DNA from: a virus
Lineage: Duplodnaviria > Caudoviricetes
Virus record (IMG/VR): IMGVR_UViG_3300023108_000002
Length of the DNA stretch: 64,000 nucleotides
Strand: one strand, 5' to 3'
Shown: in pieces, positions 1 through 64,000 of the stretch
How positions within the stretch are numbered: position 1 is the first letter of the stretch
Layout: each line of letters begins with the position of its first letter
Notes under the pieces: model-generated
Told to the model about the DNA's origin: nothing
Seen by the model: only the letters and a program-made list of their open reading frames with translations
Databases searched by the model: none
Program-made: the position numbers and the translations under genes

Positions 1-665
1 CTATTAGTATATTCGTTGGTGACTTGAGAGGTTCCTTTTACGGCAACTAGAGAAAGAGATGAAACTGACTGTAATAAATCATAACTGGATTGTCCATATG
101 AAGTGAATTCTAAACTCGCAAATGCAAGCGAGAAGTTTGCAGTTTTATTTACTGTATTGACACCTTCTGTCGCAGAAAATGTTAAATCGAAAGTACCTTC
201 GTCCGCTGGGTCATTTGTGCCTGGAGTAACTGTGAATTGATTTGTATTTGCACCAGTTCCTTGTTGAACTGTCGCAGTAGTACCAAGAGAACCAGATGTG
301 ACTGCATAACTCCAAGTTAAAGGTATTCCTTCTGGGTCTGAAGAAACGGCAGTAACAACTGTAGGTGTTCCATCTACAGCAAGATCGTATGTTGCATCCA
401 CTCCAGTAATAGCTGTGGGACTTTCATTTACTAATGCAACACTATACCAACCATTTCCATCATGGATATAAAAATGTCGTGTACTAGATACAAATGCCAT
501 GTCGCCAGTTGTATTTCCAGTTGAAGGCAAATTACTTATCGTTGCATAAACAGTTACGCCTCCGCCACCAATTTCACTAGTGGTGCCAGAAGAATCAATC
601 TGGGTGTCCAGTGAACCACCTTCGGACATCAATTGTGATAATTTTCTTGCTCTAGATGCAGGCAT
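1..665 (-). CDS. Virion fibre/receptor-binding-like protein, runs off the left edge (partial)
   Basis: Missed by the ORF track. ATG at 665 overlaps the upstream stop (TAATG). The frame is open to base 1 (MPASRARKLSQL...GWYSVALVNESPTAITGVDATYDLA...DPEGIPLTWSY) and carries the Ig/cadherin-like module shared with neighbouring fibre genes. Confidence 0.85.
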   Translation of the reverse strand, partial: MPASRARKLSQLMSEGGSLDTQIDSSGTTSEIGGGGVTVYATISNLPSTGNTTGDMAFVSSTRHFYIHDGNGWYSVALVNESPTAITGVDATYDLAVDGTPTVVTAVSSDPEGIPLTWSYAVTSGSLGTTATVQQGTGANTNQFTVTPGTNDPADEGTFDLTFSATEGVNTVNKTANFSLAFASLEFTSYGQSSYDLLQSVSSLSLVAVKGTSQVTNEYTN

Positions 666-1105
666 TAGATAAGACCTTTTTCTTTTAGTTTCTCTCTATT
701 TATGAGATGCAATTCTACTAATTCTTCTTTACTTTGGCCTTTATATGGGACAGCATGATGATTTTCTAACATTAGTGAAGTAATACTTCTTCGTGAAAAG
801 TTATTTTTAGAGTCTTTGTATTCAATTTCAAAATCTCCAAGAATTCTTCCAAATTTTCCTGTCTTGTCTTTTTGTGTTTTGATAGTTTGAATGGAACCAA
901 TTGGAAGCAATTCTTTTAGATATTCTTTTGCGGCCAGTCCATAAACTTTTTCTTCTTCGTTTTTCGTTCTGGATTCTGGTGTATCAATACCCATAATACG
1001 CACTCTTTCTCTATGCATCCAAATTCCGAATCCTAAATCAATGTCCACGTCTACTGTATCACCATCCACAATTCTTAAAATTTTACAATTATACTCATAT
1101 GCCAT
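665..1105 (-). CDS. Thermonuclease (staphylococcal nuclease-like) family protein
   Basis: RIVDGDT...RVRIMGIDTPES...DKTGKFGRILG motifs. Start moved to MAYEY at 1105, which has an AAGGA RBS. Confidence 0.85.
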   Translation of the reverse strand: MAYEYNCKILRIVDGDTVDVDIDLGFGIWMHRERVRIMGIDTPESRTKNEEEKVYGLAAKEYLKELLPIGSIQTIKTQKDKTGKFGRILGDFEIEYKDSKNNFSRRSITSLMLENHHAVPYKGQSKEELVELHLINREKLKEKGLI

Positions 1106-1109
1106 TATA

Positions 1110-3650
1110 TTATCCTTTAAACGGTGCTGTTGGTATGTTTGTAGTTTCATCTTCTGCACTGTATCTTGCATAATTACTTATTCTTAGATCTTGAACATAA
1201 CCATGATAAGGCCAATTAATACCTGTAGCACTAGAGTATTCACCTCCAATTATTATATGGTCTTTATCATAAGTAGTTGTTTTAGTACCAGATTGAGTGC
1301 TTCGTACACCATCAATCCAAGCTCTAAAAACATTACTAGAATCTCTACACACCGCTATATGATACCAAGTTCCTGTGCTCATAGCACCTGCTGCTCTAGA
1401 GAAGTTTATGTATCCACTATCATATATATCTACTCCAGTTCCGTTTGAATTAATTCTCATTTCAAGTTGATAATTTTCTAAACACCAAACATATCCAGAA
1501 TTGAACGTACTTGTATTAACCCAGCATTCTATTGTCAATTCGCCTGGAAGATAAATTTGGCTGTAGTGTCTTATATGATTAGGATTTGAGCCGGGGAAAT
1601 ACATTGATTTTGTATTAGCAAACTTAGCTTCAGCTGATGAACCTGTTGCAGTGCCAAAAACTTTCATATTGCCTGTTTGAGCTTTATCTATAACAGATGC
1701 GTCTGTGCCTTTAACATGTAATACAGAATTTGTAGTGCTCTGTGGTGCTGTAGGTACAGTAATAGTAGAAGCTGTAGCATCAAACTGACTCGTGCCGACC
1801 TCATACTTAAAATCTGCAATAGTTCCCATTGCTGAATTCATTGCGGTGCCTGTTGATTCTCCAGCATAACCTACATAAAAATTAGCTAAACCAGACGCTG
1901 ATATATTAATATTAGAAGTTGTTGTATTACATCTTTTTCCGTTTAAATAGTAAGATAAAGAGCCTCCGCTTCTACAGAACGCAATGTGATTCCAAGCATT
2001 AACCTGAACAGTGCTGTTTGTTTTTCCAGAAGCCATATCTGCATAATTTGGATATCCCCATCTTACATCTAATTGACTACCACTTTGATATAATATGTCC
2101 CAGCCAGGACAGTTTGTCGGATATGAAACATAATTAGCATCTCCGACAAGTTGTCTAGTAGTGCCTGGAGATGTTGTTGGATAATACCAAAATGAAACAC
2201 AGAATGGATCTGTGCCTGATGGTTTTAGTGTGCTGGAATGTGGAACAGAAAGATAATCATTGTCATTGGGCATGGAGACAGACCCACCGTGATCGCTTGC
2301 TGAGTATTCTAAGTTGTCGTAAGGGCCGAATGGTTTTGTTGAAGTATTGCCGTTTACTGTGATTGAGAGAGCGCTAGAAGAACCATCTGCTATATATGGA
2401 AGGTGGCAAGCAAGAAGTTGTGTATTTGTAATTGCAGTTAAGTGTGCGGTTGGTGGAGTGAACGCAGCAGAATATACAGCGGCACCTTTAACAAATCTAA
2501 AATCAGCAATATAACCAGTGAAATGTCTATTTACGGTAGTATTTGAAGAAGCCCCAATACGGATATTACTACCTCCTGTGGTAGATGCAGTTATTGAGGA
2601 TGTGTAATTCTGAACACCATCAACATAAGCTGTAACTGTTGTTCCACTGTTCGTAATTACCCAAGCAAGATGATGCCAATTACCATCATTTATTGTACTA
2701 ACTCCTGTATTGGGTGGATTATTAATCCAACCGGCTGAGTTTGAATAAAAAACTTGATAGCCGTTGTATAATCCAACTTCCATTCCGTTGTAGGGAGAAG
2801 ATGGATCAAAATTACTAAATATTGCAACGTGTCCAGTTACTGTCGTATTTACCCACGCTTCGATTGTTGTGTTTGATGTTTCGGGGAGAAGGTTAGTTGC
2901 TGTGGCAGATAGCTGTAAATAATCTGATCCATCGAAGTAAGTGCTATATCCACCATGCCGATATGGACTAAACGTACCTGCATGAGCATCGCCGTTTGCT
3001 GTGATTGTATGGTTGTTAACTGAACTATCGGTTATATTGTTGTTGTCTGATGTATCTACTGCTGTTGCTAAAAGAGTTGTATAATTACTGTTTGCAATAA
3101 AAAATTCCAGAGTGATTGATGTATTTGCATTCACTGCTCCACTAACACCATCAGTTGCATTAATTGTAAGAGTAAATGTTCCGAAATTAGCTTCATCGGT
3201 GCTAGGTGTAATAGTAAATACATTATCCGTTTGACTTATCGTAGCAATACTACCAAGTCCAGATGTTGAATAACTCCATGTCAAAGGGAATCCTTCAGGG
3301 TCTGTAGAAACCCCTGTGATTACAGTAGGTGTTCCATCTATAGCAAGCGAATAAGTTCCATCTACTCCAGTGATTGCACTTGGAGAATCGTTTTGAACAG
3401 TTGCCACTTTATACCAACCAGTACCAGAATAGATATAAAGATTATTGTTTGCTTGAACGAATACTTGGTCACCATCAGTCATTCCAGTTTTTGCAATCAG
3501 TGCAGCCATATCTGCAACAGTCGAAACTGATGAACTGCCAGCCGCCGCGGCCCTCCATACTGTTTTTGTTGCATTGTATGTATATGTAACACCATTCGCT
3601 ACATGCGTATCACCGTCTACTGGACTATTTGGAAAATTTACTGCTGCCAT
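1110..3650 (-). CDS. Fibre/virion protein with LamG (concanavalin A-like) domains
   Basis: MAAVNFPNSP N-terminus and the shared DPEG.PLTWSY module, then three LamG-like repeats (TIEAW, WHHLAW, WNHIAF, WYHIAV, GYIADFR). Confidence 0.85.
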   Translation of the reverse strand: MAAVNFPNSPVDGDTHVANGVTYTYNATKTVWRAAAAGSSSVSTVADMAALIAKTGMTDGDQVFVQANNNLYIYSGTGWYKVATVQNDSPSAITGVDGTYSLAIDGTPTVITGVSTDPEGFPLTWSYSTSGLGSIATISQTDNVFTITPSTDEANFGTFTLTINATDGVSGAVNANTSITLEFFIANSNYTTLLATAVDTSDNNNITDSSVNNHTITANGDAHAGTFSPYRHGGYSTYFDGSDYLQLSATATNLLPETSNTTIEAWVNTTVTGHVAIFSNFDPSSPYNGMEVGLYNGYQVFYSNSAGWINNPPNTGVSTINDGNWHHLAWVITNSGTTVTAYVDGVQNYTSSITASTTGGSNIRIGASSNTTVNRHFTGYIADFRFVKGAAVYSAAFTPPTAHLTAITNTQLLACHLPYIADGSSSALSITVNGNTSTKPFGPYDNLEYSASDHGGSVSMPNDNDYLSVPHSSTLKPSGTDPFCVSFWYYPTTSPGTTRQLVGDANYVSYPTNCPGWDILYQSGSQLDVRWGYPNYADMASGKTNSTVQVNAWNHIAFCRSGGSLSYYLNGKRCNTTTSNINISASGLANFYVGYAGESTGTAMNSAMGTIADFKYEVGTSQFDATASTITVPTAPQSTTNSVLHVKGTDASVIDKAQTGNMKVFGTATGSSAEAKFANTKSMYFPGSNPNHIRHYSQIYLPGELTIECWVNTSTFNSGYVWCLENYQLEMRINSNGTGVDIYDSGYINFSRAAGAMSTGTWYHIAVCRDSSNVFRAWIDGVRSTQSGTKTTTYDKDHIIIGGEYSSATGINWPYHGYVQDLRISNYARYSAEDETTNIPTAPFKG

Positions 3651-3651
3651 G

Positions 3652-4437
3652 TTACGCTCCCAATTCCAATGCAATAATTGTACTGATATATCTTCCACCA
3701 GTAGCATTATCCTGATCGTTGTTTGATCTATTAAGATGAAATGCGAAATTATTATCGTTATTTACATATAATTGATATATAACCTCAGATGTAGTTGCTG
3801 GTTCATCGATAAACTGTAAAATAAATGAATTTGCTTGATTTGCATCAGAAGCAAGAGCTAAAGGAATAGATGTCCTTTGCCGAGACCCTGCCGCATCACC
3901 TATGAATATATCTTGATATGCGCCACCATCAATACTTCTTTTAAACCACGCTTTATATGTTGTTCCTTGTGTTCCATATGAGATTTGTGCAGTGAGATAA
4001 ATTTTATTTGATGCAGAACTTGGTGTTATTGTAACAGACATACCAGTTACTGCCATTTCTGTTCCGTTTGCAGTTCCAACAAATGTATCAGTTTTTGATG
4101 TAAATTGAGACTGTATGATACCGCTTGCCCCATCTGCTCCATCCGCGCCTGCTGTTCCATCTGCTCCATCTGTTCCCGCTGGACCTGCTGGGCCCTGTGA
4201 ATTATTTGAGATTACCCATTGAGAACTTGTTCCATCATTATAATATACATATGTTTCCAGAACACTTGGATCAAACCACATATCACCTTCTTTTGGATTT
4301 GTCGGCGCAGTTTCAGATACGGTATATAGAGAACCACTAGCATCCCACGCTCCAGATGTAGAGTCGAATGTGTAGGTTGTGTTTCCTACTAGTATAGTGT
4401 CTCCGTTATTTGGATTGCTTGGAAAATTGATTGCCAT
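3652..4437 (-). CDS. Short fibre protein with a collagen-like segment
   Basis: MAINFP start, APTNPKEGDMWF module, GPAGPAGTDGADG repeats, beta-rich C-terminal domain. Confidence 0.8.
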   Translation of the reverse strand: MAINFPSNPNNGDTILVGNTTYTFDSTSGAWDASGSLYTVSETAPTNPKEGDMWFDPSVLETYVYYNDGTSSQWVISNNSQGPAGPAGTDGADGTAGADGADGASGIIQSQFTSKTDTFVGTANGTEMAVTGMSVTITPSSASNKIYLTAQISYGTQGTTYKAWFKRSIDGGAYQDIFIGDAAGSRQRTSIPLALASDANQANSFILQFIDEPATTSEVIYQLYVNNDNNFAFHLNRSNNDQDNATGGRYISTIIALELGA

Positions 4438-4450
4438 TTACTTTAGTTCC

Positions 4451-6202
4451 TTAAAATGTAATAGATCCTGATTGAGTAAATTGATATATATTATATGATC
4501 CGTCCGTAGTAATTGTTGGAGAGCCTGTAGTTGAGGTGGCGGTGTCAATTGAGCGAATGATTACAATACCATCTGCACCCGCTGTTGGCGTTCCGTGATT
4601 TGGCACCGCGCCGCCACCAGAGCCACCACCCCCCGAACCCGTATTTGGCGTGGGGCTACCCGCTGCACCCGTTCCGGCACCACCGTTTCCTCCAACACCA
4701 GATCCACCAGCTGCGTTGCCGGCCGTGTTGTATGTGCCACCGCCGCCACCCCCAGCATAGTAAAGTGCGGTTCCAGTTATACTATTTTGAAGACCTGCGC
4801 CTCCAGCACCTCCGATACTGCCAGCATTTGCACCAGCCCCGCCAGCGCCACCACCACCACCAGCATGGTATGGAGCGGATGTATGGCCTACGCCGCCATC
4901 GTTACCCTGTCCAACTGTGCCTGTTCCCGCTGTTACTCCATTATGTCCACCCCCGCCGCCAGATCCACCATCCAGAGCGGCGCCGGTTGTCCCTCCCCCA
5001 CCACCACCAATAGCTGTTATTGTATTGAATGCTGTGCCGGAAATAGAACTATCGAGGCCGTTTGAACCTGGCGCTGATTGACCATTCCCGGCCGCCCCAC
5101 CAGTTCCAACAACAATATTGTATGTAGTACCAATATTTAATGTTTGATTTGTAGAATAGATATAGCCGCCAGCACCGCCACCGCCGCCGTGACGCATACC
5201 TCCACCACCACCACCACCGACTACTAGATAATCAACGGTACTAATAAATGCCAATGAAAGAGTGCAAAATCGGGTTGTGGTTTTTGCGCCATCACTGGCA
5301 CTTAATCTGACCTTTACGCTTCCAGCATCAGCAATATTTGTAGATGGAGTAAAAGTATATACTCCATTTGAATCTACAGATGCGGCACTCGACAGTAAGC
5401 TTGGCAAAGTATTGTTTGTTGTTCCATAAACAATACCATATGATATATCAAATCCTTCTGGGTCTTCCGCAACCATTGTAACTGTACTTGTGGTTCCATT
5501 ACTATTAAGAGTGTGTGTTGTTGGTGGTTCAGTAATAATTATAGGACTTTCATCATTTCCAGAAGATATTCTATCCCATTCGGTTCCATCCCATACATAT
5601 AATGCTTTGGTATCTTGTGCAAATGCGAAGTCACCTTCTGTAGTTCCATTTGCAAATGCAGCAAAGTTTGCATATGCAGTGACTGAAGAACCAGCTGCTC
5701 CCGCAGCCCCATCTGCACCATCCACTCCAAGAGGATTTGTTGCAACCCATTGTGCGCTTGAACCATCATCATAGTATACATATGTTTTTAAGTTTGCAGA
5801 ATTGAACCACAAATCTCCGCTAGATGCGCCGCTTGGTGCTGTATCAGAGACACTATGTCTTGTTAGATTTGATGCTGTCGGTTGATGAAAGACAATATCA
5901 ACTTCATCTGATAGTGACAATGCAGTATCAAAAGTGATAGAGGTTCCGCTTGTAGCTGTCACATCTTGTGGGTTTAACATAACACCATTTACTGACACAA
6001 TAACTGCTGCGGCCGGATCGTAGTTTACATTATGAACTGTTTGTCCTGCCGTTGCAACAAATGTGGAACGAGAAGTAGAGGCAACAATCTGCTCTTGTTT
6101 TTTGACTAGCCAATAACCTCTTGTGGAGTCAAAAACAAAGATTTGTCCATTTTCTGTATGAGTTTGTCCATTCACAGGACTTGCTGGAAATGATATGGCC
6201 AT
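4451..6202 (-). CDS. Fibre protein with a glycine-rich (polyglycine II-like) head
   Basis: MAISFPASP start, GDLWF module, DPEG module, C-terminal YLVVGGGGGGG...GADGIVIIR. Confidence 0.8.
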   Translation of the reverse strand: MAISFPASPVNGQTHTENGQIFVFDSTRGYWLVKKQEQIVASTSRSTFVATAGQTVHNVNYDPAAAVIVSVNGVMLNPQDVTATSGTSITFDTALSLSDEVDIVFHQPTASNLTRHSVSDTAPSGASSGDLWFNSANLKTYVYYDDGSSAQWVATNPLGVDGADGAAGAAGSSVTAYANFAAFANGTTEGDFAFAQDTKALYVWDGTEWDRISSGNDESPIIITEPPTTHTLNSNGTTSTVTMVAEDPEGFDISYGIVYGTTNNTLPSLLSSAASVDSNGVYTFTPSTNIADAGSVKVRLSASDGAKTTTRFCTLSLAFISTVDYLVVGGGGGGGMRHGGGGGAGGYIYSTNQTLNIGTTYNIVVGTGGAAGNGQSAPGSNGLDSSISGTAFNTITAIGGGGGGTTGAALDGGSGGGGGHNGVTAGTGTVGQGNDGGVGHTSAPYHAGGGGGAGGAGANAGSIGGAGGAGLQNSITGTALYYAGGGGGGTYNTAGNAAGGSGVGGNGGAGTGAAGSPTPNTGSGGGGSGGGAVPNHGTPTAGADGIVIIRSIDTATSTTGSPTITTDGSYNIYQFTQSGSITF

Positions 6203-6229
6203 GACTTACCTTTTATAATGCATTCGTTC

Positions 6230-6243
6230 TATTTATATAAATA
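6230..6243. promoter_or_regulatory. Two overlapping, divergent T4-type late promoters
   Basis: Perfect palindrome TATTTATATAAATA, giving TATAAATA on each strand, between divergent genes starting at 6202(-) and 6275(+). Confidence 0.8.
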
Positions 6244-6274
6244 AAACATACTATAATTTTTAGTGGAGAACTAA

Positions 6275-7546
6275 ATGATACTATCTGTAACTTTATTATT
6301 GGTCGCGATTGCATTATCTGTAGTCGCTGCATATTACTCCATTGCTGGATTGATTACAATCTTTGCAGCGGCAGTAATGCCAGTAATTGTTATGGCTTCT
6401 GTTTTAGAAGTTGCCAAGGTTTTAACGGCTGCTTGGTTGTCGCATAATTGGAAAAGAGTTAACTTTTTTCTAAAATCATACTTGACTCTTGCAGTTATTG
6501 TACTTATGTTTATAACCAGTTTAGGTATATTTGGATTTCTATCAAAGGCACATATTGAACAAACTGCTGGAAATAGAGAAAATGTTGCTCAAATTGAGAT
6601 TGTAGAAAAGAATATTGCAAGATTAGAAGAGTCTATTAATGAGTATGAACTTCAAATTGAAAAGATAGAAAATTCTGATATGAATAAGAATGCTGAAATC
6701 AATTCTGAAATATCAAAAGAAGAGAGCAGAGTCGAATCTGCAATTCGAAACTATCAATTATTAGTTGATGAACAAAATGAAATAATCTCATCCGCAAGTA
6801 AAAAACTAGAACTGATTGAAAAGTATATTGAAGAGAATGATATTGTTTCTTTGCAGGCGCTTGTTGGTACAACTCCAGACGGAAGATATGGACCAAATAC
6901 TGCATCAAAAGTAAATGACTTTAGAGAGAAAGAAGAGGATCGTGTAGATACAATAATTTCATCTGCAAGAATTCGTATTAATGATTTGAGAGATTTGCAA
7001 GCAGCAGAAAGAACTCAAAGTAATGAGTTAATTGATAGACTTCGTAGTAAAATAAAACTGGATGAATTGGATGAAAAAGATCGTGAAAGAATTGAAAATT
7101 TAAAGCAAAAAATTATTGACACAGAGAATGATTTGGGTGTATTAAGGAATGATAAATTTGAATTCGAAAAGGAAGTAAGAAAAATAGAAGCCGAAGTGGG
7201 ACCAGTAAAATATGTCGCAGAAGTACTTTATGATAATGTAGATGAAGATATACTTGAGGATGCTGTCAGATTTGTGATTTTATGTTTAATTTTTGTTTTT
7301 GACCCACTTGCAATTCTTTTGGTTATTGCTAGCACATCATCAATAGTATATTATAGAGAAATTAAAAAGGGAACAAATCTTACACATTTATCCGAAAAGG
7401 ATTTTGAACAAGAAAGTGTTATTCCGCCACTTGGAATGGATATGTTAAAACCTAGAACGGAAGAAATAAAAAAAAAGCCTAACTTCAACGATCCGATTGA
7501 GAGATGGACAGAAGAGAGACTTGAAGACCACATTAGATTAGAATAG
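6275..7546 (+). CDS. Membrane-anchored coiled-coil protein with a putative peptidoglycan-binding insert
   Basis: Three N-terminal hydrophobic helices, a long E/K-rich coiled coil, the motif LQALVGTTPDGRYGPNTASKV, and a further TM helix (FVILCLIFVFDPLAILLVIA). Confidence 0.7.
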   Translation: MILSVTLLLVAIALSVVAAYYSIAGLITIFAAAVMPVIVMASVLEVAKVLTAAWLSHNWKRVNFFLKSYLTLAVIVLMFITSLGIFGFLSKAHIEQTAGNRENVAQIEIVEKNIARLEESINEYELQIEKIENSDMNKNAEINSEISKEESRVESAIRNYQLLVDEQNEIISSASKKLELIEKYIEENDIVSLQALVGTTPDGRYGPNTASKVNDFREKEEDRVDTIISSARIRINDLRDLQAAERTQSNELIDRLRSKIKLDELDEKDRERIENLKQKIIDTENDLGVLRNDKFEFEKEVRKIEAEVGPVKYVAEVLYDNVDEDILEDAVRFVILCLIFVFDPLAILLVIASTSSIVYYREIKKGTNLTHLSEKDFEQESVIPPLGMDMLKPRTEEIKKKPNFNDPIERWTEERLEDHIRLE

Positions 7547-7555
7547 GAGATTGAC

Positions 7556-8263
7556 TTGAAAGTTAAATTGATTAGTTACACTAAATCAGCAGAAGATTTG
7601 AGTGAAGAGGGAGTAGAAACTTTACAAGACTTGGTTGCATATTGTGCAAAAGTTTCAAACCCATCAAATCAAATAAACAAGAAAACAAGCGATAAATTGA
7701 TAAAATATCTTATCAAACATGCCCATTGGTCTCCATTAGAAATGGTGGATGTGACTTTGGAAATTGAAACAACAAGAGATATTGCTCATCAAATTGTTCG
7801 CCATCGTAGTTTTTCTTTTCAAGAGTTTTCGCAGAGATATGCAGAACCAAAAGAGATGGGCGAGTGGTTTGTAAAAAGAGAATGTAGACTTCAAGATACA
7901 AAAAACAGACAAAACAGCATTGAAATTGAAAATGATCCGAGTTTAGTAGAAAACAGAGAACATCAAGATTTGATTGCAGAATGGGGTCGTAGACAATCGG
8001 GCGTAATTGAAACTGCAAGAAAGGCCTATGAGTGGGCAATTGAAAATGGAATTGCAAAAGAACAAGCTAGAGTTTTGCTTCCAGAAGGACTTACAAAAAC
8101 AAGACTATATATGAAAGGAAGTTTGCGTAGTTGGCTACATTATATTGCTCTTAGAGGAGCAAACGGCACGCAAAAAGAGCATATGATAATAGCAAAACAA
8201 TGTGCAGAAATCATTAGCGACATATTTCCCATGATTTGGGATCTCAATAATATAAATAGATAG
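7556..8263 (+). CDS. thyX: FAD-dependent thymidylate synthase ThyX
   Basis: HWSPLEM and the signature RHRSFSFQEFSQRY, ARVLLP, HYIALR. TTG start with an AGGAG RBS. Confidence 0.95.
   Translation: MKVKLISYTKSAEDLSEEGVETLQDLVAYCAKVSNPSNQINKKTSDKLIKYLIKHAHWSPLEMVDVTLEIETTRDIAHQIVRHRSFSFQEFSQRYAEPKEMGEWFVKRECRLQDTKNRQNSIEIENDPSLVENREHQDLIAEWGRRQSGVIETARKAYEWAIENGIAKEQARVLLPEGLTKTRLYMKGSLRSWLHYIALRGANGTQKEHMIIAKQCAEIISDIFPMIWDLNNINR
8251..8258 (+). promoter_or_regulatory. T4-type late promoter
   Basis: TATAAATA inside the 3' end of thyX, upstream of the gene at 8345. Confidence 0.55.
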
Positions 8264-8344
8264 AAAGCGATTGATATCGAGGTGAATATTTTTCTCATGT
8301 TTTAATATAATTTTTTATTATAAAAAAATAATTAGGAGAAAAAT

Positions 8345-8827
8345 ATGATTGACCCGATTACAGCAATTGGGGCAGCAACGGCTGCGTTCAATGGAGTTAA
8401 AAAGTTAGTCCATGCCGGAAGAGAGATAGAAGATGTTGTCGGTCAATTGGGCAAATGGTATGGGGCTGCAGCAGATTTAGGGCGTGCTGAAACGCAAAGA
8501 AAAAATCCACCAATATTTACTAAGCTTTTTAGTAGCGGTTCTGTTGAACAGGAAGCTTTAGAGATTCTTGTTCATAAGAAAAAATTACAAGAACAAGAGA
8601 AACAACTAGAAGAGATGTTAAATATTCGGTTTGGTTTTGGAACTTGGCGCGAAATGATTGAACTTCGTAGAAAAATTCGCAAAGAAAGAGAAGAAACAGT
8701 TTATAGGCAACAAGAAAGACGCAGAGCATTTTTAGAAGGAATTGCTGTTATTTTTCTTACAGTATTTCTATTTGGACTTATTGTGTTTATTATTTGGTTT
8801 CTTGGCACAGGAGCCAACTGGTGGTAA
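8345..8827 (+). CDS. Hypothetical protein with a C-terminal transmembrane helix
   Basis: AGGAG RBS, charged helical core, hydrophobic C-terminus. Confidence 0.75.
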   Translation: MIDPITAIGAATAAFNGVKKLVHAGREIEDVVGQLGKWYGAAADLGRAETQRKNPPIFTKLFSSGSVEQEALEILVHKKKLQEQEKQLEEMLNIRFGFGTWREMIELRRKIRKEREETVYRQQERRRAFLEGIAVIFLTVFLFGLIVFIIWFLGTGANWW

Positions 8828-9046
8828 ATGACACATGTATTTTTATTAGTTGTTATACTTGGATCAAAAACTATTAGCCAAGACATGTATTTTTGGGATA
8901 TAAACCGTTGTAATTATTTTGCATCGCAGATTGTAAAAAGATACGGAAACTATAGATATTATCGTAGTGTTCCAGAAGAACATCGTGCAACAGCATATTG
9001 CAAACCAGTTCTAACTGATCCTAAAAAAATCAAAATATATGAATAA
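8828..9046 (+). CDS. Small hypothetical protein with two cysteines
   Basis: Directly abuts the upstream stop. Hydrophobic N-terminus, RCNYFA and TAYCKP. Confidence 0.7.
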   Translation: MTHVFLLVVILGSKTISQDMYFWDINRCNYFASQIVKRYGNYRYYRSVPEEHRATAYCKPVLTDPKKIKIYE

Positions 9047-9061
9047 TTAGACCAAGAAATA

Positions 9062-11314
9062 CTAACTAATTGCTTTATAAACATGAAATGAACCTTTATG
9101 ACTAAAGGACTGACCAGAGTGTGCAGTAGCCAAATATTCTCCAACTATGATGTGGTAGCCGTCCGCTGATATACCAATATCGGTTCCAAAATCTTCTTGG
9201 CTACTTGTTGGGTTTGGTTCTAAAACTTCTTTCCATTCCCAGTTACCGCTTGTAGTATTTTTTCTAAAAATGTAAACAGAGCCCATTCGACTAAGATAGC
9301 TAGCATAATATGACATTGCTGATGCTACTATTGTTTTGCCATCGCCATTAATTCCTACTGCTCTACCAAAGTAATATGAGTTGCCCCATGTTCCTTTTTC
9401 AGAGCTTGTTAGTTGAGACCAGCTGATAGTTTGTGTCGGTGTCATTGATTGTGAAGATGGAAGGGTTGTTATATCAAAAATGTTTATCTTACCATTGGTT
9501 GCAGCATTTGCTCCACCGGCGACAATAGTGTTTCCATCTGCGGAAATAGAGACATCCGCACCGTTCCACTCACCACTTTCTTGAAAATATTTAATTTGTG
9601 ATGATGTATTAGACCAATTGGTTGAAGTATCAGGACGAGTTATTAAGTAAACCCTAGATTGTGTACTATTGTTGTAACTAGGACAACCTACCACTAATCG
9701 TGTGCCGATTTCATTCATTTCCATTGCACCTCTATAGTTAGATTTAGTGCCTCGTCCTCTTCCTAGATATGAGTTTGTGGAATTTAAACTGCTTATGTCG
9801 GTCATATTAAATGATTCAGTAAAGGTTGTATTTTTATCTGCTCTTGAGTAAAATTTTATTCCGCCTCTATTACTGTACCAAGTAGGTCTGGCAGCTGCTA
9901 ATACTAATCCGTCACCTGAAATAGCAATAGAAAAGCCGAACTGCCCGCCGTCAGAAATAGTTTGATCTAGTGTCCAAGATGTTCCAGATCTTTTATAAAT
10001 TTTTACTTCATTTCTGCCTGGGTCACCAATAGCTACTGTAACACCTTCGTCGTCGATGGCTAAATCGGTTCCAAAATCCCCACTTTGGCTAGTAAATTCT
10101 GCTTGCTTGGCCCAGCTACCGTTTCCTGTTGAATCATGCCATATTTGCACCCATTCCGTAGTGTTCTGATCATGGCCTGTTGAGATTACGGCGTAGGTGC
10201 CGTCTTTATTTATTTCAGTCATAGATCCCCATTCTCTATTACTTTGATAATAGGGCATACTTTGAAGGTTATCAGCAGTTTTAGCATATGAATCCCACTC
10301 AGGGCTAGGAGCTACAAAAATCAAACTAAACACACTCGAAGCGGTTTCTTGATTTTCTCCATTGGACGCAATAAACGAAATTGTGAACTCCCCCGCATCC
10401 GCATTGTTTGTTGATGGAGTAATTGTAAATACATTACCTACATTAGTGATTGTGGTTTCGCCTAAGGTTCCGGCAGTAACTTGATGACTCCATTGCAAAG
10501 GAATTCCATCTGGGTCAGAACTTGAAAGTGTGATTGATAAAGGGGTTCCATCATTTGCAAGTTCATATGTTGCTGCATTTCCAGTAACTGCTGTGATTGG
10601 ATTGCTTATCAATGCAATATTATACCAACCTGTTCCATTAAACAAATATAATTTATTGTTCTCTGCAACATATGCTTGTGTTCCAGTATTTACTCCAGAT
10701 GTGGGTAATTGTGATAATAGATTATATGCGCTCATTGCTGGTGCTGAAGCTTGTTCTTGTGTTTCAATAGAATTATCAGAACTATCTAGAAACTGAATTG
10801 TGTTTCCAGCACCTCTTTTCATTTTAATAGGATTTCCTGTTCCATCATCAATAGTTACTTCTTTTGCTTTGATAGTTCTTGGATTTCCAGAAGTATCTCT
10901 GATATCAATACCAGTACCATCATCGGATATTTTACTGTCTCCGATAACAGCAGTATTTCCACTCAGATACAAATCTTTGAATCTATTTGTAGATGAACCT
11001 AAATCGTGTACAATATTTTGATCTGGTATCAAATCTCCAGTGATTGTGGAAAGAGTTGTGACTGTGATTGATGCAGGGTTTAGAACTTGTTTGATTGCTC
11101 CTGCAAGTCTTGCGACATCATCAGCTGATGCAGAACCAACCAACGCATTTGCTCTTGCATTGATTGCATCTTCTAAAGACTTGTCTTCTCCAAGATTTAA
11201 TGCCTTTACTGCTCTCGCAAGAGAAACTAACTCTGCAACATTTGCAGTTGGAATTCCATTCTCAATTTTTGTTTTGAGTGCTGCAATTGATGTGGATAGA
11301 TCGCTGTCTGCCAT
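9062..11314 (-). CDS. Fibre protein with an FG-GAP-like beta-propeller head
   Basis: MADSDLSTSI N-terminus, DLGSSTNRFKDLYLS motif, DPDG module, repeats FG.(D/S/A)(L/I/V).IS.DG....V.G. Confidence 0.8.
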   Translation of the reverse strand: MADSDLSTSIAALKTKIENGIPTANVAELVSLARAVKALNLGEDKSLEDAINARANALVGSASADDVARLAGAIKQVLNPASITVTTLSTITGDLIPDQNIVHDLGSSTNRFKDLYLSGNTAVIGDSKISDDGTGIDIRDTSGNPRTIKAKEVTIDDGTGNPIKMKRGAGNTIQFLDSSDNSIETQEQASAPAMSAYNLLSQLPTSGVNTGTQAYVAENNKLYLFNGTGWYNIALISNPITAVTGNAATYELANDGTPLSITLSSSDPDGIPLQWSHQVTAGTLGETTITNVGNVFTITPSTNNADAGEFTISFIASNGENQETASSVFSLIFVAPSPEWDSYAKTADNLQSMPYYQSNREWGSMTEINKDGTYAVISTGHDQNTTEWVQIWHDSTGNGSWAKQAEFTSQSGDFGTDLAIDDEGVTVAIGDPGRNEVKIYKRSGTSWTLDQTISDGGQFGFSIAISGDGLVLAAARPTWYSNRGGIKFYSRADKNTTFTESFNMTDISSLNSTNSYLGRGRGTKSNYRGAMEMNEIGTRLVVGCPSYNNSTQSRVYLITRPDTSTNWSNTSSQIKYFQESGEWNGADVSISADGNTIVAGGANAATNGKINIFDITTLPSSQSMTPTQTISWSQLTSSEKGTWGNSYYFGRAVGINGDGKTIVASAMSYYASYLSRMGSVYIFRKNTTSGNWEWKEVLEPNPTSSQEDFGTDIGISADGYHIIVGEYLATAHSGQSFSHKGSFHVYKAIS

Positions 11315-11323
11315 GAGATTTCC

Positions 11324-13231
11324 TTATACTGTTGTTTCGCCTGCTGTCGAAGATGCCTGATCTACATTGGTTGATGGGAAAGATCTTCCATCTCCCCAAA
11401 TGATCCGAACAACGCCTTGACCGGCAGTTTCCCCATTGTAGTTGCTATTAAAATTAAAGGATCCAGGCCCACCGGCGCCGTAATTTTTGTCGTTATTAGA
11501 ATCTAATGGATCAATGCTCGTTCCACCAGAACCTGATCTTCCAGATGATGCGTTACCATTTCGGCCCTGACCATATACACCAACACCACCACCAGCAGTT
11601 CCATGAGCACTACCAAAAGCTTGCATTGTTTTTCCTCCCGCTCCAGAACCACCAGTACCATTTTGTCCTGAATTGGTGTCGGGAGATGCATCGCCGCCAT
11701 TGCCAGAATATCCTCCAGCACCACCGCCCCCTCCGGCGGCCATTGATTGAGTACCTCTATCACCTTTTCCTCTACCACCTCCATGGCCACCAGTGGTCGC
11801 ACTGCCCAATACAGTCGAGTTACCAAACACATTGGTTCCACCAGAAGCTTCGGGCGCGGGCCCGCCTGCAACACGATTGCCACCCGAACCACCGCCCGCT
11901 TGAAAGATGATGACTCCATCTTTACTTACAAAACTCGCCTCGCCGCTATTTCCGCTGTTATGGGTGCTTGCCCCGCCGGTTACGGGAGCGCCCCCTGCCC
12001 CCACTTTTACTGTATATTGTTCTCCAGCTGTGACTGAAAAATTATTAACATATGCAAGCGCTGCTCCACCACCACCAGTACCACTATTTTCTGGTTGATG
12101 TCCGACTACCGCACCACTTCCGCCTCCACCAACACCAACCATAGATATACTAGTTACACCATCTGGCACAGTCCAAGTATGAGTTCCCACAGATGTAAAG
12201 AGAACGCCAGCTGGCGGCGGCGCAAATGCCAGTGAAAAATCACTACTCGCAATAGATTGATTAACGCCATCAGATGCTGAGAATGTTAGAGTAAATGTTC
12301 CAGCATCAGCTTCTGTTGCACTTGGTGTGATGGTAAATACATTATCTGCTTGGGCCACTGTTGCGGTGGAACCTAATGCTCCAGTTGTTACCTGATAACT
12401 CCATGTTAAAGGAAGTCCTTCTGGATCGGTTGCATTCAAAGTTACAACAGTAGGAGTTCCATCAATTGCAAGATCATATGTTGCATTTGCTCCAGAGATC
12501 GCAGATGGAGTTTGATTGACAAGCGCAATATTATACCAACCAGTTCCTGTCCATAAGAACAATTTATTATTTTCAGACACAAAGGCTTGAGTTCCAGCAT
12601 CTACTCCAGTGAGTGGTAGTTCAGACATCAAAGAATATGCACCAACTGTTGCTCCAGTAGATGCAGTTGAAACTGCTCCAGTATCATTTCCAGAATTATC
12701 TATTGTTCTAAAATCTAACTTACCCTGTGCATTTCTTTTTAACCGAATCTTTCCAGAACCATCGTCCAGATCAATCTCTTTAGCTTTCATTTTTCTTGGA
12801 TTATCTGATGAGTCTAAGAATTTAAGTTCTGTTCCATCATCTTGTATCTTAGTGTCTCCCAAGAACATTGTATTTCCGCTGATATACAAGTCTTTGAATC
12901 TATTAGATGCGCTACCTAAATCATATGCTTCATTAGTATCTGGAATTAAATCTCCAGTTACTGATGTAAAATTGGTAACAGTGATTGCAGCAGGGTTTAG
13001 AAATTGTTTTATGACTGTTGCGAGTTTAGAAACTTCATCACTTGTTGCAGTTGATGCCAGAGCATTTACTCTAGTGTTGATTGCTTGTTCCAGAGAAGAA
13101 TCTTCTCCTAGATTCATACCTTTCGCAGACCTTGCAATACTTACCAGTTCATCTACAGTAGCAGTAGGAATTGCGTTCAAGAGTTCTGTTTTGAGAGCTG
13201 CTATTGAGGTGTCTAAATTGCTGTCCGCCAT
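11324..13231 (-). CDS. Fibre protein with a glycine-rich head, paralog of 9062-11314
   Basis: MADSNLDTSI N-terminal half is closely similar to the neighbouring gene. C-terminus is WTVPDGVTSISMVGVGGGGSG...GVVRIIWG. Confidence 0.8.
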   Translation of the reverse strand: MADSNLDTSIAALKTELLNAIPTATVDELVSIARSAKGMNLGEDSSLEQAINTRVNALASTATSDEVSKLATVIKQFLNPAAITVTNFTSVTGDLIPDTNEAYDLGSASNRFKDLYISGNTMFLGDTKIQDDGTELKFLDSSDNPRKMKAKEIDLDDGSGKIRLKRNAQGKLDFRTIDNSGNDTGAVSTASTGATVGAYSLMSELPLTGVDAGTQAFVSENNKLFLWTGTGWYNIALVNQTPSAISGANATYDLAIDGTPTVVTLNATDPEGLPLTWSYQVTTGALGSTATVAQADNVFTITPSATEADAGTFTLTFSASDGVNQSIASSDFSLAFAPPPAGVLFTSVGTHTWTVPDGVTSISMVGVGGGGSGAVVGHQPENSGTGGGGAALAYVNNFSVTAGEQYTVKVGAGGAPVTGGASTHNSGNSGEASFVSKDGVIIFQAGGGSGGNRVAGGPAPEASGGTNVFGNSTVLGSATTGGHGGGRGKGDRGTQSMAAGGGGGAGGYSGNGGDASPDTNSGQNGTGGSGAGGKTMQAFGSAHGTAGGGVGVYGQGRNGNASSGRSGSGGTSIDPLDSNNDKNYGAGGPGSFNFNSNYNGETAGQGVVRIIWGDGRSFPSTNVDQASSTAGETTV

Positions 13232-13250
13232 TGTAAATCCTTTTTAGTAT

Positions 13251-13258
13251 TATTTATA
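13251..13258 (-). promoter_or_regulatory. T4-type late promoter
   Basis: TATAAATA on the minus strand 20 nt upstream of the 13231 start. Confidence 0.75.
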
Positions 13259-13285
13259 ATTAATTTTTATCTTTTGTTTATCCAA

Positions 13286-14782
13286 TTAAACTGTATATTT
13301 GTCTATTTGACTGTTTTGACGGTCAAAAACGAACATTGAAGTGCCATCGTTTAAGAAACAGGCACCTAATGGATTGACGTTTGCGGAAGCGGCACCACTA
13401 CTTGAAAATTGTTTTGAGCCACCTGTCACAGTAGATAAATTGTTTAAATCTAAAGGATTTGCTGGATCAAATTGTTTTTGGGTATATGTTCTTGAAAAAT
13501 TGCCCGCTGAATAGATTAGGTATTTATCGTCAGGACTAAGTTGGACATCGTTGCATGGCGTACTTCCTGCAACCTGAACTTCTTGTGCTGGTGAAGTTCC
13601 TATAGTATTGATATCAAAGGGAGTAGAGAGATCCCAACGAGCAATGTAGTTGTAGTTGACAGCACAGAGAAATAATTTTGTTCCATCACTAGACAAAGCT
13701 ATTCCAGTAATATCAAAGCCAGGTTGGTTTGAAGGCCTATTCCTAGTAACCGTACCAGTACAACTACTAGAGCCTACTGTTCCACTTAATCCGTTACCAT
13801 TAGTATTTACTGTCGTATTTAAATTATAATTCCATTGATAAAATTTTAAATTGCCGCCCCCAGAATTATGCTCCGCAGCAAATATTCTAGTACCGTCTTG
13901 GCTTGCAGTAATCGCCCAATAACCTCCAAGTGTACTATTACCAGTACTACCTATATTGCGTTGTGTTGTAGTAGGACTTTTATGAGTGGTGTGTTCTAAT
14001 ACTACAGGATTGTAGGCGGCACTTACAAAAGAAAAATCTCCTTCGGGAGTACAATAATAATCATTGGCTTGACTTGGAACAGTTACAGACCCACTAGTAA
14101 CACTACCACTAAGTGTATTTAAAATAGGATATTGTACCCCAAAAGTCAAAGAAAATTCACTACTTGCATTTACTGCTCCATTGATACCGTCAGTAGCACT
14201 AAATGTCAACTCAAATGTTCCAGCATCTGACTCTGTAGTGCTGGGTGTAATCGTGAAAACATTATCTACTTGTGATACGGTTGCTATTGTTCCTAAAGAA
14301 CCAGATGTGACTGCATAACTCCATGTCAGAGGGAATCCTTCTGGGTCTGTAGACACCGCTGTGATTACAGTTGCCGTACCATCAGTTGCTAATTCATAGG
14401 TTCCATCTACTCCAGTAATCGCACTAGGAGAATCATTTTGTACTGTAGCAATCTTATACCAACCAGAACCATTATAAACGTATATATTATTTGTTGCGGT
14501 AACTAATCCAAAATCTCCATTAGACATACCAGTAGCGGCTATTAATGCTGCCATATCTGCGTAAATCGCCGCGCCGGCATTGCCCAATACTCCTCCAGTA
14601 TCAGTTAAATCAGACACATCTGCTGGAATGAGACTTGTTGTATCTGTCAAATCTGATAGATCGGATATTGCACCAGAAGTTACTATTTTCCAAACTCCTG
14701 ATGCTGAATTATATCTATATGTTCTTCCATTAGTGACAAATGTTTGGTTGTCACTTGGACTATTTGGAAAGTTTATCGCCAT
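13286..14782 (-). CDS. Fibre protein with a beta-propeller-like head
   Basis: MAINFPNSP start, DLSDLTDT linker, DPEG module, S.DGT(R/K)(I/L)F repeats. Confidence 0.8.
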   Translation of the reverse strand: MAINFPNSPSDNQTFVTNGRTYRYNSASGVWKIVTSGAISDLSDLTDTTSLIPADVSDLTDTGGVLGNAGAAIYADMAALIAATGMSNGDFGLVTATNNIYVYNGSGWYKIATVQNDSPSAITGVDGTYELATDGTATVITAVSTDPEGFPLTWSYAVTSGSLGTIATVSQVDNVFTITPSTTESDAGTFELTFSATDGINGAVNASSEFSLTFGVQYPILNTLSGSVTSGSVTVPSQANDYYCTPEGDFSFVSAAYNPVVLEHTTHKSPTTTQRNIGSTGNSTLGGYWAITASQDGTRIFAAEHNSGGGNLKFYQWNYNLNTTVNTNGNGLSGTVGSSSCTGTVTRNRPSNQPGFDITGIALSSDGTKLFLCAVNYNYIARWDLSTPFDINTIGTSPAQEVQVAGSTPCNDVQLSPDDKYLIYSAGNFSRTYTQKQFDPANPLDLNNLSTVTGGSKQFSSSGAASANVNPLGACFLNDGTSMFVFDRQNSQIDKYTV

Positions 14783-14812
14783 TTGTCTGTCCTTTAAGTT
14801 ATCTCTTATGGT

Positions 14813-16285
14813 TTAAGGTTGTTGTCTCCAATATAATCTTACAGAGTTATCTTGCTGATCTCTAAGTCCGTAAACCCAATTTCCATCCCAAGAAATATGT
14901 GCCTTTTGAATATTCGCACCTACTCCAAAGCTTCCTCCAGTTGTGTAGGAACCTGCTGTTGATAAATCCCAAGCGGTAGTTAATGGAATAGTAGAAGCTG
15001 TTCCGCCATATGCAGAGACTACATATAAAACTGTTCCAAGAGGATTAAATTGTATTGAAGTAATAGTTCTCACTGAATTATTAGCATATGTACTCCAGAA
15101 ATTAAATGTGTTTGCCAATGTACGAGATGATGTGTCAAAGGCCGCGCCTAAGTTATATGTTTTAACTTGATTGTCACTAGTTTGGTTGCCAGAAAGAACA
15201 AATAATTTCATTCCATCTGTAGAGAATTTTAAATCATATATAATAGCCGACTCAGTAAATACACTTACTGTGCTTGCTTGGGTATTACTGTTGAATGCAG
15301 TATTTAAATTTGCATATTTTACTGTTTGCTGATCACCATAGTATAATTTTGTTCCATCTTCAATATAATCTAAAGCATAAAGCGCTTTTATATTAATATC
15401 TCCTGTTTGAGCAAATGCAAGAGTGCTTGGATCATATGGAGTAGACATAGTAAAATCAACGGGCTTCCCGCCGCCAATTTGATCACTAATTGTCATTTTT
15501 GTACCATCTCTGCTTACAGATATTGCACCAGACCTATACCACGTACTCCCTACTCCATTTGCAAACCCGCCATAAGTGCTCAATAAAACATTGGAAGTAG
15601 ATCCCCAAGTACTGGTCATAGTTGAAAATGTAGTTGTCCAATTAGGTGTAAAGATTAGAGTTAAACTTGTATTCGCACTAACCGCACCATTAACACCATC
15701 AGTGGCACTAATTGTAAGAGTGAATGTCCCATCATTGGCACTATCAGTACTAGGTGTAATAGTAAATACATTATCCACTTGACTCACTGTAGCAATATTT
15801 CCCAAACCAGAAGTAGAATAAGTCCATGTAAGAGGAAATCCATCTGGGTCTGTAGAAACTGCTGTAATAACTGTTGGAGTTCCATCAGTTGCTAGTTCAT
15901 AGGTTCCATCTACTCCAGTGATTGCTGATGGAGAATCATTCTGCACAGTTGCTATTTTATACCAACCAGAACCATTATAAACGTATATATTATTGTTTGC
16001 AGTGACTAATCCAAAATCTCCATTAGACATACCAGTTGCAGCTATTAGTGCTGCCATATCCGCATATACAGTAGCACCACCACTATCTAATAAACCAGTG
16101 TTGTCTGCCAAATCAGAAACATCTGCTGGAATGAGACTTGTTGTATCAGTTAGTTCAGAAATATCTGAACCTACACCAGCAGCTAATATTTTCCAGGCTC
16201 CTGTTGCTGAATTATATCTATATGTTCTTCCATTTGTAGTAAATGTTTGATTATCACTAGGACTATCTGGAAAGTTTACTGCCAC
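14813..16285 (-). CDS. Fibre protein with a beta-propeller-like head, tandem paralog of 13286-14782
   Basis: First ~210 aa nearly identical to the neighbouring gene. Divergent DGTK/TAWDLS-repeat C-terminus. Confidence 0.8.
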   Translation of the reverse strand: MAVNFPDSPSDNQTFTTNGRTYRYNSATGAWKILAAGVGSDISELTDTTSLIPADVSDLADNTGLLDSGGATVYADMAALIAATGMSNGDFGLVTANNNIYVYNGSGWYKIATVQNDSPSAITGVDGTYELATDGTPTVITAVSTDPDGFPLTWTYSTSGLGNIATVSQVDNVFTITPSTDSANDGTFTLTISATDGVNGAVSANTSLTLIFTPNWTTTFSTMTSTWGSTSNVLLSTYGGFANGVGSTWYRSGAISVSRDGTKMTISDQIGGGKPVDFTMSTPYDPSTLAFAQTGDINIKALYALDYIEDGTKLYYGDQQTVKYANLNTAFNSNTQASTVSVFTESAIIYDLKFSTDGMKLFVLSGNQTSDNQVKTYNLGAAFDTSSRTLANTFNFWSTYANNSVRTITSIQFNPLGTVLYVVSAYGGTASTIPLTTAWDLSTAGSYTTGGSFGVGANIQKAHISWDGNWVYGLRDQQDNSVRLYWRQQP

Positions 16286-16286
16286 T

Positions 16287-19200
16287 TTAGATTACCCTTA
16301 TCTTTAAGTTTTGTGCTGCAAGAGATTTGATTTTTACTTTATTTAGAGCCGGAAACTCTGCTTCATAATCAGTTCCATTGATTGCCTGTCTCACTAATGC
16401 TTCTGCCTGATATCCAATAGTAACACCATCCGATAGTGGAGATGCTCCAGATGTTGCATATGGTGCAATCATCAAGTCTAGTGTATCTCCAAGAACATAG
16501 TGGTTTGGATCTGTGACTGCTTGGAGTTGTGCTTTGTCCATTCTGTTAAATGACTGAGCCCCTAGTGCTTCTTGTAGTGTTGCATGTTCGTTGTTATTTG
16601 TGCCGTTAACCCAAGTTTCAGATGTGGAATAACCAACAGTAGTTGAGCCTGTAGAATATTGATAAATTGTGTCGTTGCCGTCATTACCCACAATATACAT
16701 TTTCTGACCGCTATTACCAAAACATAACCCCTGTGAATTGTTATCTTGTTCAAAAGTATCATATGATACTAATGGCGAAGATATAGAAGCTGTACTTATG
16801 TCAAAAGCAACACTTAAATTATGTAACTCAACTTTATCATTGCCAGATATGTTAAGTATGAATAATTTTGTACCGTCACCATTAAAGGCAAAGCTTTCGC
16901 TGTATGCTGTATAAGTATATGCATCAACATAAGTTAAATTAGTTATATCCCATGCTGTAGAGAGAGTATATTCATGAATTTTATATGCATTTCTATCCAT
17001 GGCAAACAACTTAGTGCCGTTATTATTAAAGTTAAAATCAAAGAGTCCCGTTTGAGCATTACTGCTGACAGTGGTTAAGGCAGTACTCGTTGTTCCTGAG
17101 CCTGCTGTTGAAAGATCATAAGCAGTACTAAGATCAAAACTTTCAACTTTATATGTATTAGCGTCACAAGTAAACACTTTGTGACCTGTAGAGGAAAATC
17201 TACATCCTACAAGAGTTGTTCCATGAGGATCAATTTTATTTACATAAGTGGCTGTACTTACATCAAAAGCAGTTGAAAGTGTAAAATAGTGGAGATCATC
17301 AACAAATGAACCAGCCACAATCAAGTGCAACCCATCACTACTAATATCTACGGCCCGCGCCGTAGATTCGTATGCATTAACATCTAAACTTTTACTATCG
17401 TAAGATGCATTTGCAATATCAAATCCTACTGTAACAGTTGTTCCAGCATCATTATTATACTGCCAAGTTCCAGAGTTATTCTTAACAATCTTTCTTACGC
17501 CGTCACCATCTTTGATAACACTCCAAGATGTTCTGTCATCTGTAGAAACTGCATAGAATACATCACCATCATTCTTGGTTTCATCTGCAACCATAGAATC
17601 GAGATCGACCCACGATGATGAATTGATTTGACCAGTAGAACCAGTTAGGACTGGAGAATATTGAGAGTATGGATGTGCTGATGAAGTTCCGCCCGTAATT
17701 TCAAAAATTTTCTTTGTTGACATATCACATAACCACAACCTTTTTTTATCATAAGACATTAATGTTCTAGCAGCGTAAGCACTGACACCAGCATCGCCCG
17801 TAAGAGTTCTGAAATCAATGTTACCAATATTATTCAAGGAGCTGCTTCCTACACTAAAATAACTTGGCAATGTCAAACTATAGCCTAAACCAGCCGTGCC
17901 GCCTGAATATCCCCGTAGCACTGAAAGTCCATCCTCAGATACTACGAAAGAATAAGGTATAGTTCCAGTTGTTACGTCTGCATACGATACATATGTCATT
18001 GTTGACATGTCATAAGCCGTGCTAAGTGTATATTCTGCAAGTCCGTCATAAGCACTATTGTCATAATATCCGACTAGAAGTTTTGTCCCATCAGAATTAA
18101 ATTCGAAAGCATATGGTTGCAAGGTTGTTGTGCTTGGTGCTCCACCACCACCACTTGTACTGTTCCAAGATCCTCCACTATTGAAATAATAGTAACCAAC
18201 GTAACTAGCTGTACTAGGATCCCAAGCAGTACTCATAGTAAAATATTTTATACGATTTGCGCCAGTGTCACTAATCCAAATTTTTGTACCGTCTGGATGA
18301 ACCCACAGCCATTTCACACCTGAAGTCATTTCATTAGTATTTACTTTTGTAGCATCTTCAGTTAATGTACTAAGATCAAATGGTATCGACAAATCATATC
18401 TAGTGAATTTATATCCAGTACTTAATCCCGCCACCATAACTATTGCGATAGTACCCTCGCTATTAAATCCCACATGTACTATATTAGTTATTGCACTTGA
18501 AACATTATTATTATAATTCATTGTTGCTCCTACACCATTACCACTCGTAGGAAATATGACAGGAGTAGAAGTAGAATAGCCACTCAATTCAATACCAGAC
18601 CCATCAGCCTTACCTTCAGCACCAAATAGCTGCCAAGAAGAAATTGTAGAAGTATCTGCAAAAGCAGTAACTGACTTATATGCACCAGCAGTAGATGTAA
18701 TAATAGCGGATCCAGAGTTACCTATAACTTTTTTACCTACGTCAGATGAAGAGAAAGCAGATGGTATAGATGTTTGAGCAATACGAATAGGCGCGGCCGC
18801 CCCCGTTCCACCAATCATGTAAGTATTTCCCGAATTATCTCTGGAAAATCTTGGATAGTATCCCCATCCATGCACGCCCGTTTCTTCTACATATACAGCA
18901 GTCGTAATATCAAATGCTGTTGATAAATTAAATTTATATGCAAACTGTTGTGGATATGAATTGCCTCTTGCACTTACCAACAATAAAGTTCCGTCATTAC
19001 TAAACATTGCATTATATAAATTGCCCCAATCTATAGTTACCCCAGCAGCAGTCAATATGGTAGATAAATCTACTTCTTGCTTCGATCCAGCAGTAGTAAT
19101 ATCCCATGCAGTTGACATTGTGTATCTTGCTACATAGTTCCCATTGCAATATAAAATATAATCACCATTATTGGAAGGATTTGGAGGGCCTGCTTGCCAA

Positions 19201-20144
19201 TTTGTTGTAGATGGAATACCGTTTCCGCTCGGTATAAATGTTTTGTTTTGATAGGAAATTGTACTAGCATCCCAAGGAGTACTTAATTGGTATTGATGCG
19301 TTGTCTCTTTTCTATGAATATACATATAAGTACCACTTTCATCAATTCCAAAATTACTTGTTCTATGGTCACTTGTAGTGCCTCCTTGAGTCACATCAAA
19401 ATAAGCAGATTGATTTGAATAATCTGCCACTGTAGTACTATAAGCAACGGCAACATTAAATCCATGAATTCTTTGTTTATGTATTTGAGAGGTATGAACC
19501 TGCAATGTCAGAGCTTTGGTTCCGTCAGGACTCATAGCAAAAGTGTATAATTCTGGTGAACTCCCATCAGTGAGATTATTATTAATAAGTAAATTGCTTA
19601 AAGTAACCTCATATCCGGCCTCATTTCCATAATCTGGAATGGTCGCCGCTATTTGGTGTGTTGAAATTATAGGATCGCTACTTGTAAAAGTACCATCGCC
19701 AGTTGCGCTTGGAGTTAAACTAATCGATGAATAAGAAATAGGCTTTTCATCAAAGAAGTCATAATTGGTTGCGTTTGCGTTAACATCCCAATTTCCTTTG
19801 GATGTCAGTCCTCCTTGTGGGACTTCTTTGAACACACTTACATTTGGAACTGGAGAGATGTTTTCTGAGAGTGTTATTTCAGTTTCTTCGTTTTGTGTAA
19901 ATGTTTTTGTGAGTGTGCCCAAAGCACCAGCAGTAGATGAAGTTGGCGCTCCAGCAAGACTTGAATATTGGCCATCAAAGAGCAGATTGGTTGTATCTGT
20001 TAAATCTGATATATCTGCTGGAATAGGACTTGTTGCCTCTGGTCTTCTATTCCACACTCCAGTGGTTGAATTGTATTCATACGACTTTCCACCAGATGTA
20101 AAAATCTGTCCATTTGTCGGTGAATTTGGAAAATTGATTGCCAT
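16287..20144 (-). CDS. Large fibre/virion protein with several TAWD-repeat propellers
   Basis: 1285 aa, MAINFP start, repeated F..DGT.../L.TAWD(I/L)T blades. Confidence 0.8.
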   Translation of the reverse strand: MAINFPNSPTNGQIFTSGGKSYEYNSTTGVWNRRPEATSPIPADISDLTDTTNLLFDGQYSSLAGAPTSSTAGALGTLTKTFTQNEETEITLSENISPVPNVSVFKEVPQGGLTSKGNWDVNANATNYDFFDEKPISYSSISLTPSATGDGTFTSSDPIISTHQIAATIPDYGNEAGYEVTLSNLLINNNLTDGSSPELYTFAMSPDGTKALTLQVHTSQIHKQRIHGFNVAVAYSTTVADYSNQSAYFDVTQGGTTSDHRTSNFGIDESGTYMYIHRKETTHQYQLSTPWDASTISYQNKTFIPSGNGIPSTTNWQAGPPNPSNNGDYILYCNGNYVARYTMSTAWDITTAGSKQEVDLSTILTAAGVTIDWGNLYNAMFSNDGTLLLVSARGNSYPQQFAYKFNLSTAFDITTAVYVEETGVHGWGYYPRFSRDNSGNTYMIGGTGAAAPIRIAQTSIPSAFSSSDVGKKVIGNSGSAIITSTAGAYKSVTAFADTSTISSWQLFGAEGKADGSGIELSGYSTSTPVIFPTSGNGVGATMNYNNNVSSAITNIVHVGFNSEGTIAIVMVAGLSTGYKFTRYDLSIPFDLSTLTEDATKVNTNEMTSGVKWLWVHPDGTKIWISDTGANRIKYFTMSTAWDPSTASYVGYYYFNSGGSWNSTSGGGGAPSTTTLQPYAFEFNSDGTKLLVGYYDNSAYDGLAEYTLSTAYDMSTMTYVSYADVTTGTIPYSFVVSEDGLSVLRGYSGGTAGLGYSLTLPSYFSVGSSSLNNIGNIDFRTLTGDAGVSAYAARTLMSYDKKRLWLCDMSTKKIFEITGGTSSAHPYSQYSPVLTGSTGQINSSSWVDLDSMVADETKNDGDVFYAVSTDDRTSWSVIKDGDGVRKIVKNNSGTWQYNNDAGTTVTVGFDIANASYDSKSLDVNAYESTARAVDISSDGLHLIVAGSFVDDLHYFTLSTAFDVSTATYVNKIDPHGTTLVGCRFSSTGHKVFTCDANTYKVESFDLSTAYDLSTAGSGTTSTALTTVSSNAQTGLFDFNFNNNGTKLFAMDRNAYKIHEYTLSTAWDITNLTYVDAYTYTAYSESFAFNGDGTKLFILNISGNDKVELHNLSVAFDISTASISSPLVSYDTFEQDNNSQGLCFGNSGQKMYIVGNDGNDTIYQYSTGSTTVGYSTSETWVNGTNNNEHATLQEALGAQSFNRMDKAQLQAVTDPNHYVLGDTLDLMIAPYATSGASPLSDGVTIGYQAEALVRQAINGTDYEAEFPALNKVKIKSLAAQNLKIRVI

Positions 20145-20155
20145 TTGTTTGTTCC

Positions 20156-21928
20156 TTATACTGGTGCAGTGATAGAGACTGTTGGAGTGCTATTAATACC
20201 TTTCATGTGTCCATATGTAGAACCATTGTCTGTATATGTATAATCAGTACCAAAAGACACACTCGTTTGATTCGTTCCATTAGCATTTACAGAACTATTA
20301 TAACCACCGGCAAAAGCGCAGTCCGTAATTCTTACTCTATTAAAGTCACCACTATAGTTAGTCAGCCATGAAGAATAATTTACAAACGAACAGTTTATAA
20401 ATGAACCATATCTTGTTGATCCACTACCATAAACCCACGAAACAGGGTTTCCATTTAAATCAACGATACAGTTTTGTACATATCCACCACCATCATCTCT
20501 TCTTAAAGCGCTTCTGTAACTATCGGCGGCCGGATTAGGGACCCCCAATCTAACTACTCTCATGTTGGCAAAATGGTGGTCATGATCTGTCGGAACTGTA
20601 CCATTAGAGAAAATTGGTTTTTCTCTCGCGCCAGCATCTTTCAAATTTAAAACAACATCAGCAGGGTCTTTTGTTTTTCCTACAATCGCAATAGCTTTTC
20701 CCCTCCAGTTACTACTGTTATAACCATCCCAATTAGTAGGATCCAATTCATATACGCCGGGGTCTAATAATAATGCATCTCCATCACTGGCAGCATCTAT
20801 GATAGAGTTTAAACTATCAGTCCCAGATCCCGAATAACTTACAGTTGTTAAATTCCCACTTGTAAGTGCTAAATATTGAGATGCATATCCATTATAGAAT
20901 GAAAGAGAAAATGTAGAAGTTCTTGAAGATACATGAGTTCCATCAGATGCTCTAAATCTTAAAGAAAAACTTCCTTCGTCACTAGAATTAGTTGATGGTG
21001 TAATGGTAAATGTACCACCACTATTTGTTATGGTTGCTTGGGTTTGGTTTGATGGATTTGTAACATGGTCATAAACTATTGGAAATCCTTCAGGATCAGA
21101 TGCTGCGATTGCAACAGTAGTTGCTGTTCCAGTAGTAGCTAATTCATATTCACTCGCTGGTTCTGTACTAAAAATAGGACTTTCGTTTGTACCACTAGAA
21201 ATCCTATCCCACTCAGTTCCATCCCAAATATACAATGCTTTAGTATCTTGTGCAAATGCAAAATCACCTTCAGTATTTCCAGTAGATGGAAATGCTGCTA
21301 AATTTGCATAAGCGGTAACGCCGCCACCCAATAAACCAGTGGTGTCAGTCAAATCAGAAACATCCGTAGGAACGGCTGTTGCCTCTGAATTCATCTGCAC
21401 CCATTGATTAGATGAACCATCTGAATAGTAAACAAAGAGATTGAGATTTGCAGTATCAAACCAAAGTTGTCCTGTGGATGGACTTGTTGGTGCGGTATCA
21501 GATGCCGTCACTTGGACAGTTGTGGCTTGTCCGGCAAGGTCTAACCATTGCTGACTGTCTCCATCATCATAGTATGTATACCATGTGAGAGTGGAACTAT
21601 CGAACCAAAAGTCTCCGTTTGCTGGAGAAGAAGGTGCGGTGTCAGAAACCGTTGCTCCCATTTGAGCATCATTTGAAGATAGCTCAATCCACTGTTGACT
21701 GTCTCCATCGTCATAATATGCATATAAATTTAGAGATGTGCTATTAAACCACATATCTCCATCAGAAGGACTTGAAGGGGCAGTATCAGAGATTGAGAGA
21801 GAACCCCCACCACTACTAGCAGATGATTGAACATTCCAAGTTCCAGTTGCTGAACTCCACACTAATGTTTTGTTTGCAAGAACTACGGTTTGTCCATTTG
21901 TTGGTGAATTTGGAAAATTAATTGCCAT
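20156..21928 (-). CDS. Fibre protein with three APxxPxxGDxWF modules and a possible beta-helix head
   Basis: Three SDTAP...G(D/Q).WF...Y.DG.S.QW repeats, DPEG module, C-terminal DGDALLLDPGVY...NC(I/S/A) repeats typical of a parallel beta-helix. Confidence 0.75.
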   Translation of the reverse strand: MAINFPNSPTNGQTVVLANKTLVWSSATGTWNVQSSASSGGGSLSISDTAPSSPSDGDMWFNSTSLNLYAYYDDGDSQQWIELSSNDAQMGATVSDTAPSSPANGDFWFDSSTLTWYTYYDDGDSQQWLDLAGQATTVQVTASDTAPTSPSTGQLWFDTANLNLFVYYSDGSSNQWVQMNSEATAVPTDVSDLTDTTGLLGGGVTAYANLAAFPSTGNTEGDFAFAQDTKALYIWDGTEWDRISSGTNESPIFSTEPASEYELATTGTATTVAIAASDPEGFPIVYDHVTNPSNQTQATITNSGGTFTITPSTNSSDEGSFSLRFRASDGTHVSSRTSTFSLSFYNGYASQYLALTSGNLTTVSYSGSGTDSLNSIIDAASDGDALLLDPGVYELDPTNWDGYNSSNWRGKAIAIVGKTKDPADVVLNLKDAGAREKPIFSNGTVPTDHDHHFANMRVVRLGVPNPAADSYRSALRRDDGGGYVQNCIVDLNGNPVSWVYGSGSTRYGSFINCSFVNYSSWLTNYSGDFNRVRITDCAFAGGYNSSVNANGTNQTSVSFGTDYTYTDNGSTYGHMKGINSTPTVSITAPV

Positions 21929-21958
21929 TTATTTTACCCTTATTTTATTTCATGTGCC

Positions 21959-24538
21959 TTATGTCATCATTTGTAGTTGAATGATACCAGGCCTTTTGTC
22001 ATTTACTATATATAGATATCGCCCGTTTGAAGACCAAGTAAAATATGCAGGATTGTCTATACCTGTATATAATCTTTTTCCATCTGGAACCGTAAAAGTT
22101 CCAGTATTACCATTGTGTTGTATTGACCATCTACCGCCAGTATTAGCGTCAGTGTGGGTATAGTCAGTTATTAATTGCACTATACTTTTATCTTCAGGTC
22201 CAACATATATATTCTTACCTCTTCCATCATATCTAAATCCATCAATTGAAGCAACTACTGGCATTTCTTCTCTATTATTTGCAGTAACAAGAACTCTAGT
22301 TGCAGTATTAAGATCCCAAGCAGTAGATAAATTCCACTGATGCATCCAACCACCACCAACCATAAATACTCTTGTTCCATCTAGTTTGAACTGAAGATCT
22401 GTAGGTTGTGAAAATGCTGGGGCGTCAGTTCCGCCAAAAGCAGCTGAATCGAAATCATAATATGAGTTATGAGTTAGTGTAGTAATATCGTATGGCGTTG
22501 TCATGTCAAACTCGTCAATACCATCTCCCACTGTTCCACATACATACAGTTTTGTTCCGTCTGGTTTTAACGCAATCCCTCTAGCACTAGTTTCATATGT
22601 AAATATGCTTATACTACTTTTTCCATCATAGGTTGCTGTATTTACCATAAAGGGAGTAGCTAATGTGTATCCTATAATAACATATTCTCCACCCCAAACT
22701 AAGATATACATTTTTGTTCCATCTTCACTAATACACATTGATTGAGTTTTAGTAGCTTTATCAACAAATACATTATCTATATCAACATGCATATAGTCAT
22801 TAAAGTCTGGAAGATTTGCAGTATTTAAATCCCAAGCAGTAGATAAAGTATATCTAACAACAATATCTGATTGAGCGCCGACCTGATACATATAAACTCC
22901 GTCAGGACTAAATGTAATACCTTCTGGAGAACCTTCATCCTGATAGCGTCCAAGATATACAGGCCTTATTGTATAGTCATAAACAGCAGTTGTAACATCC
23001 CAGGCAGTACCTAAATTGTATATGTCTATATCAGCACCTGTTCCCCCTTGTATATACATTATCGTTCCATCAGATTTAAATGCTAAATCATATGGATTAG
23101 CTTGTTGTCCAGAAACTGAGAAAGATCCTAGTTGAGTTGCTACAGATATTTCCCAAGGAGTTGGGCAGCTATAATTGTAGACAGTTTTATCGCCAGTCCC
23201 CACATAATACCAAGAAGACCCGTCTGGCTTAAAGAAAAGTCCGTGAGGATTTAGGCCAGGGCCTGGACCTACAGTCCTAGTTAAAGATGCAGTGCTAATA
23301 TCCCAAGCAGTACTTAAAGTATATTGATGAAAAGTATCATTTACATATCCAGTCATATAGAGTTCAGTGCCATCAGGTTTCCAAAAAGTAGCCTCTGGAT
23401 TTGCCTCTTGAGAAGAAAAAGAAAATTCTTGAGTGTAGGTAACATTACTAAGATCCCATGCTGTAGCTAGGGTATACTCTCTTATTTTATCGCTATTCAT
23501 CCCAGTAACATACATTTTCGTTCCATCTGTTTTAAATTTTACATCAGTAGGAACCAACTCCCTACCCCCAATAAAAGCGGCATTGGAAGTGCTCACAAAA
23601 GAAGCCGTAGAAATATCCCAAGCGGTTGATAGATTTACTTCTATGATAGATTGAGTATTGTTACCTCGCGTAAAAAAAGAAGTACCATCAGGTTTGAAGA
23701 AAAGATCAGAAATACCTGAATCAAAATCAAAAGCACTCAAAATATACGTATCATGAGAAATAGTACTAATGTCCCACGCAGTTCCTAAAGTAAAAGAATT
23801 TACTTCATCATGCCCGGGCCCCGCCACATAAAGCTTTGTTCCATCAGGTTTAAAATCAAATGCATAGGGGTTAGTGTTATAAGAACTAAGTGAAATCTCT
23901 TGATTAAAAGTAGCAGTGCTTGTATCCCACGCAGTACTTAGATTATATTCAACCAATCTATCGCTGCTTCTTGATAATAGATACATTTTAGTTCCATCTG
24001 AACTCATACGCATACATACCTGAAGGTTAGCCATTTCTGCTTGAACATTAAGCGTTTTAGAAGAAGAACCAGAAGCGGTAGATATATCCCAGGCAGTACT
24101 CAACGTATAGTAATTAATTTCATCATTTCCTGTAGTGGGGTCGTTATTTCCACCAACGTACATTATCGTACCTTCTGGATTAAAGTAAATAGAGCGGCCG
24201 CCGTTATTTTGGTTTGTAGTTTCTTTTGTTTGATCAGGCACATAAGAAAGAGTCCTAACATCAAAGGGCACCCCAAAACTATACTTACGAACTATTTCAT
24301 CATCGGCAAGAGTAAATAAATAATTACCATCATTTGATATATACAGATCTTCCCAGTCTACATCAAGTCTATGAATAGGAATACGACTACCTACATTATA
24401 AGGACCCTTTTCAATGCTAAACCCAATGTCATTGTTTGAAAAAACATTTAACTTAGTTTTTAAGAAATGCTCTTCTATATCAAATACCCCAGAAGTTCCT
24501 GTGATATTTTTGCCAATTATACCACCATTTGAGCTCAT
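21959..24538 (-). CDS. TAWD-repeat beta-propeller protein
   Basis: More than a dozen ~50-aa repeats F(K/S)PDGT..Y..G...D....Y.L.TAWD(I/L)S. Confidence 0.8.
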   Translation of the reverse strand: MSSNGGIIGKNITGTSGVFDIEEHFLKTKLNVFSNNDIGFSIEKGPYNVGSRIPIHRLDVDWEDLYISNDGNYLFTLADDEIVRKYSFGVPFDVRTLSYVPDQTKETTNQNNGGRSIYFNPEGTIMYVGGNNDPTTGNDEINYYTLSTAWDISTASGSSSKTLNVQAEMANLQVCMRMSSDGTKMYLLSRSSDRLVEYNLSTAWDTSTATFNQEISLSSYNTNPYAFDFKPDGTKLYVAGPGHDEVNSFTLGTAWDISTISHDTYILSAFDFDSGISDLFFKPDGTSFFTRGNNTQSIIEVNLSTAWDISTASFVSTSNAAFIGGRELVPTDVKFKTDGTKMYVTGMNSDKIREYTLATAWDLSNVTYTQEFSFSSQEANPEATFWKPDGTELYMTGYVNDTFHQYTLSTAWDISTASLTRTVGPGPGLNPHGLFFKPDGSSWYYVGTGDKTVYNYSCPTPWEISVATQLGSFSVSGQQANPYDLAFKSDGTIMYIQGGTGADIDIYNLGTAWDVTTAVYDYTIRPVYLGRYQDEGSPEGITFSPDGVYMYQVGAQSDIVVRYTLSTAWDLNTANLPDFNDYMHVDIDNVFVDKATKTQSMCISEDGTKMYILVWGGEYVIIGYTLATPFMVNTATYDGKSSISIFTYETSARGIALKPDGTKLYVCGTVGDGIDEFDMTTPYDITTLTHNSYYDFDSAAFGGTDAPAFSQPTDLQFKLDGTRVFMVGGGWMHQWNLSTAWDLNTATRVLVTANNREEMPVVASIDGFRYDGRGKNIYVGPEDKSIVQLITDYTHTDANTGGRWSIQHNGNTGTFTVPDGKRLYTGIDNPAYFTWSSNGRYLYIVNDKRPGIIQLQMMT

Positions 24539-24891
24539 GATATTATCTCATACGAACAAACAAATTGAATTAAAGTGCTTCCAGCCTTAACTTGAATTTT
24601 TTCATCTTCACGAAGATAAATTCCATGATCTCTTGAAATCGCCACTAACATTGCATTATATGGTATAGTAATTGCAGAACCTATAGCATAAGAATTTCCA
24701 CCACTTACAAAGTTTACTGATATGTCTACATCATTTGCTAAATCCGTATTTGTAGCAATTAGGGAGTTAATTTTATATACTTTCCCACTGGATGCCGGAT
24801 TTGATACTAAATCTGCAAAAGAAGTGGTTGCAACTGCCCCCACCGTTTCTCCAAGAATTGATGTTACAGTGACTATATTTGGATTAGCCAT
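24535..24891 (-). CDS. Small beta-rich virion-associated protein (MANPNIV type)
   Basis: 118 aa. Its stop overlaps the next start (ATGA). Lies in the fibre operon. Confidence 0.75.
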   Translation of the reverse strand: MANPNIVTVTSILGETVGAVATTSFADLVSNPASSGKVYKINSLIATNTDLANDVDISVNFVSGGNSYAIGSAITIPYNAMLVAISRDHGIYLREDEKIQVKAGSTLIQFVCSYEIIS

Positions 24892-24903
24892 AGATTTTCT
24901 CCT

Positions 24904-25167
24904 TTATCTTCCAAATACAATAGACAGGGCTATTGCTTTATTTTCTGTTACTCCACTACCACCTAATAATCCACCAGTGTCAGTCAAATCTGATATATCT
25001 GCTGGAATAACACTCGTTGTATCAGTTAATTCGGATACATCAGTTACGGTTGCGATTGTGGTAGTTTTTCTGTCCCACACCCCTGAAGTTGAGTTATATA
25101 CATATGTCTTTCCGCCAGAGCTGAAACTCTGTCCGTCTGTGGGTGAATTTGGAAAATTGATTGCCAT
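24904..25167 (-). CDS. Minimal fibre anchor protein
   Basis: 87 aa: MAINFP module, DISDLTDT linker and C-terminal KAIALSIVFGR only. Confidence 0.8.
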   Translation of the reverse strand: MAINFPNSPTDGQSFSSGGKTYVYNSTSGVWDRKTTTIATVTDVSELTDTTSVIPADISDLTDTGGLLGGSGVTENKAIALSIVFGR

Positions 25168-25191
25168 TTATCTATCCTATTTTCTTTCTAC

Positions 25192-25199
25192 TATTTATT
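25192..25199 (-). promoter_or_regulatory. Late promoter variant AATAAATA
   Basis: One mismatch to TATAAATA, 24 nt upstream of the 25167 start. Confidence 0.55.
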
Positions 25200-25224
25200 A
25201 TAACATATGAATGGTTGCTAAATA

Positions 25225-28200
25225 TTATCCTATTTTCTTTATCGTTAATATTGCTTGTCCAATCCAATAGTCTCCACTTTGATCGCTTTCTAAAATATAT
25301 CTAATCCAATTATTTGCAGGCGTAGCATCTTCAAACGTAACTATTATACTATCGGGTACAGTTACTCCATTAATGTTAAAAGAGCCAGTGCCTGGGCTTA
25401 ACCAACCAGCAGAACTAAAAGCACCAGTGCTTGCTTCCCATCCATGATATCTTTGGCCTGCTGTACTATTTCTTTCATATACTTCCGGCTGTACTGATAT
25501 TTCGTATGTACCATTCTGAACAAAGCCTGAGAATTTATCTCCACTAAATGTAATGCCAGTTAGTGTAGGATCTCTGTCTGAGCTATCTGGTGATAATCCG
25601 GCTGTATTAGCAGCATTTGCAAATGTTGCTTCGTACCAAGTTCCTACATTTTGTCCTAGATATGAACTACTTGAAACAGTTGAACCAGGCTGACTTGCAC
25701 TTAGATAAAATTTTGTAAATGGAGTTGTTGAAGAAGAACTTGAAGAACCAGTTGTAGTACTAGCAGCAGCACCACCAACTTGTATCCATTGAGAACTATC
25801 AGCATCAGTGTAATACAAATACAAATCAGCTGAATCTGATTTGAACCAGAACTCTCCAGCACTTGGTGAAGTTGGTGCAGTATCAGATGTGGTTGCACCA
25901 CCAGCAACATCTGCCCAAGAATAATCAGAACCATTCCAAGACAATACTTGTCCTGTAGACGCTGAAGATTGATTGAGATGTGTATCTACCATACTATCTG
26001 AATATGGAGTTGGGGTTCCAGTAAGATCTGAATATGAACCTGAGAAGTTTCCAACAACAGAACCGGCGCCCATTCCACTATGATTTGTACAATAATAATA
26101 TAAATCTGGTGTTGCGTGTGTGATTGCAATTTCAGTATATGCACCGGCAGAACCAGCAGTTCCGTTTGTAGTAACTCCTACCGTATATTCAACACCGCTG
26201 GCATGAGTGCCATCAGAGGTTGTTGAGAATCTTAGTGGATGTGATCCATTTGAGGCATCTGATTGATCAAAACGATAAGTTCTGCCAGGCTCAAATGAAA
26301 GAGTTGCTTGTTGAATTCCATCAATGTAGAAATATCCACCAGATGCAGTCACTGTCACAGTACTATACGCATTTGCTTTTGAAGCAATTTGATTGGTGAT
26401 AGTTGTTGCAAAGTTAGGATCATCTCCTAGTGCAGCAGCCAGTTCATTGAGTGTATCAAGTGTTGCTGGAGCAGAATCCACAAGGTTTGCTACAGAAGTA
26501 TCTACATAAGTTTCAGTTGCATATCCAGTAAGAGATGGAATTTGTGATGCAACGTATGCTTTTGTTGCATATGTACCCAAATCTGCACTTGTAAGTTCAT
26601 CAGCAAAATCTAGAGCAAGAGATGTTGCATTGATAGCAGTACCAAGTTTTGCAACACCGCTAGTTGAAATTCCACCGCCATCTGTTACAAAATATTTTGT
26701 TCCCGTAGTAAGTCCAGAAAGTCCTGTATGAATTCCATACTCTAATGTTACATCAATAGTTGTTCCTGCTGATGCTGCAACCCCATGTAATTTAGTTGCA
26801 TCAAAGTTAGATTCACCATATGCACCTTGTGTCATAACTACTTCTGGATAGTTGCTAGCTAATGTATATGCTGCTGTATCTCCATCATTGAAGGGACTTG
26901 AATAAATCCATTTGTTAATGTTTTGAGGAAAGTCATCAGGCCCATTGATCTGACTGTCATTGGAACTGACCAAGTTTCCAGAATTGTCAAAATGATAATA
27001 TCTAGTTACTGGATAGGTATCATTTGTATTCCACCAAGGAATAATCAATGTGGGTGCATTTGGAGAACTTCCAGTATTGCTGCCCTTTGTCCAACAGATA
27101 TTTCCACGAACCTTTCCGACTTGGACATTGGCGCCACCCTGTATTGTAATATTACCAGATACATTTGTTACATTTAGATTCGCATCTGCACTATATAGCG
27201 CCATCTTCAGTCTATAAGGAGCATCTCCACCACCATCAGCCGGAGTAGTTGTGACTGTAGCAAGTAGTCCGTTTGTTGGGTGGAATTCCTGATGGTTTTG
27301 AATTTCGCTTGCACCTACACTATGTGTTCCAGATCTTGTAAACAAATCTGTTTGCGGCCCAAGGACTATAGTACCAATATCCCAATCTACTGTCGCAAAT
27401 TTAATAATACCTTTTCGTGTGGCGCCAGACCCTTCTTGTCTGTAAACAGCAATTCTTGTTGGGGTTGCTGGATCAACTGCTGTATGTTCCCATTCAAATA
27501 CTTCTGAAGATGAAGTTTCAATTTCTGGATAACTAGTATCGAAAGTTTCAGTTGCAAAATCATAAGTAAATTTTCTTAAAGCAGCTTTATTGTTTGAATT
27601 TGGAAATTTTGCATACAGAGTTAATACATCACCACTAAATCCACCATGATAAAATAGGCATCTATTGCCGCTGTGCCCTATACTAACAGATCCATTTCCA
27701 CCCGAAAGATTGGATAGTCCATTTACTGTTGTGCCTGTGATAGTACCTACTTTTAAAATAGAGTTTCCATTACTTGAAGCAGCAAGATAAATGAAAGTAT
27801 CTTCGTATGTTCCTGCTGGTCCAAAAAATGCGTGTGGGTCTCTGATGGATAAATGGTTTCCGCTTGCGAAGGCAGTCCCAGCACTAATAGTAGAACCGCT
27901 TTTAATAAATGGAACAAGCATGTTGTTATCCGAATGCCCAGTGCCGCCCGGGAAAAGTAACATTGCTTTTTCTCTTGTGGAGTGGTGTGCAATCGTTCCA
28001 ACATAGGAACTCGCACCCCCGAAACCACTTGTCATTTGAGCGTTGTTTGCAGAAACACGAACAAATGGATAGTTTGTGGGTTCAACTACAGTCACAGTTC
28101 CATCAGTATTCAGCATCACAACATCATTTACAGCAGCTGTATTTGTTGATGTATATTCTACAACACTAGGATTTGGTACATCAGATGCCGTAATATAACC

Positions 28201-31200
28201 AGCACCGTTAGTCAATTGATTGTTGTTTGTTGGAATTGTTGGTGTATTGGTTAAGTCATTATATGAACCAGATGTTGCAACTGTTGCAAGAGATGGTGTA
28301 TTAGATAAGTCATTATAGTTACCAGATGTTGCTACTGCTGCAAAATCACTTACTGGTATGTCATATTGAAAAATTCTCCCCCCATAGGAGCCCTTATCAG
28401 ACATAATGTATAGTTTTGTACCGTCTGGTTTGAAGAATATATCTGCTGGGCCATTACCACCATGAATAGATGCGGGCCATTGACTCCAAGAACTGGCTGT
28501 TGTTAAATCAAACGCTGTTGAGAAAGTTGTGTAGTAAACAATATCGACACCATTTTTTATAAATGCGCCGGTTTTACCATCAGGGCTAATTGCAAATCTT
28601 GCCCCCGAATGTCCTGTGGTTGGAGTTGCTAGAGTTTGTACTGCACTCGCTGATGCTGTTGATAAATCCCAAGCAGTTGTTAAATCAAATCTTTGAATTT
28701 CATTTGGATCTGAGTTTCCAGTATTACTTTGAAATGTAAGATAGATTTTAGTTCCATCTTGCGAGAACCTAAAATCCCACAGAGGAAATTCGTTTGTGGT
28801 GTATGTATTAAATGGTTGATACCAAGCGTTGCCGGAAACACCATCGTTGGGAGGCCTGATGATATTATTGAAGCCGGAACTTGAATATGTGTAAATTGCG
28901 CCGCTACTATTGTTTTGTGTATCTTGTCTATCAAGAACAAACGCTTTGATTCCATCGTATGAAATTCTATATGTTGTGGGTTTGGCATCTGTACTTGCAC
29001 TGCCATAATAATTACCACTTGTTGATGGTCTAATGTACGAACTACCAACATGCGTCCATGTACTGCTCGTATCCCATGGCGTTGCTAATGTGTAATATAT
29101 ACCAGAACCAAACATTTCTGCTTGAAAACGTATTGCAGTACCAGCCGCATACATTAGATTTCCATTGATATCAAATGTATCTGTTTCGTTGATATGTAAA
29201 CTTCCCTCGGACGATAGTAAATTAATATTCTGCGATTGCCCTTGGTCATTTGTTGCGTCCATATCGGCAAAACCACCTTCGATATTGATTTTCTCAGCTG
29301 GAGTGCTCCAAGCATAATCAGAACCATCCCACACAAGCATTTGATCGGTTGTCGCTGTACTTTGATTTAGATGTAAATCTACACTTGCATCGCTATAACT
29401 ACCAGCGGCTGTGATTTGATTGTTAACATAAGTTTCGGTTGCATATCCATTCAAATCGGATGCTTCTAGTTTATTTGCCAGTGAGTTAGTAATCGTTGTG
29501 GAGAAATTAGCGTCATCTCCTAGTGCAGCAGCCAGTTCATTGAGTGTATCAAGTGTTGCTGGGGCAGAATCTACTAGGTTTGCTACAGAAGTGTCTACAT
29601 ATGCTTTTGTTGCATAGGTAGCAAGACTTGCATCAGTTAATTCATCTAAAAGATCAACAGCAAGTGTTGTGCTTGACATAGCAAGTCCAACTTTAGCATT
29701 GTTTGTATCTGGAGTTGCCGAAAGACTACCATCTGATAATACATAATATTTTGACCCAGCTGTCAAACCAGAAAGTCCAGTATGAATACCTCCCTCTACA
29801 GTGACATCAATTGTTGTACCAGCAGACGCAGCAATACCATGAATTTTAGATGCATCTAGATTGGATTCTGTATATACACCTTGAGTTGGTTGGGCAAACA
29901 ATTTAACAACCAAACTGGTTGCATTTGTGTTGCCTGGCGCCGATATTGATCCTTTAGCACTCCTGAAAGGATCCATTTGTATTTTGCCTGGATATCCAAA
30001 TCCAGTGTTCTTTGCATAAGAGTTGTTGCCGTGCGTAACTCTACTTGTACCAATAACTATATTTAAAGATGAATTTACTGAGAAATGGGTTATGAACGAA
30101 CCATCCTTACTGTTACTAGTATTGTTTAGATAATAATACCCTGCGTTAGTTAGTGCAAACATATTACTGTTCTTGTAGAATGCCATATTTCCAGAAAGAT
30201 GGCCATAAGTTCCACCTTGATTATAGCCTAGTGAGTATTCTGAGCCTTCCGCCACTGCTGAATTTCCTGTTGTCGAAAATGCTCTAAGTTTTAGACTGTT
30301 ACTTCCTCCACCAACACTCCAAGCAACAACAAAATGTTCACTAGAATCTCTCCATGCCACATGCGCTGGTGCGTCAGTACCAAAATTTGTGTTGAACGAA
30401 GTCAATCCATATGCTGTTCCGACAGTAATATTTCCTGTACCCCAATCTATATCACCAATTCTGAGATTTCCAGAGGCATCAACTCCTGCAAATCTACCCT
30501 CTGTGAGTTTTGAGAAGTCCAATGATCTACTATCGATAGGATGTGGTATAGCAAAATCATCGCTATATTGGATTGTAGCATTTCCATCCCACGTAACTCT
30601 AAATATTCTACAATTACTAGAATTGTCTCTGTATGCGCCGATGATTTTGTAAGAACCGGCAGTACTTCCGGCATGGTCATAGTACCAATTAATATGATCG
30701 AGTCGAGAATTATAGGTAGGTCCGCTGTTAGAACTATTAGTTCCTGTATCACTCCAAGTGATTCCAACGCCACCCATTGTGCCTACGGCATGAATAATTA
30801 AATCTGATGATCCTCCATTCTTCTTCGGCCCTAAAATTAAAAATTTATCTGGATTGTCTGGACTTCCAATCACATACGGATTATCTGATGTAGCAAGTCC
30901 CAATGAGTTCCCCAATGAGGCAAGATCTTGATATTCGGTTCCATAAGTCCAAGTCTCAGTTGAACTATTATATTCAGCAGAAACAATTTTCATTTCAAAA
31001 ATACTGCCAGGCGCCTCATCAAAGGCTACAGAGATGTACTTGTTATCAGTTTGTGTTGGAAATAACCAATATCCAACATGAGCTGCGACCAAACCATTAG
31101 TATTACTAATAGTGTAGCCTTCATTATTTGGAAGAAGTTGTTGATATGACCCATTATAACCTTGATTTGTAAGTTGCTCTGGAGAAGTTGCAACTTCAAC

Positions 31201-34200
31201 TGGAGTCACAGTTCCATCAGTATTTAACATTACAACATCATTTACAGATGCAGAAGATGTAGATGTATATTCTACGATATTGGTGTTTGGAATATCGGCA
31301 GCGGTGATATATCCGGCACCATTAGCCAACTGATTATTATCTGTTGGTTGTGCTACCCATTCATAATCTGTACCATTCCAGCTTAAAACTTCATTTGATG
31401 TCGCTGTACTTTGGTTTAGATGTAAATCTACACTTGCATCGCTATAACTACCTGCCGCCGTGATTTGTTGACCGACATATGCTTTTGTCGCATATGTACC
31501 CAAATCTGCACTTGTAAGTTCGTCAGTAAAATCTAATGCAAGAGATGTTGCATTGATAGCAACACCAAGTTTGGCATTTTTAGAGTCTGGTGCCGTCGCC
31601 AAAGTTCCATTGTCTATTACATAATATGTTGACCCAGTAGTAAGTCCAGAAAGTCCTGTATGAATTCCAAACTCCAAAGTTACATCAATAGTTGTTCCGG
31701 CAGTTGCTGCAATACCATGAACTTTAGATGCATCTAGGTTGGACTCTCCATAAGGAAACTGAAGATGTTTTACTCTATATTCATGTCTATAGTTTCCACT
31801 ATCATATCTCCTATTTTTCCAAGAAATTGAAAACTGTCCCGATTGATGTGGATTATCAAATTGTAACGGAACTGAAGAATGACTCCATCCACTTGTTTGA
31901 ACGGCCCCGGCAGTGTTTGTAATACTTGTCCCATTCACATCCCATATTTCATAAAAAGACTCTAAGGTATAGTTGCTTTTGTCATCGTATGAAACCATGA
32001 ATGTACTAGATTTTTTGGCAAATTTAAGGTCGTATGGAGTACCGTTATAGCTATTTGCGGTAGTGTCCCATGTAACTGTACTTCCCACAGAAGTGAGAGT
32101 GTGATTACTATCAATGGAGAATTGTCGTAGATATGAGTTAGAATTTGGATAAAACGAGAGATTGACTCGATATGCCGCAACAGCATTTCCACTGATTGGA
32201 TCAATTCCTACTGCTGTAGCAATTGAATTTAGATTGAAACTACCACCAAAAGTTGCGGTTTGAGTATCCCAGTCAACAATACCTGCGACGATCGATGTAG
32301 TTCCATCTTTTGCAATAAACTTACCTTCAGTATTGTGGTCAAAAGAAAATCCTGATTTTCCAGTAACATCAACGGGATCGCCATATGTTAGTGTGGTTCC
32401 GTCCCATTCGATTCTAACGAGTTTTTTGTTTCCGCTAGCATCACTATATTCCATGATAAATTTGTCTGTTGTGCCTGGAGTACTTCCAGCATAATCGTAT
32501 TGGAATCTTTGAGAGCCAGAAGAATAACCTTCGGTGTTGTAATCTGGATGTGTAATGTAAGTTCCATCCCAAGTAACAGCAGTTCCACTAACTGTACCCT
32601 GCAATGACATAACTTGGTGTCCAGTTGCAGATGTGGACTTGCCTATAACTAAAATTCTATCTGGATCGACAGAACTAAAAAGAATATATGGTTCTTCTCC
32701 TTGAGTGGTACTTAATCCTCTAGTACCGTTAGCTGCATTATAATCGCTAAAGAGGTATTCAGTACCATACGAAAAGGTTCCACTGTTGTTTATTTGAATA
32801 CAACCATTCCATCCATTACTTTCTACCCACATTGTGAAATATTTGTCTGGTGTTGAAGAACCCCCAACAATTGCAGATTCTCCAGATGCATTATTTTCAG
32901 TGCCTGCCGAGGTAATGTAATTTTCACCCTTATTCGCTATAAATGGATAATTTGTAGGTTCAACTACAGTCACAGTTCCATCAGTATTCAACATTACAAC
33001 ATCATTTACAGCAGCTGTATTTGTTGAAGTATATTCTACAACATTTCCACCAGAGACATTGTTTGCAACATAGTTTTGTACATATGTTTCTGTTGCAAGA
33101 CCTGTTAAGTCTGCGTTTGCAACGGTTTCAATCCATCCTGTAGTTTTATAGATATAGAGTTTTTGTGTATCTTCAACAAATGCAATGTCACCAACTGTGT
33201 TTCCGACGGCTGGAAGATACGTTGCATCACTATAGATGTTGACAGATGCAACCAAAGATGTTCCATCTGGTGCAATCAGAGTTGCAGTACCAGCAACTTC
33301 TTTAATCTTATTCTCAAAACTTGGAGTATTTTCTACATATGTTGCCAAGTCTTGTGGTACAAACTTGTTTGTCGATGAATCATACACTAGACACATTTGT
33401 GATGTAAGTGTTGGTAGAGGACGAAGTTCAATTGTCTGTACATGTCCTTCTTGGTTGTGCTGGCCATATATTAAATAGTTGCCATTCGCGTTTGTTTCAA
33501 CTGCCAAATCCTTAACGCGAATAATACCACGCATATTTGAATGATTTCCACACTGATAGTATAGAATATCTGGTGCGTTTGACGGCACAACAAATGTGAT
33601 TGTTCCAGTTTCATTTCTAGAACCAGTAACACCAGAAGTCCATTCACCAAAATATGTTCCTGCTGAAAAATTGGTGCCGTTGTCGGTTGTAAAGTAGAAT
33701 GGATGGCCAGCTGCATTGATATTGACAGTATATGTACCACCACGATAAAACGGCCCAATCTCTGGATTGTTTCCACTAGCAGTACCACTAAACACATAAG
33801 CTCCTGTGGTAGAAGTGACATCATAAGAAACAGACGGAGCAACGAGTGTAGGTAGTGTGATAGAAGAAGGAACACTCACAGCAAGTCTTTGAACATCTTG
33901 TGCAGTCCCGCCGTTGATGTCTGGGTGACTATCATTTACAATTGATGTAGTTACCCAAGGAACAAGGTTATCATCTCCAGCGCCCTCAATCCATTTCAAT
34001 TTGAAATCGTGCCTTTGCGTCATTGATCCATGAACAGTATGTGCAAAGTTATTGATTTGATATGTTCCCTCCAAATAAAGTGGAACAACGGTTTGTGGTG
34101 AATTTGTAATTGCAAGTCTGGCAAAAGGCAAAGCGGATTGTGTCCAAGTCCACTGCCATGCCGTTCCGTGGCCTGCTGTTGGATCATCTACTTGAATTTC

Positions 34201-34698
34201 GAGTGTTTCTGGTGTTACAGAAAGATCAAAGTTCAGAATATCATCTGAACTAAATGTTGTTTCTCCAAGATACAATGTGTTTGAACTCAGATATAAATCT
34301 CTAAATTTGTTCGTTGCAGAACCCAAATCAAGAGTTTCGTTAGTTGCAGGGATGATTGCAGAACCCAATGATTGCAGATTTGCATCTGACATATATTTGT
34401 TGGAAATTCCTTCTAGGATATCATCAGAGGTTACGGAAGGTGAAAGAGCAGATTGAGAAGTATTTCTAACTTGTTTTAGGGCCTGTGACAGTTTAATGAC
34501 TTCATCCGTAGTTGCACCAGAAGATAGAGTTTGTGCTCTCGAATCAATTGCAGCTTCAATGTCAGTATCTTCAGTCAAACCAACTGATTTTGCCGCCCTT
34601 GCAAGTGCCAAAAGTTCATCTACAGTTGCTGTAGGAATATCATTTAATAATCTTGTACGAATTCCACTAATCGATGTTGAAAGATTGGTATCTGCCAT
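25225..34698 (-). CDS. Giant multi-domain fibre/receptor-binding protein (3157 aa)
   Basis: MADTNLSTSI N-terminus, two cupredoxin-like H...CxxHxxM domains, three VEYTST...HGIAA..GTTIDVT cassettes, two NLVDSAPATLDTLNELAAALGDD motifs, a TAWD propeller. Confidence 0.85.
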   Translation of the reverse strand: MADTNLSTSISGIRTRLLNDIPTATVDELLALARAAKSVGLTEDTDIEAAIDSRAQTLSSGATTDEVIKLSQALKQVRNTSQSALSPSVTSDDILEGISNKYMSDANLQSLGSAIIPATNETLDLGSATNKFRDLYLSSNTLYLGETTFSSDDILNFDLSVTPETLEIQVDDPTAGHGTAWQWTWTQSALPFARLAITNSPQTVVPLYLEGTYQINNFAHTVHGSMTQRHDFKLKWIEGAGDDNLVPWVTTSIVNDSHPDINGGTAQDVQRLAVSVPSSITLPTLVAPSVSYDVTSTTGAYVFSGTASGNNPEIGPFYRGGTYTVNINAAGHPFYFTTDNGTNFSAGTYFGEWTSGVTGSRNETGTITFVVPSNAPDILYYQCGNHSNMRGIIRVKDLAVETNANGNYLIYGQHNQEGHVQTIELRPLPTLTSQMCLVYDSSTNKFVPQDLATYVENTPSFENKIKEVAGTATLIAPDGTSLVASVNIYSDATYLPAVGNTVGDIAFVEDTQKLYIYKTTGWIETVANADLTGLATETYVQNYVANNVSGGNVVEYTSTNTAAVNDVVMLNTDGTVTVVEPTNYPFIANKGENYITSAGTENNASGESAIVGGSSTPDKYFTMWVESNGWNGCIQINNSGTFSYGTEYLFSDYNAANGTRGLSTTQGEEPYILFSSVDPDRILVIGKSTSATGHQVMSLQGTVSGTAVTWDGTYITHPDYNTEGYSSGSQRFQYDYAGSTPGTTDKFIMEYSDASGNKKLVRIEWDGTTLTYGDPVDVTGKSGFSFDHNTEGKFIAKDGTTSIVAGIVDWDTQTATFGGSFNLNSIATAVGIDPISGNAVAAYRVNLSFYPNSNSYLRQFSIDSNHTLTSVGSTVTWDTTANSYNGTPYDLKFAKKSSTFMVSYDDKSNYTLESFYEIWDVNGTSITNTAGAVQTSGWSHSSVPLQFDNPHQSGQFSISWKNRRYDSGNYRHEYRVKHLQFPYGESNLDASKVHGIAATAGTTIDVTLEFGIHTGLSGLTTGSTYYVIDNGTLATAPDSKNAKLGVAINATSLALDFTDELTSADLGTYATKAYVGQQITAAGSYSDASVDLHLNQSTATSNEVLSWNGTDYEWVAQPTDNNQLANGAGYITAADIPNTNIVEYTSTSSASVNDVVMLNTDGTVTPVEVATSPEQLTNQGYNGSYQQLLPNNEGYTISNTNGLVAAHVGYWLFPTQTDNKYISVAFDEAPGSIFEMKIVSAEYNSSTETWTYGTEYQDLASLGNSLGLATSDNPYVIGSPDNPDKFLILGPKKNGGSSDLIIHAVGTMGGVGITWSDTGTNSSNSGPTYNSRLDHINWYYDHAGSTAGSYKIIGAYRDNSSNCRIFRVTWDGNATIQYSDDFAIPHPIDSRSLDFSKLTEGRFAGVDASGNLRIGDIDWGTGNITVGTAYGLTSFNTNFGTDAPAHVAWRDSSEHFVVAWSVGGGSNSLKLRAFSTTGNSAVAEGSEYSLGYNQGGTYGHLSGNMAFYKNSNMFALTNAGYYYLNNTSNSKDGSFITHFSVNSSLNIVIGTSRVTHGNNSYAKNTGFGYPGKIQMDPFRSAKGSISAPGNTNATSLVVKLFAQPTQGVYTESNLDASKIHGIAASAGTTIDVTVEGGIHTGLSGLTAGSKYYVLSDGSLSATPDTNNAKVGLAMSSTTLAVDLLDELTDASLATYATKAYVDTSVANLVDSAPATLDTLNELAAALGDDANFSTTITNSLANKLEASDLNGYATETYVNNQITAAGSYSDASVDLHLNQSTATTDQMLVWDGSDYAWSTPAEKINIEGGFADMDATNDQGQSQNINLLSSEGSLHINETDTFDINGNLMYAAGTAIRFQAEMFGSGIYYTLATPWDTSSTWTHVGSSYIRPSTSGNYYGSASTDAKPTTYRISYDGIKAFVLDRQDTQNNSSGAIYTYSSSGFNNIIRPPNDGVSGNAWYQPFNTYTTNEFPLWDFRFSQDGTKIYLTFQSNTGNSDPNEIQRFDLTTAWDLSTASASAVQTLATPTTGHSGARFAISPDGKTGAFIKNGVDIVYYTTFSTAFDLTTASSWSQWPASIHGGNGPADIFFKPDGTKLYIMSDKGSYGGRIFQYDIPVSDFAAVATSGNYNDLSNTPSLATVATSGSYNDLTNTPTIPTNNNQLTNGAGYITASDVPNPSVVEYTSTNTAAVNDVVMLNTDGTVTVVEPTNYPFVRVSANNAQMTSGFGGASSYVGTIAHHSTREKAMLLFPGGTGHSDNNMLVPFIKSGSTISAGTAFASGNHLSIRDPHAFFGPAGTYEDTFIYLAASSNGNSILKVGTITGTTVNGLSNLSGGNGSVSIGHSGNRCLFYHGGFSGDVLTLYAKFPNSNNKAALRKFTYDFATETFDTSYPEIETSSSEVFEWEHTAVDPATPTRIAVYRQEGSGATRKGIIKFATVDWDIGTIVLGPQTDLFTRSGTHSVGASEIQNHQEFHPTNGLLATVTTTPADGGGDAPYRLKMALYSADANLNVTNVSGNITIQGGANVQVGKVRGNICWTKGSNTGSSPNAPTLIIPWWNTNDTYPVTRYYHFDNSGNLVSSNDSQINGPDDFPQNINKWIYSSPFNDGDTAAYTLASNYPEVVMTQGAYGESNFDATKLHGVAASAGTTIDVTLEYGIHTGLSGLTTGTKYFVTDGGGISTSGVAKLGTAINATSLALDFADELTSADLGTYATKAYVASQIPSLTGYATETYVDTSVANLVDSAPATLDTLNELAAALGDDPNFATTITNQIASKANAYSTVTVTASGGYFYIDGIQQATLSFEPGRTYRFDQSDASNGSHPLRFSTTSDGTHASGVEYTVGVTTNGTAGSAGAYTEIAITHATPDLYYYCTNHSGMGAGSVVGNFSGSYSDLTGTPTPYSDSMVDTHLNQSSASTGQVLSWNGSDYSWADVAGGATTSDTAPTSPSAGEFWFKSDSADLYLYYTDADSSQWIQVGGAAASTTTGSSSSSSTTPFTKFYLSASQPGSTVSSSSYLGQNVGTWYEATFANAANTAGLSPDSSDRDPTLTGITFSGDKFSGFVQNGTYEISVQPEVYERNSTAGQRYHGWEASTGAFSSAGWLSPGTGSFNINGVTVPDSIIVTFEDATPANNWIRYILESDQSGDYWIGQAILTIKKIG

Positions 34699-34728
34699 CT
34701 CTTTTGCCCTTTTTGTAATGTTTTCTTC

Positions 34729-34736
34729 TATTTATT
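34729..34736 (-). promoter_or_regulatory. Late promoter variant AATAAATA
   Basis: 30 nt upstream of the 34698 start. Confidence 0.5.
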
Positions 34737-35328
34737 ATTTGTGTGATTGGGGATTTATTAAAACCCTAACATAAGATTGATTTTTCAATACCTTTTTATA
34801 AACAATATAATCTATTCGATTATCATAACAAATTTTCAAAATTTCTTTCGGGCCCTTCCAATCAGAATCTTCCCCTAACAGTTCTGGTTCATCTGACGCA
34901 GCCTTTATATTTTTTGTACCCATTTGTTTCCATCGATCTATACTGATTCTATCTTCAATATTATTTTTGTATATCTTTGTTGTCCATATTCTGTCATTAT
35001 TGTTTATATAATATCCTCTTCCAGTGATCGATTGATGTGAAACTCTATAAGCCTCTGAATCAACATCCTTCCACGTTGATTCAGTTGTATAAAATCTCTT
35101 CTTATTTGTGGATAAACTTTCCAGATCTACTCCATATTTTATTTCTTCATTTGGATTGTCTTTGAATATTCTTGGCACATTATCGATCCCAATTGCCTTT
35201 ACAAGATTCTTATATCCTTTAACCATCAAACAAATTGAAAATTCTCCATTCCTATAAGAAAATATCAAGTCGGTGGCATCCGAATAGTCATATTCTGTTA
35301 AAAAAAATTTATTAAATAAATGTATCAT
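34735..35328 (-). CDS. Hypothetical protein
   Basis: 197-aa ORF whose start overlaps the upstream stop (ATGA-type). K/N/I-rich, no recognised motif. Confidence 0.7.
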   Translation of the reverse strand: MIHLFNKFFLTEYDYSDATDLIFSYRNGEFSICLMVKGYKNLVKAIGIDNVPRIFKDNPNEEIKYGVDLESLSTNKKRFYTTESTWKDVDSEAYRVSHQSITGRGYYINNNDRIWTTKIYKNNIEDRISIDRWKQMGTKNIKAASDEPELLGEDSDWKGPKEILKICYDNRIDYIVYKKVLKNQSYVRVLINPQSHK

Positions 35329-36134
35329 AATGTCACCGTATATTCCCCTTCGGCCGAGTATATATATTCGTTGCTGTTAATTGTAATTTTAACATATCCC
35401 CCAGCGCCATTTCCCCCATTTGTGCCACCGTCGACCCCACCAAGGCCAGGAGCTCCAACTACTATTGTCATTATTGAACCGCTTGGAATTTCTATGGCAT
35501 AATTTTCAGAACTCACTTCCCGAATAGCTGCATCGCCGCCCTCTCCTGCTGGGTCTCGATTGTATATTCCTCCGTATGAGTTCGTCTGGACGCGGCCGCC
35601 GCCTCCACCGCCCCCCGCGCCATAGCTTGTGCCCGGCGCACCGCCTCCATTGGACTTTAATCCTCCGCCAGCACCACCAGAGCCATAATAAGAGGCGTCA
35701 CCAGTTCTGTCAGAAGATCCCCGATCAACCGAGCTCGCGATGCCTCCTTCGGCACCACTTGATGTTACTGATAAAATTGTAGTTACAACATCATTATCAT
35801 CTGTATGTTCAATTACAATACTGCTATCGCCACCCGTTTCTCCGTCCGTAACGCCGACTGTAGTTTGGCCATTATTCATTCCTGATCCACCGCCTCCACC
35901 ACCACCAATTAATTCATACTCAACTGGAATTGGAGATTCCGTTCCATAAAAATCATCAAAACTTATGGGATCTCCTTGGATTTCTGGGACCTCAGAATTC
36001 GCTGGCAAATCTTGAACATATCCAACTGTTCTATAATAATCTTCGAATGAAACCCTCTGCCAAGTAGGTGAAGCTGAATTATGAACTAATTGGATATCTC
36101 GTATTGATATAGCTCCAGAAGATTGTATTGGCAT
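35325..36134 (-). CDS. Glycine-rich adhesin-like fibre tip protein
   Basis: MPIQSSGAIS...EDYYR...ISFDDFYG N-terminus followed by polyglycine tracts (ELIGGGGGGGSG, YGAGGGGGGG). Confidence 0.7.
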   Translation of the reverse strand: MPIQSSGAISIRDIQLVHNSASPTWQRVSFEDYYRTVGYVQDLPANSEVPEIQGDPISFDDFYGTESPIPVEYELIGGGGGGGSGMNNGQTTVGVTDGETGGDSSIVIEHTDDNDVVTTILSVTSSGAEGGIASSVDRGSSDRTGDASYYGSGGAGGGLKSNGGGAPGTSYGAGGGGGGGRVQTNSYGGIYNRDPAGEGGDAAIREVSSENYAIEIPSGSIMTIVVGAPGLGGVDGGTNGGNGAGGYVKITINSNEYIYSAEGEYTVTL

Positions 36135-36379
36135 TATGTCATATCCGAAAATGCAGTGAGATTGCCTCTGGTTTCAATATCACCAGTTGTTGATATTCTC
36201 ATCATTAATGTGCCGTTATATGTAAATAGTAGTCTATTTGATGAGTCTTGTGAAACTGTCCAATTTTCCAATCCAAACTGATCTACAACCCATTTATCAT
36301 CGGTTGCATTATATTCCCAAGTTTTGACACCAATTGTATGTTTATCTCCATTAGAAGGATTTGTAGGAAACTCTGCCAT
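36134..36379 (-). CDS. Small fibre protein
   Basis: MAEFPTNP module, ending GDIETRGNLTAFSDMT. Stop overlaps the next start (TAATG). Confidence 0.75.
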   Translation of the reverse strand: MAEFPTNPSNGDKHTIGVKTWEYNATDDKWVVDQFGLENWTVSQDSSNRLLFTYNGTLMMRISTTGDIETRGNLTAFSDMT

Positions 36380-36405
36380 TTATTTCTCCTTTTTCTATCT
36401 ATCCT

Positions 36406-39099
36406 TTATGAATAATATATATTTGTGCTGTGGGTGGTGTTTTTATCACTACTTGTTGATTGTGCCTGAACTTGAATAGAAGTTACTGCACCAGAACCAA
36501 CCCAAGCTGTGCCTGGCACCGTAACATTTCTACTATTGAGAAAATATGTTCCCGATCCAGTAGTGGCATCAATATAAATTAAATAATCAAAATCGATTAC
36601 ACTTCCATCGCCGTCGTTCTGCACTGATCCGGCCGCTCTTTGCGTGCCATTTACGAATAACCTTCCCTGACCTTGACTATTGTTTTGACTGCTTGTGCTT
36701 CCTTTTATTAGGATACCTTTAGTTCCAGATGGTATTGTTGCACTACTATTTGAGGTGCCATTATTACTACCTGTAGCACTTACGGTTTCGGTTGAACTCC
36801 ACGCACCAAAGACAACGGAAGAAGAAGTGTCAATAAAACTAAATGTTCCGCTTCCATCAGTTGATAAAACTTGACCATTAGTTCCATCTGTGATGCCTAA
36901 ATCTGTAAGAGAAGTAGCAGTGTCAATAAAACTAAATGTTCCGCTTCCATCAGTTGATAAAACTTGACCATTAGTTCCATCTGTGATGCCTAAATCTGTA
37001 AGAGAAGTAGCAGTGTCAATAAAACTAAATGTTCCGCTTCCATCAGTTGATAAAACTTGACCATTAGTTCCATCTGTGATGCCTAAATCTGTAAGAGAAG
37101 TTGGAATAATTCCATCAACATCCGTCAAATCATTAATATCATCTGGAATTTCTGTTGCTCCAGTAATCTCTAAAATTGCATCATCGACATATGTTTCAGT
37201 TGCATATCCAGTTAAGTCTGGCCCAACCGCTGGAGTGAATGTAAATTGGCCAGTTGTAGCACTATACGCTAATGCACCGCCACCAGAAGCAGTTGCAGTT
37301 ACAACAGATAAATCTGAAAATTCTACCATGTCTTGGATTGCAGTATTTAATGCAGTGGTTGTTACATATCCCGACAAGTCAGTAGAACCACCACCCCCGC
37401 CTGATGCTGGACTACCAACAACTCCAGTTAATTGTATCCAACTAAACCCATCCCACATTAACAATTCGCCGGCAGTTGCAGTATCAAACCAAAGTTCGCC
37501 CGGTTGTGGATCGGTTGGTGCGGTATCTCCGTATGTTGTAATAGTAAGATTATCAATTGTTGTTGATAAGTCAGTCTCGAGCGTGGTAATTCTCTCAATT
37601 ATGGTGTCATAAACAGCTGCGTCATCATTAATTGCTGCAGCTAGTTCATTTAGTGTATTGAGAGCGTCTGGAGCAGAATCTACAAGATTTGAAATTGCAG
37701 TATCTACATATGCCTTAATGCTTTCACTGCTAGCAATATTTGTTGCACTTGCAGCAGCAAAAGTATCATCATCTTGTAGTATTGCTGTAATACGCGAATC
37801 TGCTCTTGCGGCTGTATAGTAAAGATTAGTCGATCCCTCAGTTAAATCGTCAGTTGTTCCCGCTCCATTTAGATAAAGTTTAACCGTTCCTTCCGTTAAA
37901 TCGTCAGTTGTTCCCGCTCCATTTAGATAAAGATTATTGTCACCTTCTTTTACATCATCTGTAGTCAGTTGGCTTCGAACCACATTTTGCACTCTTCCAT
38001 CTGTATAATATAAATTTGTACCCTCTACAATAGTAGAAGTGTTGGGAATTTTAGTTTCATATCTTTCTGTAATGGAGTCATATTGTAAAATATGATTTTG
38101 ATCTGCTCCAAAAGTATTAAGATCTACAACTTGATTGCTTGAGATTTGCACGAATTCTGCTCCTATTTGTAATTCAACTGGATGAGCCCTTGCTTCGATT
38201 CCATAATTTTCTTTCAAATCTTCGATTTCTAATAGTGCCTGAGACATGTTCAAAACAACTCTCATGTGGCTTGTGTCTAAAATCAGAGCAGGCCCAGAAT
38301 AATTTCCTTGACGTTTTGCAACAGTTCTTTGAGATATGTGATGCGGGAGAACAACTACTGCTCTTGCTCGGAAATTATTTACTTCTGAAGGAATAATTCC
38401 TTCTACATTATAAAATTTATATCTACTTTCTTCATTAGTTGTCTGATTTTCAATAACAGTTTCAACTCTAGCTGGAATTATTTTTTTAACTTTATATGCA
38501 GTTGCTCCGCCTTGAGAATATGAGGATTGCCATCTAATGTATAGTGTGCCATCCGCAGCTTCAAAATATGGTTTATCCACAGCTCCATCATAATATCCAT
38601 CATATGTTAATGCGGTATTATTTGAAGTTAATATTGTATTATCGTATATAATCCCCCAAGTTTCACCATCAGTTAAAGTGCTCCAAATATCCCCTGCCGC
38701 CGAAAAGCTTCCGTCTGCATTTCCTTCGACCCATGCTGTTGTTGGATTTCTTCCACTACCTACAATTTGCGCGTCAAAGATTTGTGCTGGAATATCTTTG
38801 TCTACTGTGACTGCTGTTGTTGTTACTTTTGTATAAATTTCATCTTCTATTAAATCCCCCAATACAAACTTTGAACCATCGAGCTGAGAAAATTCTGGAG
38901 CTCCATTGAATGCTACGTTTTGTACTTTAACCACTCCATCTATTACTAGAGTCCAAGTCCCTTTGACAAATGATAGTGTCTGAAGATTCGAAGGAACTTC
39001 GGGATTCTGATCTCCGTCAAGATCTGAATCTGGGGTGTGATATATCCAGACAGTTGAGAAGTTTTGAGGATTTACATATTCAGTTAAATTAGTTGCCAT
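36406..39099 (-). CDS. Tail fibre protein (897 aa)
   Basis: TDDLTEG..NLY repeats, NLVDSAPDALNTLNELAAA motif, APTDPQPGELWF module, triple 31-aa repeat. Confidence 0.8.
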   Translation of the reverse strand: MATNLTEYVNPQNFSTVWIYHTPDSDLDGDQNPEVPSNLQTLSFVKGTWTLVIDGVVKVQNVAFNGAPEFSQLDGSKFVLGDLIEDEIYTKVTTTAVTVDKDIPAQIFDAQIVGSGRNPTTAWVEGNADGSFSAAGDIWSTLTDGETWGIIYDNTILTSNNTALTYDGYYDGAVDKPYFEAADGTLYIRWQSSYSQGGATAYKVKKIIPARVETVIENQTTNEESRYKFYNVEGIIPSEVNNFRARAVVVLPHHISQRTVAKRQGNYSGPALILDTSHMRVVLNMSQALLEIEDLKENYGIEARAHPVELQIGAEFVQISSNQVVDLNTFGADQNHILQYDSITERYETKIPNTSTIVEGTNLYYTDGRVQNVVRSQLTTDDVKEGDNNLYLNGAGTTDDLTEGTVKLYLNGAGTTDDLTEGSTNLYYTAARADSRITAILQDDDTFAAASATNIASSESIKAYVDTAISNLVDSAPDALNTLNELAAAINDDAAVYDTIIERITTLETDLSTTIDNLTITTYGDTAPTDPQPGELWFDTATAGELLMWDGFSWIQLTGVVGSPASGGGGGSTDLSGYVTTTALNTAIQDMVEFSDLSVVTATASGGGALAYSATTGQFTFTPAVGPDLTGYATETYVDDAILEITGATEIPDDINDLTDVDGIIPTSLTDLGITDGTNGQVLSTDGSGTFSFIDTATSLTDLGITDGTNGQVLSTDGSGTFSFIDTATSLTDLGITDGTNGQVLSTDGSGTFSFIDTSSSVVFGAWSSTETVSATGSNNGTSNSSATIPSGTKGILIKGSTSSQNNSQGQGRLFVNGTQRAAGSVQNDGDGSVIDFDYLIYIDATTGSGTYFLNSRNVTVPGTAWVGSGAVTSIQVQAQSTSSDKNTTHSTNIYYS
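36826..37101. repeat. Exact in-frame 93-bp tandem repeat, about three copies
   Basis: GTGTCAATAAAACT recurs at 36827, 36920 and 37013. It encodes TSLTDLGITDGTNGQVLSTDGSGTFSFIDT(A/S). Confidence 0.95.
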
Positions 39100-39123
39100 T
39101 TATTGGTTCCATATTCTGTCTTT

Positions 39124-39131
39124 TATTTATA
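39124..39131 (-). promoter_or_regulatory. T4-type late promoter heading the fibre operon
   Basis: TATAAATA on the minus strand 24 nt upstream of 39099. Confidence 0.75.
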
Positions 39132-39138
39132 ATAGTTA

Positions 39139-39167
39139 TTGACAGGCGACTTGAAATAGTATATAGT
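39139..39167 (+). promoter_or_regulatory. Sigma70-type early promoter
   Basis: TTGACA-17nt-TATAGT. Confidence 0.8.
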
Positions 39168-39197
39168 GAAAATATTATTATTTGAAAGGATTTATTT

Positions 39198-39476
39198 ATG
39201 GGAAAACCATTAAACAAATTACAACAACTAATGACTATCACTATGGAAGAATGTGGAGAACTGACACAGGCTTGTAGTAAAATTATTCGAAAATTCAGAT
39301 ATAGAGAAGAAATCTGGGAAGAGAAACGAAAAACTCTAATAGAAGAGATTGGTGATGTTCAGTGTATGATTGAACTGATGATAGATCATGGAATTGTGAC
39401 ACATAAAGAAATTGCTGAGAGGTCAGAGATAAAGAGAGATAAACTAAAAAAGTGGAGTGATTTGATCGATGGTTAG
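39198..39476 (+). CDS. MazG-like nucleotide pyrophosphohydrolase
   Basis: MEECGELTQACSK...LIEEIGDV all-alpha NTP-PPase EExxE/EExxD motifs. Confidence 0.8.
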   Translation: MGKPLNKLQQLMTITMEECGELTQACSKIIRKFRYREEIWEEKRKTLIEEIGDVQCMIELMIDHGIVTHKEIAERSEIKRDKLKKWSDLIDG

Positions 39477-39633
39477 ATTGGGAAATTTTAAGAAACTGGA
39501 AGTGATTGATGAAGAATCAATACAACAATGGCCAGATATAAAAACAGTATTTTTGTCCATTGATGGAGATACCGTAAAAATTATTATCAATCCCGATGAA
39601 AGTGAATTTGAAGAAGAAGTTATAGGAGATTAA
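39469..39633 (+). CDS. Small acidic hypothetical protein (54 aa)
   Basis: Below the ORF-track cutoff. Fills the gap between neighbours with overlapping junctions (MVRLGNFKKLEV...EEEVIGD). Confidence 0.6.
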   Translation: MVRLGNFKKLEVIDEESIQQWPDIKTVFLSIDGDTVKIIINPDESEFEEEVIGD

Positions 39634-39634
39634 A

Positions 39635-40225
39635 ATGGCAAATAACGTATATGCAACATTAACTTTACATCAAGGAAATGATGAAGTAAAGCAATGGTGG
39701 AAAGACTTAGTAAGTAAAATGACATATCCAGAAGATGAGAGGCCCTCTGAATATGATTTTTACAAACCAATTCATGAAATGTTTTGGACAGATATAGATG
39801 AAGAATTTACAAGCACCAGAGGTTGGTATATTGACAATATTGGTGCAAAATGGTGTAACATTCAAGATGCCGATGATGAAATGTTATCTACATGTTCTGC
39901 CTGGGATATTCCAGAATATCTCTATGAAAGAATTGCAGAAGAGGCATATGAGGTGGATAAAAATGCAATCTTCACAGTTTCGTATGAAGATGAAATGCCA
40001 AACTTTTTTGGTTCTTCTGTGTATTTTGGTGGAGAATGTTTTGAAGATATTCGTCTTGAGTCAGATGATTTTGAAGAATATGACTTGGAATTTTATTGGG
40101 ATGAAGATGAAAAGGGCGAAGAACAGCCAGACGATTGGGAAGCCTCATGGGAACAGATGAATAACTTACAGTGGGATTGGATCGAAGAGGCCATATCTAA
40201 CATTCAGTTTGAGTTGGATGTATAA
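39635..40225 (+). CDS. Acidic protein, possibly YubB/Api92-like ferredoxin fold
   Basis: WYIDNIGAKW...CSAWDIP...VSYEDE resembles the W...WGTKW...TAW.PP pattern. AGGAG RBS. Confidence 0.55.
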   Translation: MANNVYATLTLHQGNDEVKQWWKDLVSKMTYPEDERPSEYDFYKPIHEMFWTDIDEEFTSTRGWYIDNIGAKWCNIQDADDEMLSTCSAWDIPEYLYERIAEEAYEVDKNAIFTVSYEDEMPNFFGSSVYFGGECFEDIRLESDDFEEYDLEFYWDEDEKGEEQPDDWEASWEQMNNLQWDWIEEAISNIQFELDV

Positions 40226-41400
40226 TGAGAATTGAACCAGAGTTAAAACTTGATTACAGTAGTGTCCTTATTCGACCAAAAAGAAGTGCTTTGACAAGTC
40301 GTAAAGAAGTTGATCTCACACGAAGGTTCATATTTAGAAACTACAGACCAACATATACTTCGTCTGAACTTCCACATGGATATCCAGCACATAAAGATTA
40401 TCATTATGAAGGCATTCCTATCATGGCTGCTAATATGGATGGTGTTGGAACATTCAAGATGGCAGATGTTTTGGGTAAATTAGGATTGTTTACTTGTTTA
40501 AAGAAAAATTATAAAGTTCCAGAGTTGGTGGATTTCTTTGATAATCCAAACTATCCATGGCGTCCTACACATACAGCATATTCTATGGGCATTGTGGAAG
40601 AAGATTTGAATAAGTTTCGCAAAGTTTATGAAATGACAGATAATAAAATATCATATGTCTGCGTGGATGTGGCAAATGGATACACAGAGAGATTTGTCAA
40701 TTTCATATCAGAACTGAGAAGCACATTTCCAGAATTAGTAATTATTGCCGGTAATGTAGTTACAGCAGATCAAACACAGGAGTTAATACTAAATGGAGCA
40801 GATATTGTCAAAGTTGGGATCGGGCCTGGTTCAGTTTGTACGACCCGTATACAAACTGGTGTTGGTTATCCTCAATTATCCGCAGTCATTGAGTGTGCGG
40901 ATGCTGCTCATGGGCTTGGTGGGCATATTATTGCTGATGGTGGTTGCACAACTCCTGGCGACATAGCCAAAGCATTTGCTGGTGGCGCAGATTTTGTTAT
41001 GTTAGGCGGAATGTTTGCCGGCCATAATGAAGGGGGTGGTGAAATCATTGAAAAATGGTATGAGACAGATGAGGTATTGGTTTATGCCACTAAGAATGAT
41101 TTTACTACACCAACCAAGAAATCGATTTATTCCAAACAATTTGTGCATTTTTATGGAATGAGTTCAGAGACTGCAAATAGAAAGCATTCTGGTGGATTAA
41201 AGAACTATCGTTCATCAGAAGGTAGAGAAGTAATGGTTCCATATCAGGGCCCCGTAGAAATGACTGTTCAAAATATTTTGGGTGGTATTAGGAGCACTTG
41301 TACTTATGTTGGAGCGTCAAAGCTAAAAAGACTAAGTAAGTGTACAACCTTTGTTATGTGTCAAGATACTCATAACCGAATCTACGAAGGGAAAAATTAA
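40225..41400 (+). CDS. guaC: GMP reductase
   Basis: [57 protein letters not shown]. Confidence 0.93.
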
Positions 41401-42134
41401 TGGAAAGAAAAAAATTAGATGCTTTACTTGCCAAAATGTCTGCAATTGCGTACCTACCACCAAAGGCTGCTGAAGAAAGATATCAAAAACTTGGGTTTCC
41501 AAGAGTAAAATATATTGATTGGGATGGAGCTCAATGTTATGCTGTTTGGAATCAAAATTATCTAATTATTTGTTTTCGGGGAACAGAAATGGGCAAAGAA
41601 TGGAATGACCTAAAAGCAGATTTGAGAGCATGGCCCCAGAAAGAAAAAAACGGCAGAGTACATAAAGGTTTTAATGGTGAAGTTCAAAAAGTTTTAGATA
41701 GAGTACAAATTACTATCGATCAGATGCGTCATAAAAAACAATTATATTTTACAGGACATTCTTTGGGTGGCGCAATGGCTACTATCGCAGCAGGATTGAT
41801 ACAAGACGTTGATTATCTCTGTACATTTGGATCTCCTAGAGTTGGATGGAATAAATATGTAAAATCTATCTCCTGTGAACATGTTAGATATGTCAACAAC
41901 AATGATATTGTTCCTAGTGTTCCACCATCATTTTTATGCTATAGACATCATGGAGAACTGAAATATATCAACTATCATGGAAATATTAGAAAAATGAGTT
42001 TGTGGCAGAGAATGAAAGATCAATGGAGAGGAAGAATTATGGCCCTTAAAAAGAAAGTTCCTTTTGATGGAATTTACGACCACGATATAAAGTATTATAT
42101 AAGATATACTGAAAAACTAGAAAAAGAGGAATAG
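41400..42134 (+). CDS. Class 3 lipase (alpha/beta hydrolase)
   Basis: ICFRGTE, VHKGF, nucleophile TGHSLGGA, TFGSPRVG, NNNDIVPSVP, DHDI. Confidence 0.9.
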   Translation: MERKKLDALLAKMSAIAYLPPKAAEERYQKLGFPRVKYIDWDGAQCYAVWNQNYLIICFRGTEMGKEWNDLKADLRAWPQKEKNGRVHKGFNGEVQKVLDRVQITIDQMRHKKQLYFTGHSLGGAMATIAAGLIQDVDYLCTFGSPRVGWNKYVKSISCEHVRYVNNNDIVPSVPPSFLCYRHHGELKYINYHGNIRKMSLWQRMKDQWRGRIMALKKKVPFDGIYDHDIKYYIRYTEKLEKEE

Positions 42135-42137
42135 AAT

Positions 42138-42422
42138 ATGTGGGAAATGCTTGAAAGAATGGCCACAGATAGATTGTGGATTTATACAGGTATTGCCGGA
42201 GCATTGTTTGGTGCTGCATTTCTTGCATATTTTCGTTCAACACATGCTGGAATTTATCTATATGGTAAATTTGATGAATATTTAGATGCAATTCGTGATT
42301 ATTTTGGATGGACTTGGTTCGACCAACCAGAAGATGCGTGGAGAAAAAAGTATCCCCATGTAACAAAGAAAATAGATGAATTAGAAGAGAGAATATCAAA
42401 ACTTGAAAATGCTAAATTATAA
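42138..42422 (+). CDS. Small membrane protein
   Basis: N-terminal TM helix (WIYTGIAGALFGAAFLAYF) and a C-terminal coiled coil. Confidence 0.75.
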   Translation: MWEMLERMATDRLWIYTGIAGALFGAAFLAYFRSTHAGIYLYGKFDEYLDAIRDYFGWTWFDQPEDAWRKKYPHVTKKIDELEERISKLENAKL

Positions 42423-42582
42423 ACATATAACAGACTTACATCGACAATTGATGAAAAAAGTTGATTTAGAAGTAATATATCTATTTTATGGAATGACAAT
42501 CATCTTTGGAGCCACAATATTCTTGAATTGGATTTTGTGGCTTATTTTTGGAATACATGAGTAAAAAAATTAGCAAAGGCCC

Positions 42583-42611
42583 TTGACATTGTGCTTGTCA
42601 GCACTTATATT
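42583..42611 (+). promoter_or_regulatory. Sigma70-type early promoter cassette
   Basis: GGCCCTTGACA-17nt-TATATTAGTATTGTAAG. Confidence 0.85.
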
Positions 42612-42639
42612 AGTATTGTAAGAAGAAAGGACGAATCAT

Positions 42640-42867
42640 ATGAACACAACACCTGATGAAATAAAGTTCATTGAAAATGAAGAGTTCCGTATCTATCCAT
42701 TGACTGCTCAAGGCGAACTATCTACAATGATTCAACTTGACATGAAGGAATGGGCCCTTAAAGAGGGTCTATGGCCAGAGAAAGAATATGGAATAATCGT
42801 GTATGAACACGCGAAGGCTCGTGGGTGGACTCAAGAAGGGTTCACTGGTTTTGAATTAATCCACTAA
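42640..42867 (+). CDS. Hypothetical early protein
   Basis: AAGGA RBS directly after the promoter. Confidence 0.75.
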   Translation: MNTTPDEIKFIENEEFRIYPLTAQGELSTMIQLDMKEWALKEGLWPEKEYGIIVYEHAKARGWTQEGFTGFELIH

Positions 42868-42880
42868 TAGGAGATATAAT

Positions 42881-43204
42881 ATGCAAGTAGCAGTAATACA
42901 TGCCGCTTTTGAAGATGTACCACAAACTGTAGCGTTTGTAGAGGTTGGAAATAGAACTGGCGACGAGGCGCTTGAGTATGCGTATCGTTGGACTAATAAC
43001 GTAATGGGTTCTTGGAGTATCAAAGAACAATATCTTGGAGATGAAGTAAATGGTGATTATAACGATGATGTTACTGTCATGGCTCCTCTACATACAGACG
43101 AGAATGGAAAACAGTGGGGCTTGCGTTCAACCAGTGTTGGTGACCAAATGTTACTTGGAACAACAAAATACAAAGTTTCTGCTTTTGGGTTCAAAGAAAT
43201 CTAA
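42881..43204 (+). CDS. Hypothetical protein
   Basis: AGGAG RBS. Ends RSTSVGDQM, a motif common in small phage proteins. Confidence 0.8.
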   Translation: MQVAVIHAAFEDVPQTVAFVEVGNRTGDEALEYAYRWTNNVMGSWSIKEQYLGDEVNGDYNDDVTVMAPLHTDENGKQWGLRSTSVGDQMLLGTTKYKVSAFGFKEI

Positions 43205-43213
43205 AAACAGCTA

Positions 43214-43244
43214 TTGACTCTTGGTTTCAGTTGTGTAATACTAT
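43214..43244 (+). promoter_or_regulatory. Probable early promoter
   Basis: TTGACT followed by TAATAC/TACTAT at a non-ideal spacing, then the AGGTGATTCG RBS. Confidence 0.55.
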
Positions 43245-43270
43245 ATGTGTAATGAGAGAGGTGATTCGCA

Positions 43271-43474
43271 ATGATTGATACACTACTAGATGCAGAAACC
43301 TTGGAAAATGCAATCATTGCATTTGAAGAAGGTGCGAGCGATGAACGCCGTATGGCATTAGATTCTCTGCGTGGTATGTTAACACGAAAACGCACAGAAA
43401 TCATGGAATTTGAGGCTTGGTGTGACGAACAAGCTTCAATTCAAAACGAAATCTCTATGTGGGAGGAAATGTAA
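43271..43474 (+). CDS. Hypothetical protein
   Basis: Strong GAGGTGAT RBS. Confidence 0.8.
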   Translation: MIDTLLDAETLENAIIAFEEGASDERRMALDSLRGMLTRKRTEIMEFEAWCDEQASIQNEISMWEEM

Positions 43475-44004
43475 TGAACCCTTTAGTTGCTCATATCGAG
43501 GCTCAAAACGCTGAATCTGCTGCATGGGCAGCAGAAGAAGAGGGACGCTGGGCAGGTGAAACTGTCACTGATCCAGAATTTTGGGCAGAATGTGGTGTCT
43601 ATACTGTAGAGGACTACGAAAAATATCAACTTGCGTGTAGTATTTCAGAGTCTGCAAAGACTGCATATGGACACAAATATTGGGTAGATTATGCAAACAT
43701 GTCTCTAGTGGAACTAGAGGAACTTGCAGATTCTTATGGAAACTCTGCAACCGAACAGCTTGAACGCGAAAGACAAGCAGAAGAAGAAGCAATTCTTGAG
43801 TTTGAATCTCGTATTCAAGATGTTATTAATCTTGGTGCGGGTGATCGTCAAACAGCTCTTCGTTGGATCACATCTCAAGAAACATTTTATCACCAACAGT
43901 GTGTTGAACATTTTGTTTGGGAATTGGGTGTATTATTTACTTCCTATGGCAAAGATCTCATAAAAGAACTTTTAGGAGTAGTCGAGTATAAGGAGATGGT
44001 ATGA
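43474..44004 (+). CDS. Acidic hypothetical protein
   Basis: TAATG coupling with a GGAGG RBS. Start moved to MNPLVAH. Confidence 0.8.
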   Translation: MNPLVAHIEAQNAESAAWAAEEEGRWAGETVTDPEFWAECGVYTVEDYEKYQLACSISESAKTAYGHKYWVDYANMSLVELEELADSYGNSATEQLERERQAEEEAILEFESRIQDVINLGAGDRQTALRWITSQETFYHQQCVEHFVWELGVLFTSYGKDLIKELLGVVEYKEMV

Positions 44005-44250
44005 GTGATTACCAATGAATTTGAGTTTGATTCGACCATAACAACTATCTTGGACGAACAAGGCAAGTTAGAAGATGTACAACTAATTATAGGCGACGAT
44101 GTTGTTTATATTCGGCAATTTAACGATCAAATTGCCGGAACAGACGTATATGATCTTATAGAAATGTCTCCGAAGATGTTTCAAGATATGATTACTGCTC
44201 TTTCTTTGGCCGATGGAGCCTTTGTAACTCTCTATAAGAGGGGAGTTTAG
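44005..44250 (+). CDS. Hypothetical protein
   Basis: GTG start abutting the upstream stop, AGGAG RBS. Confidence 0.7.
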   Translation: MITNEFEFDSTITTILDEQGKLEDVQLIIGDDVVYIRQFNDQIAGTDVYDLIEMSPKMFQDMITALSLADGAFVTLYKRGV

Positions 44251-44986
44251 AATTACTTCCATCGAAGTTAAATTCTCCCGCCTTTCTTAAAACTTCAAGT
44301 CTCTTTCTCACCATAACTGCTTCTAATAGATCTCCATTTCCTTGAAGGACTGTTTTTGGCATATCTTTAAACTCCAAATACTCTGAATATGTCCTTTCTG
44401 GATGCATTAGAAAATAATTTAAATCTCTGGTGTTTAGAAACATTAGAAATGTGTCTCTATTTGTATATTGTGTAATTGTCATATACAATTGAGCTCTAAA
44501 TCCATTCAAAGCAAACCAGTATGATTGGACTGCTCCTGTATTCTGTCCCTGAGAATAGATATCCATTATCTTCATTCCACCATCATATGCTGGTAGCCAA
44601 GGTGCGTGAAATGCTAGGAGTCCACTTACCATATAGTTATCTCCACCAATGAACGCCAATGCACATGCTGAAATACATGCCTGATCTCTAGGAACCCATA
44701 CGGATACTCTGTAGTTTGACAAGAGGCGTCCAACCTCATATCCTTCATCAAGAAGGCCTCCGGGCGATGACATAGAAATAATTTTAGTTTTTGGATATAT
44801 AGTTAACATTCGCATGAAATCGTCTTTGAGTCCCTTTACAAAATTTCCTCTGAACTCTAACATTGGACCCCAAGGAGTTTCTTCCACATATTTAAAATGA
44901 TAATTGTTATTTATTGTGTGTGCATATGACATCGATGGATAAACAAAACCCATCATCATGACCATGAGAAAGATGAAATTTCTCAT
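44192..44986 (-). CDS. Exported ClpP/crotonase-fold protein (COG3904-like)
   Basis: Signal-peptide-like N-terminus (MRNFIFLMVMMMGF), SMSSPGG, ACISACALAFIGG, LAFHAP. Confidence 0.7.
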   Translation of the reverse strand: MRNFIFLMVMMMGFVYPSMSYAHTINNNYHFKYVEETPWGPMLEFRGNFVKGLKDDFMRMLTIYPKTKIISMSSPGGLLDEGYEVGRLLSNYRVSVWVPRDQACISACALAFIGGDNYMVSGLLAFHAPWLPAYDGGMKIMDIYSQGQNTGAVQSYWFALNGFRAQLYMTITQYTNRDTFLMFLNTRDLNYFLMHPERTYSEYLEFKDMPKTVLQGNGDLLEAVMVRKRLEVLRKAGEFNFDGSNSKLPSYRELQRLHRPKKEQ

Positions 44987-45014
44987 TTGTTTTCCTTTCA
45001 AAAAGAAGTATAGC

Positions 45015-45058
45015 TATTTATGTAAATTATAATTCACACTTATAAAATGAAATAAATA
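45015..45058. promoter_or_regulatory. Divergent late-promoter-like pair
   Basis: CATAAATA on minus (45015-45022) and AATAAATA on plus (45051-45058) between the divergent genes. Confidence 0.45.
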
Positions 45059-45092
45059 GAAATATAAACTTAAAAACATAAAGGATATTGAA

Positions 45093-45557
45093 ATGGTATT
45101 TTGGAAATGGTGGACTACAATTGTAGTCTGTGTCGTATTAATTGGAATTGCAGAAACACAGATTGGAATTTCACATTATCTTCTAGTGCAAGACGGCACA
45201 AAAATTAGCATACTAATACTTACAATTTTATTATCATGTAGTTTATTTGTCGGTTATAAATCATATATCAAACAGTTTAAAAACCGTGTAGTAACACAAA
45301 GTTCAGTTGAACCAATTTGGTTTTTCTCTGATGCTGTATTATCTATTGGTATGGTAGGGACTCTTGTGGGATTTCTAATTGTTCTCACAACAACATTTAG
45401 CAATATAACGGATTATTCTCCCGAAGAGCTCAAAAATATAATAGGAACGCTTGCTTCTGGTATGGGGATCGCATTGATAACATCTTTGACAGGATTATTA
45501 TCTTCAATACTTCTCAAATTCCAGCTGGTGTTGTTAGATGGTGAAAGTAATGTGTGA
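45093..45557 (+). CDS. MotA/TolQ/ExbB-family proton-channel protein
   Basis: Four hydrophobic helices. IGMVGTLVGF...SGMGIALITSLTGL matches the family's G..GT..G...G...AL.TT..G pattern. Confidence 0.85.
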   Translation: MVFWKWWTTIVVCVVLIGIAETQIGISHYLLVQDGTKISILILTILLSCSLFVGYKSYIKQFKNRVVTQSSVEPIWFFSDAVLSIGMVGTLVGFLIVLTTTFSNITDYSPEELKNIIGTLASGMGIALITSLTGLLSSILLKFQLVLLDGESNV

Positions 45558-46297
45558 TGAGAAAATACAGCACAAATTTAGGTTTTGTTGACCTTTTATT
45601 CAATCTTCTTGTTGGTTTTGTTAGTCTATTGTTGATTGCATTTTTGCTAATCAATCCAATTGCAGACAAGGGTAAAATAGACCCAAAATCGGAGTTTCTT
45701 GTAATACTAACATGGCCCGACAGATCTATAATGGACATAGACTTGTGGGTAAGAGGCCCGAAAGATGATGATATAGTCAGTTTCAAGAGAAAAGATGCAA
45801 ACTGGATGGTTCTTGAACGAGATGATCTAGGAATCAGTAATGATTTCGTTATGGTTGATGGAATTCCTACAAAAATTCTTAGAAATATAGAAACGATATC
45901 AATCAACACTTTTGTGCCTGGCGAATATGTTGTAAATGTACATCATTACAACACAAATAAAGAAATACAAGAAGGTGAAATATATCCAACACCAGTACAA
46001 GTTGAAATTATAAAACTCAATCCATATAGAGTGATTTACACTGGTAGAGTTTCATTGACATTTAGGCAAGAACACACCATTGCAACTTTTTTGATGGACA
46101 AAAAAGGTAAAATCAGCGACCTTAGAACTGATATACAGATACCTTTATACTATAAATATGCAAATGCTGGTGGAGATGTTGAAATAACTCCATCTACTAG
46201 ATTACCACCAGCAATTCCACCAACATCTTTTCCTGGCAATACGCGAAATGAATATCCCAGTTGGGACGACACTAATTGGAAAGGGACTGGCCCATGA
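45557..46297 (+). CDS. MotB/ExbD-like single-TM partner with a periplasmic Ig-like (YfaP/DUF2135-like) domain
   Basis: TGATG coupling to the MotA-like gene. TM contains GFVDLLFNLL with the family-typical Asp. DIDLWVRGP...RDDLG...ETISI...PGEYVVNVHHY. Confidence 0.7.
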   Translation: MRKYSTNLGFVDLLFNLLVGFVSLLLIAFLLINPIADKGKIDPKSEFLVILTWPDRSIMDIDLWVRGPKDDDIVSFKRKDANWMVLERDDLGISNDFVMVDGIPTKILRNIETISINTFVPGEYVVNVHHYNTNKEIQEGEIYPTPVQVEIIKLNPYRVIYTGRVSLTFRQEHTIATFLMDKKGKISDLRTDIQIPLYYKYANAGGDVEITPSTRLPPAIPPTSFPGNTRNEYPSWDDTNWKGTGP

Positions 46298-46737
46298 TTA
46301 CAACAATTATTTTGTCTGGAATTTTGCTATCACTAGTCATTGCAGTGATAATATATCTTGCAGATGTAGATTTTATCCTCAAACTCACAGTATTGCCCTT
46401 TGCAATATTCTTTTTATCTGTATCCGGCCTCTGGATTAAAGAAAATATAGGGTCTCCAATAGAGGGAATGCCTCAGGGCGAATTTGAAATGCTTCATTAT
46501 AAAATGAAGAGTTCTGATACAATTCATCTATGGGTTTGGGAAAAAACAAGAGGCAGTAGAGTATATTTTTTCCCATATGACAGAGAAACACTAAAGAAAT
46601 TAATGGCAGCCGAAGAAAGACAAAAGGCTGGGTTTAAGATAAGGGGGAAAATGATGCCACCAAATGGAGCTGGTGGTGAATTAAGAATGGAATTGGAAGC
46701 GACGATGCCCGATAGAACACAGGGACCATCAAAATAA
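46294..46737 (+). CDS. Membrane protein with two N-terminal TM helices
   Basis: ATGA overlap with the upstream stop, hydrophobic first 50 aa, soluble C-terminal domain. Confidence 0.75.
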   Translation: MITTIILSGILLSLVIAVIIYLADVDFILKLTVLPFAIFFLSVSGLWIKENIGSPIEGMPQGEFEMLHYKMKSSDTIHLWVWEKTRGSRVYFFPYDRETLKKLMAAEERQKAGFKIRGKMMPPNGAGGELRMELEATMPDRTQGPSK

Positions 46738-46752
46738 CATGAAAGGGAAGTT

Positions 46753-47724
46753 ATGTTTAGATTTTTTAAAGAGCGAAAGTGGTTATTATGGAGTTGGATT
46801 GGTTCCGCAATAATCTTATCATCACTTTGGGTACAAGTACAAATTGATGTAAAAATTAATGAATGGTTTGGACAGTTTTACGACATGATCCAAAGGGCAT
46901 TAGCAGAACCTAATGCCATTACAATAGGAGAATATTGGGCCAGTCTAGCGTCCTTTATTACACTCGCAGCAATATATGTTGCAATTGCAGTCGCAATATC
47001 GTTTTTCACAGCACATTATCTGTTTAGATGGCGAACCGCAATGGTAGAATGGTATCATTCTGTCTATGATAAGGCTAGAACTATCGAAGGTGCTGCTCAA
47101 CGTGTGCAAGAAGATACTATCAAGTTTAGTAGAATTATGGAAGGCCTTGGTACTAGTTTTATTGAGTCCATTATGGTATTGATACAATTTGTGCCTATTT
47201 TACTTGGATTGAGTGTGGGAATTCCCATCTTTTTCTTTGGTGATTGGCAATACGGACTTGTAACAGGTGCATTAGTCTGGTCGATTGGGGGCACATTATT
47301 CCTCGTTGGGTTGGGATGGTTGCTGAGACTTGTAGGTGTTGAATATGACTTGCAAAAGAAAGAGGCTGCATATCGTAAAATTCTGGTGATTGCAGAGGAC
47401 GATGAGACAGTCAGGCCTAAAACTATTGAAGAATTGTTTGAAGGTGTCAGAGGCATTCATTTTAAATCCTATATAAGATACCTATACTTCAATATAGGTA
47501 GAATTGCATACTTACAGGCAAATGTCTTGAGTGCTTATGTGTTTCTTGCCCCCGCTATTGTTGCTGGTGCAGTCACATTGGGTGTAATGCAACAAATTAT
47601 TCGGGCGTTTGGTAGAGTAGAAGGTTCTATGCAGTATTTACTAAAAGCATGGCCTACCATTATTGAATTAATGAGTGTCTACAAACGACTAAGAGAATTT
47701 GAAAGACAGATACAGGAGAAATAA
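46753..47724 (+). CDS. sbmA: SbmA/BacA-family peptide transporter (short form)
   Basis: HYLFRWRTAM, IEGAAQRVQEDT, EAAYRK, YFNIGRIAYLQ, ELMSVYKRLREFE all match SbmA. Confidence 0.92.
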   Translation: MFRFFKERKWLLWSWIGSAIILSSLWVQVQIDVKINEWFGQFYDMIQRALAEPNAITIGEYWASLASFITLAAIYVAIAVAISFFTAHYLFRWRTAMVEWYHSVYDKARTIEGAAQRVQEDTIKFSRIMEGLGTSFIESIMVLIQFVPILLGLSVGIPIFFFGDWQYGLVTGALVWSIGGTLFLVGLGWLLRLVGVEYDLQKKEAAYRKILVIAEDDETVRPKTIEELFEGVRGIHFKSYIRYLYFNIGRIAYLQANVLSAYVFLAPAIVAGAVTLGVMQQIIRAFGRVEGSMQYLLKAWPTIIELMSVYKRLREFERQIQEK

Positions 47725-48192
47725 ATGAACAGTAAATTTAGCATTGGCGTTGTCATTGCTATTGTTCTACAGGTAAGTGCCTTTGTGTGGTGGACTGCAC
47801 AACAGGCACAAACCATAGATCAACTAGAAGGGCAAGTCGCCGAACTCACTGCAAAGAGTAAAATAGAAAAAGAAGTAACTCTTATTAATGATGTGAAGCA
47901 GCTGAGAAAAGAAGTTGACAAAATGAAAGAAGATATTTTGTCAAGTTTAACTAGTATTGATGATATGAGAATATCAGAAGATAATAGGTTGGGTGAATAT
48001 ATTGATCGGATATATGATGGTTTGATCAGCGACCTACAGGCAACTTTTGCAAAACATGAAGATTGGATTGATGAATTAGATAGTGATGTTGATGCAGTAT
48101 ATGTACATATTGATACACAATTAAAAGATTTAGATAAAAAACTAAGCGATAGGATTAGAGATAATGGCGGCCAAAACGAGCAAACCAAATAA
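47725..48192 (+). CDS. Single-TM coiled-coil protein
   Basis: N-terminal hydrophobic helix, then heptad repeats. Confidence 0.75.
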   Translation: MNSKFSIGVVIAIVLQVSAFVWWTAQQAQTIDQLEGQVAELTAKSKIEKEVTLINDVKQLRKEVDKMKEDILSSLTSIDDMRISEDNRLGEYIDRIYDGLISDLQATFAKHEDWIDELDSDVDAVYVHIDTQLKDLDKKLSDRIRDNGGQNEQTK

Positions 48193-48832
48193 AAAGAAAA
48201 AAGAAGAAGAAAAGATTGATTTGATTCCAAATACAATCACTCAAACTCCACCACCAGAACCAATGCCAAGAGACCTGACATTTGAAAAACAGCCAGGCAC
48301 TGTATTGAAAGAAAATGGTATTCTCTTTATGGATAAGGAGTTCAATCAAGAAAATTGTATGCCATTAGTAAAAATGATTATGGAATATAATTTGATGCCC
48401 GCACCCAAAAGGCCTCCGATTATTCATCTATATATCAATTCGCCAGGCGGAGAGGTTGCATCTGCATTTCATCTTATAGATGTAATAAAACAGTCAAAAA
48501 TACCAGTTTATACCTATGGAATGGGCTCTATAGCGTCCTGTGGTGTGCTGCTAATGATGAGTGGAGAGAAGGGACACAGATACCTAACACAGAACACAAG
48601 CATCATGTCGCATCAATACAGCTGGGGGTCAAAGGGCAAGGAACATGAATTATATGCGAAAATAAAACAATTTGAAATCTCTTCAGAGAAATTAGTTGAA
48701 CATTATGTCAAGTGTACTGGAAAAAAGAAAGATTATATCAGAAAATATTTATTACCAGAGTCTGACATATGGATGACACCAGAAGAAGCAATAAAACATG
48801 GGATTGCTGATAAAATTATAGAAACTTATTGA
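48164..48832 (+). CDS. clpP: ClpP-family serine protease
   Basis: LYINSPGGEV, GSIASCG (catalytic Ser), IMSHQ (His), ESDIWMTPEEAIKHGIADKI (Asp). Confidence 0.9.
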   Translation: MAAKTSKPNKKKKEEEKIDLIPNTITQTPPPEPMPRDLTFEKQPGTVLKENGILFMDKEFNQENCMPLVKMIMEYNLMPAPKRPPIIHLYINSPGGEVASAFHLIDVIKQSKIPVYTYGMGSIASCGVLLMMSGEKGHRYLTQNTSIMSHQYSWGSKGKEHELYAKIKQFEISSEKLVEHYVKCTGKKKDYIRKYLLPESDIWMTPEEAIKHGIADKIIETY

Positions 48833-48857
48833 CACAAATAGAATCATATAGTATATT
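48829..48857 (+). promoter_or_regulatory. Sigma70-type early promoter
   Basis: TTGACA-17nt-TATATT, with GAATC in the spacer. Confidence 0.8.
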
Positions 48858-48871
48858 GAAAGGAGTTTTAG

Positions 48872-49039
48872 ATGGCTACTGAGCTTACTGATAAATTGAC
48901 GGTAATCCTAGACGAACTAAAAGAAGTTATGGAACAACGTCAACTGAGAATTGAAGAATTGAGAAAAGAGATAGACGAAATAGAACAGCAAAATGCTGAA
49001 CTAGAAAAACAAGTCTCATCTCTTTTGAATTCATTTTGA
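48872..49039 (+). CDS. Small coiled-coil protein (55 aa)
   Basis: Below the ORF-track cutoff. AAGGAG RBS; MATELTDKLTVILDELKEVMEQRQLRIEELRK... Confidence 0.75.
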   Translation: MATELTDKLTVILDELKEVMEQRQLRIEELRKEIDEIEQQNAELEKQVSSLLNSF

Positions 49040-49051
49040 ATGGAATAAAAA

Positions 49052-49273
49052 ATGACTGAACAGCAAGAAAGATATCATGAGTATATGTTAAGGCGAATGA
49101 GAGAAGAAGATGAAAAGGATCGGTTTACTCTAACTGTCGAGCAGGACGGAGAAGAGCTAGTGTTGCCCTTTCCAGTTGATTTACTAAATCAAATGGGGTG
49201 GGATATAGGCGATACATTGTTATGGGAGACTACAGATGATGGATATGTTAGCGTTCGTAAAAAAGAAGATTAG
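49052..49273 (+). CDS. AbrB/MazE-like DNA-binding protein
   Basis: ELVLPFPVDLLNQMGWDIGDTLLW swapped-hairpin motif. Confidence 0.75.
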   Translation: MTEQQERYHEYMLRRMREEDEKDRFTLTVEQDGEELVLPFPVDLLNQMGWDIGDTLLWETTDDGYVSVRKKED

Positions 49274-49751
49274 AAGTATTGCAGTTCTTTCTTTATTTGC
49301 ACTTACTACAAGCAGTGCATTGGCATCAGGTCCATACACCGTAGAAGATGAAAAGTCAATAGAGTGTTTGGCATTAAACATTTACTTTGAGACACATGCC
49401 TCATCTCTCGCGGATGCAATGGCTGTTTCAGATGTTGTTTTAAATCGAGCTCATCATTCTAAGTATCCAGATACAATATGTGGTGTTGTACATGATGGAT
49501 ATGAAGTAGGAAAACGAACTTGCCAGTTTAGTTGGTATTGTGATGGTAAATCAGATACCCCTTCTAATTCTGATATTTGGGAGAAATCTAGAAAATATGC
49601 TAGAGACTTTTATATTCATGGAGAATATGTTGGAATAACCGAAGGAGCAACACATTATCATGCAACATATGTAAAACCCTATTGGGCCCCTTCGTTGGAT
49701 CGAATAACTCGAATCGGTTCTCATATTTTTTACAGAATCAAAGGTAAATAA
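49236..49751 (+). CDS. SleB/Hydrolase_2 cell wall hydrolase
   Basis: Signal peptide, CLALNIYFE, VVLNR, YPDTICGVV, CQFSWYCDGK, GATHYHATYVKPYWA, RIGSHIFY. Confidence 0.92.
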   Translation: MMDMLAFVKKKIRSIAVLSLFALTTSSALASGPYTVEDEKSIECLALNIYFETHASSLADAMAVSDVVLNRAHHSKYPDTICGVVHDGYEVGKRTCQFSWYCDGKSDTPSNSDIWEKSRKYARDFYIHGEYVGITEGATHYHATYVKPYWAPSLDRITRIGSHIFYRIKGK

Positions 49752-49774
49752 ATATGATTGGAGAGGAAAAAAAC

Positions 49775-50032
49775 ATGGACCTAAAATTACATGACGTTCC
49801 AACAAAATATCATCATATTTTGAACGAACTCTGGAGCTGTAATTCTGATATGGATGTTGCAATATATCTTTATCAATGCCATCCTCAAAAAAGAAAAATT
49901 GCAGAATCACTAATAGAACTTATTAAGTTAGAAATTATTGACAGCAATTTTGAATCTCTTTCTAAAAAATACATACCAGAAGATTTCAACGATAAACTAA
50001 TGGATATTATTAAAAATGGCCCTTCAAGTTAG
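49775..50032 (+). CDS. Hypothetical protein
   Basis: GGAGAGG RBS; part of a gene run. Confidence 0.7.
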   Translation: MDLKLHDVPTKYHHILNELWSCNSDMDVAIYLYQCHPQKRKIAESLIELIKLEIIDSNFESLSKKYIPEDFNDKLMDIIKNGPSS

Positions 50033-50291
50033 AACAGTATCAGAACCAACATATGAAGAAGATGGTGTCAATTATGGCACACCAACCAATATGATTGAAA
50101 GAATTAAATATTTAGAAGATGAAGTAGCAAGGTTAGAGTCAGAGTTATCTCTTCTCAGTACTGGTTACAATCAATCTTGGCAAGAATATGAAACAAGAAC
50201 TAATGATATATATTCAAATAAATATCTCAGACAAAGAGGATTTGATGAATATGGATATTATGGAGAAAATAATGGCCCAGTTGGGGATTGA
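50016..50291 (+). CDS. Hypothetical protein
   Basis: Overlapping gene run; short coiled coil. Confidence 0.7.
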   Translation: MALQVRTVSEPTYEEDGVNYGTPTNMIERIKYLEDEVARLESELSLLSTGYNQSWQEYETRTNDIYSNKYLRQRGFDEYGYYGENNGPVGD

Positions 50292-50305
50292 TTAGGAGAA
50301 GAAAT

Positions 50306-50524
50306 ATGGAAGATGGCCCACTAAAATATGCAGTAGAATGCCAGAAGTTTGATAAGGTTGTGTCTGAGGTATTCGAAAGAACTTATATATCGCAAGGACG
50401 CATGTATTCAACTAAGGTAAAAAGGTCATATTTTCCAAATGGAGATTATCAAGACACTTCAAATACAGAATTTGTAACAAAAGTAAGTGACTATGCTATG
50501 AAAGAGTGGCATGGGGAAAAATAA
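50306..50524 (+). CDS. Hypothetical protein
   Basis: AGGAG RBS. Start moved to MEDGP. Confidence 0.7.
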   Translation: MEDGPLKYAVECQKFDKVVSEVFERTYISQGRMYSTKVKRSYFPNGDYQDTSNTEFVTKVSDYAMKEWHGEK

Positions 50525-50760
50525 TGGACGAAATGGATGAATTTATAGACGAGCTGGAGTCAAAAGTTCGTTCTATTAGACAATCTATTAGAAAGTTTTA
50601 TTTAGACTTCCCTCAATACTCTCCAGAATTTCGAGGAAAAAGTAAAGAAGAAATAATGCATACTCAAAAAGTAAGAGACATGCAAAAACGGATGATGGAA
50701 CCCAAACAAATGTCGGATGCAGAGAAAATTCGGCGAGCCATCGCAAGACATAGTGAATAA
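50524..50760 (+). CDS. Hypothetical protein
   Basis: TAATG coupling. Confidence 0.7.
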   Translation: MDEMDEFIDELESKVRSIRQSIRKFYLDFPQYSPEFRGKSKEEIMHTQKVRDMQKRMMEPKQMSDAEKIRRAIARHSE

Positions 50761-50769
50761 GGTGATATT

Positions 50770-51333
50770 ATGGGTAAAAGAAGTAAATTTGAACACAGAA
50801 AAAATGACTTTTACCCAACTCCAATAGAAGCAGTCCAGCCTCTAGTGGAATTCCTTCCAAAACACATATTTAAGTTTTACGAGCCTTGTGCTGGTGATGG
50901 TAGACTTGTAAACCATCTACACAAATTGTCGCCAGGAATATCTATGGGCCACACAGATATAGACCCACAATGTGATTGGGTAGGAAAGAAAGATGCCTTT
51001 GAAGTAAAATTTCCACTCAATATAGACTATATCATCACAAATCCACCTTGGTCTCGGTGGTTGTTACATCCATTAATACTGCACTTTTCTAAACAAGCAC
51101 CCACTTGGCTACTGTTTGATGCTGACTGGATTCACACAAAACAGGCAGTCCAATATCTACCTCTTTGTAAAAAAGTGGTATCTATTGGGCGTGTTAAGTG
51201 GATAGAGGACAGTAAGCACACTGGTAAAGATAATAGTTGCTGGTATTTATTTGATTATAATGATACTACTAGTGAAACTACATTTCATCCAAACCCAAAA
51301 TGGACACAAGAATGCTTACAAATCCCGATTTAG
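50770..51333 (+). CDS. Orphan DNA methyltransferase (N6-adenine/N4-cytosine type)
   Basis: DFYPTP, SAM-binding YEPCAGDG, catalytic IITNPPW. No adjacent restriction gene. Confidence 0.85.
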   Translation: MGKRSKFEHRKNDFYPTPIEAVQPLVEFLPKHIFKFYEPCAGDGRLVNHLHKLSPGISMGHTDIDPQCDWVGKKDAFEVKFPLNIDYIITNPPWSRWLLHPLILHFSKQAPTWLLFDADWIHTKQAVQYLPLCKKVVSIGRVKWIEDSKHTGKDNSCWYLFDYNDTTSETTFHPNPKWTQECLQIPI

Positions 51334-51833
51334 AAGAATTGATAGAATTACTATCAAAGCTTACAACAAATACAAAAATATACCTTGGATGTGACTCGAT
51401 TAGATTTTTAGATAAAAGAGGTAAAAAAATGGGCAGATATGCCACCGTTCTTATTGTTCATATGGACGGAAAGCATGGATGTAGGATTTTTTCAAATATA
51501 TCTTACGAACCAGACTATGATGTAAAGAAATCCAGACCGAAAATCAGATTGTTGAATGAAGTGCGAAAGGTGTGCGAGCTATATCAACAAGTTATACCTT
51601 ATATAGATGAATTTGATATTGAAGTACATCTGGATATTAACACAGACCCAAAACATGGTAGTAATTGTGTTGCAAATGAAGCAGCAGGCTATGTTTTAGG
51701 TATGACAGGAATTGAACCAAAACTAAAACCAGAAAGTTGGGCTGCAAGTTTTGGAGCAGATGGGGTTGCTCACGGTAGACATAAGAGAGAGGCCCAAAAA
51801 CAACCAACATGGGCATATGAGGCAATCCTATGA
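51300..51833 (+). CDS. YkuK-family RNase H-like protein
   Basis: IYLGCDS, YATVLIVH, RLLNEV, EVHLDIN, KLKPESWAAS..AD. Confidence 0.8.
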   Translation: MDTRMLTNPDLEELIELLSKLTTNTKIYLGCDSIRFLDKRGKKMGRYATVLIVHMDGKHGCRIFSNISYEPDYDVKKSRPKIRLLNEVRKVCELYQQVIPYIDEFDIEVHLDINTDPKHGSNCVANEAAGYVLGMTGIEPKLKPESWAASFGADGVAHGRHKREAQKQPTWAYEAIL

Positions 51834-52132
51834 TAAGATATCTTGGCAGAGTTACAATAGCATTTTCTATTTTTCTAAACAGTCTCTTTGGCGGTAGAAA
51901 TAATCAAACTCTATCAGCACAACAATATGAGAGACAAAGACAGGGAAAATGGAATTTATGTTGGATCATTGATAAATTATTTGCGTTTGAAGGCGACGGC
52001 CATTGTCTAGAAGCATGGATAAAATGGCAAATCATACACAGAGCAATGGATGATTATAAAAACATTGCAGAAAAGTACTATAGAAGAGAAGTCGGATATG
52101 AAAAACAAGAATCATTTAAGCGGATGTTGTGA
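51830..52132 (+). CDS. Hypothetical protein
   Basis: ATGA coupling; NSLFGGRNNQTLSA...GHCLEAW. Confidence 0.7.
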   Translation: MIRYLGRVTIAFSIFLNSLFGGRNNQTLSAQQYERQRQGKWNLCWIIDKLFAFEGDGHCLEAWIKWQIIHRAMDDYKNIAEKYYRREVGYEKQESFKRML

Positions 52133-52271
52133 TGATGTTGATATAATACAAACGGAAGGGGCAGTTTATACTCCCAATGGATGGAGAGTCAGATATATCT
52201 TGACAATTTGCGATAATTGTGGTAGTATAAAGGCAAGATCTAATTTTTATGATGCAGAGGAGCGAATATGA
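52098..52271 (+). CDS. Small Cys-rich (zinc-ribbon-like) protein
   Basis: GCCD...ICDNCGS. Start moved to MKNKN. Confidence 0.55.
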   Translation: MKNKNHLSGCCDDVDIIQTEGAVYTPNGWRVRYILTICDNCGSIKARSNFYDAEERI

Positions 52272-52627
52272 GTATGCATTTAGTTGGGCCATATATGACC
52301 ACAACAAATACCAAGAAAAGAAAATCTAAAAAGAAGTCAAAATCACTTCTACAAGCAGAAGCTGATCACGAAAAGTTCTTAAAACGCATGGGCGTGGGTA
52401 AAAGTAAGACAGAATATCGTGCTGACCTGCCGAGCTACAAGTGTATAAACACAAACATTGTTCCAACTTCTGATGTCATTTGTAGTAATGGATCAAGGAA
52501 AGAGAGAAACATATATAGTGGTGAACGTCAATTGATAGGAGTTGCCACAATGCACAAGTCAAATATGGTGCCTATTTTTGCAGACAAGAAAGAAGATGCT
52601 AAAGAAATTGCAAAAATGAGGCGATAA
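52268..52627 (+). CDS. Conserved T4-like phage hypothetical protein
   Basis: C-terminal IGVATMHKSNMVPIF motif that I recognise from T4-like phages. Confidence 0.75.
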   Translation: MSMHLVGPYMTTTNTKKRKSKKKSKSLLQAEADHEKFLKRMGVGKSKTEYRADLPSYKCINTNIVPTSDVICSNGSRKERNIYSGERQLIGVATMHKSNMVPIFADKKEDAKEIAKMRR

Positions 52628-52824
52628 TGAAAGACCCACTAGAGTTTCGTAAAAAATATCAGGGTATTATAGAAAACTTGACGAATAATGCAGATCAATG
52701 TGCATATCAGTGGGCTCTCAGTGGTGAAAATGAATGGTTGGCAGGATATTATATGTACGTGAAAAAGATTGAAGTCCTAAAGACATGGATAAAAGAACGC
52801 GAGAAAGAAGAAAATGACAAATGA
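52627..52824 (+). CDS. Hypothetical protein
   Basis: TAATG coupling. Confidence 0.7.
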   Translation: MKDPLEFRKKYQGIIENLTNNADQCAYQWALSGENEWLAGYYMYVKKIEVLKTWIKEREKEENDK

Positions 52825-53065
52825 GACAAAGCTCATACTCATCACAGATTTTATCGAACAAAAATTGAGAAAAGAAAAAGAATTAGAATATTATTTGAAA
52901 GAATTGGAAGAACTTCAGCGTAAAATTGGATATTTGCGCCAAGAAGTAAATCTTACCAACACAATTATCAACATGATAAAGACAGATACGATATATGATA
53001 TCAAAGAAAAGATGCTCACTGAAGAAAAGGTGATACAATTACCAGAGGAAGATATAGATGCCTGA
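52814..53065 (+). CDS. Coiled-coil hypothetical protein
   Basis: Overlapping gene run; heptad pattern. Confidence 0.7.
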   Translation: MTNETKLILITDFIEQKLRKEKELEYYLKELEELQRKIGYLRQEVNLTNTIINMIKTDTIYDIKEKMLTEEKVIQLPEEDIDA

Positions 53066-53156
53066 TTGGATGCTCATTGGATTGCTTGTTTTGGCTGTTT
53101 GTGTCATAATTCTTATCACGGAATTGATAGAATCATGGTGGACAGGAAGAAAATAA
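53058..53156 (+). CDS. 32-aa single-TM peptide
   Basis: MPDWMLIGLLVLAVCVIILITELIESWWTGRK; overlaps the upstream stop. Confidence 0.5.
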   Translation: MPDWMLIGLLVLAVCVIILITELIESWWTGRK

Positions 53157-53157
53157 A

Positions 53158-53283
53158 ATGACAGATGATGAAATTCGTGAAATGATAGAAATGTTTCCAA
53201 ATCTACCTAACCCCACTCACTATCCACAGACATTTCTCTACTATGTGAACCTGTATCGTTTTCTAAAATCTTTCGGGAACTAA
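53158..53283 (+). CDS. 41-aa hypothetical protein
   Basis: MTDDEIREMIEMFPNLPNPTHYPQTFLYYV...; abuts the upstream ORF. Confidence 0.6.
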   Translation: MTDDEIREMIEMFPNLPNPTHYPQTFLYYVNLYRFLKSFGN

Positions 53284-53538
53284 TTTTGCAACAAATTGCT
53301 CATAGCCACCGACATATTCCCACTCTCCATTTACTTCTGCCCAGATTTGAGGCACAGTCTTAGGACGAGCTCCTGTTGAAAACTCTTTTTCATAATCATT
53401 GACAAGCATTGCTTTCACTCTGGTGGATTGAATATCATATTCATCAATCTCAATACCACGATCTTTACAGAGTGCTGCCGTTGCTTTACAGTATCCACAA
53501 TTCTCTTTTGTGTACATTCTAATTCGTGCTACATTCAT
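53263..53538 (-). CDS. Glutaredoxin (NrdH/NrdC-like)
   Basis: MYTKENCGYC, TVPQIW, YVGGYEQF. Start chosen by the GGAG RBS. Confidence 0.88.
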   Translation of the reverse strand: MNVARIRMYTKENCGYCKATAALCKDRGIEIDEYDIQSTRVKAMLVNDYEKEFSTGARPKTVPQIWAEVNGEWEYVGGYEQFVAKLVPERF

Positions 53539-53757
53539 CTTACAAATCTCCATCATAATATATAGGGTATGTCACAAGAGAAAAAAATAAGCATTGTCGA
53601 TAAAGTTCTGCTAGTCATCATTGTTGTTGTATGGCTAGATCAAGAATTTTTCAAATTCACAGAACCCTCTCATAAGAAATTTCTTTCATTCTTTGAGCCA
53701 ACAACTTCTGTTGTTCACGCTTTTCTTCGATTAGGTGAAAAACCGCTAAAATAGTTC

Positions 53758-53786
53758 TTGACACGAAAGAACGAATCATCTATACT
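53758..53786 (+). promoter_or_regulatory. Sigma70-type early promoter
   Basis: TTGACA-17nt-TATACT, with CGAATCA in the spacer. Confidence 0.85.
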
Positions 53787-53815
53787 GATAATGTAGAAAG
53801 AAAAAGGAAATTCTT

Positions 53816-54022
53816 ATGAACCTACCTCTTGAAATTGGCCAGTCATTCATTCGTCGCTATTCAGACTATGTTGCAACAGGAGAGATCACTTCGATTTCCA
53901 CTGATGCCGATGACGAAACTCTGATCACTGTGATGTTTGACGATGGTGCGGTAAAAGTCTACACCGAAAACTGCATAGAGCAAAACTTGGGCCGCCGCAT
54001 GATAGTTTTAGATGATGCATAA
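53816..54022 (+). CDS. Hypothetical protein (SH3-like beta pattern)
   Basis: AAGGA RBS after the promoter. Confidence 0.75.
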   Translation: MNLPLEIGQSFIRRYSDYVATGEITSISTDADDETLITVMFDDGAVKVYTENCIEQNLGRRMIVLDDA

Positions 54023-54197
54023 TTTCTCGCTTCTAGATTGTATGATGATACTCATATTTTCTCACTTGCTTTATTTTAGTGTTCTACTTCTATTTCTCAC
54101 AGGAAGTCCAGGCGCAACAATTCTCGGCTGGTTCTTTTGGGAGATATGGAAAGGTTATGAAAAATGGAGATTGACAAATGACAACTATTTTACATAA
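54012..54197 (+). CDS. Small membrane protein
   Basis: Hydrophobic ORF overlapping both neighbours. Confidence 0.55.
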   Translation: MMHNFSLLDCMMILIFSHLLYFSVLLLFLTGSPGATILGWFFWEIWKGYEKWRLTNDNYFT

Positions 54198-54438
54198 GTC
54201 TGGCCCACAACCTTGGGAAGCCAACAAACAAACTTCATCTTCCAACAAGCCTCCATACGCAATCATGATCGAGTTCGATAATGACGAATGGATGTATGTC
54301 TGTGAAGGATCACAATGGCAAGAATCAAAGGACAATCCAGTACTCTATGATACATATGAAGAAGCTCTAGAAGCATCTAAAGTCTGGAATAATCCTCGCA
54401 TAGTTTCTTATCATATTTCCGCTGCTGACCGCGGCTAG
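54178..54438 (+). CDS. Hypothetical protein
   Basis: GGAG RBS; YAIMIEFD..EWMYV. Confidence 0.7.
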   Translation: MTTILHKSGPQPWEANKQTSSSNKPPYAIMIEFDNDEWMYVCEGSQWQESKDNPVLYDTYEEALEASKVWNNPRIVSYHISAADRG

Positions 54439-54544
54439 ACCGGAGCCCATTTTCTCTCTTTCTAAGGAGTTTCAAATGATACGAGAAAGGGTTTCACAAT
54501 GAGGAAGAATTTTGCCTTTTTTGGAGTAAATTATATATAACTGT

Positions 54545-54745
54545 ATGACAGGATTTATGAAGAAAAGAAAAGGTAAATATATTGCATATGACGCCAATGG
54601 AAAGGTGCTCATAATCTCACGATCTTTGACTGTATGTAAGGAAGTCTTAGCGAGTATAATGAATAATGAAAGAGAACATTTGAATGAATCAGAAAAAGAA
54701 AAATATTATGCAAGGATACGACAAGAAGAAACATCCGATACTTGA
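54545..54745 (+). CDS. Hypothetical protein
   Basis: 66-aa ORF, KYIAYDANGKVLIISR. Confidence 0.55.
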   Translation: MTGFMKKRKGKYIAYDANGKVLIISRSLTVCKEVLASIMNNEREHLNESEKEKYYARIRQEETSDT

Positions 54746-55007
54746 GCTTGAACAGAACATCTTAGACTGTTGGAAAGTCTGTGATGATATTGACTTGGTC
54801 TGGAAGGAAATGTATGATGGAAATCCAGAACCAACTGAAGATCAGATTGCCAATGCTATGATAGGATTGAATCAGATCTATGAGTGGAAATTTCAGAGAC
54901 TTTGGAATAATTTCGAAGAAGTCTTGAAGAAGAATTCCGAGCCGCCGGATACCCATGAGAATGATGGCGAGAATTGGGAAAAATGGAGATTGAATGATGG
55001 AGATTGA
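54708..55007 (+). CDS. Hypothetical protein
   Basis: LELEQNILDCWKVCDDI...IANAMIGL..IYEWKF pattern. Confidence 0.7.
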   Translation: MQGYDKKKHPILELEQNILDCWKVCDDIDLVWKEMYDGNPEPTEDQIANAMIGLNQIYEWKFQRLWNNFEEVLKKNSEPPDTHENDGENWEKWRLNDGD

Positions 55008-55198
55008 TGGGAAAAGATGGGGAAAATTGGGATTCTTAGGGATATGATTTTCAGGAATCCGCTGCAGATTCTAGCTTTTGGGGGTTTAGCGAATATTTGA
55101 GACTGTTGAGTAAATCCCCCAGCCTTTTTTCTGAGCCGCCTGAGAGATGCCGCTGAGAATTTCTGCCAAAATATTTTAAAAAAAATGCCGAATTGCCC

Positions 55199-55227
55199 TT
55201 GACATTTCATTGCGAATCACTTATATT
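55199..55227 (+). promoter_or_regulatory. Sigma70-type early promoter driving a non-coding transcript
   Basis: GCCCTTGACA-17nt-TATATT, with CGAATCA in the spacer. Confidence 0.85.
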
Positions 55228-55234
55228 AATATAT

Positions 55235-55456
55235 GTAAGAAGAAAAGATTTTAGACTCTTTTCCTCATATGTCCGTGCGGAGGGCAGGCCACCTGAAAGC
55301 ACGATCTCTGGTGAATATATTCGCCCGTGAAATATCGGTGACGTGAAACCCAGAGATGTTAGTTTCAATCAAACTAGAGCGGCAACGTCAATAAGTCCGT
55401 GCGGAGAGATTGGAGATACTAGCTGGGCGTATGAGGAAAAAAGTTTTTCTTCTTTT
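55235..55456 (+). ncRNA. Candidate ~220-nt structured non-coding RNA of unknown family
   Basis: Closing helices 55237-55246/55445-55454 and 55256-55274/55425-55443, internal hairpins, own promoter and terminator, no credible ORF. Confidence 0.75.
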
Positions 55457-55484
55457 CCCTGTCTCCTTTCTATATGGGTAACTT

Positions 55485-55517
55485 AGAGCAGTCCTTCTTT
55501 GGCTGCTCTTTTTTTTT
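55485..55517 (+). terminator. Rho-independent terminator
   Basis: AGAGCAGTC/GGCTGCTCT stem followed by a run of T. Confidence 0.85.
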
Positions 55518-55538
55518 GAAAAAAGTTTTAAAAAGCTC

Positions 55539-55567
55539 TTGACAGTGGCCGATTATAATGTTACTAT
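55539..55567 (+). promoter_or_regulatory. Sigma70-type early promoter
   Basis: TTGACA-17nt-TACTAT. Confidence 0.7.
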
Positions 55568-55600
55568 GGCTATGCTAGCCAATAATGATTAGGAGATTAA

Positions 55601-55873
55601 ATGAGTATCGAATCATTAGCAGAAATTGCTGAATTAAATGCCTTACATGGAGTCTCTCCAGAAGAAGCTAGATTGAAATTCTTTGAGAATTTAAATGCTT
55701 CAATCATCAGAGATTACTTTGAAAAAGATATGGCATGTCCCTGTGATGAATGCCCATTAAGAGACTCTTGTGCAGAGAGTTATGCAGAGTGTTCAGCATT
55801 TAGAAACTGGGCAGTAAAAGGACAATACGATGAGGCCACAATTGGAAAACATTTGAGAGTTCCTAAAGACTGA
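55601..55873 (+). CDS. Cys-cluster protein, possible Fe-S or Zn binding
   Basis: AGGAG RBS; CPCDECPLRDSCAESYAEC. Confidence 0.75.
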   Translation: MSIESLAEIAELNALHGVSPEEARLKFFENLNASIIRDYFEKDMACPCDECPLRDSCAESYAECSAFRNWAVKGQYDEATIGKHLRVPKD

Positions 55874-55894
55874 CCTTAGAAGAAAGTTTCTATC

Positions 55895-55926
55895 AAAAAA
55901 CCCTCTAGAGATTCTAGAGGGTTTTT
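55895..55926. terminator. Bidirectional-type intrinsic terminator
   Basis: A6-CCCTCTAG-loop-CTAGAGGG-T5. Confidence 0.85.
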
Positions 55927-56310
55927 GCGTATCTGGGGGTGACTTCAAGCTAAAAGCTTATGAGCAATTATTTATAATTCTGTGAATCTCATCTGCTAGA
56001 AATGAATAGAAAAGTTACAAAGAGTGCCCATATGAGCATCTTTTAGAGAGTTTCTGAGAGTTTCTGAAGTAGGGTCCCGGCAAAGCTTTCGTACAGCTTT
56101 AGCTCAGTTTAGCTTTCGTGACTTGAATTAGATACCCCCCTAAACCTCAGCGTGTATCTTTAAATTTGTGGGTTCCCATCTGGAATGAGGCGGAAGTGTA
56201 TAGCACCAGCCCCCCAGAATCTTTCAGTGTTTCTAAAAGTTTTTCCGAAAAAAATTTTTTTTGCTGGCTAAAAACCCAAAACCCTTTTTGGTAAGATCCT
56301 ACATATTCAC

Positions 56311-56652
56311 ATGGAAGTCAAAGAGGCATATCGTTTGTTCTGGCTCGTCAAGGGTCATTTGAATTCTCCACACGAAACCATCATGGCATCTGCGAATGGA
56401 TATTTCAAAAGAGTCTGGTATGATTTCGCGGGAGAGGATATGTCTATATGGGAAGTGGGGTTTGAAGAAGAATGGGAGAGAGTTATGTCTTTTCAAGCAC
56501 AAAAAGAAATCATCTATCATTTGACTTGTAAGGTCTGTAAGGGATATTTTACTTATGCTACTATGAATGAGCATTATGATATAGAAAGAGGCCACATGTA
56601 TTGTCCTACATGCGGCCATAGTGGTTCTGCTAAGTTAGAAGAAAGTGTTTAG
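56311..56652 (+). CDS. Two-part hypothetical protein with a C-terminal zinc ribbon
   Basis: CKVC...CPTC in the C-terminal half. Confidence 0.65.
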   Translation: MEVKEAYRLFWLVKGHLNSPHETIMASANGYFKRVWYDFAGEDMSIWEVGFEEEWERVMSFQAQKEIIYHLTCKVCKGYFTYATMNEHYDIERGHMYCPTCGHSGSAKLEESV

Positions 56653-56734
56653 TAGAGATACATAGAGATCAGTCCTATGATAAGGACGATTGAGAAAATT
56701 TCAGAAGAGACTTCTATCAAGAGGTCTTTTAGCA

Positions 56735-56905
56735 TCACTGTGTTCCTTCTAGTTGTTGTAGACACATTTCAAAATCGGCAATCATTCCTTCCGCGGCTTC
56801 TACAGCACGGGAATCTCCCATTGCGCGATACTCTAAGATATTTTGACGACAAGCATCAATGTATCCAAGGATTGAGTTACGAAAATTTTCAACTTCAGTA
56901 GACAT
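56735..56905 (-). CDS. Small early protein (56 aa)
   Basis: Missed by the ORF track. AAAGGTGATTCG RBS; MSTEVENFRNSILGYIDACRQNILEYRAMGDSRAVEAAEGMIADFEMCLQQLEGTQ. Confidence 0.8.
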   Translation of the reverse strand: MSTEVENFRNSILGYIDACRQNILEYRAMGDSRAVEAAEGMIADFEMCLQQLEGTQ

Positions 56906-56934
56906 TTCGAATCACCTTTCTTTGTCACTCTACT

Positions 56935-56963
56935 ATGTTATGATATTTGTAGAGAGCTGTCAA
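56935..56963 (-). promoter_or_regulatory. Sigma70-type early promoter
   Basis: TTGACA-17nt-TAACAT on minus. Confidence 0.7.
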
Positions 56964-56971
56964 GAGCAAAA

Positions 56972-57169
56972 TTAGCAAAAGACAACTCTCAAAACTTCAC
57001 CTCTTTCGCCGAAGAGTGTGTGAACAACTCTGTGAAGATGCCTTTGTGCGAGTCTGCATTCGAACCATGCTTCCGCTTCTGCCAAAGTCTCAACAACAAG
57101 AGCAGGCATTGCCAAAGTTCCCATCACAGGACACAAAGTGGTGATCGTAGTTCTTACTTCATATGTCAT
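56972..57169 (-). CDS. Small early protein
   Basis: GAGGTGATTCG RBS, own promoter. Confidence 0.8.
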   Translation of the reverse strand: MTYEVRTTITTLCPVMGTLAMPALVVETLAEAEAWFECRLAQRHLHRVVHTLFGERGEVLRVVFC

Positions 57170-57198
57170 TTCGAATCACCTCTCTCTTATTATGTCTA

Positions 57199-57227
57199 AC
57201 TATACCACACAAAAAGGAATCTGTCAA
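57199..57227 (-). promoter_or_regulatory. Sigma70-type early promoter
   Basis: TTGACA-17nt-TATAGT on minus, with GATTC right after the -35. Confidence 0.85.
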
Positions 57228-57230
57228 CCC

Positions 57231-57458
57231 CTAAAATGACTCATAATACCAAGATGGTATCGGTTTATGGGTTATTTCAGTAACTCCCCAACTCTCAAAC
57301 CTTCCATTTTTGATTGCCTCTATGGCATTTTTCTTTGTTTTGAAAGGACAATTAGGCATCATGATTGGTTCGATGTTTTCATCCACAACAACCCAACCAT
57401 ACCAACCTTTTTTGGGAGTCGGCCATGTCCAAGTGTTTTTTACAACTCTTACTTTCAT
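57231..57458 (-). CDS. Trp-rich hypothetical protein
   Basis: Follows the sigma-4 gene; P...CPFKTKKNA motif. Confidence 0.7.
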   Translation of the reverse strand: MKVRVVKNTWTWPTPKKGWYGWVVVDENIEPIMMPNCPFKTKKNAIEAIKNGRFESWGVTEITHKPIPSWYYESF

Positions 57459-57470
57459 AATGTATCAGAC

Positions 57471-57716
57471 TTACGCAGCAATGTCAACTAAAATCGAGCG
57501 AAGATCCGCAGAACGCGAAGGATGTTTCAGTTTCCGTTCGGCTTTGGCTTGGATTTGACGAATGCGCTCAACAGACAAGTTCATAATGCATCCGATTTCG
57601 CCGAGAGTGTGCTGCCCGACACCGTTCAGTCCGTAGCGCATTCGAATGACACGCTCTTCTCTGGGGGAGAGAGTAAGAAGAGTTGTACGAAGAATGTCTG
57701 AGTCGTTCTTAATCAT
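57471..57716 (-). CDS. Stand-alone sigma70 (RpoD) region 4 domain protein
   Basis: LLTLSPREERVIRMRYGL...HTLGEIG...SVERIRQIQAKAERKLKHPSRSADLRSIL aligns by eye with the RpoD C-terminus. Confidence 0.92.
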   Translation of the reverse strand: MIKNDSDILRTTLLTLSPREERVIRMRYGLNGVGQHTLGEIGCIMNLSVERIRQIQAKAERKLKHPSRSADLRSILVDIAA

Positions 57717-57746
57717 TTCGAATCACCTTTCTCTTATTACTCTTAT

Positions 57747-57774
57747 AATCTAACAGATTCATAGAGAAAGTCAA
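57747..57774 (-). promoter_or_regulatory. Sigma70-type early promoter cassette
   Basis: GCCCTTGACT-16nt-TAGATT on minus, with GAATC in the spacer. Confidence 0.65.
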
Positions 57775-58039
57775 GGGCTTTTTTTAGCCTGCTTGAATGT
57801 AGATGTATTCGGAATTTTCTAGAGTAGGAAAGTTGGAAACATTTTGCAGATCGACTTTGCGAACAAAGTGGCCGTGGTGAATGACATACCACCACCTTTG
57901 TTGATCTGGAATGCTGTCTCCTTGAAGATATATCTTTCCCATACTGAAACATATTTATTTTTAGCGGTCAAAAGCAGCGGGTCAAATCCAAGGAATTCTA
58001 ACATAAATTATATTGTGAGGTATTAGAAGGAAATACTCT

Positions 58040-58525
58040 ATGGAAAATCAGAATCAAAATAAGAAACTTTGGAAAAAGGTAAAGAAAATGGATTTAGGAA
58101 ACCCTGCCGTCACGGCACTAGTAGGTCTGGTAATATTCTATATCGGATTAAAAACATTCTCTGGGGGCATGAAGGCCATGGGAAACATGGAGCATCTTTC
58201 GTTTTTCTTGGGAAATCCACTGTATATGTTCTTTGGTGGAATCATCATGACTTTGTTGTGGCAATCGTCAAGCTTGAGTACAACCGCCATCATTGCGTTG
58301 GTTGCGTCTGGTGCCTTGCCGCTTCCGGCAGCGATTGGAGCAGTTCTAGGAGCGAACATCGGAACAACAGGAACCATCTGGCTTGCGGGAATTTTTGTTT
58401 CTGATGGCATGCCGAAGGGAGACACACTACGAATTGCGATGGCACATACAGGAGCGAACCTTCTAATGGCTATCATGTTGTTGCCGTTTGTTGGCCAGAT
58501 TGCTAAATATTTGAGCAAATTTTAG
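58040..58525 (+). CDS. Na/Pi cotransporter family protein, single repeat (half-size)
   Basis: LWQSSSLSTT...LGANIGTTGT signature, about five hydrophobic segments. Confidence 0.85.
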   Translation: MENQNQNKKLWKKVKKMDLGNPAVTALVGLVIFYIGLKTFSGGMKAMGNMEHLSFFLGNPLYMFFGGIIMTLLWQSSSLSTTAIIALVASGALPLPAAIGAVLGANIGTTGTIWLAGIFVSDGMPKGDTLRIAMAHTGANLLMAIMLLPFVGQIAKYLSKF

Positions 58526-58600
58526 CCACAGGCCCTTGACTTCTTTGCTCAAATGACTTATATTAGTAGTGTAAGTAATGAAAGGTGATTCGTAATGACA
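58516..58600 (+). repeat. Early promoter/RBS cassette, copy 1
   Basis: 27-nt and 42-nt blocks shared with 58742-58826. A 44-nt block (58532-58575) is identical to 61315-61358. Confidence 0.9.
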
Positions 58601-58726
58601 AGAGAGGAATTTTTTGAGTGGTTGGAGACTTGCCCCACGCATAAACACAACATTACATTTGATGAGTTTGATTTTGTGACTGTGTGCTTTCCAATTGAAG
58701 AAGAGGAAGAAGAGAGCGCGGCATAA
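58595..58726 (+). CDS. 43-aa acidic early protein
   Basis: AAAGGTGAT RBS; MTREEFFEWLETCPTHKH...EEEEEESAA. Confidence 0.75.
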   Translation: MTREEFFEWLETCPTHKHNITFDEFDFVTVCFPIEEEEEESAA

Positions 58727-58741
58727 ACCGAACACATCCCC

Positions 58742-58826
58742 CAAATTTTAGCCACAGGCCCTTGACTTTTGAGTTCGAATCGCATATATTAGTAGTATAA
58801 GTAATGAAAGGTGATTCGTAATGACA
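58742..58826 (+). repeat. Early promoter/RBS cassette, copy 2
   Basis: TTGACT-17nt-TATATT plus AGGTGATTCGTAATG; near-identical to copy 1 except in the spacer. Confidence 0.9.
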
Positions 58827-59162
58827 CAGACTGCTAAAGAATTCATAGATGAAATGAACTACTTCGATACATATGGAAGTGGTTGTGGATTTGAGACACG
58901 TTGGTCTATCTATGGTGAAAATATCAAAATGGGAGAGAACCATCCCTTTCAAACTCCCATGACGATTCAGAACAAATGTGATGTTTGGGGATATGATTCC
59001 TCTGCTGTTTGTAATGGTAAAACGTGGGGAGATCTCTGGCAGACATGTGAAACTGTCATACGCAATTCAGTGGATAGTGATGGTAATAGAGATCATCACA
59101 TCTTTATTGAAGATTTAGAAGCGCAAGGTAATGGCGTTTGGAACTTGGTAACAGGGAGCTAA
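58821..59162 (+). CDS. Hypothetical early protein
   Basis: Cassette RBS; TWGDLW...DHHIFIE. Confidence 0.8.
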   Translation: MTQTAKEFIDEMNYFDTYGSGCGFETRWSIYGENIKMGENHPFQTPMTIQNKCDVWGYDSSAVCNGKTWGDLWQTCETVIRNSVDSDGNRDHHIFIEDLEAQGNGVWNLVTGS

Positions 59163-59165
59163 ATT

Positions 59166-59357
59166 ATGAACTCTAACTTAAAAACTTTTATGGATTCTGT
59201 GTGGACTGCTACACAAATCTCCGGCAACACTGTTGTTGATCGTCGTGTTTGTTTTGGTGGAAATCCAGACATTCAATTCACTGTCGAACTTCCCAATGGG
59301 GAATTTGATTTTGTATCTGCTGTTGACATGTTTGAAGTGGGGGTAGAATTCTCATGA
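59166..59357 (+). CDS. Hypothetical protein
   Basis: GGAG RBS; gene run. Confidence 0.7.
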   Translation: MNSNLKTFMDSVWTATQISGNTVVDRRVCFGGNPDIQFTVELPNGEFDFVSAVDMFEVGVEFS

Positions 59358-59584
59358 CCATATATCCTGATTTTGATATCATTGTAACTGATGGCATTCC
59401 TTTACATGGCAGCCCTCAAGACAGAGGTTCTGCCGATCGTTATTATCACCGTTCTTTTGACCCCCACTACTGGCCACTAGGCACATACAAAGGTGAGCGT
59501 GTTGAAAAAGATAACATGACTGTTGGTGAGATTGAGGCTTATCGTTATGGCTGGGATAACGAAAAAGATCGTAAGGAGTGGTAA
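59354..59584 (+). CDS. Hypothetical protein
   Basis: ATGA coupling; HGSPQDRGSADRYY...AYRYGW. Confidence 0.75.
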   Translation: MTIYPDFDIIVTDGIPLHGSPQDRGSADRYYHRSFDPHYWPLGTYKGERVEKDNMTVGEIEAYRYGWDNEKDRKEW

Positions 59585-59784
59585 TGTTTCGAATAATATT
59601 TTACTCGGCTGCGTTTGGCCTGGGCGGAGCAATGATTGTGAATTCGTTTTTGAACATGTTGGAAATGCCTGACGTGCATTTTTCATATTCAAGTGGCGAA
59701 TGTGTTCGAGTTCTGAATTACACTGATGAAGTTTTCACTTGTGAAAACCTTCCAGAGAGATTTCATCATGTGTGGGTCGAATAA
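59584..59784 (+). CDS. Small membrane-anchored protein
   Basis: TAATG coupling, N-terminal TM helix, two Cys. Confidence 0.7.
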   Translation: MFRIIFYSAAFGLGGAMIVNSFLNMLEMPDVHFSYSSGECVRVLNYTDEVFTCENLPERFHHVWVE

Positions 59785-59929
59785 TTTTTTTCAAGAAGGC
59801 GTAGATGCACATGCTTCTGGCCTTCTTTGGAAAGATAATCCATATAAAGAAGATTCTTTTGAATATTCTGAGTGGAAAAAAGGTTGGGATGCTCGTATGA
59901 CGTGGTGTTTAGAAAATGCATACACATAA
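59768..59929 (+). CDS. Hypothetical protein with an NPY...W..GW motif
   Basis: EGVDAHASG...DNPY...EWKKGW. Confidence 0.6.
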   Translation: MCGSNNFFQEGVDAHASGLLWKDNPYKEDSFEYSEWKKGWDARMTWCLENAYT

Positions 59930-59958
59930 ATATTTTAATGAAACTGAAGGTGACAGTA

Positions 59959-60279
59959 ATGACGCAAATGAATTTTGATTTTTTTGATGAAAAATCTACA
60001 CAAATGTCAGAAAATCTTGTAAATTTAAATGAGGCACTTGATGGAACGGCAACTTTAACTGACTTCGAAACATATTTGAAAGAAAGAATGTATGATGCTG
60101 AGTATAAATTGCATCTTTCAGAACAAGCTCTTACAAACATTGGACTTGAACTCAAAAATTTTCTAGAAATTTATGAACATTCTTGGAATGGATCGCATGA
60201 AGTCAAAGAAATGATTGAGACAATAGACAATTATTTTGATATTAGTTCTAAAATTACAATCAAAGAGGAAAAAAAATGA
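59959..60279 (+). CDS. Hypothetical protein
   Basis: AAGGTGA RBS; CATAAATA at 59925-59932 upstream. Confidence 0.7.
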   Translation: MTQMNFDFFDEKSTQMSENLVNLNEALDGTATLTDFETYLKERMYDAEYKLHLSEQALTNIGLELKNFLEIYEHSWNGSHEVKEMIETIDNYFDISSKITIKEEKK

Positions 60280-60497
60280 TTTCTATGTCAGTTGTAATCG
60301 GGTTCGGCATTTATCTTTGTGTCGCACTATACTTTAGTATGAAATCTGCCCATAAAACTGGATATGTACAAGGACTACAGGATATATTAACTTCAGTTGA
60401 AGAGGCTCTCGACCATGATAGGTCAAAAATTGATAGTCTTTATGAAAAAATGGCAAAAAATAAAGGAATGAGAGTAGAAATTTCAGAAGAAATTTAA
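60276..60497 (+). CDS. Single-TM protein
   Basis: ATGA coupling, hydrophobic N-terminus. Confidence 0.7.
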   Translation: MISMSVVIGFGIYLCVALYFSMKSAHKTGYVQGLQDILTSVEEALDHDRSKIDSLYEKMAKNKGMRVEISEEI

Positions 60498-60506
60498 TAA
60501 AAGCCC

Positions 60507-60535
60507 TTGACAAATCCCCTCAAATGTGACAGAAT
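60507..60535 (+). promoter_or_regulatory. Sigma70-type early promoter
   Basis: GCCCTTGACA-17nt-CAGAAT. Confidence 0.7.
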
Positions 60536-60565
60536 CATATTGTATTTGATGATAGAGGTAAAAAA

Positions 60566-61000
60566 ATGGTTCACTTCGACAATTTATATGTCTCTGGTTC
60601 CGGCTCTCGCAAAAGAAAACTCGCATATCAAGTTGCTGAGTTCGTAAAATCTCAAATTTTCCCTAGAACACAAGGTGTGATGCTGGAAATTCAGCTCATT
60701 TCGAAGCTTTCTGAGAAAGAAGGCGTCCTTGGCGATTGTATGGATGAAGATGATCGCGAATATACAGTCAGAATTGATAGTTCTTTGGATAGAGAAACTT
60801 TTATCAAGACTCTTTGTCATGAATTAGTTCATGTAAAACAATATGCAAAGAATGAACTACGTCAAATTACTTTCAAAACACACAAATGGCATCGTAAAAC
60901 TTTGATGGGCGATCTAGAATATCATGAGCGTCCTTGGGAAATCGAAGCATTTTCAATGGAAGATGAATTAGCTGAAAAATTTGGAGAAAATAATGAGTAA
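60566..61000 (+). CDS. HEXXH zinc metallopeptidase-like protein
   Basis: TLCHELVHVKQY...PWEIEAF. Confidence 0.85.
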   Translation: MVHFDNLYVSGSGSRKRKLAYQVAEFVKSQIFPRTQGVMLEIQLISKLSEKEGVLGDCMDEDDREYTVRIDSSLDRETFIKTLCHELVHVKQYAKNELRQITFKTHKWHRKTLMGDLEYHERPWEIEAFSMEDELAEKFGENNE

Positions 61001-61322
61001 AATGGGAAATTATGTTGTAGAATTAATGGAAACTGGACTTTGGGAAGAGGACGAAAATCCTTCTGAACCAAATTTTGATGAATATTATAGCGAACAGCTG
61101 TCTAGATTCAAGCATGAATTGAGAGATTGTATGCAATCTAGAAATATTACTTGGAAAGAGGCACTAACTTTTTTATATCAAACCGAAGAAGATGATTATG
61201 AACTCTTTGATATAGAGGAAGATGCATATTGTTACCAAAAACTTGAACATTTTCTTTATAAATGGGATTTACAGGAAAGAAAAATTGATGAAATATGTAA
61301 AAAATTCTTCATTAGCCCTTGA
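60993..61322 (+). CDS. Acidic hypothetical protein
   Basis: GGAG RBS; overlapping gene run. Confidence 0.7.
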   Translation: MSKMGNYVVELMETGLWEEDENPSEPNFDEYYSEQLSRFKHELRDCMQSRNITWKEALTFLYQTEEDDYELFDIEEDAYCYQKLEHFLYKWDLQERKIDEICKKFFISP

Positions 61323-61358
61323 CTTCTTTGCTCAAATGACTTATATTAGTAGTGTAAG
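61315..61358 (+). promoter_or_regulatory. Early promoter cassette, copy 3
   Basis: 44 nt identical to 58532-58575; TTGACT-17nt-TATATT. Confidence 0.9.
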
Positions 61359-61386
61359 GTAAAAAAACATAGGAGATTCTTACGTT

Positions 61387-61812
61387 ATGGCATATGTTTC
61401 ACAAGACATGAAAAAAGCTCTTGCCCCTGCAATTAAAAATGTACTAAAACAGTACGGTATGAAAGGCACGATTGGTGTTAACAACCATTCTTCTTTGGTT
61501 GTGAATATTAAAGAAGGTGTTCTTGACTTGATTGGAATTGCAAATGCAAAAAATCAAGAGATTGCTGAACGGCGGAATATGCCTTACTATGAATGTAACG
61601 GATACTTTCAGGCAAATCCCTACCATTCCGATCAATATGGAGAAGCTTCTTCTTTCTTTGAAGATTTGGTTGCGGCAATGAAAGGTGCGTTTACAAACGG
61701 TGGTCCCAAATGGTATGATAACAGTGATGCAATGATTGATTACTTTGATACTGCATACTATTTGGACATCAATGTTGGAAAATGGAACAAGCCTTACGTT
61801 TGTACGGCTTAA
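61387..61812 (+). CDS. Conserved phage early protein (D.M.DYF motif)
   Basis: AGGAG RBS; DNSDAMIDYFDTAYYLDINVGKWNKPY. Confidence 0.8.
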   Translation: MAYVSQDMKKALAPAIKNVLKQYGMKGTIGVNNHSSLVVNIKEGVLDLIGIANAKNQEIAERRNMPYYECNGYFQANPYHSDQYGEASSFFEDLVAAMKGAFTNGGPKWYDNSDAMIDYFDTAYYLDINVGKWNKPYVCTA

Positions 61813-61829
61813 ACAATAAGGAGTGATAT

Positions 61830-61988
61830 ATGTGGTATGTTCAGTATGAACTTGCTGATGGTTCAAATGAAACTTTTCGATATGAGGGCTTGACACAAGA
61901 GCAGGCGCGTGAAATCCATCGTCAATGGTCTGGTTGGAACACCAAATATGTCCAATCAGGAAGGATGGATTTAGGATATGGTAAATAA
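61830..61988 (+). CDS. 52-aa hypothetical protein
   Basis: AAGGAG RBS; MWYVQYELADGSNETFRYEGL... Confidence 0.7.
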   Translation: MWYVQYELADGSNETFRYEGLTQEQAREIHRQWSGWNTKYVQSGRMDLGYGK

Positions 61989-62193
61989 AATACAGCGCAT
62001 GGTCGTCCCGCTAATGGACGAATTGCAATGGTGCATGGAGAACAACGCACACTTGGAAGACCCCGATAGGGTCTCTGCTATAATTGATAGGGTCAGTATC
62101 TATATTGCACATTTAACAGATGAAGATAGTGACTATCTACATGCTGCTCAAGATGCGATAGAGGAAGGTCGCGAATGGAACGTGAAGAAATAA
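61978..62193 (+). CDS. Hypothetical protein
   Basis: Overlapping gene run; DSDYLHAAQDAIEEGREW. Confidence 0.7.
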   Translation: MVNKIQRMVVPLMDELQWCMENNAHLEDPDRVSAIIDRVSIYIAHLTDEDSDYLHAAQDAIEEGREWNVKK

Positions 62194-62333
62194 CACAGTT
62201 AAAAGAAATTCGTGATGTTTTTTTAAAAATGTATCATGAAACTAAAAAACCTGATATAAGTATTGATATGTCTTTTTTAAGGCTTCATAATATTATATCA
62301 AGATTAGAAGAGGATACATTAAATGGCAGATAA
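62175..62333 (+). CDS. 52-aa hypothetical protein
   Basis: Fills the gap with overlaps on both sides; MEREEITQLKEIRDVF... Confidence 0.55.
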   Translation: MEREEITQLKEIRDVFLKMYHETKKPDISIDMSFLRLHNIISRLEEDTLNGR

Positions 62334-62517
62334 AGAAATTTCTATTAGAGTTGGAAAACTTTATTCTAAAGGACTTGATTATGATGATGCTCAGAAAGAA
62401 TTTTTGAGCCATGCTTCTGATAAAGAAAAATCATTATTAGAAAATCAATTTGATGAAGTTTGGAATGAATATGAGCACATGTATCTTTCAACTCTTTCTT
62501 TTATGAGTAACAAATGA
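62323..62517 (+). CDS. Hypothetical protein
   Basis: GAGG RBS; gene run. Confidence 0.7.
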   Translation: MADKEISIRVGKLYSKGLDYDDAQKEFLSHASDKEKSLLENQFDEVWNEYEHMYLSTLSFMSNK

Positions 62518-62708
62518 GCATAGATTATTACGCAGACAAATTATATGATGTGCAGATAGATACCGTAAAAGGAGATGTTATTTTAGGTGGTGTTTTCTTT
62601 ATAGAAGATAGTCCAAAAGAGGCATATATTTTTGAGCGAGCTTACATTATGGGAAGAGAACATAAAAAAGCTCAAGTGATTAATATTCTTTCAAAGAAAA
62701 CTTCTTGA
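62514..62708 (+). CDS. Hypothetical protein
   Basis: ATGA coupling. Confidence 0.65.
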   Translation: MSIDYYADKLYDVQIDTVKGDVILGGVFFIEDSPKEAYIFERAYIMGREHKKAQVINILSKKTS

Positions 62709-62733
62709 CAGAATCGGAGTTATTTGATATAAA
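62705..62733 (+). promoter_or_regulatory. Sigma70-type promoter for the tRNA cluster
   Basis: TTGACA-17nt-TATAAA, 8 nt before tRNA-Arg, with GAATC right after the -35. Confidence 0.8.
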
Positions 62734-62741
62734 GAAAATAT

Positions 62742-62818
62742 CCGCTCGTAGATCAACTGGATAGATCAACTGACTTCTAATCAGTAGGTTGAGGGTTCGA
62801 GTCCTTCCGAGCGGGCCA
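62742..62818 (+). tRNA. tRNA-Arg(UCU)
   Basis: CCGCTCG/CGAGCGG acceptor, GATC D-stem, ACTGA-CTTCTAA-TCAGT anticodon arm, GGTTCGAGTCC, encoded CCA. Confidence 0.95.
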
Positions 62819-62831
62819 GATAAATAGGGGA

Positions 62832-62937
62832 GACTACTAGGAAGAGGTAGAAACCAGTAAGGCAGAAATGGTTCTGATTTTATTGAAGCGACCTGAATCC
62901 CCTCAAACCGCGCACCAGAAAGGAACACCTAGTAGTC
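62832..62937 (+). ncRNA. Candidate structured RNA or 5' leader
   Basis: Perfect 10-bp closing stem GACTACTAGG/CCTAGTAGTC with internal hairpins, preceded by GATAAATA at 62819-62826. Confidence 0.5.
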
Positions 62938-62960
62938 GTTAATTTAGAAAGGATAATGAA

Positions 62961-63260
62961 ATGGGTGTAACACCATCGACAGGAATGCCATTTGATGTTT
63001 ATCAAGTGATGCAGGCGACAATGTATGGAACTCCACAAGCTCCACATTATCCTAATAGTGAAAATGTTAGACCCCCAGCGGGTAAAGATTCAAAACGTGT
63101 AGTAGAACCATCTACAAGGACTGATGTAAATATAGATGTTTTACGAAGATGGGTTGAACAAAAAGATAGAATTGATGATAGTTTAGAAGATCTAAGACTT
63201 AGGACTTATTTCAATAAAGAACAAATTGAACAAGGAGCAATCTTAGATATAGAAGTTTAA
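62961..63260 (+). CDS. Hypothetical Pro-rich protein
   Basis: AAAGGA RBS; 99 aa between tRNAs. Confidence 0.75.
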   Translation: MGVTPSTGMPFDVYQVMQATMYGTPQAPHYPNSENVRPPAGKDSKRVVEPSTRTDVNIDVLRRWVEQKDRIDDSLEDLRLRTYFNKEQIEQGAILDIEV

Positions 63261-63334
63261 GCGGGTATAGCATAGTGGTAATGTTACAGCCTTCCAAGCT
63301 GAAGATAGGAGTTCGATTCTCCTTACCCGCTCCA
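63261..63334 (+). tRNA. tRNA-Gly(UCC)
   Basis: GCGGGTA/TACCCGC acceptor, CAGC-CTTCCAA-GCTG anticodon arm, GTTCGATT, CCA. Confidence 0.95.
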
Positions 63335-63363
63335 AATAAAAATCCATGGCGACGGCCTATGGA

Positions 63364-63513
63364 TTGTGGTGACTGAATAAGTGGTAAGCGTGCCACTAAG
63401 GTATACACAAAGAGGGTAGCACCCTGTCTTAGCGGATGCAGTGTAGTTTGAAAGCGAGTTAGCCCGAGCGCTCAGTGCGAGTAGATGTAGGTAATCGGTA
63501 ATCCTACCCACAA
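63364..63513 (+). ncRNA. manA-motif-like structured RNA
   Basis: TTGTGG/CCACAA closing stem. The 5' GGTGACTGAATAA, internal TAAGGT and 3' GGTAATCCTACC segments resemble the marine/cyanophage manA motif as I remember it. Confidence 0.6.
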
Positions 63514-63521
63514 CTTATAAA

Positions 63522-63598
<77 letters not shown>

Positions 63599-63610
63599 AA
63601 CAGAAATTAT

Positions 63611-63685
63611 TCCGGCGTAGCTCAGCGGTAGAGCAGTTGACTGTTAATCAATTGGTCGTAGGTTCGATCCCTACCGCCGGAGCCA
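63611..63685 (+). tRNA. tRNA-Asn(GUU)
   Basis: TCCGGCG/CGCCGGA acceptor, GTTGA-CTGTTAA-TCAAT anticodon arm, GGTTCGATCCC, CCA. Confidence 0.95.
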
Positions 63686-63698
63686 GAAAGAGGCAAAA

Positions 63699-63986
63699 AT
63701 GTATAAACCTTTACCTGATAGCGTTACTATTAAAAAATCTGAAATCAATGGATTAGGACTCTTTGCAGTTGAACCTATTAAGGAAGGAACCGAAATAGGA
63801 TTGTCTCATTTTTATTGGGGCGATCAGTTACAGAGAACACCTTTAGGTGCTTTCTATAATCATTCCGAAGAACCTAATATCTTAAAGGTTCAAAGGGATA
63901 GTAGATTCTTTATTGTGGCTACAAGAGATATTTTGCCAGATGAAGAAATAACATGTAGATATACTTTTTATAATGTGGAGAAGTGA
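63699..63986 (+). CDS. Minimal SET-domain protein
   Basis: SEINGLGLFA, FYNHSEEPN, ATRDILPDEEITCRY. Confidence 0.85.
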   Translation: MYKPLPDSVTIKKSEINGLGLFAVEPIKEGTEIGLSHFYWGDQLQRTPLGAFYNHSEEPNILKVQRDSRFFIVATRDILPDEEITCRYTFYNVEK

Positions 63987-64000
63987 AAATGACTCGTTAT

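Follow-up and report, generated by a model that had tools for sequence, protein, structure and literature searches.

A small structured RNA gene of marine phages with a long closing helix and a palindromic loop

The locus and its RNA

The window, by which we mean the whole 64,000-nt stretch of viral DNA analyzed here, carries on its plus strand a conserved core of 194 nt, at 55253-55446, that lies between a promoter and an intrinsic terminator. The features that delimit the gene are as follows:

55199-55227, plus strand: sigma-70-type promoter, TTGACA-17-TATATT (consensus scan, score 11/12)
near 55234, plus strand: predicted transcription start, from the position of the promoter
55485-55517, plus strand: intrinsic terminator, a 9-bp stem at 55485-55509 followed by a T-run to 55517 (consensus scan)

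A sequence-only reading of this DNA had proposed a structured RNA gene of ~220 nt with a promoter and terminator of its own. Our analyses bear out such a gene and revise its size, to a conserved core of 194 nt within a predicted primary transcript of ~283 nt. The folding energy of the plus strand over 55234-55520 is −95.6 kcal/mol versus −74.6 ± 5.3 kcal/mol in dinucleotide shuffles (z = −3.95), and the covariance model scored the window with 158.8 bits on the plus strand versus 24.2 bits on the minus strand. These strand-specific scores, together with the many G-U pairs, indicate that selection acts at the RNA level on the plus strand. Thus, 55253-55446 is a genuine structured RNA gene of the plus strand.

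The same reading had seen no credible ORF here, and indeed an ORF search of 55199-55517 returned none of 60 aa or more between promoter and terminator. Among family members, the length classes differ by non-multiples of 3, and in 16 members no ORF that starts with ATG reaches 12 aa. The 12-aa ORF seen most often occurs only where an optional arm of the fold (P3, below) supplies the ATG, and its substitutions are non-synonymous. The RNA of this locus is non-coding.

Near-identical contigs share the window's arrangement of promoter, RNA and terminator. Past the terminator sits a second promoter (55539-55567), which serves a 90-aa ORF (55601-55873) with a Cys-rich stretch. A 184-nt contig spanning 55283-55466 was found in one salt-marsh metatranscriptome library; it is an assembled contig whose ends, strand and level are not readable and for which DNA carry-over is possible. 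In two RNA libraries the fraction of the RNA's sampled words that is present was 0.76-0.81 (assembled contigs, presence only); parts of the sequence that metatranscriptome contigs do not cover carry no evidential weight, and libraries with small shares of these words were left out.

Several other features of the window are worth recording. Seven kilobases downstream of the RNA, and on the same strand, lies a tRNA cluster (62742-63685, plus strand) with Arg-TCT, Gly-TCC, Pro-TGG and Asn-GTT. The interval 52000-59000 contains 39 sigma-70-like promoters versus 19.8 expected, along with small ORFs, and resembles the early regions of T4-type phages. The gene at 46753-47724 (plus strand), an auxiliary gene of a kind unusual in phages, encodes a full-length SbmA/BacA-like transporter of the inner membrane (PF05992, E = 1e-139). 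On the minus strand, a 3157-aa ORF (25225-34698) stands among genes for laminin-G, glycine-rich, Ig-like and beta-propeller domains, and it is probably a giant fiber or host-recognition protein.

Family, fold and palindromic loop

The RNA belongs to a family with at least 155 copies among contigs of IMG/VR and of marine metagenomes; 151 of the copies are full-length, and the set contains 109 distinct sequences. Core lengths range from 138 to 223 nt among the members collected (five flank bases per row subtracted). An exact 20-mer from the 5′ part matched one IMG/VR contig, whose 194-nt core is ~97% identical to that of the window and lies between two unrelated ORFs, with flanks wholly different from the window's. 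A 22-mer from the 3′ part matched 32 IMG/VR loci, and a gapped pattern matched at least 120 metagenome contigs of marine, estuarine and salt-marsh origin. Copies among the collected loci were recovered with a profile made from a first alignment (A1), and a second alignment (A2) consists of 70 sequences that are at most 95% identical. The pattern CCGTGCGG..CCGTGCGG was too loose, returning at least 120 IMG/VR stretches with 1 true family member among the matches listed. A scan of one genome per prokaryote species, bacteria and archaea, gave a sole match, in a Dongia MAG, which the profile did not confirm and which we take to be a chance match.

The carriers, where identifiable, are uncultured T4-like marine myoviruses; the window's own phage is unclassified. 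In one carrier, of 152 kb, the major capsid protein is of T4 type, and its closest cultured counterparts, with 62-66% identity, are those of C48C1, Methylophilales phage Melnitz and Pelagibacter phage HTVC008M. The record of a 275-kb carrier gave no match to gp23. Neighborhoods reached through a flanking protein contain gp32, PhoH, a late-transcription coactivator, a SegE-type endonuclease, DNA ligase and glutaredoxin. None of four carrier records contains psbA, and so the carriers are not obviously cyanophages. Among the cultured phages of INPHARED, blastn found no match for the RNA, for the 12 kb around it or for its divergent paralogs (below), and the covariance model had no match in C48C1, Melnitz or HTVC008M, the three cultured phages ranked closest by major capsid protein.

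We propose a fold of eight helices, in which a closing helix, P1, opens onto a three- or four-way junction that bears two conserved arms and an optional arm. The elements, all on the plus strand, are:

55253-55274, plus strand: P1, 5′ strand, of a 22-bp closing helix whose A-C-U base is invariant
55275-55302, plus strand: arm A, made up of P2, an internal loop RGA / RAAA, P2a and a 7-nt loop
55275-78 with 55299-302, plus strand: P2, 97.9% paired, with GC/AU/UA switches
55282-84 with 55292-94, plus strand: P2a
55285-55291, plus strand: loop L2a, CAGGCCA, with the palindrome GGCC at 55287-55290
55304-55357, plus strand: P3, optional variable arm; helix 55304-11 with 55350-57, whose basal pairs covary
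55358-55423, plus strand: arm B, a long irregular hairpin of P4, P5, P6, P6′ and an apical loop
55358-63 with 55418-23, plus strand: P4 (long-range), 99.7% paired
55366-70 with 55408-12, plus strand: P5, CAAUC/GAUUG, 98.9% paired
55374-75 with 55403-04, plus strand: P6, 100% paired, CG/AU/UA
55379-82 with 55397-400, plus strand: P6′, GCGG/CCGU
55383-55396, plus strand: apical loop of arm B, 14 nt
55425-55446, plus strand: P1, 3′ strand, ending in A-G-U and carrying AAGGAG in relatives in which an ORF is directly next

In A2, standard pairs occupy 97.6% of 3401 cells over the whole model, and 0 of 500 shuffles attained any of the five measures applied to it. When, as a control, partners were slid by 1-3 columns, pairing fell to 37-47%. 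The homologs likewise revealed compensatory changes, with both sides altered in 25 of the 51 pairs. P1 is the best-supported helix. Both-side changes are seen in 13 of its 21 pairs counted, with up to five pair types per position, and its first three pairs, A-U, C-G and U-A (ACU/AGU), are constant in 109/109 distinct members. P1 contains the pairing of 55256-55274 with 55425-55443 that had been noticed from the window; that pairing is confirmed, and the full helix runs to 22 bp (55253-55274 with 55425-55446). An outer pairing proposed in addition (55237-55246 with 55445-55454) holds for this phage and near-identical copies but not for other members, the flanks of which are unrelated. Two further complementarities that had been pointed out, GTGC/GCAC and ATCTCTGG/CCAGAGAT, correspond to helices P2 and P3. 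P3 itself measures ~54 nt in the window, shrinks to a 5-bp hairpin in many members, is missing from the shortest and gives way to unrelated inserts in a few; the suggested GGTGAA/TTCGCC hairpin lies in this optional arm, and relatives retain it only in part.

The sequence of arm B is nearly invariant among the collected members, a near-invariance that is partly inflated because the search patterns demanded parts of arm B. Mutual information independently recovers the P6 pair (CG 101, AU 4, UA 3, UG 1) and gives a signal in arm B for 124-154. A proposed GCG-GCAA-CGT hairpin is indistinguishable from GCGG/CCGU, since the bases are invariant. The sole alternative pairing seen in the fold concerns P4. 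The local hairpin TAGTTT/AAACTA, which had been listed among the internal helices, pairs in 95.1% of cells with 19 A-C cells, whereas long-range P4 pairs in 99.7% and includes one compensatory case (GAGU/ACUU). We therefore prefer long-range P4, and alternative states are possible.

A 12-mer reported to occur twice does so, at 55271-55282 and 55395-55406, and both copies are conserved in the family. The internal pseudo-symmetry read into this repeat did not survive, as the copies lie in different structural contexts and not at equivalent positions; a switch operating through the two copies was rejected because a swap of partners is impossible in most members. A kink-turn at the internal loop between P2 and P2a was also rejected, as the loop, judged by eye, does not match the consensus. 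Conserved unpaired bases are all but missing from the junction.

The view that no known family fits is sustained by our searches. With Rfam 15 at gathering thresholds, the whole window yielded 4 tRNAs only. At E ≤ 10 on 55100-55620, the best matches were GcvB (21 bits, cut-off 42) and ylbH (21 bits, cut-off 50), both driven by the terminator; the FMN riboswitch (RF00050) and RNase P, junctions of which the sequence had seemed to recall, are missing even from this list. These results bear on three further readings of the element: a riboswitch that senses a ligand, a ribozyme that cleaves itself, or a small mobile element bounded by terminal inverted repeats. Its compact multi-helix junction fold, its many different gene neighborhoods and its ends, which are inverted repeats, could be taken that way. 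We consider all three highly improbable. The lack of any match to an Rfam riboswitch or ribozyme model at E ≤ 10 and the scarcity of conserved unpaired junction bases argue against a riboswitch or ribozyme, and the downstream genes (below) share no known pathway. A mobile element is disfavored by copy number, with exactly one copy in 4/4 viral records of 55-275 kb and never more than one per locus (profile A1, 155-copy set), and the G-U pairs and strand-specific scores point to selection on an RNA. Nothing in these analyses points to the ligand sensor or the 6S-like polymerase decoy that had been suggested.

The family's most telling feature, which the sequence-only reading missed, is that the loop of arm A is always palindromic. 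A strict four-base palindrome stands at the same position of L2a in 107 of the 109 distinct members, and the other 2 have UCGG, which is self-complementary with wobble pairs. The words are GGCC (71), GAUC (25), CCGG (8) and GUAC (3). In some members the palindrome comprises six bases (UGAUCA, CGGCCG, CGUACG); otherwise an A follows. Treated as two "pairs" in A2, L2a is complementary in 140/140 cells, with GC 37, AU 20, CG 10 and UA 3 at the inner pair, which consists of adjacent bases, and GC 60, CG 8 and UG 2 at the outer pair. None of 500 shuffles matched the observed pairing or covariation score. The identical word occurs on differing stem backgrounds and differing words occur on an identical background. 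Parsimony counts 19 word switches, with a floor of 4, on a quick tree that was built from ~150 columns without those of the hairpin and is poorly resolved.

A switch of a loop from GGCC to GAUC has been used as comparative support for the symmetric kissing loops that cryo-EM revealed between molecules of OLE and between molecules of GOLLD (Kretsch et al., PMC12286853). L2a likewise displays covariation of adjacent loop bases that preserves the palindrome, the criterion applied in that work. As adjacent bases are unable to pair within a chain, and given the same signature in OLE and GOLLD, we infer a homodimer formed via L2a. The pattern thus suggests that two copies of the RNA dock through a symmetric kissing-loop contact. 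A 4-bp kissing contact is by itself weak. With one evident self-complementary contact only, a dimer is the simplest expectation.

Genomic settings and proposed role

The RNA occurs in three settings: standing alone, within tRNA arrays and directly before a small ORF. Promoters like that of the window lie 51-89 nt upstream of the RNA in ~20 related loci. tRNAs are present in 57 of the 155 collected loci, every one on the RNA's strand. In at least 17 loci a same-strand tRNA (Asn, Thr or Pro) begins 2-9 nt past the RNA, tRNA-Pro is immediately downstream in at least 5, and several loci have the order promoter-RNA-tRNA-tRNA. The genes that follow the RNA belong to at least 25 unrelated families. 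In several contigs (L144, L148 and L289) a conserved GC-rich hairpin of the GGGAGAGG...CCTCTCCC type lies directly 5′ of the RNA; it may be a terminator or the end of another element.

The commonest downstream neighbor is a gene for a 68-aa protein of what we call the MRTVHYVG family (MRTVHYVGM..RARRVFGGPAYYH..WDASAV; for example, L130:3083-3286, and ~50 other loci). It starts 4-17 nt past the RNA in at least 43 loci and within 300 nt in at least 8 more. The protein has no match in Pfam or PHROG, with names that are hypothetical only; its predicted model (pLDDT 82.6) has a small alpha/beta fold, for which there was no informative structural match and in which there was no sign of RNA binding. 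When the family was looked up in reverse, some of its genes had the RNA just upstream, the P0119 loci had a mere 60-nt gap, and in two contigs other RNAs and tRNA-Trp occupied the slot instead. MRTVHYVG-family genes that lack the RNA show that the link between the two is not obligatory.

The close spacing raises the possibility of a cis-acting leader or intercistronic module, in which P1 would hide the ribosome-binding site of the next gene, whose translation would then require P1 to be opened by a ribosome that completes the upstream ORF, as in translational coupling, by a ligand or protein bound to the core, or by cleavage. Our data offer this reading several points of support. Among the matches listed, a small ORF begins 4-17 nt past the end of the RNA in ~50 related loci, and there the 3′ strand of P1 is the Shine-Dalgarno sequence. 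An ORF start follows within 13 nt in 20 of 32 loci that have GGAG in the last 10 nt of P1 versus 3 of 67 without it (Fisher p = 6e-10). Where GGAG is present, the 5′ strand compensates, with GACUC instead of GACUA, so that P1 persists even at loci where its 3′ strand also serves as a ribosome-binding site. The stop codon of the upstream ORF often lies 0-7 nt ahead of P1, and the RNA and the MRTVHYVG-family gene occur as a unit behind at least 8 different upstream genes. Against a leader stand the terminator of the window's RNA together with the separate promoter of the next gene (55539-55567), the tRNAs that take the place of an ORF directly downstream in the loci noted above, the heterogeneity of the downstream genes and the MRTVHYVG-family members without the RNA, such as those of P0119. 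Moreover, a 22-bp P1 far exceeds the switching helix of a riboswitch, and the palindromic loop would have no role. On this evidence we judge the cis-acting leader unlikely, yet a serious rival. The earlier statement that the RNA cannot be a cis leader is right for this phage, given its terminator, but does not extend to the ~50 related loci that end close to a small ORF. The position of P1 over a Shine-Dalgarno sequence in about a third of loci fits a cis role, and cis and trans roles may coexist; at such loci P1 could occlude the site or couple translation of the two genes.

Related RNAs are found in the same genomic slot. Contig L281 contains, at 2042-2481, two tandem divergent paralogs (2042-2217 and 2219-2407) followed by tRNA-Trp and then an MRTVHYVG-family gene. 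The first paralog scores 77.9 bits against the covariance model and differs at the apex of arm B, and the loops of the pair are CCGG and UGAUCA. Contig L289 (also L290) encodes, at 2283-2405, an unrelated RNA of 127 nt. Its closing helix has 23 bp, starting with ACU and ending with AGU, and its hairpin loop, GCUAGCA, is palindromic; this RNA too sits before tRNA-Trp and an MRTVHYVG-family gene. Neither this 127-nt RNA nor the L281 paralogs matched Rfam, even at E ≤ 10. The L281 and L289 RNAs indicate that the combination of a long framing helix and a palindromic loop recurs beyond the main family.

These RNAs also bear on the view that the element is solely a processing or stability cassette, the long helix of which serves as a nuclease site or exonuclease block framing early-gene and tRNA transcripts, with no function in trans. 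The invariant ACU/AGU base of a two-turn helix, common to two other RNA types in the slot, would fit such a cassette, as would the frequent position of the RNA at the 5′ end of tRNA operons. A framing helix has no need, however, of ~110 further nucleotides conserved nearly to the base, nor of covarying helices P2 and P4-P6 and a loop that is always palindromic. We therefore regard a pure cassette as improbable.

The independent promoter and terminator, the adjacency to tRNAs and the diversity of downstream genes were counted in favor of an independent gene. The explanation that we favor, and hold to be somewhat probable, is that the element encodes a stable, processed, self-dimerizing, trans-acting structured RNA of T4-like marine phages. 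Under this proposal, transcription in the window would start from the RNA's own host-type promoter, and in relatives the RNA would be made within early or tRNA-operon transcripts. Cuts at or near P1 would release it from longer transcripts. The two-turn P1 duplex with its invariant ACU/AGU base would suit a double-strand-specific nuclease, and where a tRNA follows, RNase P would cut at the tRNA 5′ end. Two copies would then dock through palindromic L2a, and the nearly invariant arm B may be the surface for a conserved partner.

More tentatively, marine T4-like phages could carry a wider set of ~130-230-nt "framed" RNAs, defined by a two-turn helix, an ACU/AGU base and a palindromic loop, among which the present RNA would be the most abundant. 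Inside infected cells such RNAs might form symmetric dimers, or larger particles, made of RNA alone, and would then be small equivalents of the cages of ROOL and GOLLD. If so, the palindrome would serve as an address by which co-resident paralogs avoid pairing with one another, as the CCGG and UGAUCA loops of L281 illustrate.

Comparison with known phage and viral RNAs

Two viral RNAs that self-associate through loops provide partial parallels. In the phi29 pRNA (RF00044), the two ends form a helix that opens onto a three-way junction, and loops of different molecules pair with each other in an oligomer that was first revealed by covariation. Like it, the RNA described here is a phage RNA of similar size in which a helix of the 5′ and 3′ ends opens onto a junction. 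The pRNA, however, uses two different complementary loops and forms a ring on the portal of phi29-like podoviruses, whereas here there is a single palindromic loop in a T4-like context. To our knowledge, T4-like myoviruses package their DNA without an RNA. Identity with the pRNA was rejected on the basis of the one palindromic loop, the T4-like context and the absence of a cmscan match to RF00044. The dimerization initiation site of HIV-1 is a central, purine-flanked loop palindrome that varies among lineages yet remains self-complementary and drives kissing-loop homodimerization. That site is a six-base palindrome in a viral genomic RNA, whereas the palindrome here has four bases (six in some members) and belongs to a small non-coding RNA. 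As for 6S RNA (RF00013), there was no cmscan match, and the fold supported by covariation is a multi-way junction, not a bubble duplex.

In its setting, the RNA resembles rnaC (species 1) and rnaD (species 2) of T4, small stable RNAs that are co-transcribed and processed with the tRNA cluster (annotation, AF158101). These are likewise small non-coding RNAs of a T4-type phage in a tRNA setting. The folds differ: neither T4 RNA has a 22-bp closing helix, and rnaC ends in a tRNA-like T-arm, which the RNA here lacks. The covariance model found nothing in the T4 tRNA region. A second comparison is with manA (RF01745), an RNA motif of cyanophages that was long taken for a cis-regulatory leader and for which RNA-only decamers and 60-mers have been reported (bioRxiv 10.64898/2026.07.01.735769). 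Both are small RNAs of marine phages (manA being <200 nt), but the manA fold is unrelated to the one described here, there was no model match, and self-assembly of the present RNA is putative.

The likeness to GOLLD (RF01998) and ROOL (RF03087) is one of kind and context. Like them, the RNA is a phage-encoded, structured orphan often located at tRNA islands, with gp23, gp32, PhoH and the late-transcription coactivator in the contexts of its carriers. Like OLE and GOLLD, it has a loop palindrome that switches from GGCC to GAUC (PMC12286853), although oligomers were seen by cryo-EM in those cases and the signal here lies in sequence only. Homology to GOLLD or ROOL was rejected, there being no match by sequence or model. 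GOLLD, ROOL and OLE are RNAs of 500-800+ nt with dozens of helices that form 8- or 14-mer cages, whereas the present RNA has 138-223 nt and ~8 helices.

Unexplained stable RNAs, such as T4 rnaC and rnaD, have been a feature of phage tRNA islands for fifty years. The family described here is small enough for direct biochemistry and cryo-EM, and abundant and diverse enough for rigorous covariation analysis. With its clean and testable dimerization signature, it offers a tractable model for self-pairing phage RNAs. Its carriers' nearest cultured relatives infect SAR11 and OM43, which are among the most abundant bacteria of the ocean, and a new entry in an RNA-family database would improve the annotation of marine viromes. 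On present comparisons the RNA is best placed, in kind, with the orphan RNAs that phages encode at tRNA islands (ROOL, GOLLD and T4 rnaC/rnaD), as a member of none of these families. Self-assembly has by now been established for several of those orphans, and its recent discovery in ROOL, GOLLD, OLE and manA makes RNAs of this kind a live question.

Follow-up and report, generated by a model that had tools for sequence, protein, structure and literature searches.

Our analysis points to a manA RNA that is probably a phage-encoded, free-standing and dispensable non-coding RNA of a compact subfamily, and for which we propose release from a tRNA operon and self-assembly. It is encoded near the end of the window, by which we mean the whole 64,000-nucleotide stretch of viral DNA that was analysed (Caudoviricetes; IMG/VR record IMGVR_UViG_3300023108_000002). 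Catalogues continue to list manA among the cis-regulatory riboswitch candidates, and even a 2026 preprint on manA cages does so. For the compact subfamily, tRNA sandwiches, stand-alone units, interchangeable neighbors and natural deletions make a free RNA much likelier. The manA family itself and its adjacency to tRNAs are already in print; our analysis adds the compact UAGC subfamily with its pattern of loop pairings, units in which manA stands alone, alleles that have lost it, and the mosaic composition of the window copy.

With respect to identity, the Rfam manA model (RF01745) matched positions 63344-63517 of the window over model positions 1-192, with 51.8 bits and an E-value of 5.3e-12 in an E-value search. 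This is narrowly below the gathering score of 55.2 bits, and a gathering-level Rfam scan of the region returned tRNAs only; standard annotation thus misses the compact manA of the window because its score lies just under the cut-off. The points are probably lost in the P4 junction, which has one hairpin fewer than the model, and this would account for the sub-threshold score. Among the subfamily homologs that were scanned, 12 lie above the RF01745 cut-off (57.9-65.2 bits), and a model built from the compact subfamily retrieves the long cyanophage manA with E-values of 1e-7 to 1e-11. The core sequences UGACUGAAUAA, UAAGGU and GGUA...AAUCC are all present in the window copy and in this order, as is the multi-junction manA fold of P1, P2, P3, P4, P8 and P9, with covariation (P8 by inspection only). 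Judged from its sequence, the element is a genuine folded RNA and a compact form of the manA family. The preliminary description of this DNA had likened the element to manA, and Rfam and homolog support as well as covarying helices, whose absence it had named as grounds for rejection, were found. YrlA, Plastid-ycf2 and TCL6 also appeared among the Rfam matches, as tRNA overlaps or by chance, and two small minus-strand ORFs (63211-63408 and 63323-63511) are not genes, as indicated by their tRNA overlap and the structural pattern of change. A blastn search of cultured phage genomes returned nothing for the window manA RNA, nor for L004.

The element is approximately 172 nt long and starts near 63342 (Table 1). 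The earlier estimate of approximately 150 nt, counted from 63364, was wrong, as the P1 hairpin corresponds to manA model positions 1-20 and belongs to the element; likewise, the 5′ end that had been predicted at 63364 is rather to be expected at about 63335-63342. The impression that the element was shorter than the usual form proved correct, since the core from P2 to P2 measures 147-153 nt as compared to 164-170 nt in cyanophage copies. All hairpins and stems named at the time sit where they had been placed and every pair in them is canonical, but P4, P6, P8 and the L3-L8 and L8-L9 pairings had been overlooked.

Table 1. Features of the window and of its manA RNA. Loop numbers were mapped onto the window copy from the text, not the figures, of Ren et al.
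Feature	Position	Strand	Remarks
IMPDH/GMP-reductase-family gene	40225-41400		~22 kb from manA
SbmA/BacA transporter gene	46753-47724		
ClpP protease gene	48164-48832		
Short Na/Pi-cotransporter domain protein gene	58040-58525		
Putative sigma-70-type promoter	62705..62733	+	TTGACA-17-TATAAA, read from sequence
tRNA-Arg(TCT)	62742..62818	+	First gene of putative operon, ~500 nt upstream
tRNA-Gly(TCC)	63261..63334	+	CCA encoded, 7 nt upstream of P1
Compact manA RNA, whole element	63342..63513	+	RF01745 full-length, 51.8 bits; 141 bits with subfamily model, window copy itself being in the training set
P1 hairpin	63342..63364	+	GACG tetraloop 63351-63354; ATCCAT 63342-47 pairs ATGGAT 63359-64; RF01745, RNAalifold, covariation
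P2 5′ strand, closes core	63365..63369	+	TGTGG pairs CCACA 63508-63512; compensatory changes
Near-invariant UGACUGAAUAA segment	63370..63380	+	AC pairs GU of UAAGGU at 63397-63402
P3 hairpin	63381..63396	+	AGTGG 63380-84 pairs CCACT 63393-97; loop L3 63387-63391, complementary to L8 63468-63472
P4 junction	63404..63445	+	Two UAGC-loop hairpins, subfamily hallmark; per-sequence pairing
P5 UAGC hairpin	63413-63425	+	AGGG 63413-16 pairs CCCT 63422-25
P6 UAGC hairpin	63426-63437	+	RNAalifold, homolog comparison
P8	63447..63486	+	GAAA/GAGUA internal loop, 21-nt L8 (63456-63476); sequence and homolog comparison
P9 hairpin	63487..63507	+	GTAGG 63487-91 pairs CCTAC 63503-07; L9 UCGG 63495-63498
tRNA-Pro(TGG)	63522..63598	+	8 nt downstream of manA
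tRNA-Asn(GTT)	63611..63685	+	
SET-domain protein gene	63699-63986		

The fold was evaluated on homologs obtained by pattern scans of viral and metagenome contigs, which gave 116 matches to the compact subfamily, the window included; the alignment set comprised 53 distinct full-length sequences, among them the divergent L146. A loose search pattern yielded mostly chance matches, and seven genome-contig matches as well as L121, L186 and L226 were dropped as chance matches on inspection. In a sequence-only MAFFT alignment of the 53 homologs, 95.5% of the cells of the named structure pair; the corresponding values are 77.9% for shuffles and 33-49% for slid controls. Compensatory changes affect 21 of the 29 pairs of this structure. 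RNAalifold, run unaided on the sequence-only alignment, returned P1, P2, P3, P5, P6 and P9; of the 33 pairs that it predicted, 24 show compensatory changes. Because P4, P8 and L3-L8 are misaligned from subgroup to subgroup in the MAFFT alignment, these were tested sequence by sequence; P4 and P5 pair in all of the 23 parsable haplotypes. The GACG loop of P1 is present in 52/53 homologs, while the 48/48 count for the second UAGC loop holds by construction, this loop having been built into the search pattern. The GAAA/GAGUA internal loop of P8 would appear to be loop-E-like. The single-sequence folding energy is no better than that of shuffles (z -1.14 and -0.25) and is uninformative; it is covariation, not folding energy, which in this comparison of homologs shows the element to be more than chance.

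Aside from the compact subfamily, there is a third manA-like subfamily (L016, L018, L045, L059, L085 and related loci), which reaches 25-35 bits with the compact-subfamily model. It has a core of ~157 nt, an extra helix closing around P1, a P1 loop that alternates between UAGC and GACG, and no tRNA nearby.

Beyond its helices, the compact RNA carries two loop-loop complementarities. In each of 19 distinct combinations, L3 can pair with the 3′ portion of L8 over 5-7 bp. When 13 distinct L3 loops were scored against a fixed partner window, the cognate value was 13.7 as compared to 8.9 for non-cognate combinations (p about 1e-5), and for the weaker L8-L9 complementarity (3-5 bp) it was 10.4 as compared to 9.6 (p 0.02 with the fixed window, 4e-4 when the cognate loop picked the partner window), p values that in all cases ignore kinship among the sequences. 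In the window copy, L9 UCGG is complementary to L8 CCGA (63464-63467), which replaces the commoner UCCU/AGGA. The L5-L7 pair (GUGGU/ACCA), in contrast, is found in 0/48 compact sequences as opposed to 15/15 long cyanophage sequences, and inspection of the UAGC loops revealed no Watson-Crick partner for them.

These loops are of interest because in a cryo-EM study of five manA RNAs, all formed closed oligomers (8-, 10- and 60-mers) through L3-L8′, L8-L9′ and L5-L7′ kissing contacts; the pairs formed in trans differ between variants, and both solved pentamer types use L5-L7 (Ren et al., bioRxiv 10.64898/2026.07.01.735769). The cages were obtained in vitro only, at about 3 mg/mL. On balance, we lean towards the view that compact manA self-assembles as well, in which case copies would build a small closed oligomer by means of kissing loops (L3-L8 and L8-L9), much as other manA RNAs do in vitro. 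Without L5-L7, assembly of the compact subfamily may differ or fail to form. Since a GACG loop makes a two-base-pair kissing loop in MuLV RNA (PMC5874298), it may be speculated that the GACG and UAGC loops provide two-base-pair contacts, and the alternation of the two in the P1 loop of the third subfamily hints, equally speculatively, at loops serving as interchangeable contact modules.

The strongest competitor to self-assembly is that the free RNA acts as a monomer which binds a protein or a metabolite. L3-L8 and L8-L9 would then form pseudoknots within one molecule, as they could, and cage formation would be a trait that other subfamilies show in vitro. This would be in keeping with the compact subfamily having neither the L5-L7 interface nor the L6 GNRA hairpin, and with the variation in which loops pair in trans between the solved variants. 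However, every manA tested oligomerized, and did so via non-identical interfaces, and the two interfaces that are retained here, L3-L8 and L8-L9, are each intermolecular in one solved variant. We regard a monomer as possible, though not as the likelier outcome. As the RNA would be free in this case too, the monomer reading partly coincides with the explanation that we prefer.

The free-RNA reading itself starts from the window locus. As the preliminary description had seen, manA is placed between tRNAs, with tRNA-Pro and tRNA-Asn next and no ribosome-binding site (RBS) for it to control: there is neither a start codon nor an RBS between manA and tRNA-Pro, no sense-strand terminator was found within 61000-64000, and the nearest ORF downstream begins 186 nt on, behind two tRNAs. 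We consider it highly probable that the RNA is free and is cut out by tRNA processing. It would be co-transcribed in an operon of tRNA-Arg, an ORF, tRNA-Gly, manA, tRNA-Pro and tRNA-Asn from the promoter-like site at its head, which the consensus promoter scan did not call because it demands a final T. By standard bacterial tRNA maturation, RNase P would cleave where tRNA-Pro begins (63522) and thereby set the 3′ end of manA, while 3′ maturation of tRNA-Gly would cut the A/U-rich spacer after 63334. The released RNA of 172-187 nt, with its ends tucked into P1 and P2, would fold around the invariant UGACUGAAUAA/UAAGGU core. As to its role, we tentatively suggest that it resists nucleases and, alongside the phage tRNAs and tmRNA, serves during infection as a decoy or scaffold for a host factor of an RNA-binding or anti-phage kind. 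The earlier proposal of a free RNA is supported, for the window copy as well as for its subfamily, by gene context, by units in which manA stands alone and by its natural losses; release would be brought about by tRNA processing.

Other non-coding stretches were noticed in these operons. In the window, a second structured element (62832-62937, plus strand) with a perfect 10-bp closing stem lies between tRNA-Arg and a 99-aa ORF. An Rfam search returned no match for it and its fold z is -1.9; 11 viral loci carry homologs whose closing stem is compensated and which have internal motifs in common (about two haplotypes, with thin covariation), which makes it a candidate for an uncatalogued non-coding RNA. 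At L155 (about 3491-3590, minus strand) and 15 similar loci, which represent the closest syntenic phages, a 101-nt insert with a long closing helix is found between manA and tRNA-Pro; it has no match in Rfam at gathering level and is a candidate non-coding RNA as well. Furthermore, L155 and L164 carry a non-coding stretch of 110-135 nt right after tRNA-Arg, which is absent from the window and from L255/L256.

A survey of gene context, which had been proposed as a check, argues in the same direction for the homologs, whose loci were selected by RNA sequence and not by neighbors. A tRNA or tmRNA stands directly beside manA in 74 of the 97 subfamily loci with enough flank and in 22 of 31 distinct contexts. 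In 12 of these 31 contexts manA is followed by a tRNA, of six amino-acid types in all, and in another 12 by an ORF; a tmRNA comes next in one and other features in six. The downstream ORFs are mutually unrelated, and their RBSs lie beyond the closing helix. On the tree, near-identical cores stand before tRNA-Thr, tRNA-Met, tRNA-Asn, tmRNA, different ORFs or a terminator. Some copies, read by eye, are stand-alone units, with the order terminator, promoter, manA and terminator-like hairpin in the L071 group, and stop codon, manA and terminator-like hairpin in L037. At L001, manA precedes a GMP-reductase-like gene, with a remnant of a tRNA-Thr that is intact in L240, L004 and L008. It appears that this placement arose by deletion of the intervening tRNA-Thr, which shows how the arrangement "5′ UTR of a nucleotide gene" can come about accidentally.

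Some of these loci have features of their own. L002 carries a hairpin-rich non-coding region directly before manA (200 nt upstream), and manA is itself followed by a two-piece tmRNA, which amounts to an RNA-only operon. In L166, L170 and L228, manA is followed by a tRNA-Gly whose anticodon was read as ACC, and L159 has a tRNA-Ser(ACT) upstream. A34 anticodons of such tRNA-Gly(ACC) and tRNA-Ser(ACT) types are rare in bacteria.

manA has also been lost naturally. Sister phages, whose SET protein is 75-77% identical, have the same Arg-Gly-Pro-Asn operon without it. L255 and L256 display a 29-nt scar of which the first 17 and the last 7 nt match the flanks of the window's manA, and in L257 and L258 a 9-nt spacer takes its place. 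Since these phages lack manA in the same operon, manA is dispensable, and the tRNAs downstream of it have persisted in its absence.

Context and losses together bear on the possibility that manA is a cis-acting stability or processing element, the tight fold of which blocks nucleases and protects or organizes the neighboring transcript, with no independent life. It often opens a transcription unit or lies between two cistrons, which would suit such a function, and a compact pseudoknotted fold would be expected to resist exonucleases. However, tRNA maturation at the window locus would sever manA from both of its neighbors, the L071 and L037 groups are without an evident neighbor to protect, and the neighbors persist in phages that have no manA. 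We therefore regard this explanation as unlikely.

Less likely still is the catalogued model, according to which manA is a riboswitch or another cis-regulator and here would control tRNA-Pro, tRNA-Asn and the SET-domain gene via termination or processing. manA was rated cis-regulatory, and a probable riboswitch, upon its discovery (Weinberg et al. 2010, PMC2864571). Invariant unpaired bases could shape a ligand pocket, several manA copies begin right at a promoter, and the long cyanophage copies that were sampled stand 23-59 nt before ORFs, with no tRNA within 1.5 kb. A riboswitch, however, would precede a protein gene as part of its 5′ UTR, with an RBS or terminator as the expression platform, whereas the window copy has tRNA-Pro behind it and no such platform, and its nearest ORF lies beyond two tRNAs. 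Moreover, what stands downstream is unrelated from copy to copy and changes freely across the tree, sister operons retain the same downstream genes without manA, and the IMPDH/GMP-reductase-family gene of the window is far away. The preliminary argument against a riboswitch is supported for the compact subfamily, by its contexts and losses. It does not carry over to the long cyanophage form, which may have a cis role at genes that we take, from their N-terminal sequences, to be gp32-like or transaldolase-like.

At L024, L054 and other long-form loci, manA lies 39-59 nt before an ORF of 290-300 aa, which presumably resembles T4 gp32. T4 gp32 is autoregulated via a leader pseudoknot.

The window copy is a mosaic, in that its P1 is 92% identical to that of the syntenic L155/L157 group, while its core shares 97% identity with L003 but 64% with L155. 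As far as can be judged from these identities, the pattern is consistent with L3, L8 and L9 having moved as one block when sequence was exchanged at the invariant core. That manA is a selfish or neutral passenger, moved among tRNA arrays by recombination, as the mosaic and its repeated loss could suggest, is the least probable reading, because covariation in every helix and the loop-loop pairings show selection on the fold, and no mobility gene or flanking repeat is evident beside manA.

The window belongs to a large tailed phage, as seen from baseplate-wedge and tail-fibre matches, and a protein search with its SbmA revealed no close cultured relative. A JGI contig that is identical over an overlap of 6302 nt continues with tRNA-Thr, tRNA-Leu and a two-piece tmRNA (tag ANDNFAPSEFALAA) 3.5 kb downstream. 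Because of this two-piece tmRNA, and because loci related to the window match the alphaproteobacterial tmRNA model, the host is probably alphaproteobacterial. In L259 (9535-9934, beyond the end of the window), the two-piece tmRNA has an intervening segment of ~85 nt that forms a long hairpin, as compared to 5 nt in L002.

In a literature search of incomplete coverage, we found no paper concluding that manA is a free RNA; Ren et al. label it cis-regulatory, and the text of their preprint is without any mention of tRNA (10.64898/2026.07.01.735769). Since the free-RNA reading is much likelier for the compact subfamily, self-assembly in the cell becomes plausible. The compact form, being without the sole interface common to both solved pentamers, is a ready test of the assembly rules, and sister phages with and without manA in the same operon offer a natural comparison. 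It is conceivable, although rather doubtful, that compact manA is an abundant free RNA from the tRNA operon which forms a protein-free closed particle in infected cells and serves as a decoy or container, with homotypic UAGC/GACG contacts replacing L5-L7. If this were true, manA would be a class of phage RNA nanocage genes that has been misfiled for 15 years as a riboswitch candidate.

In comparison to known systems, the window RNA shares with RF01745 manA (PMC2864571) the GACG-loop P1, P2, the UGACUGAAUAA...UAAGGU core, P3, the P4 junction, P8 and P9, as well as the L3-L8 complementarity and the setting in marine T4-like phages, and tRNA-flanked examples were already contained in the 2010 discovery alignment (Weinberg et al., PMC2864571). 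Unlike cyanophage manA, the compact form is ~20 nt shorter, which is accounted for by its P4 junction, where two UAGC-loop hairpins take the place of three in the cyanophage form, namely those with GUGGUG, GNRA and ACCA loops; also unlike known manA, its phage probably has an alphaproteobacterial host. Like the oligomers of Ren et al., it possesses the L3-L8 and L8-L9 complementarities, which covary and constitute sequence prerequisites only. It differs from them in having neither L5-L7 pairing nor an L6 GNRA hairpin, a comparison based on the contacts that they describe. GOLLD and ROOL are cage-forming phage RNAs that are encoded near tRNA islands and multimerize via kissing loops, and ROOL is non-essential (10.1101/2024.12.08.627333). 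Their covariance models gave no match up to an E-value of 10, and the window RNA is not a member of either family. Nevertheless, compact manA would work like GOLLD and ROOL, which are several times longer, as a phage non-coding RNA encoded near tRNAs.
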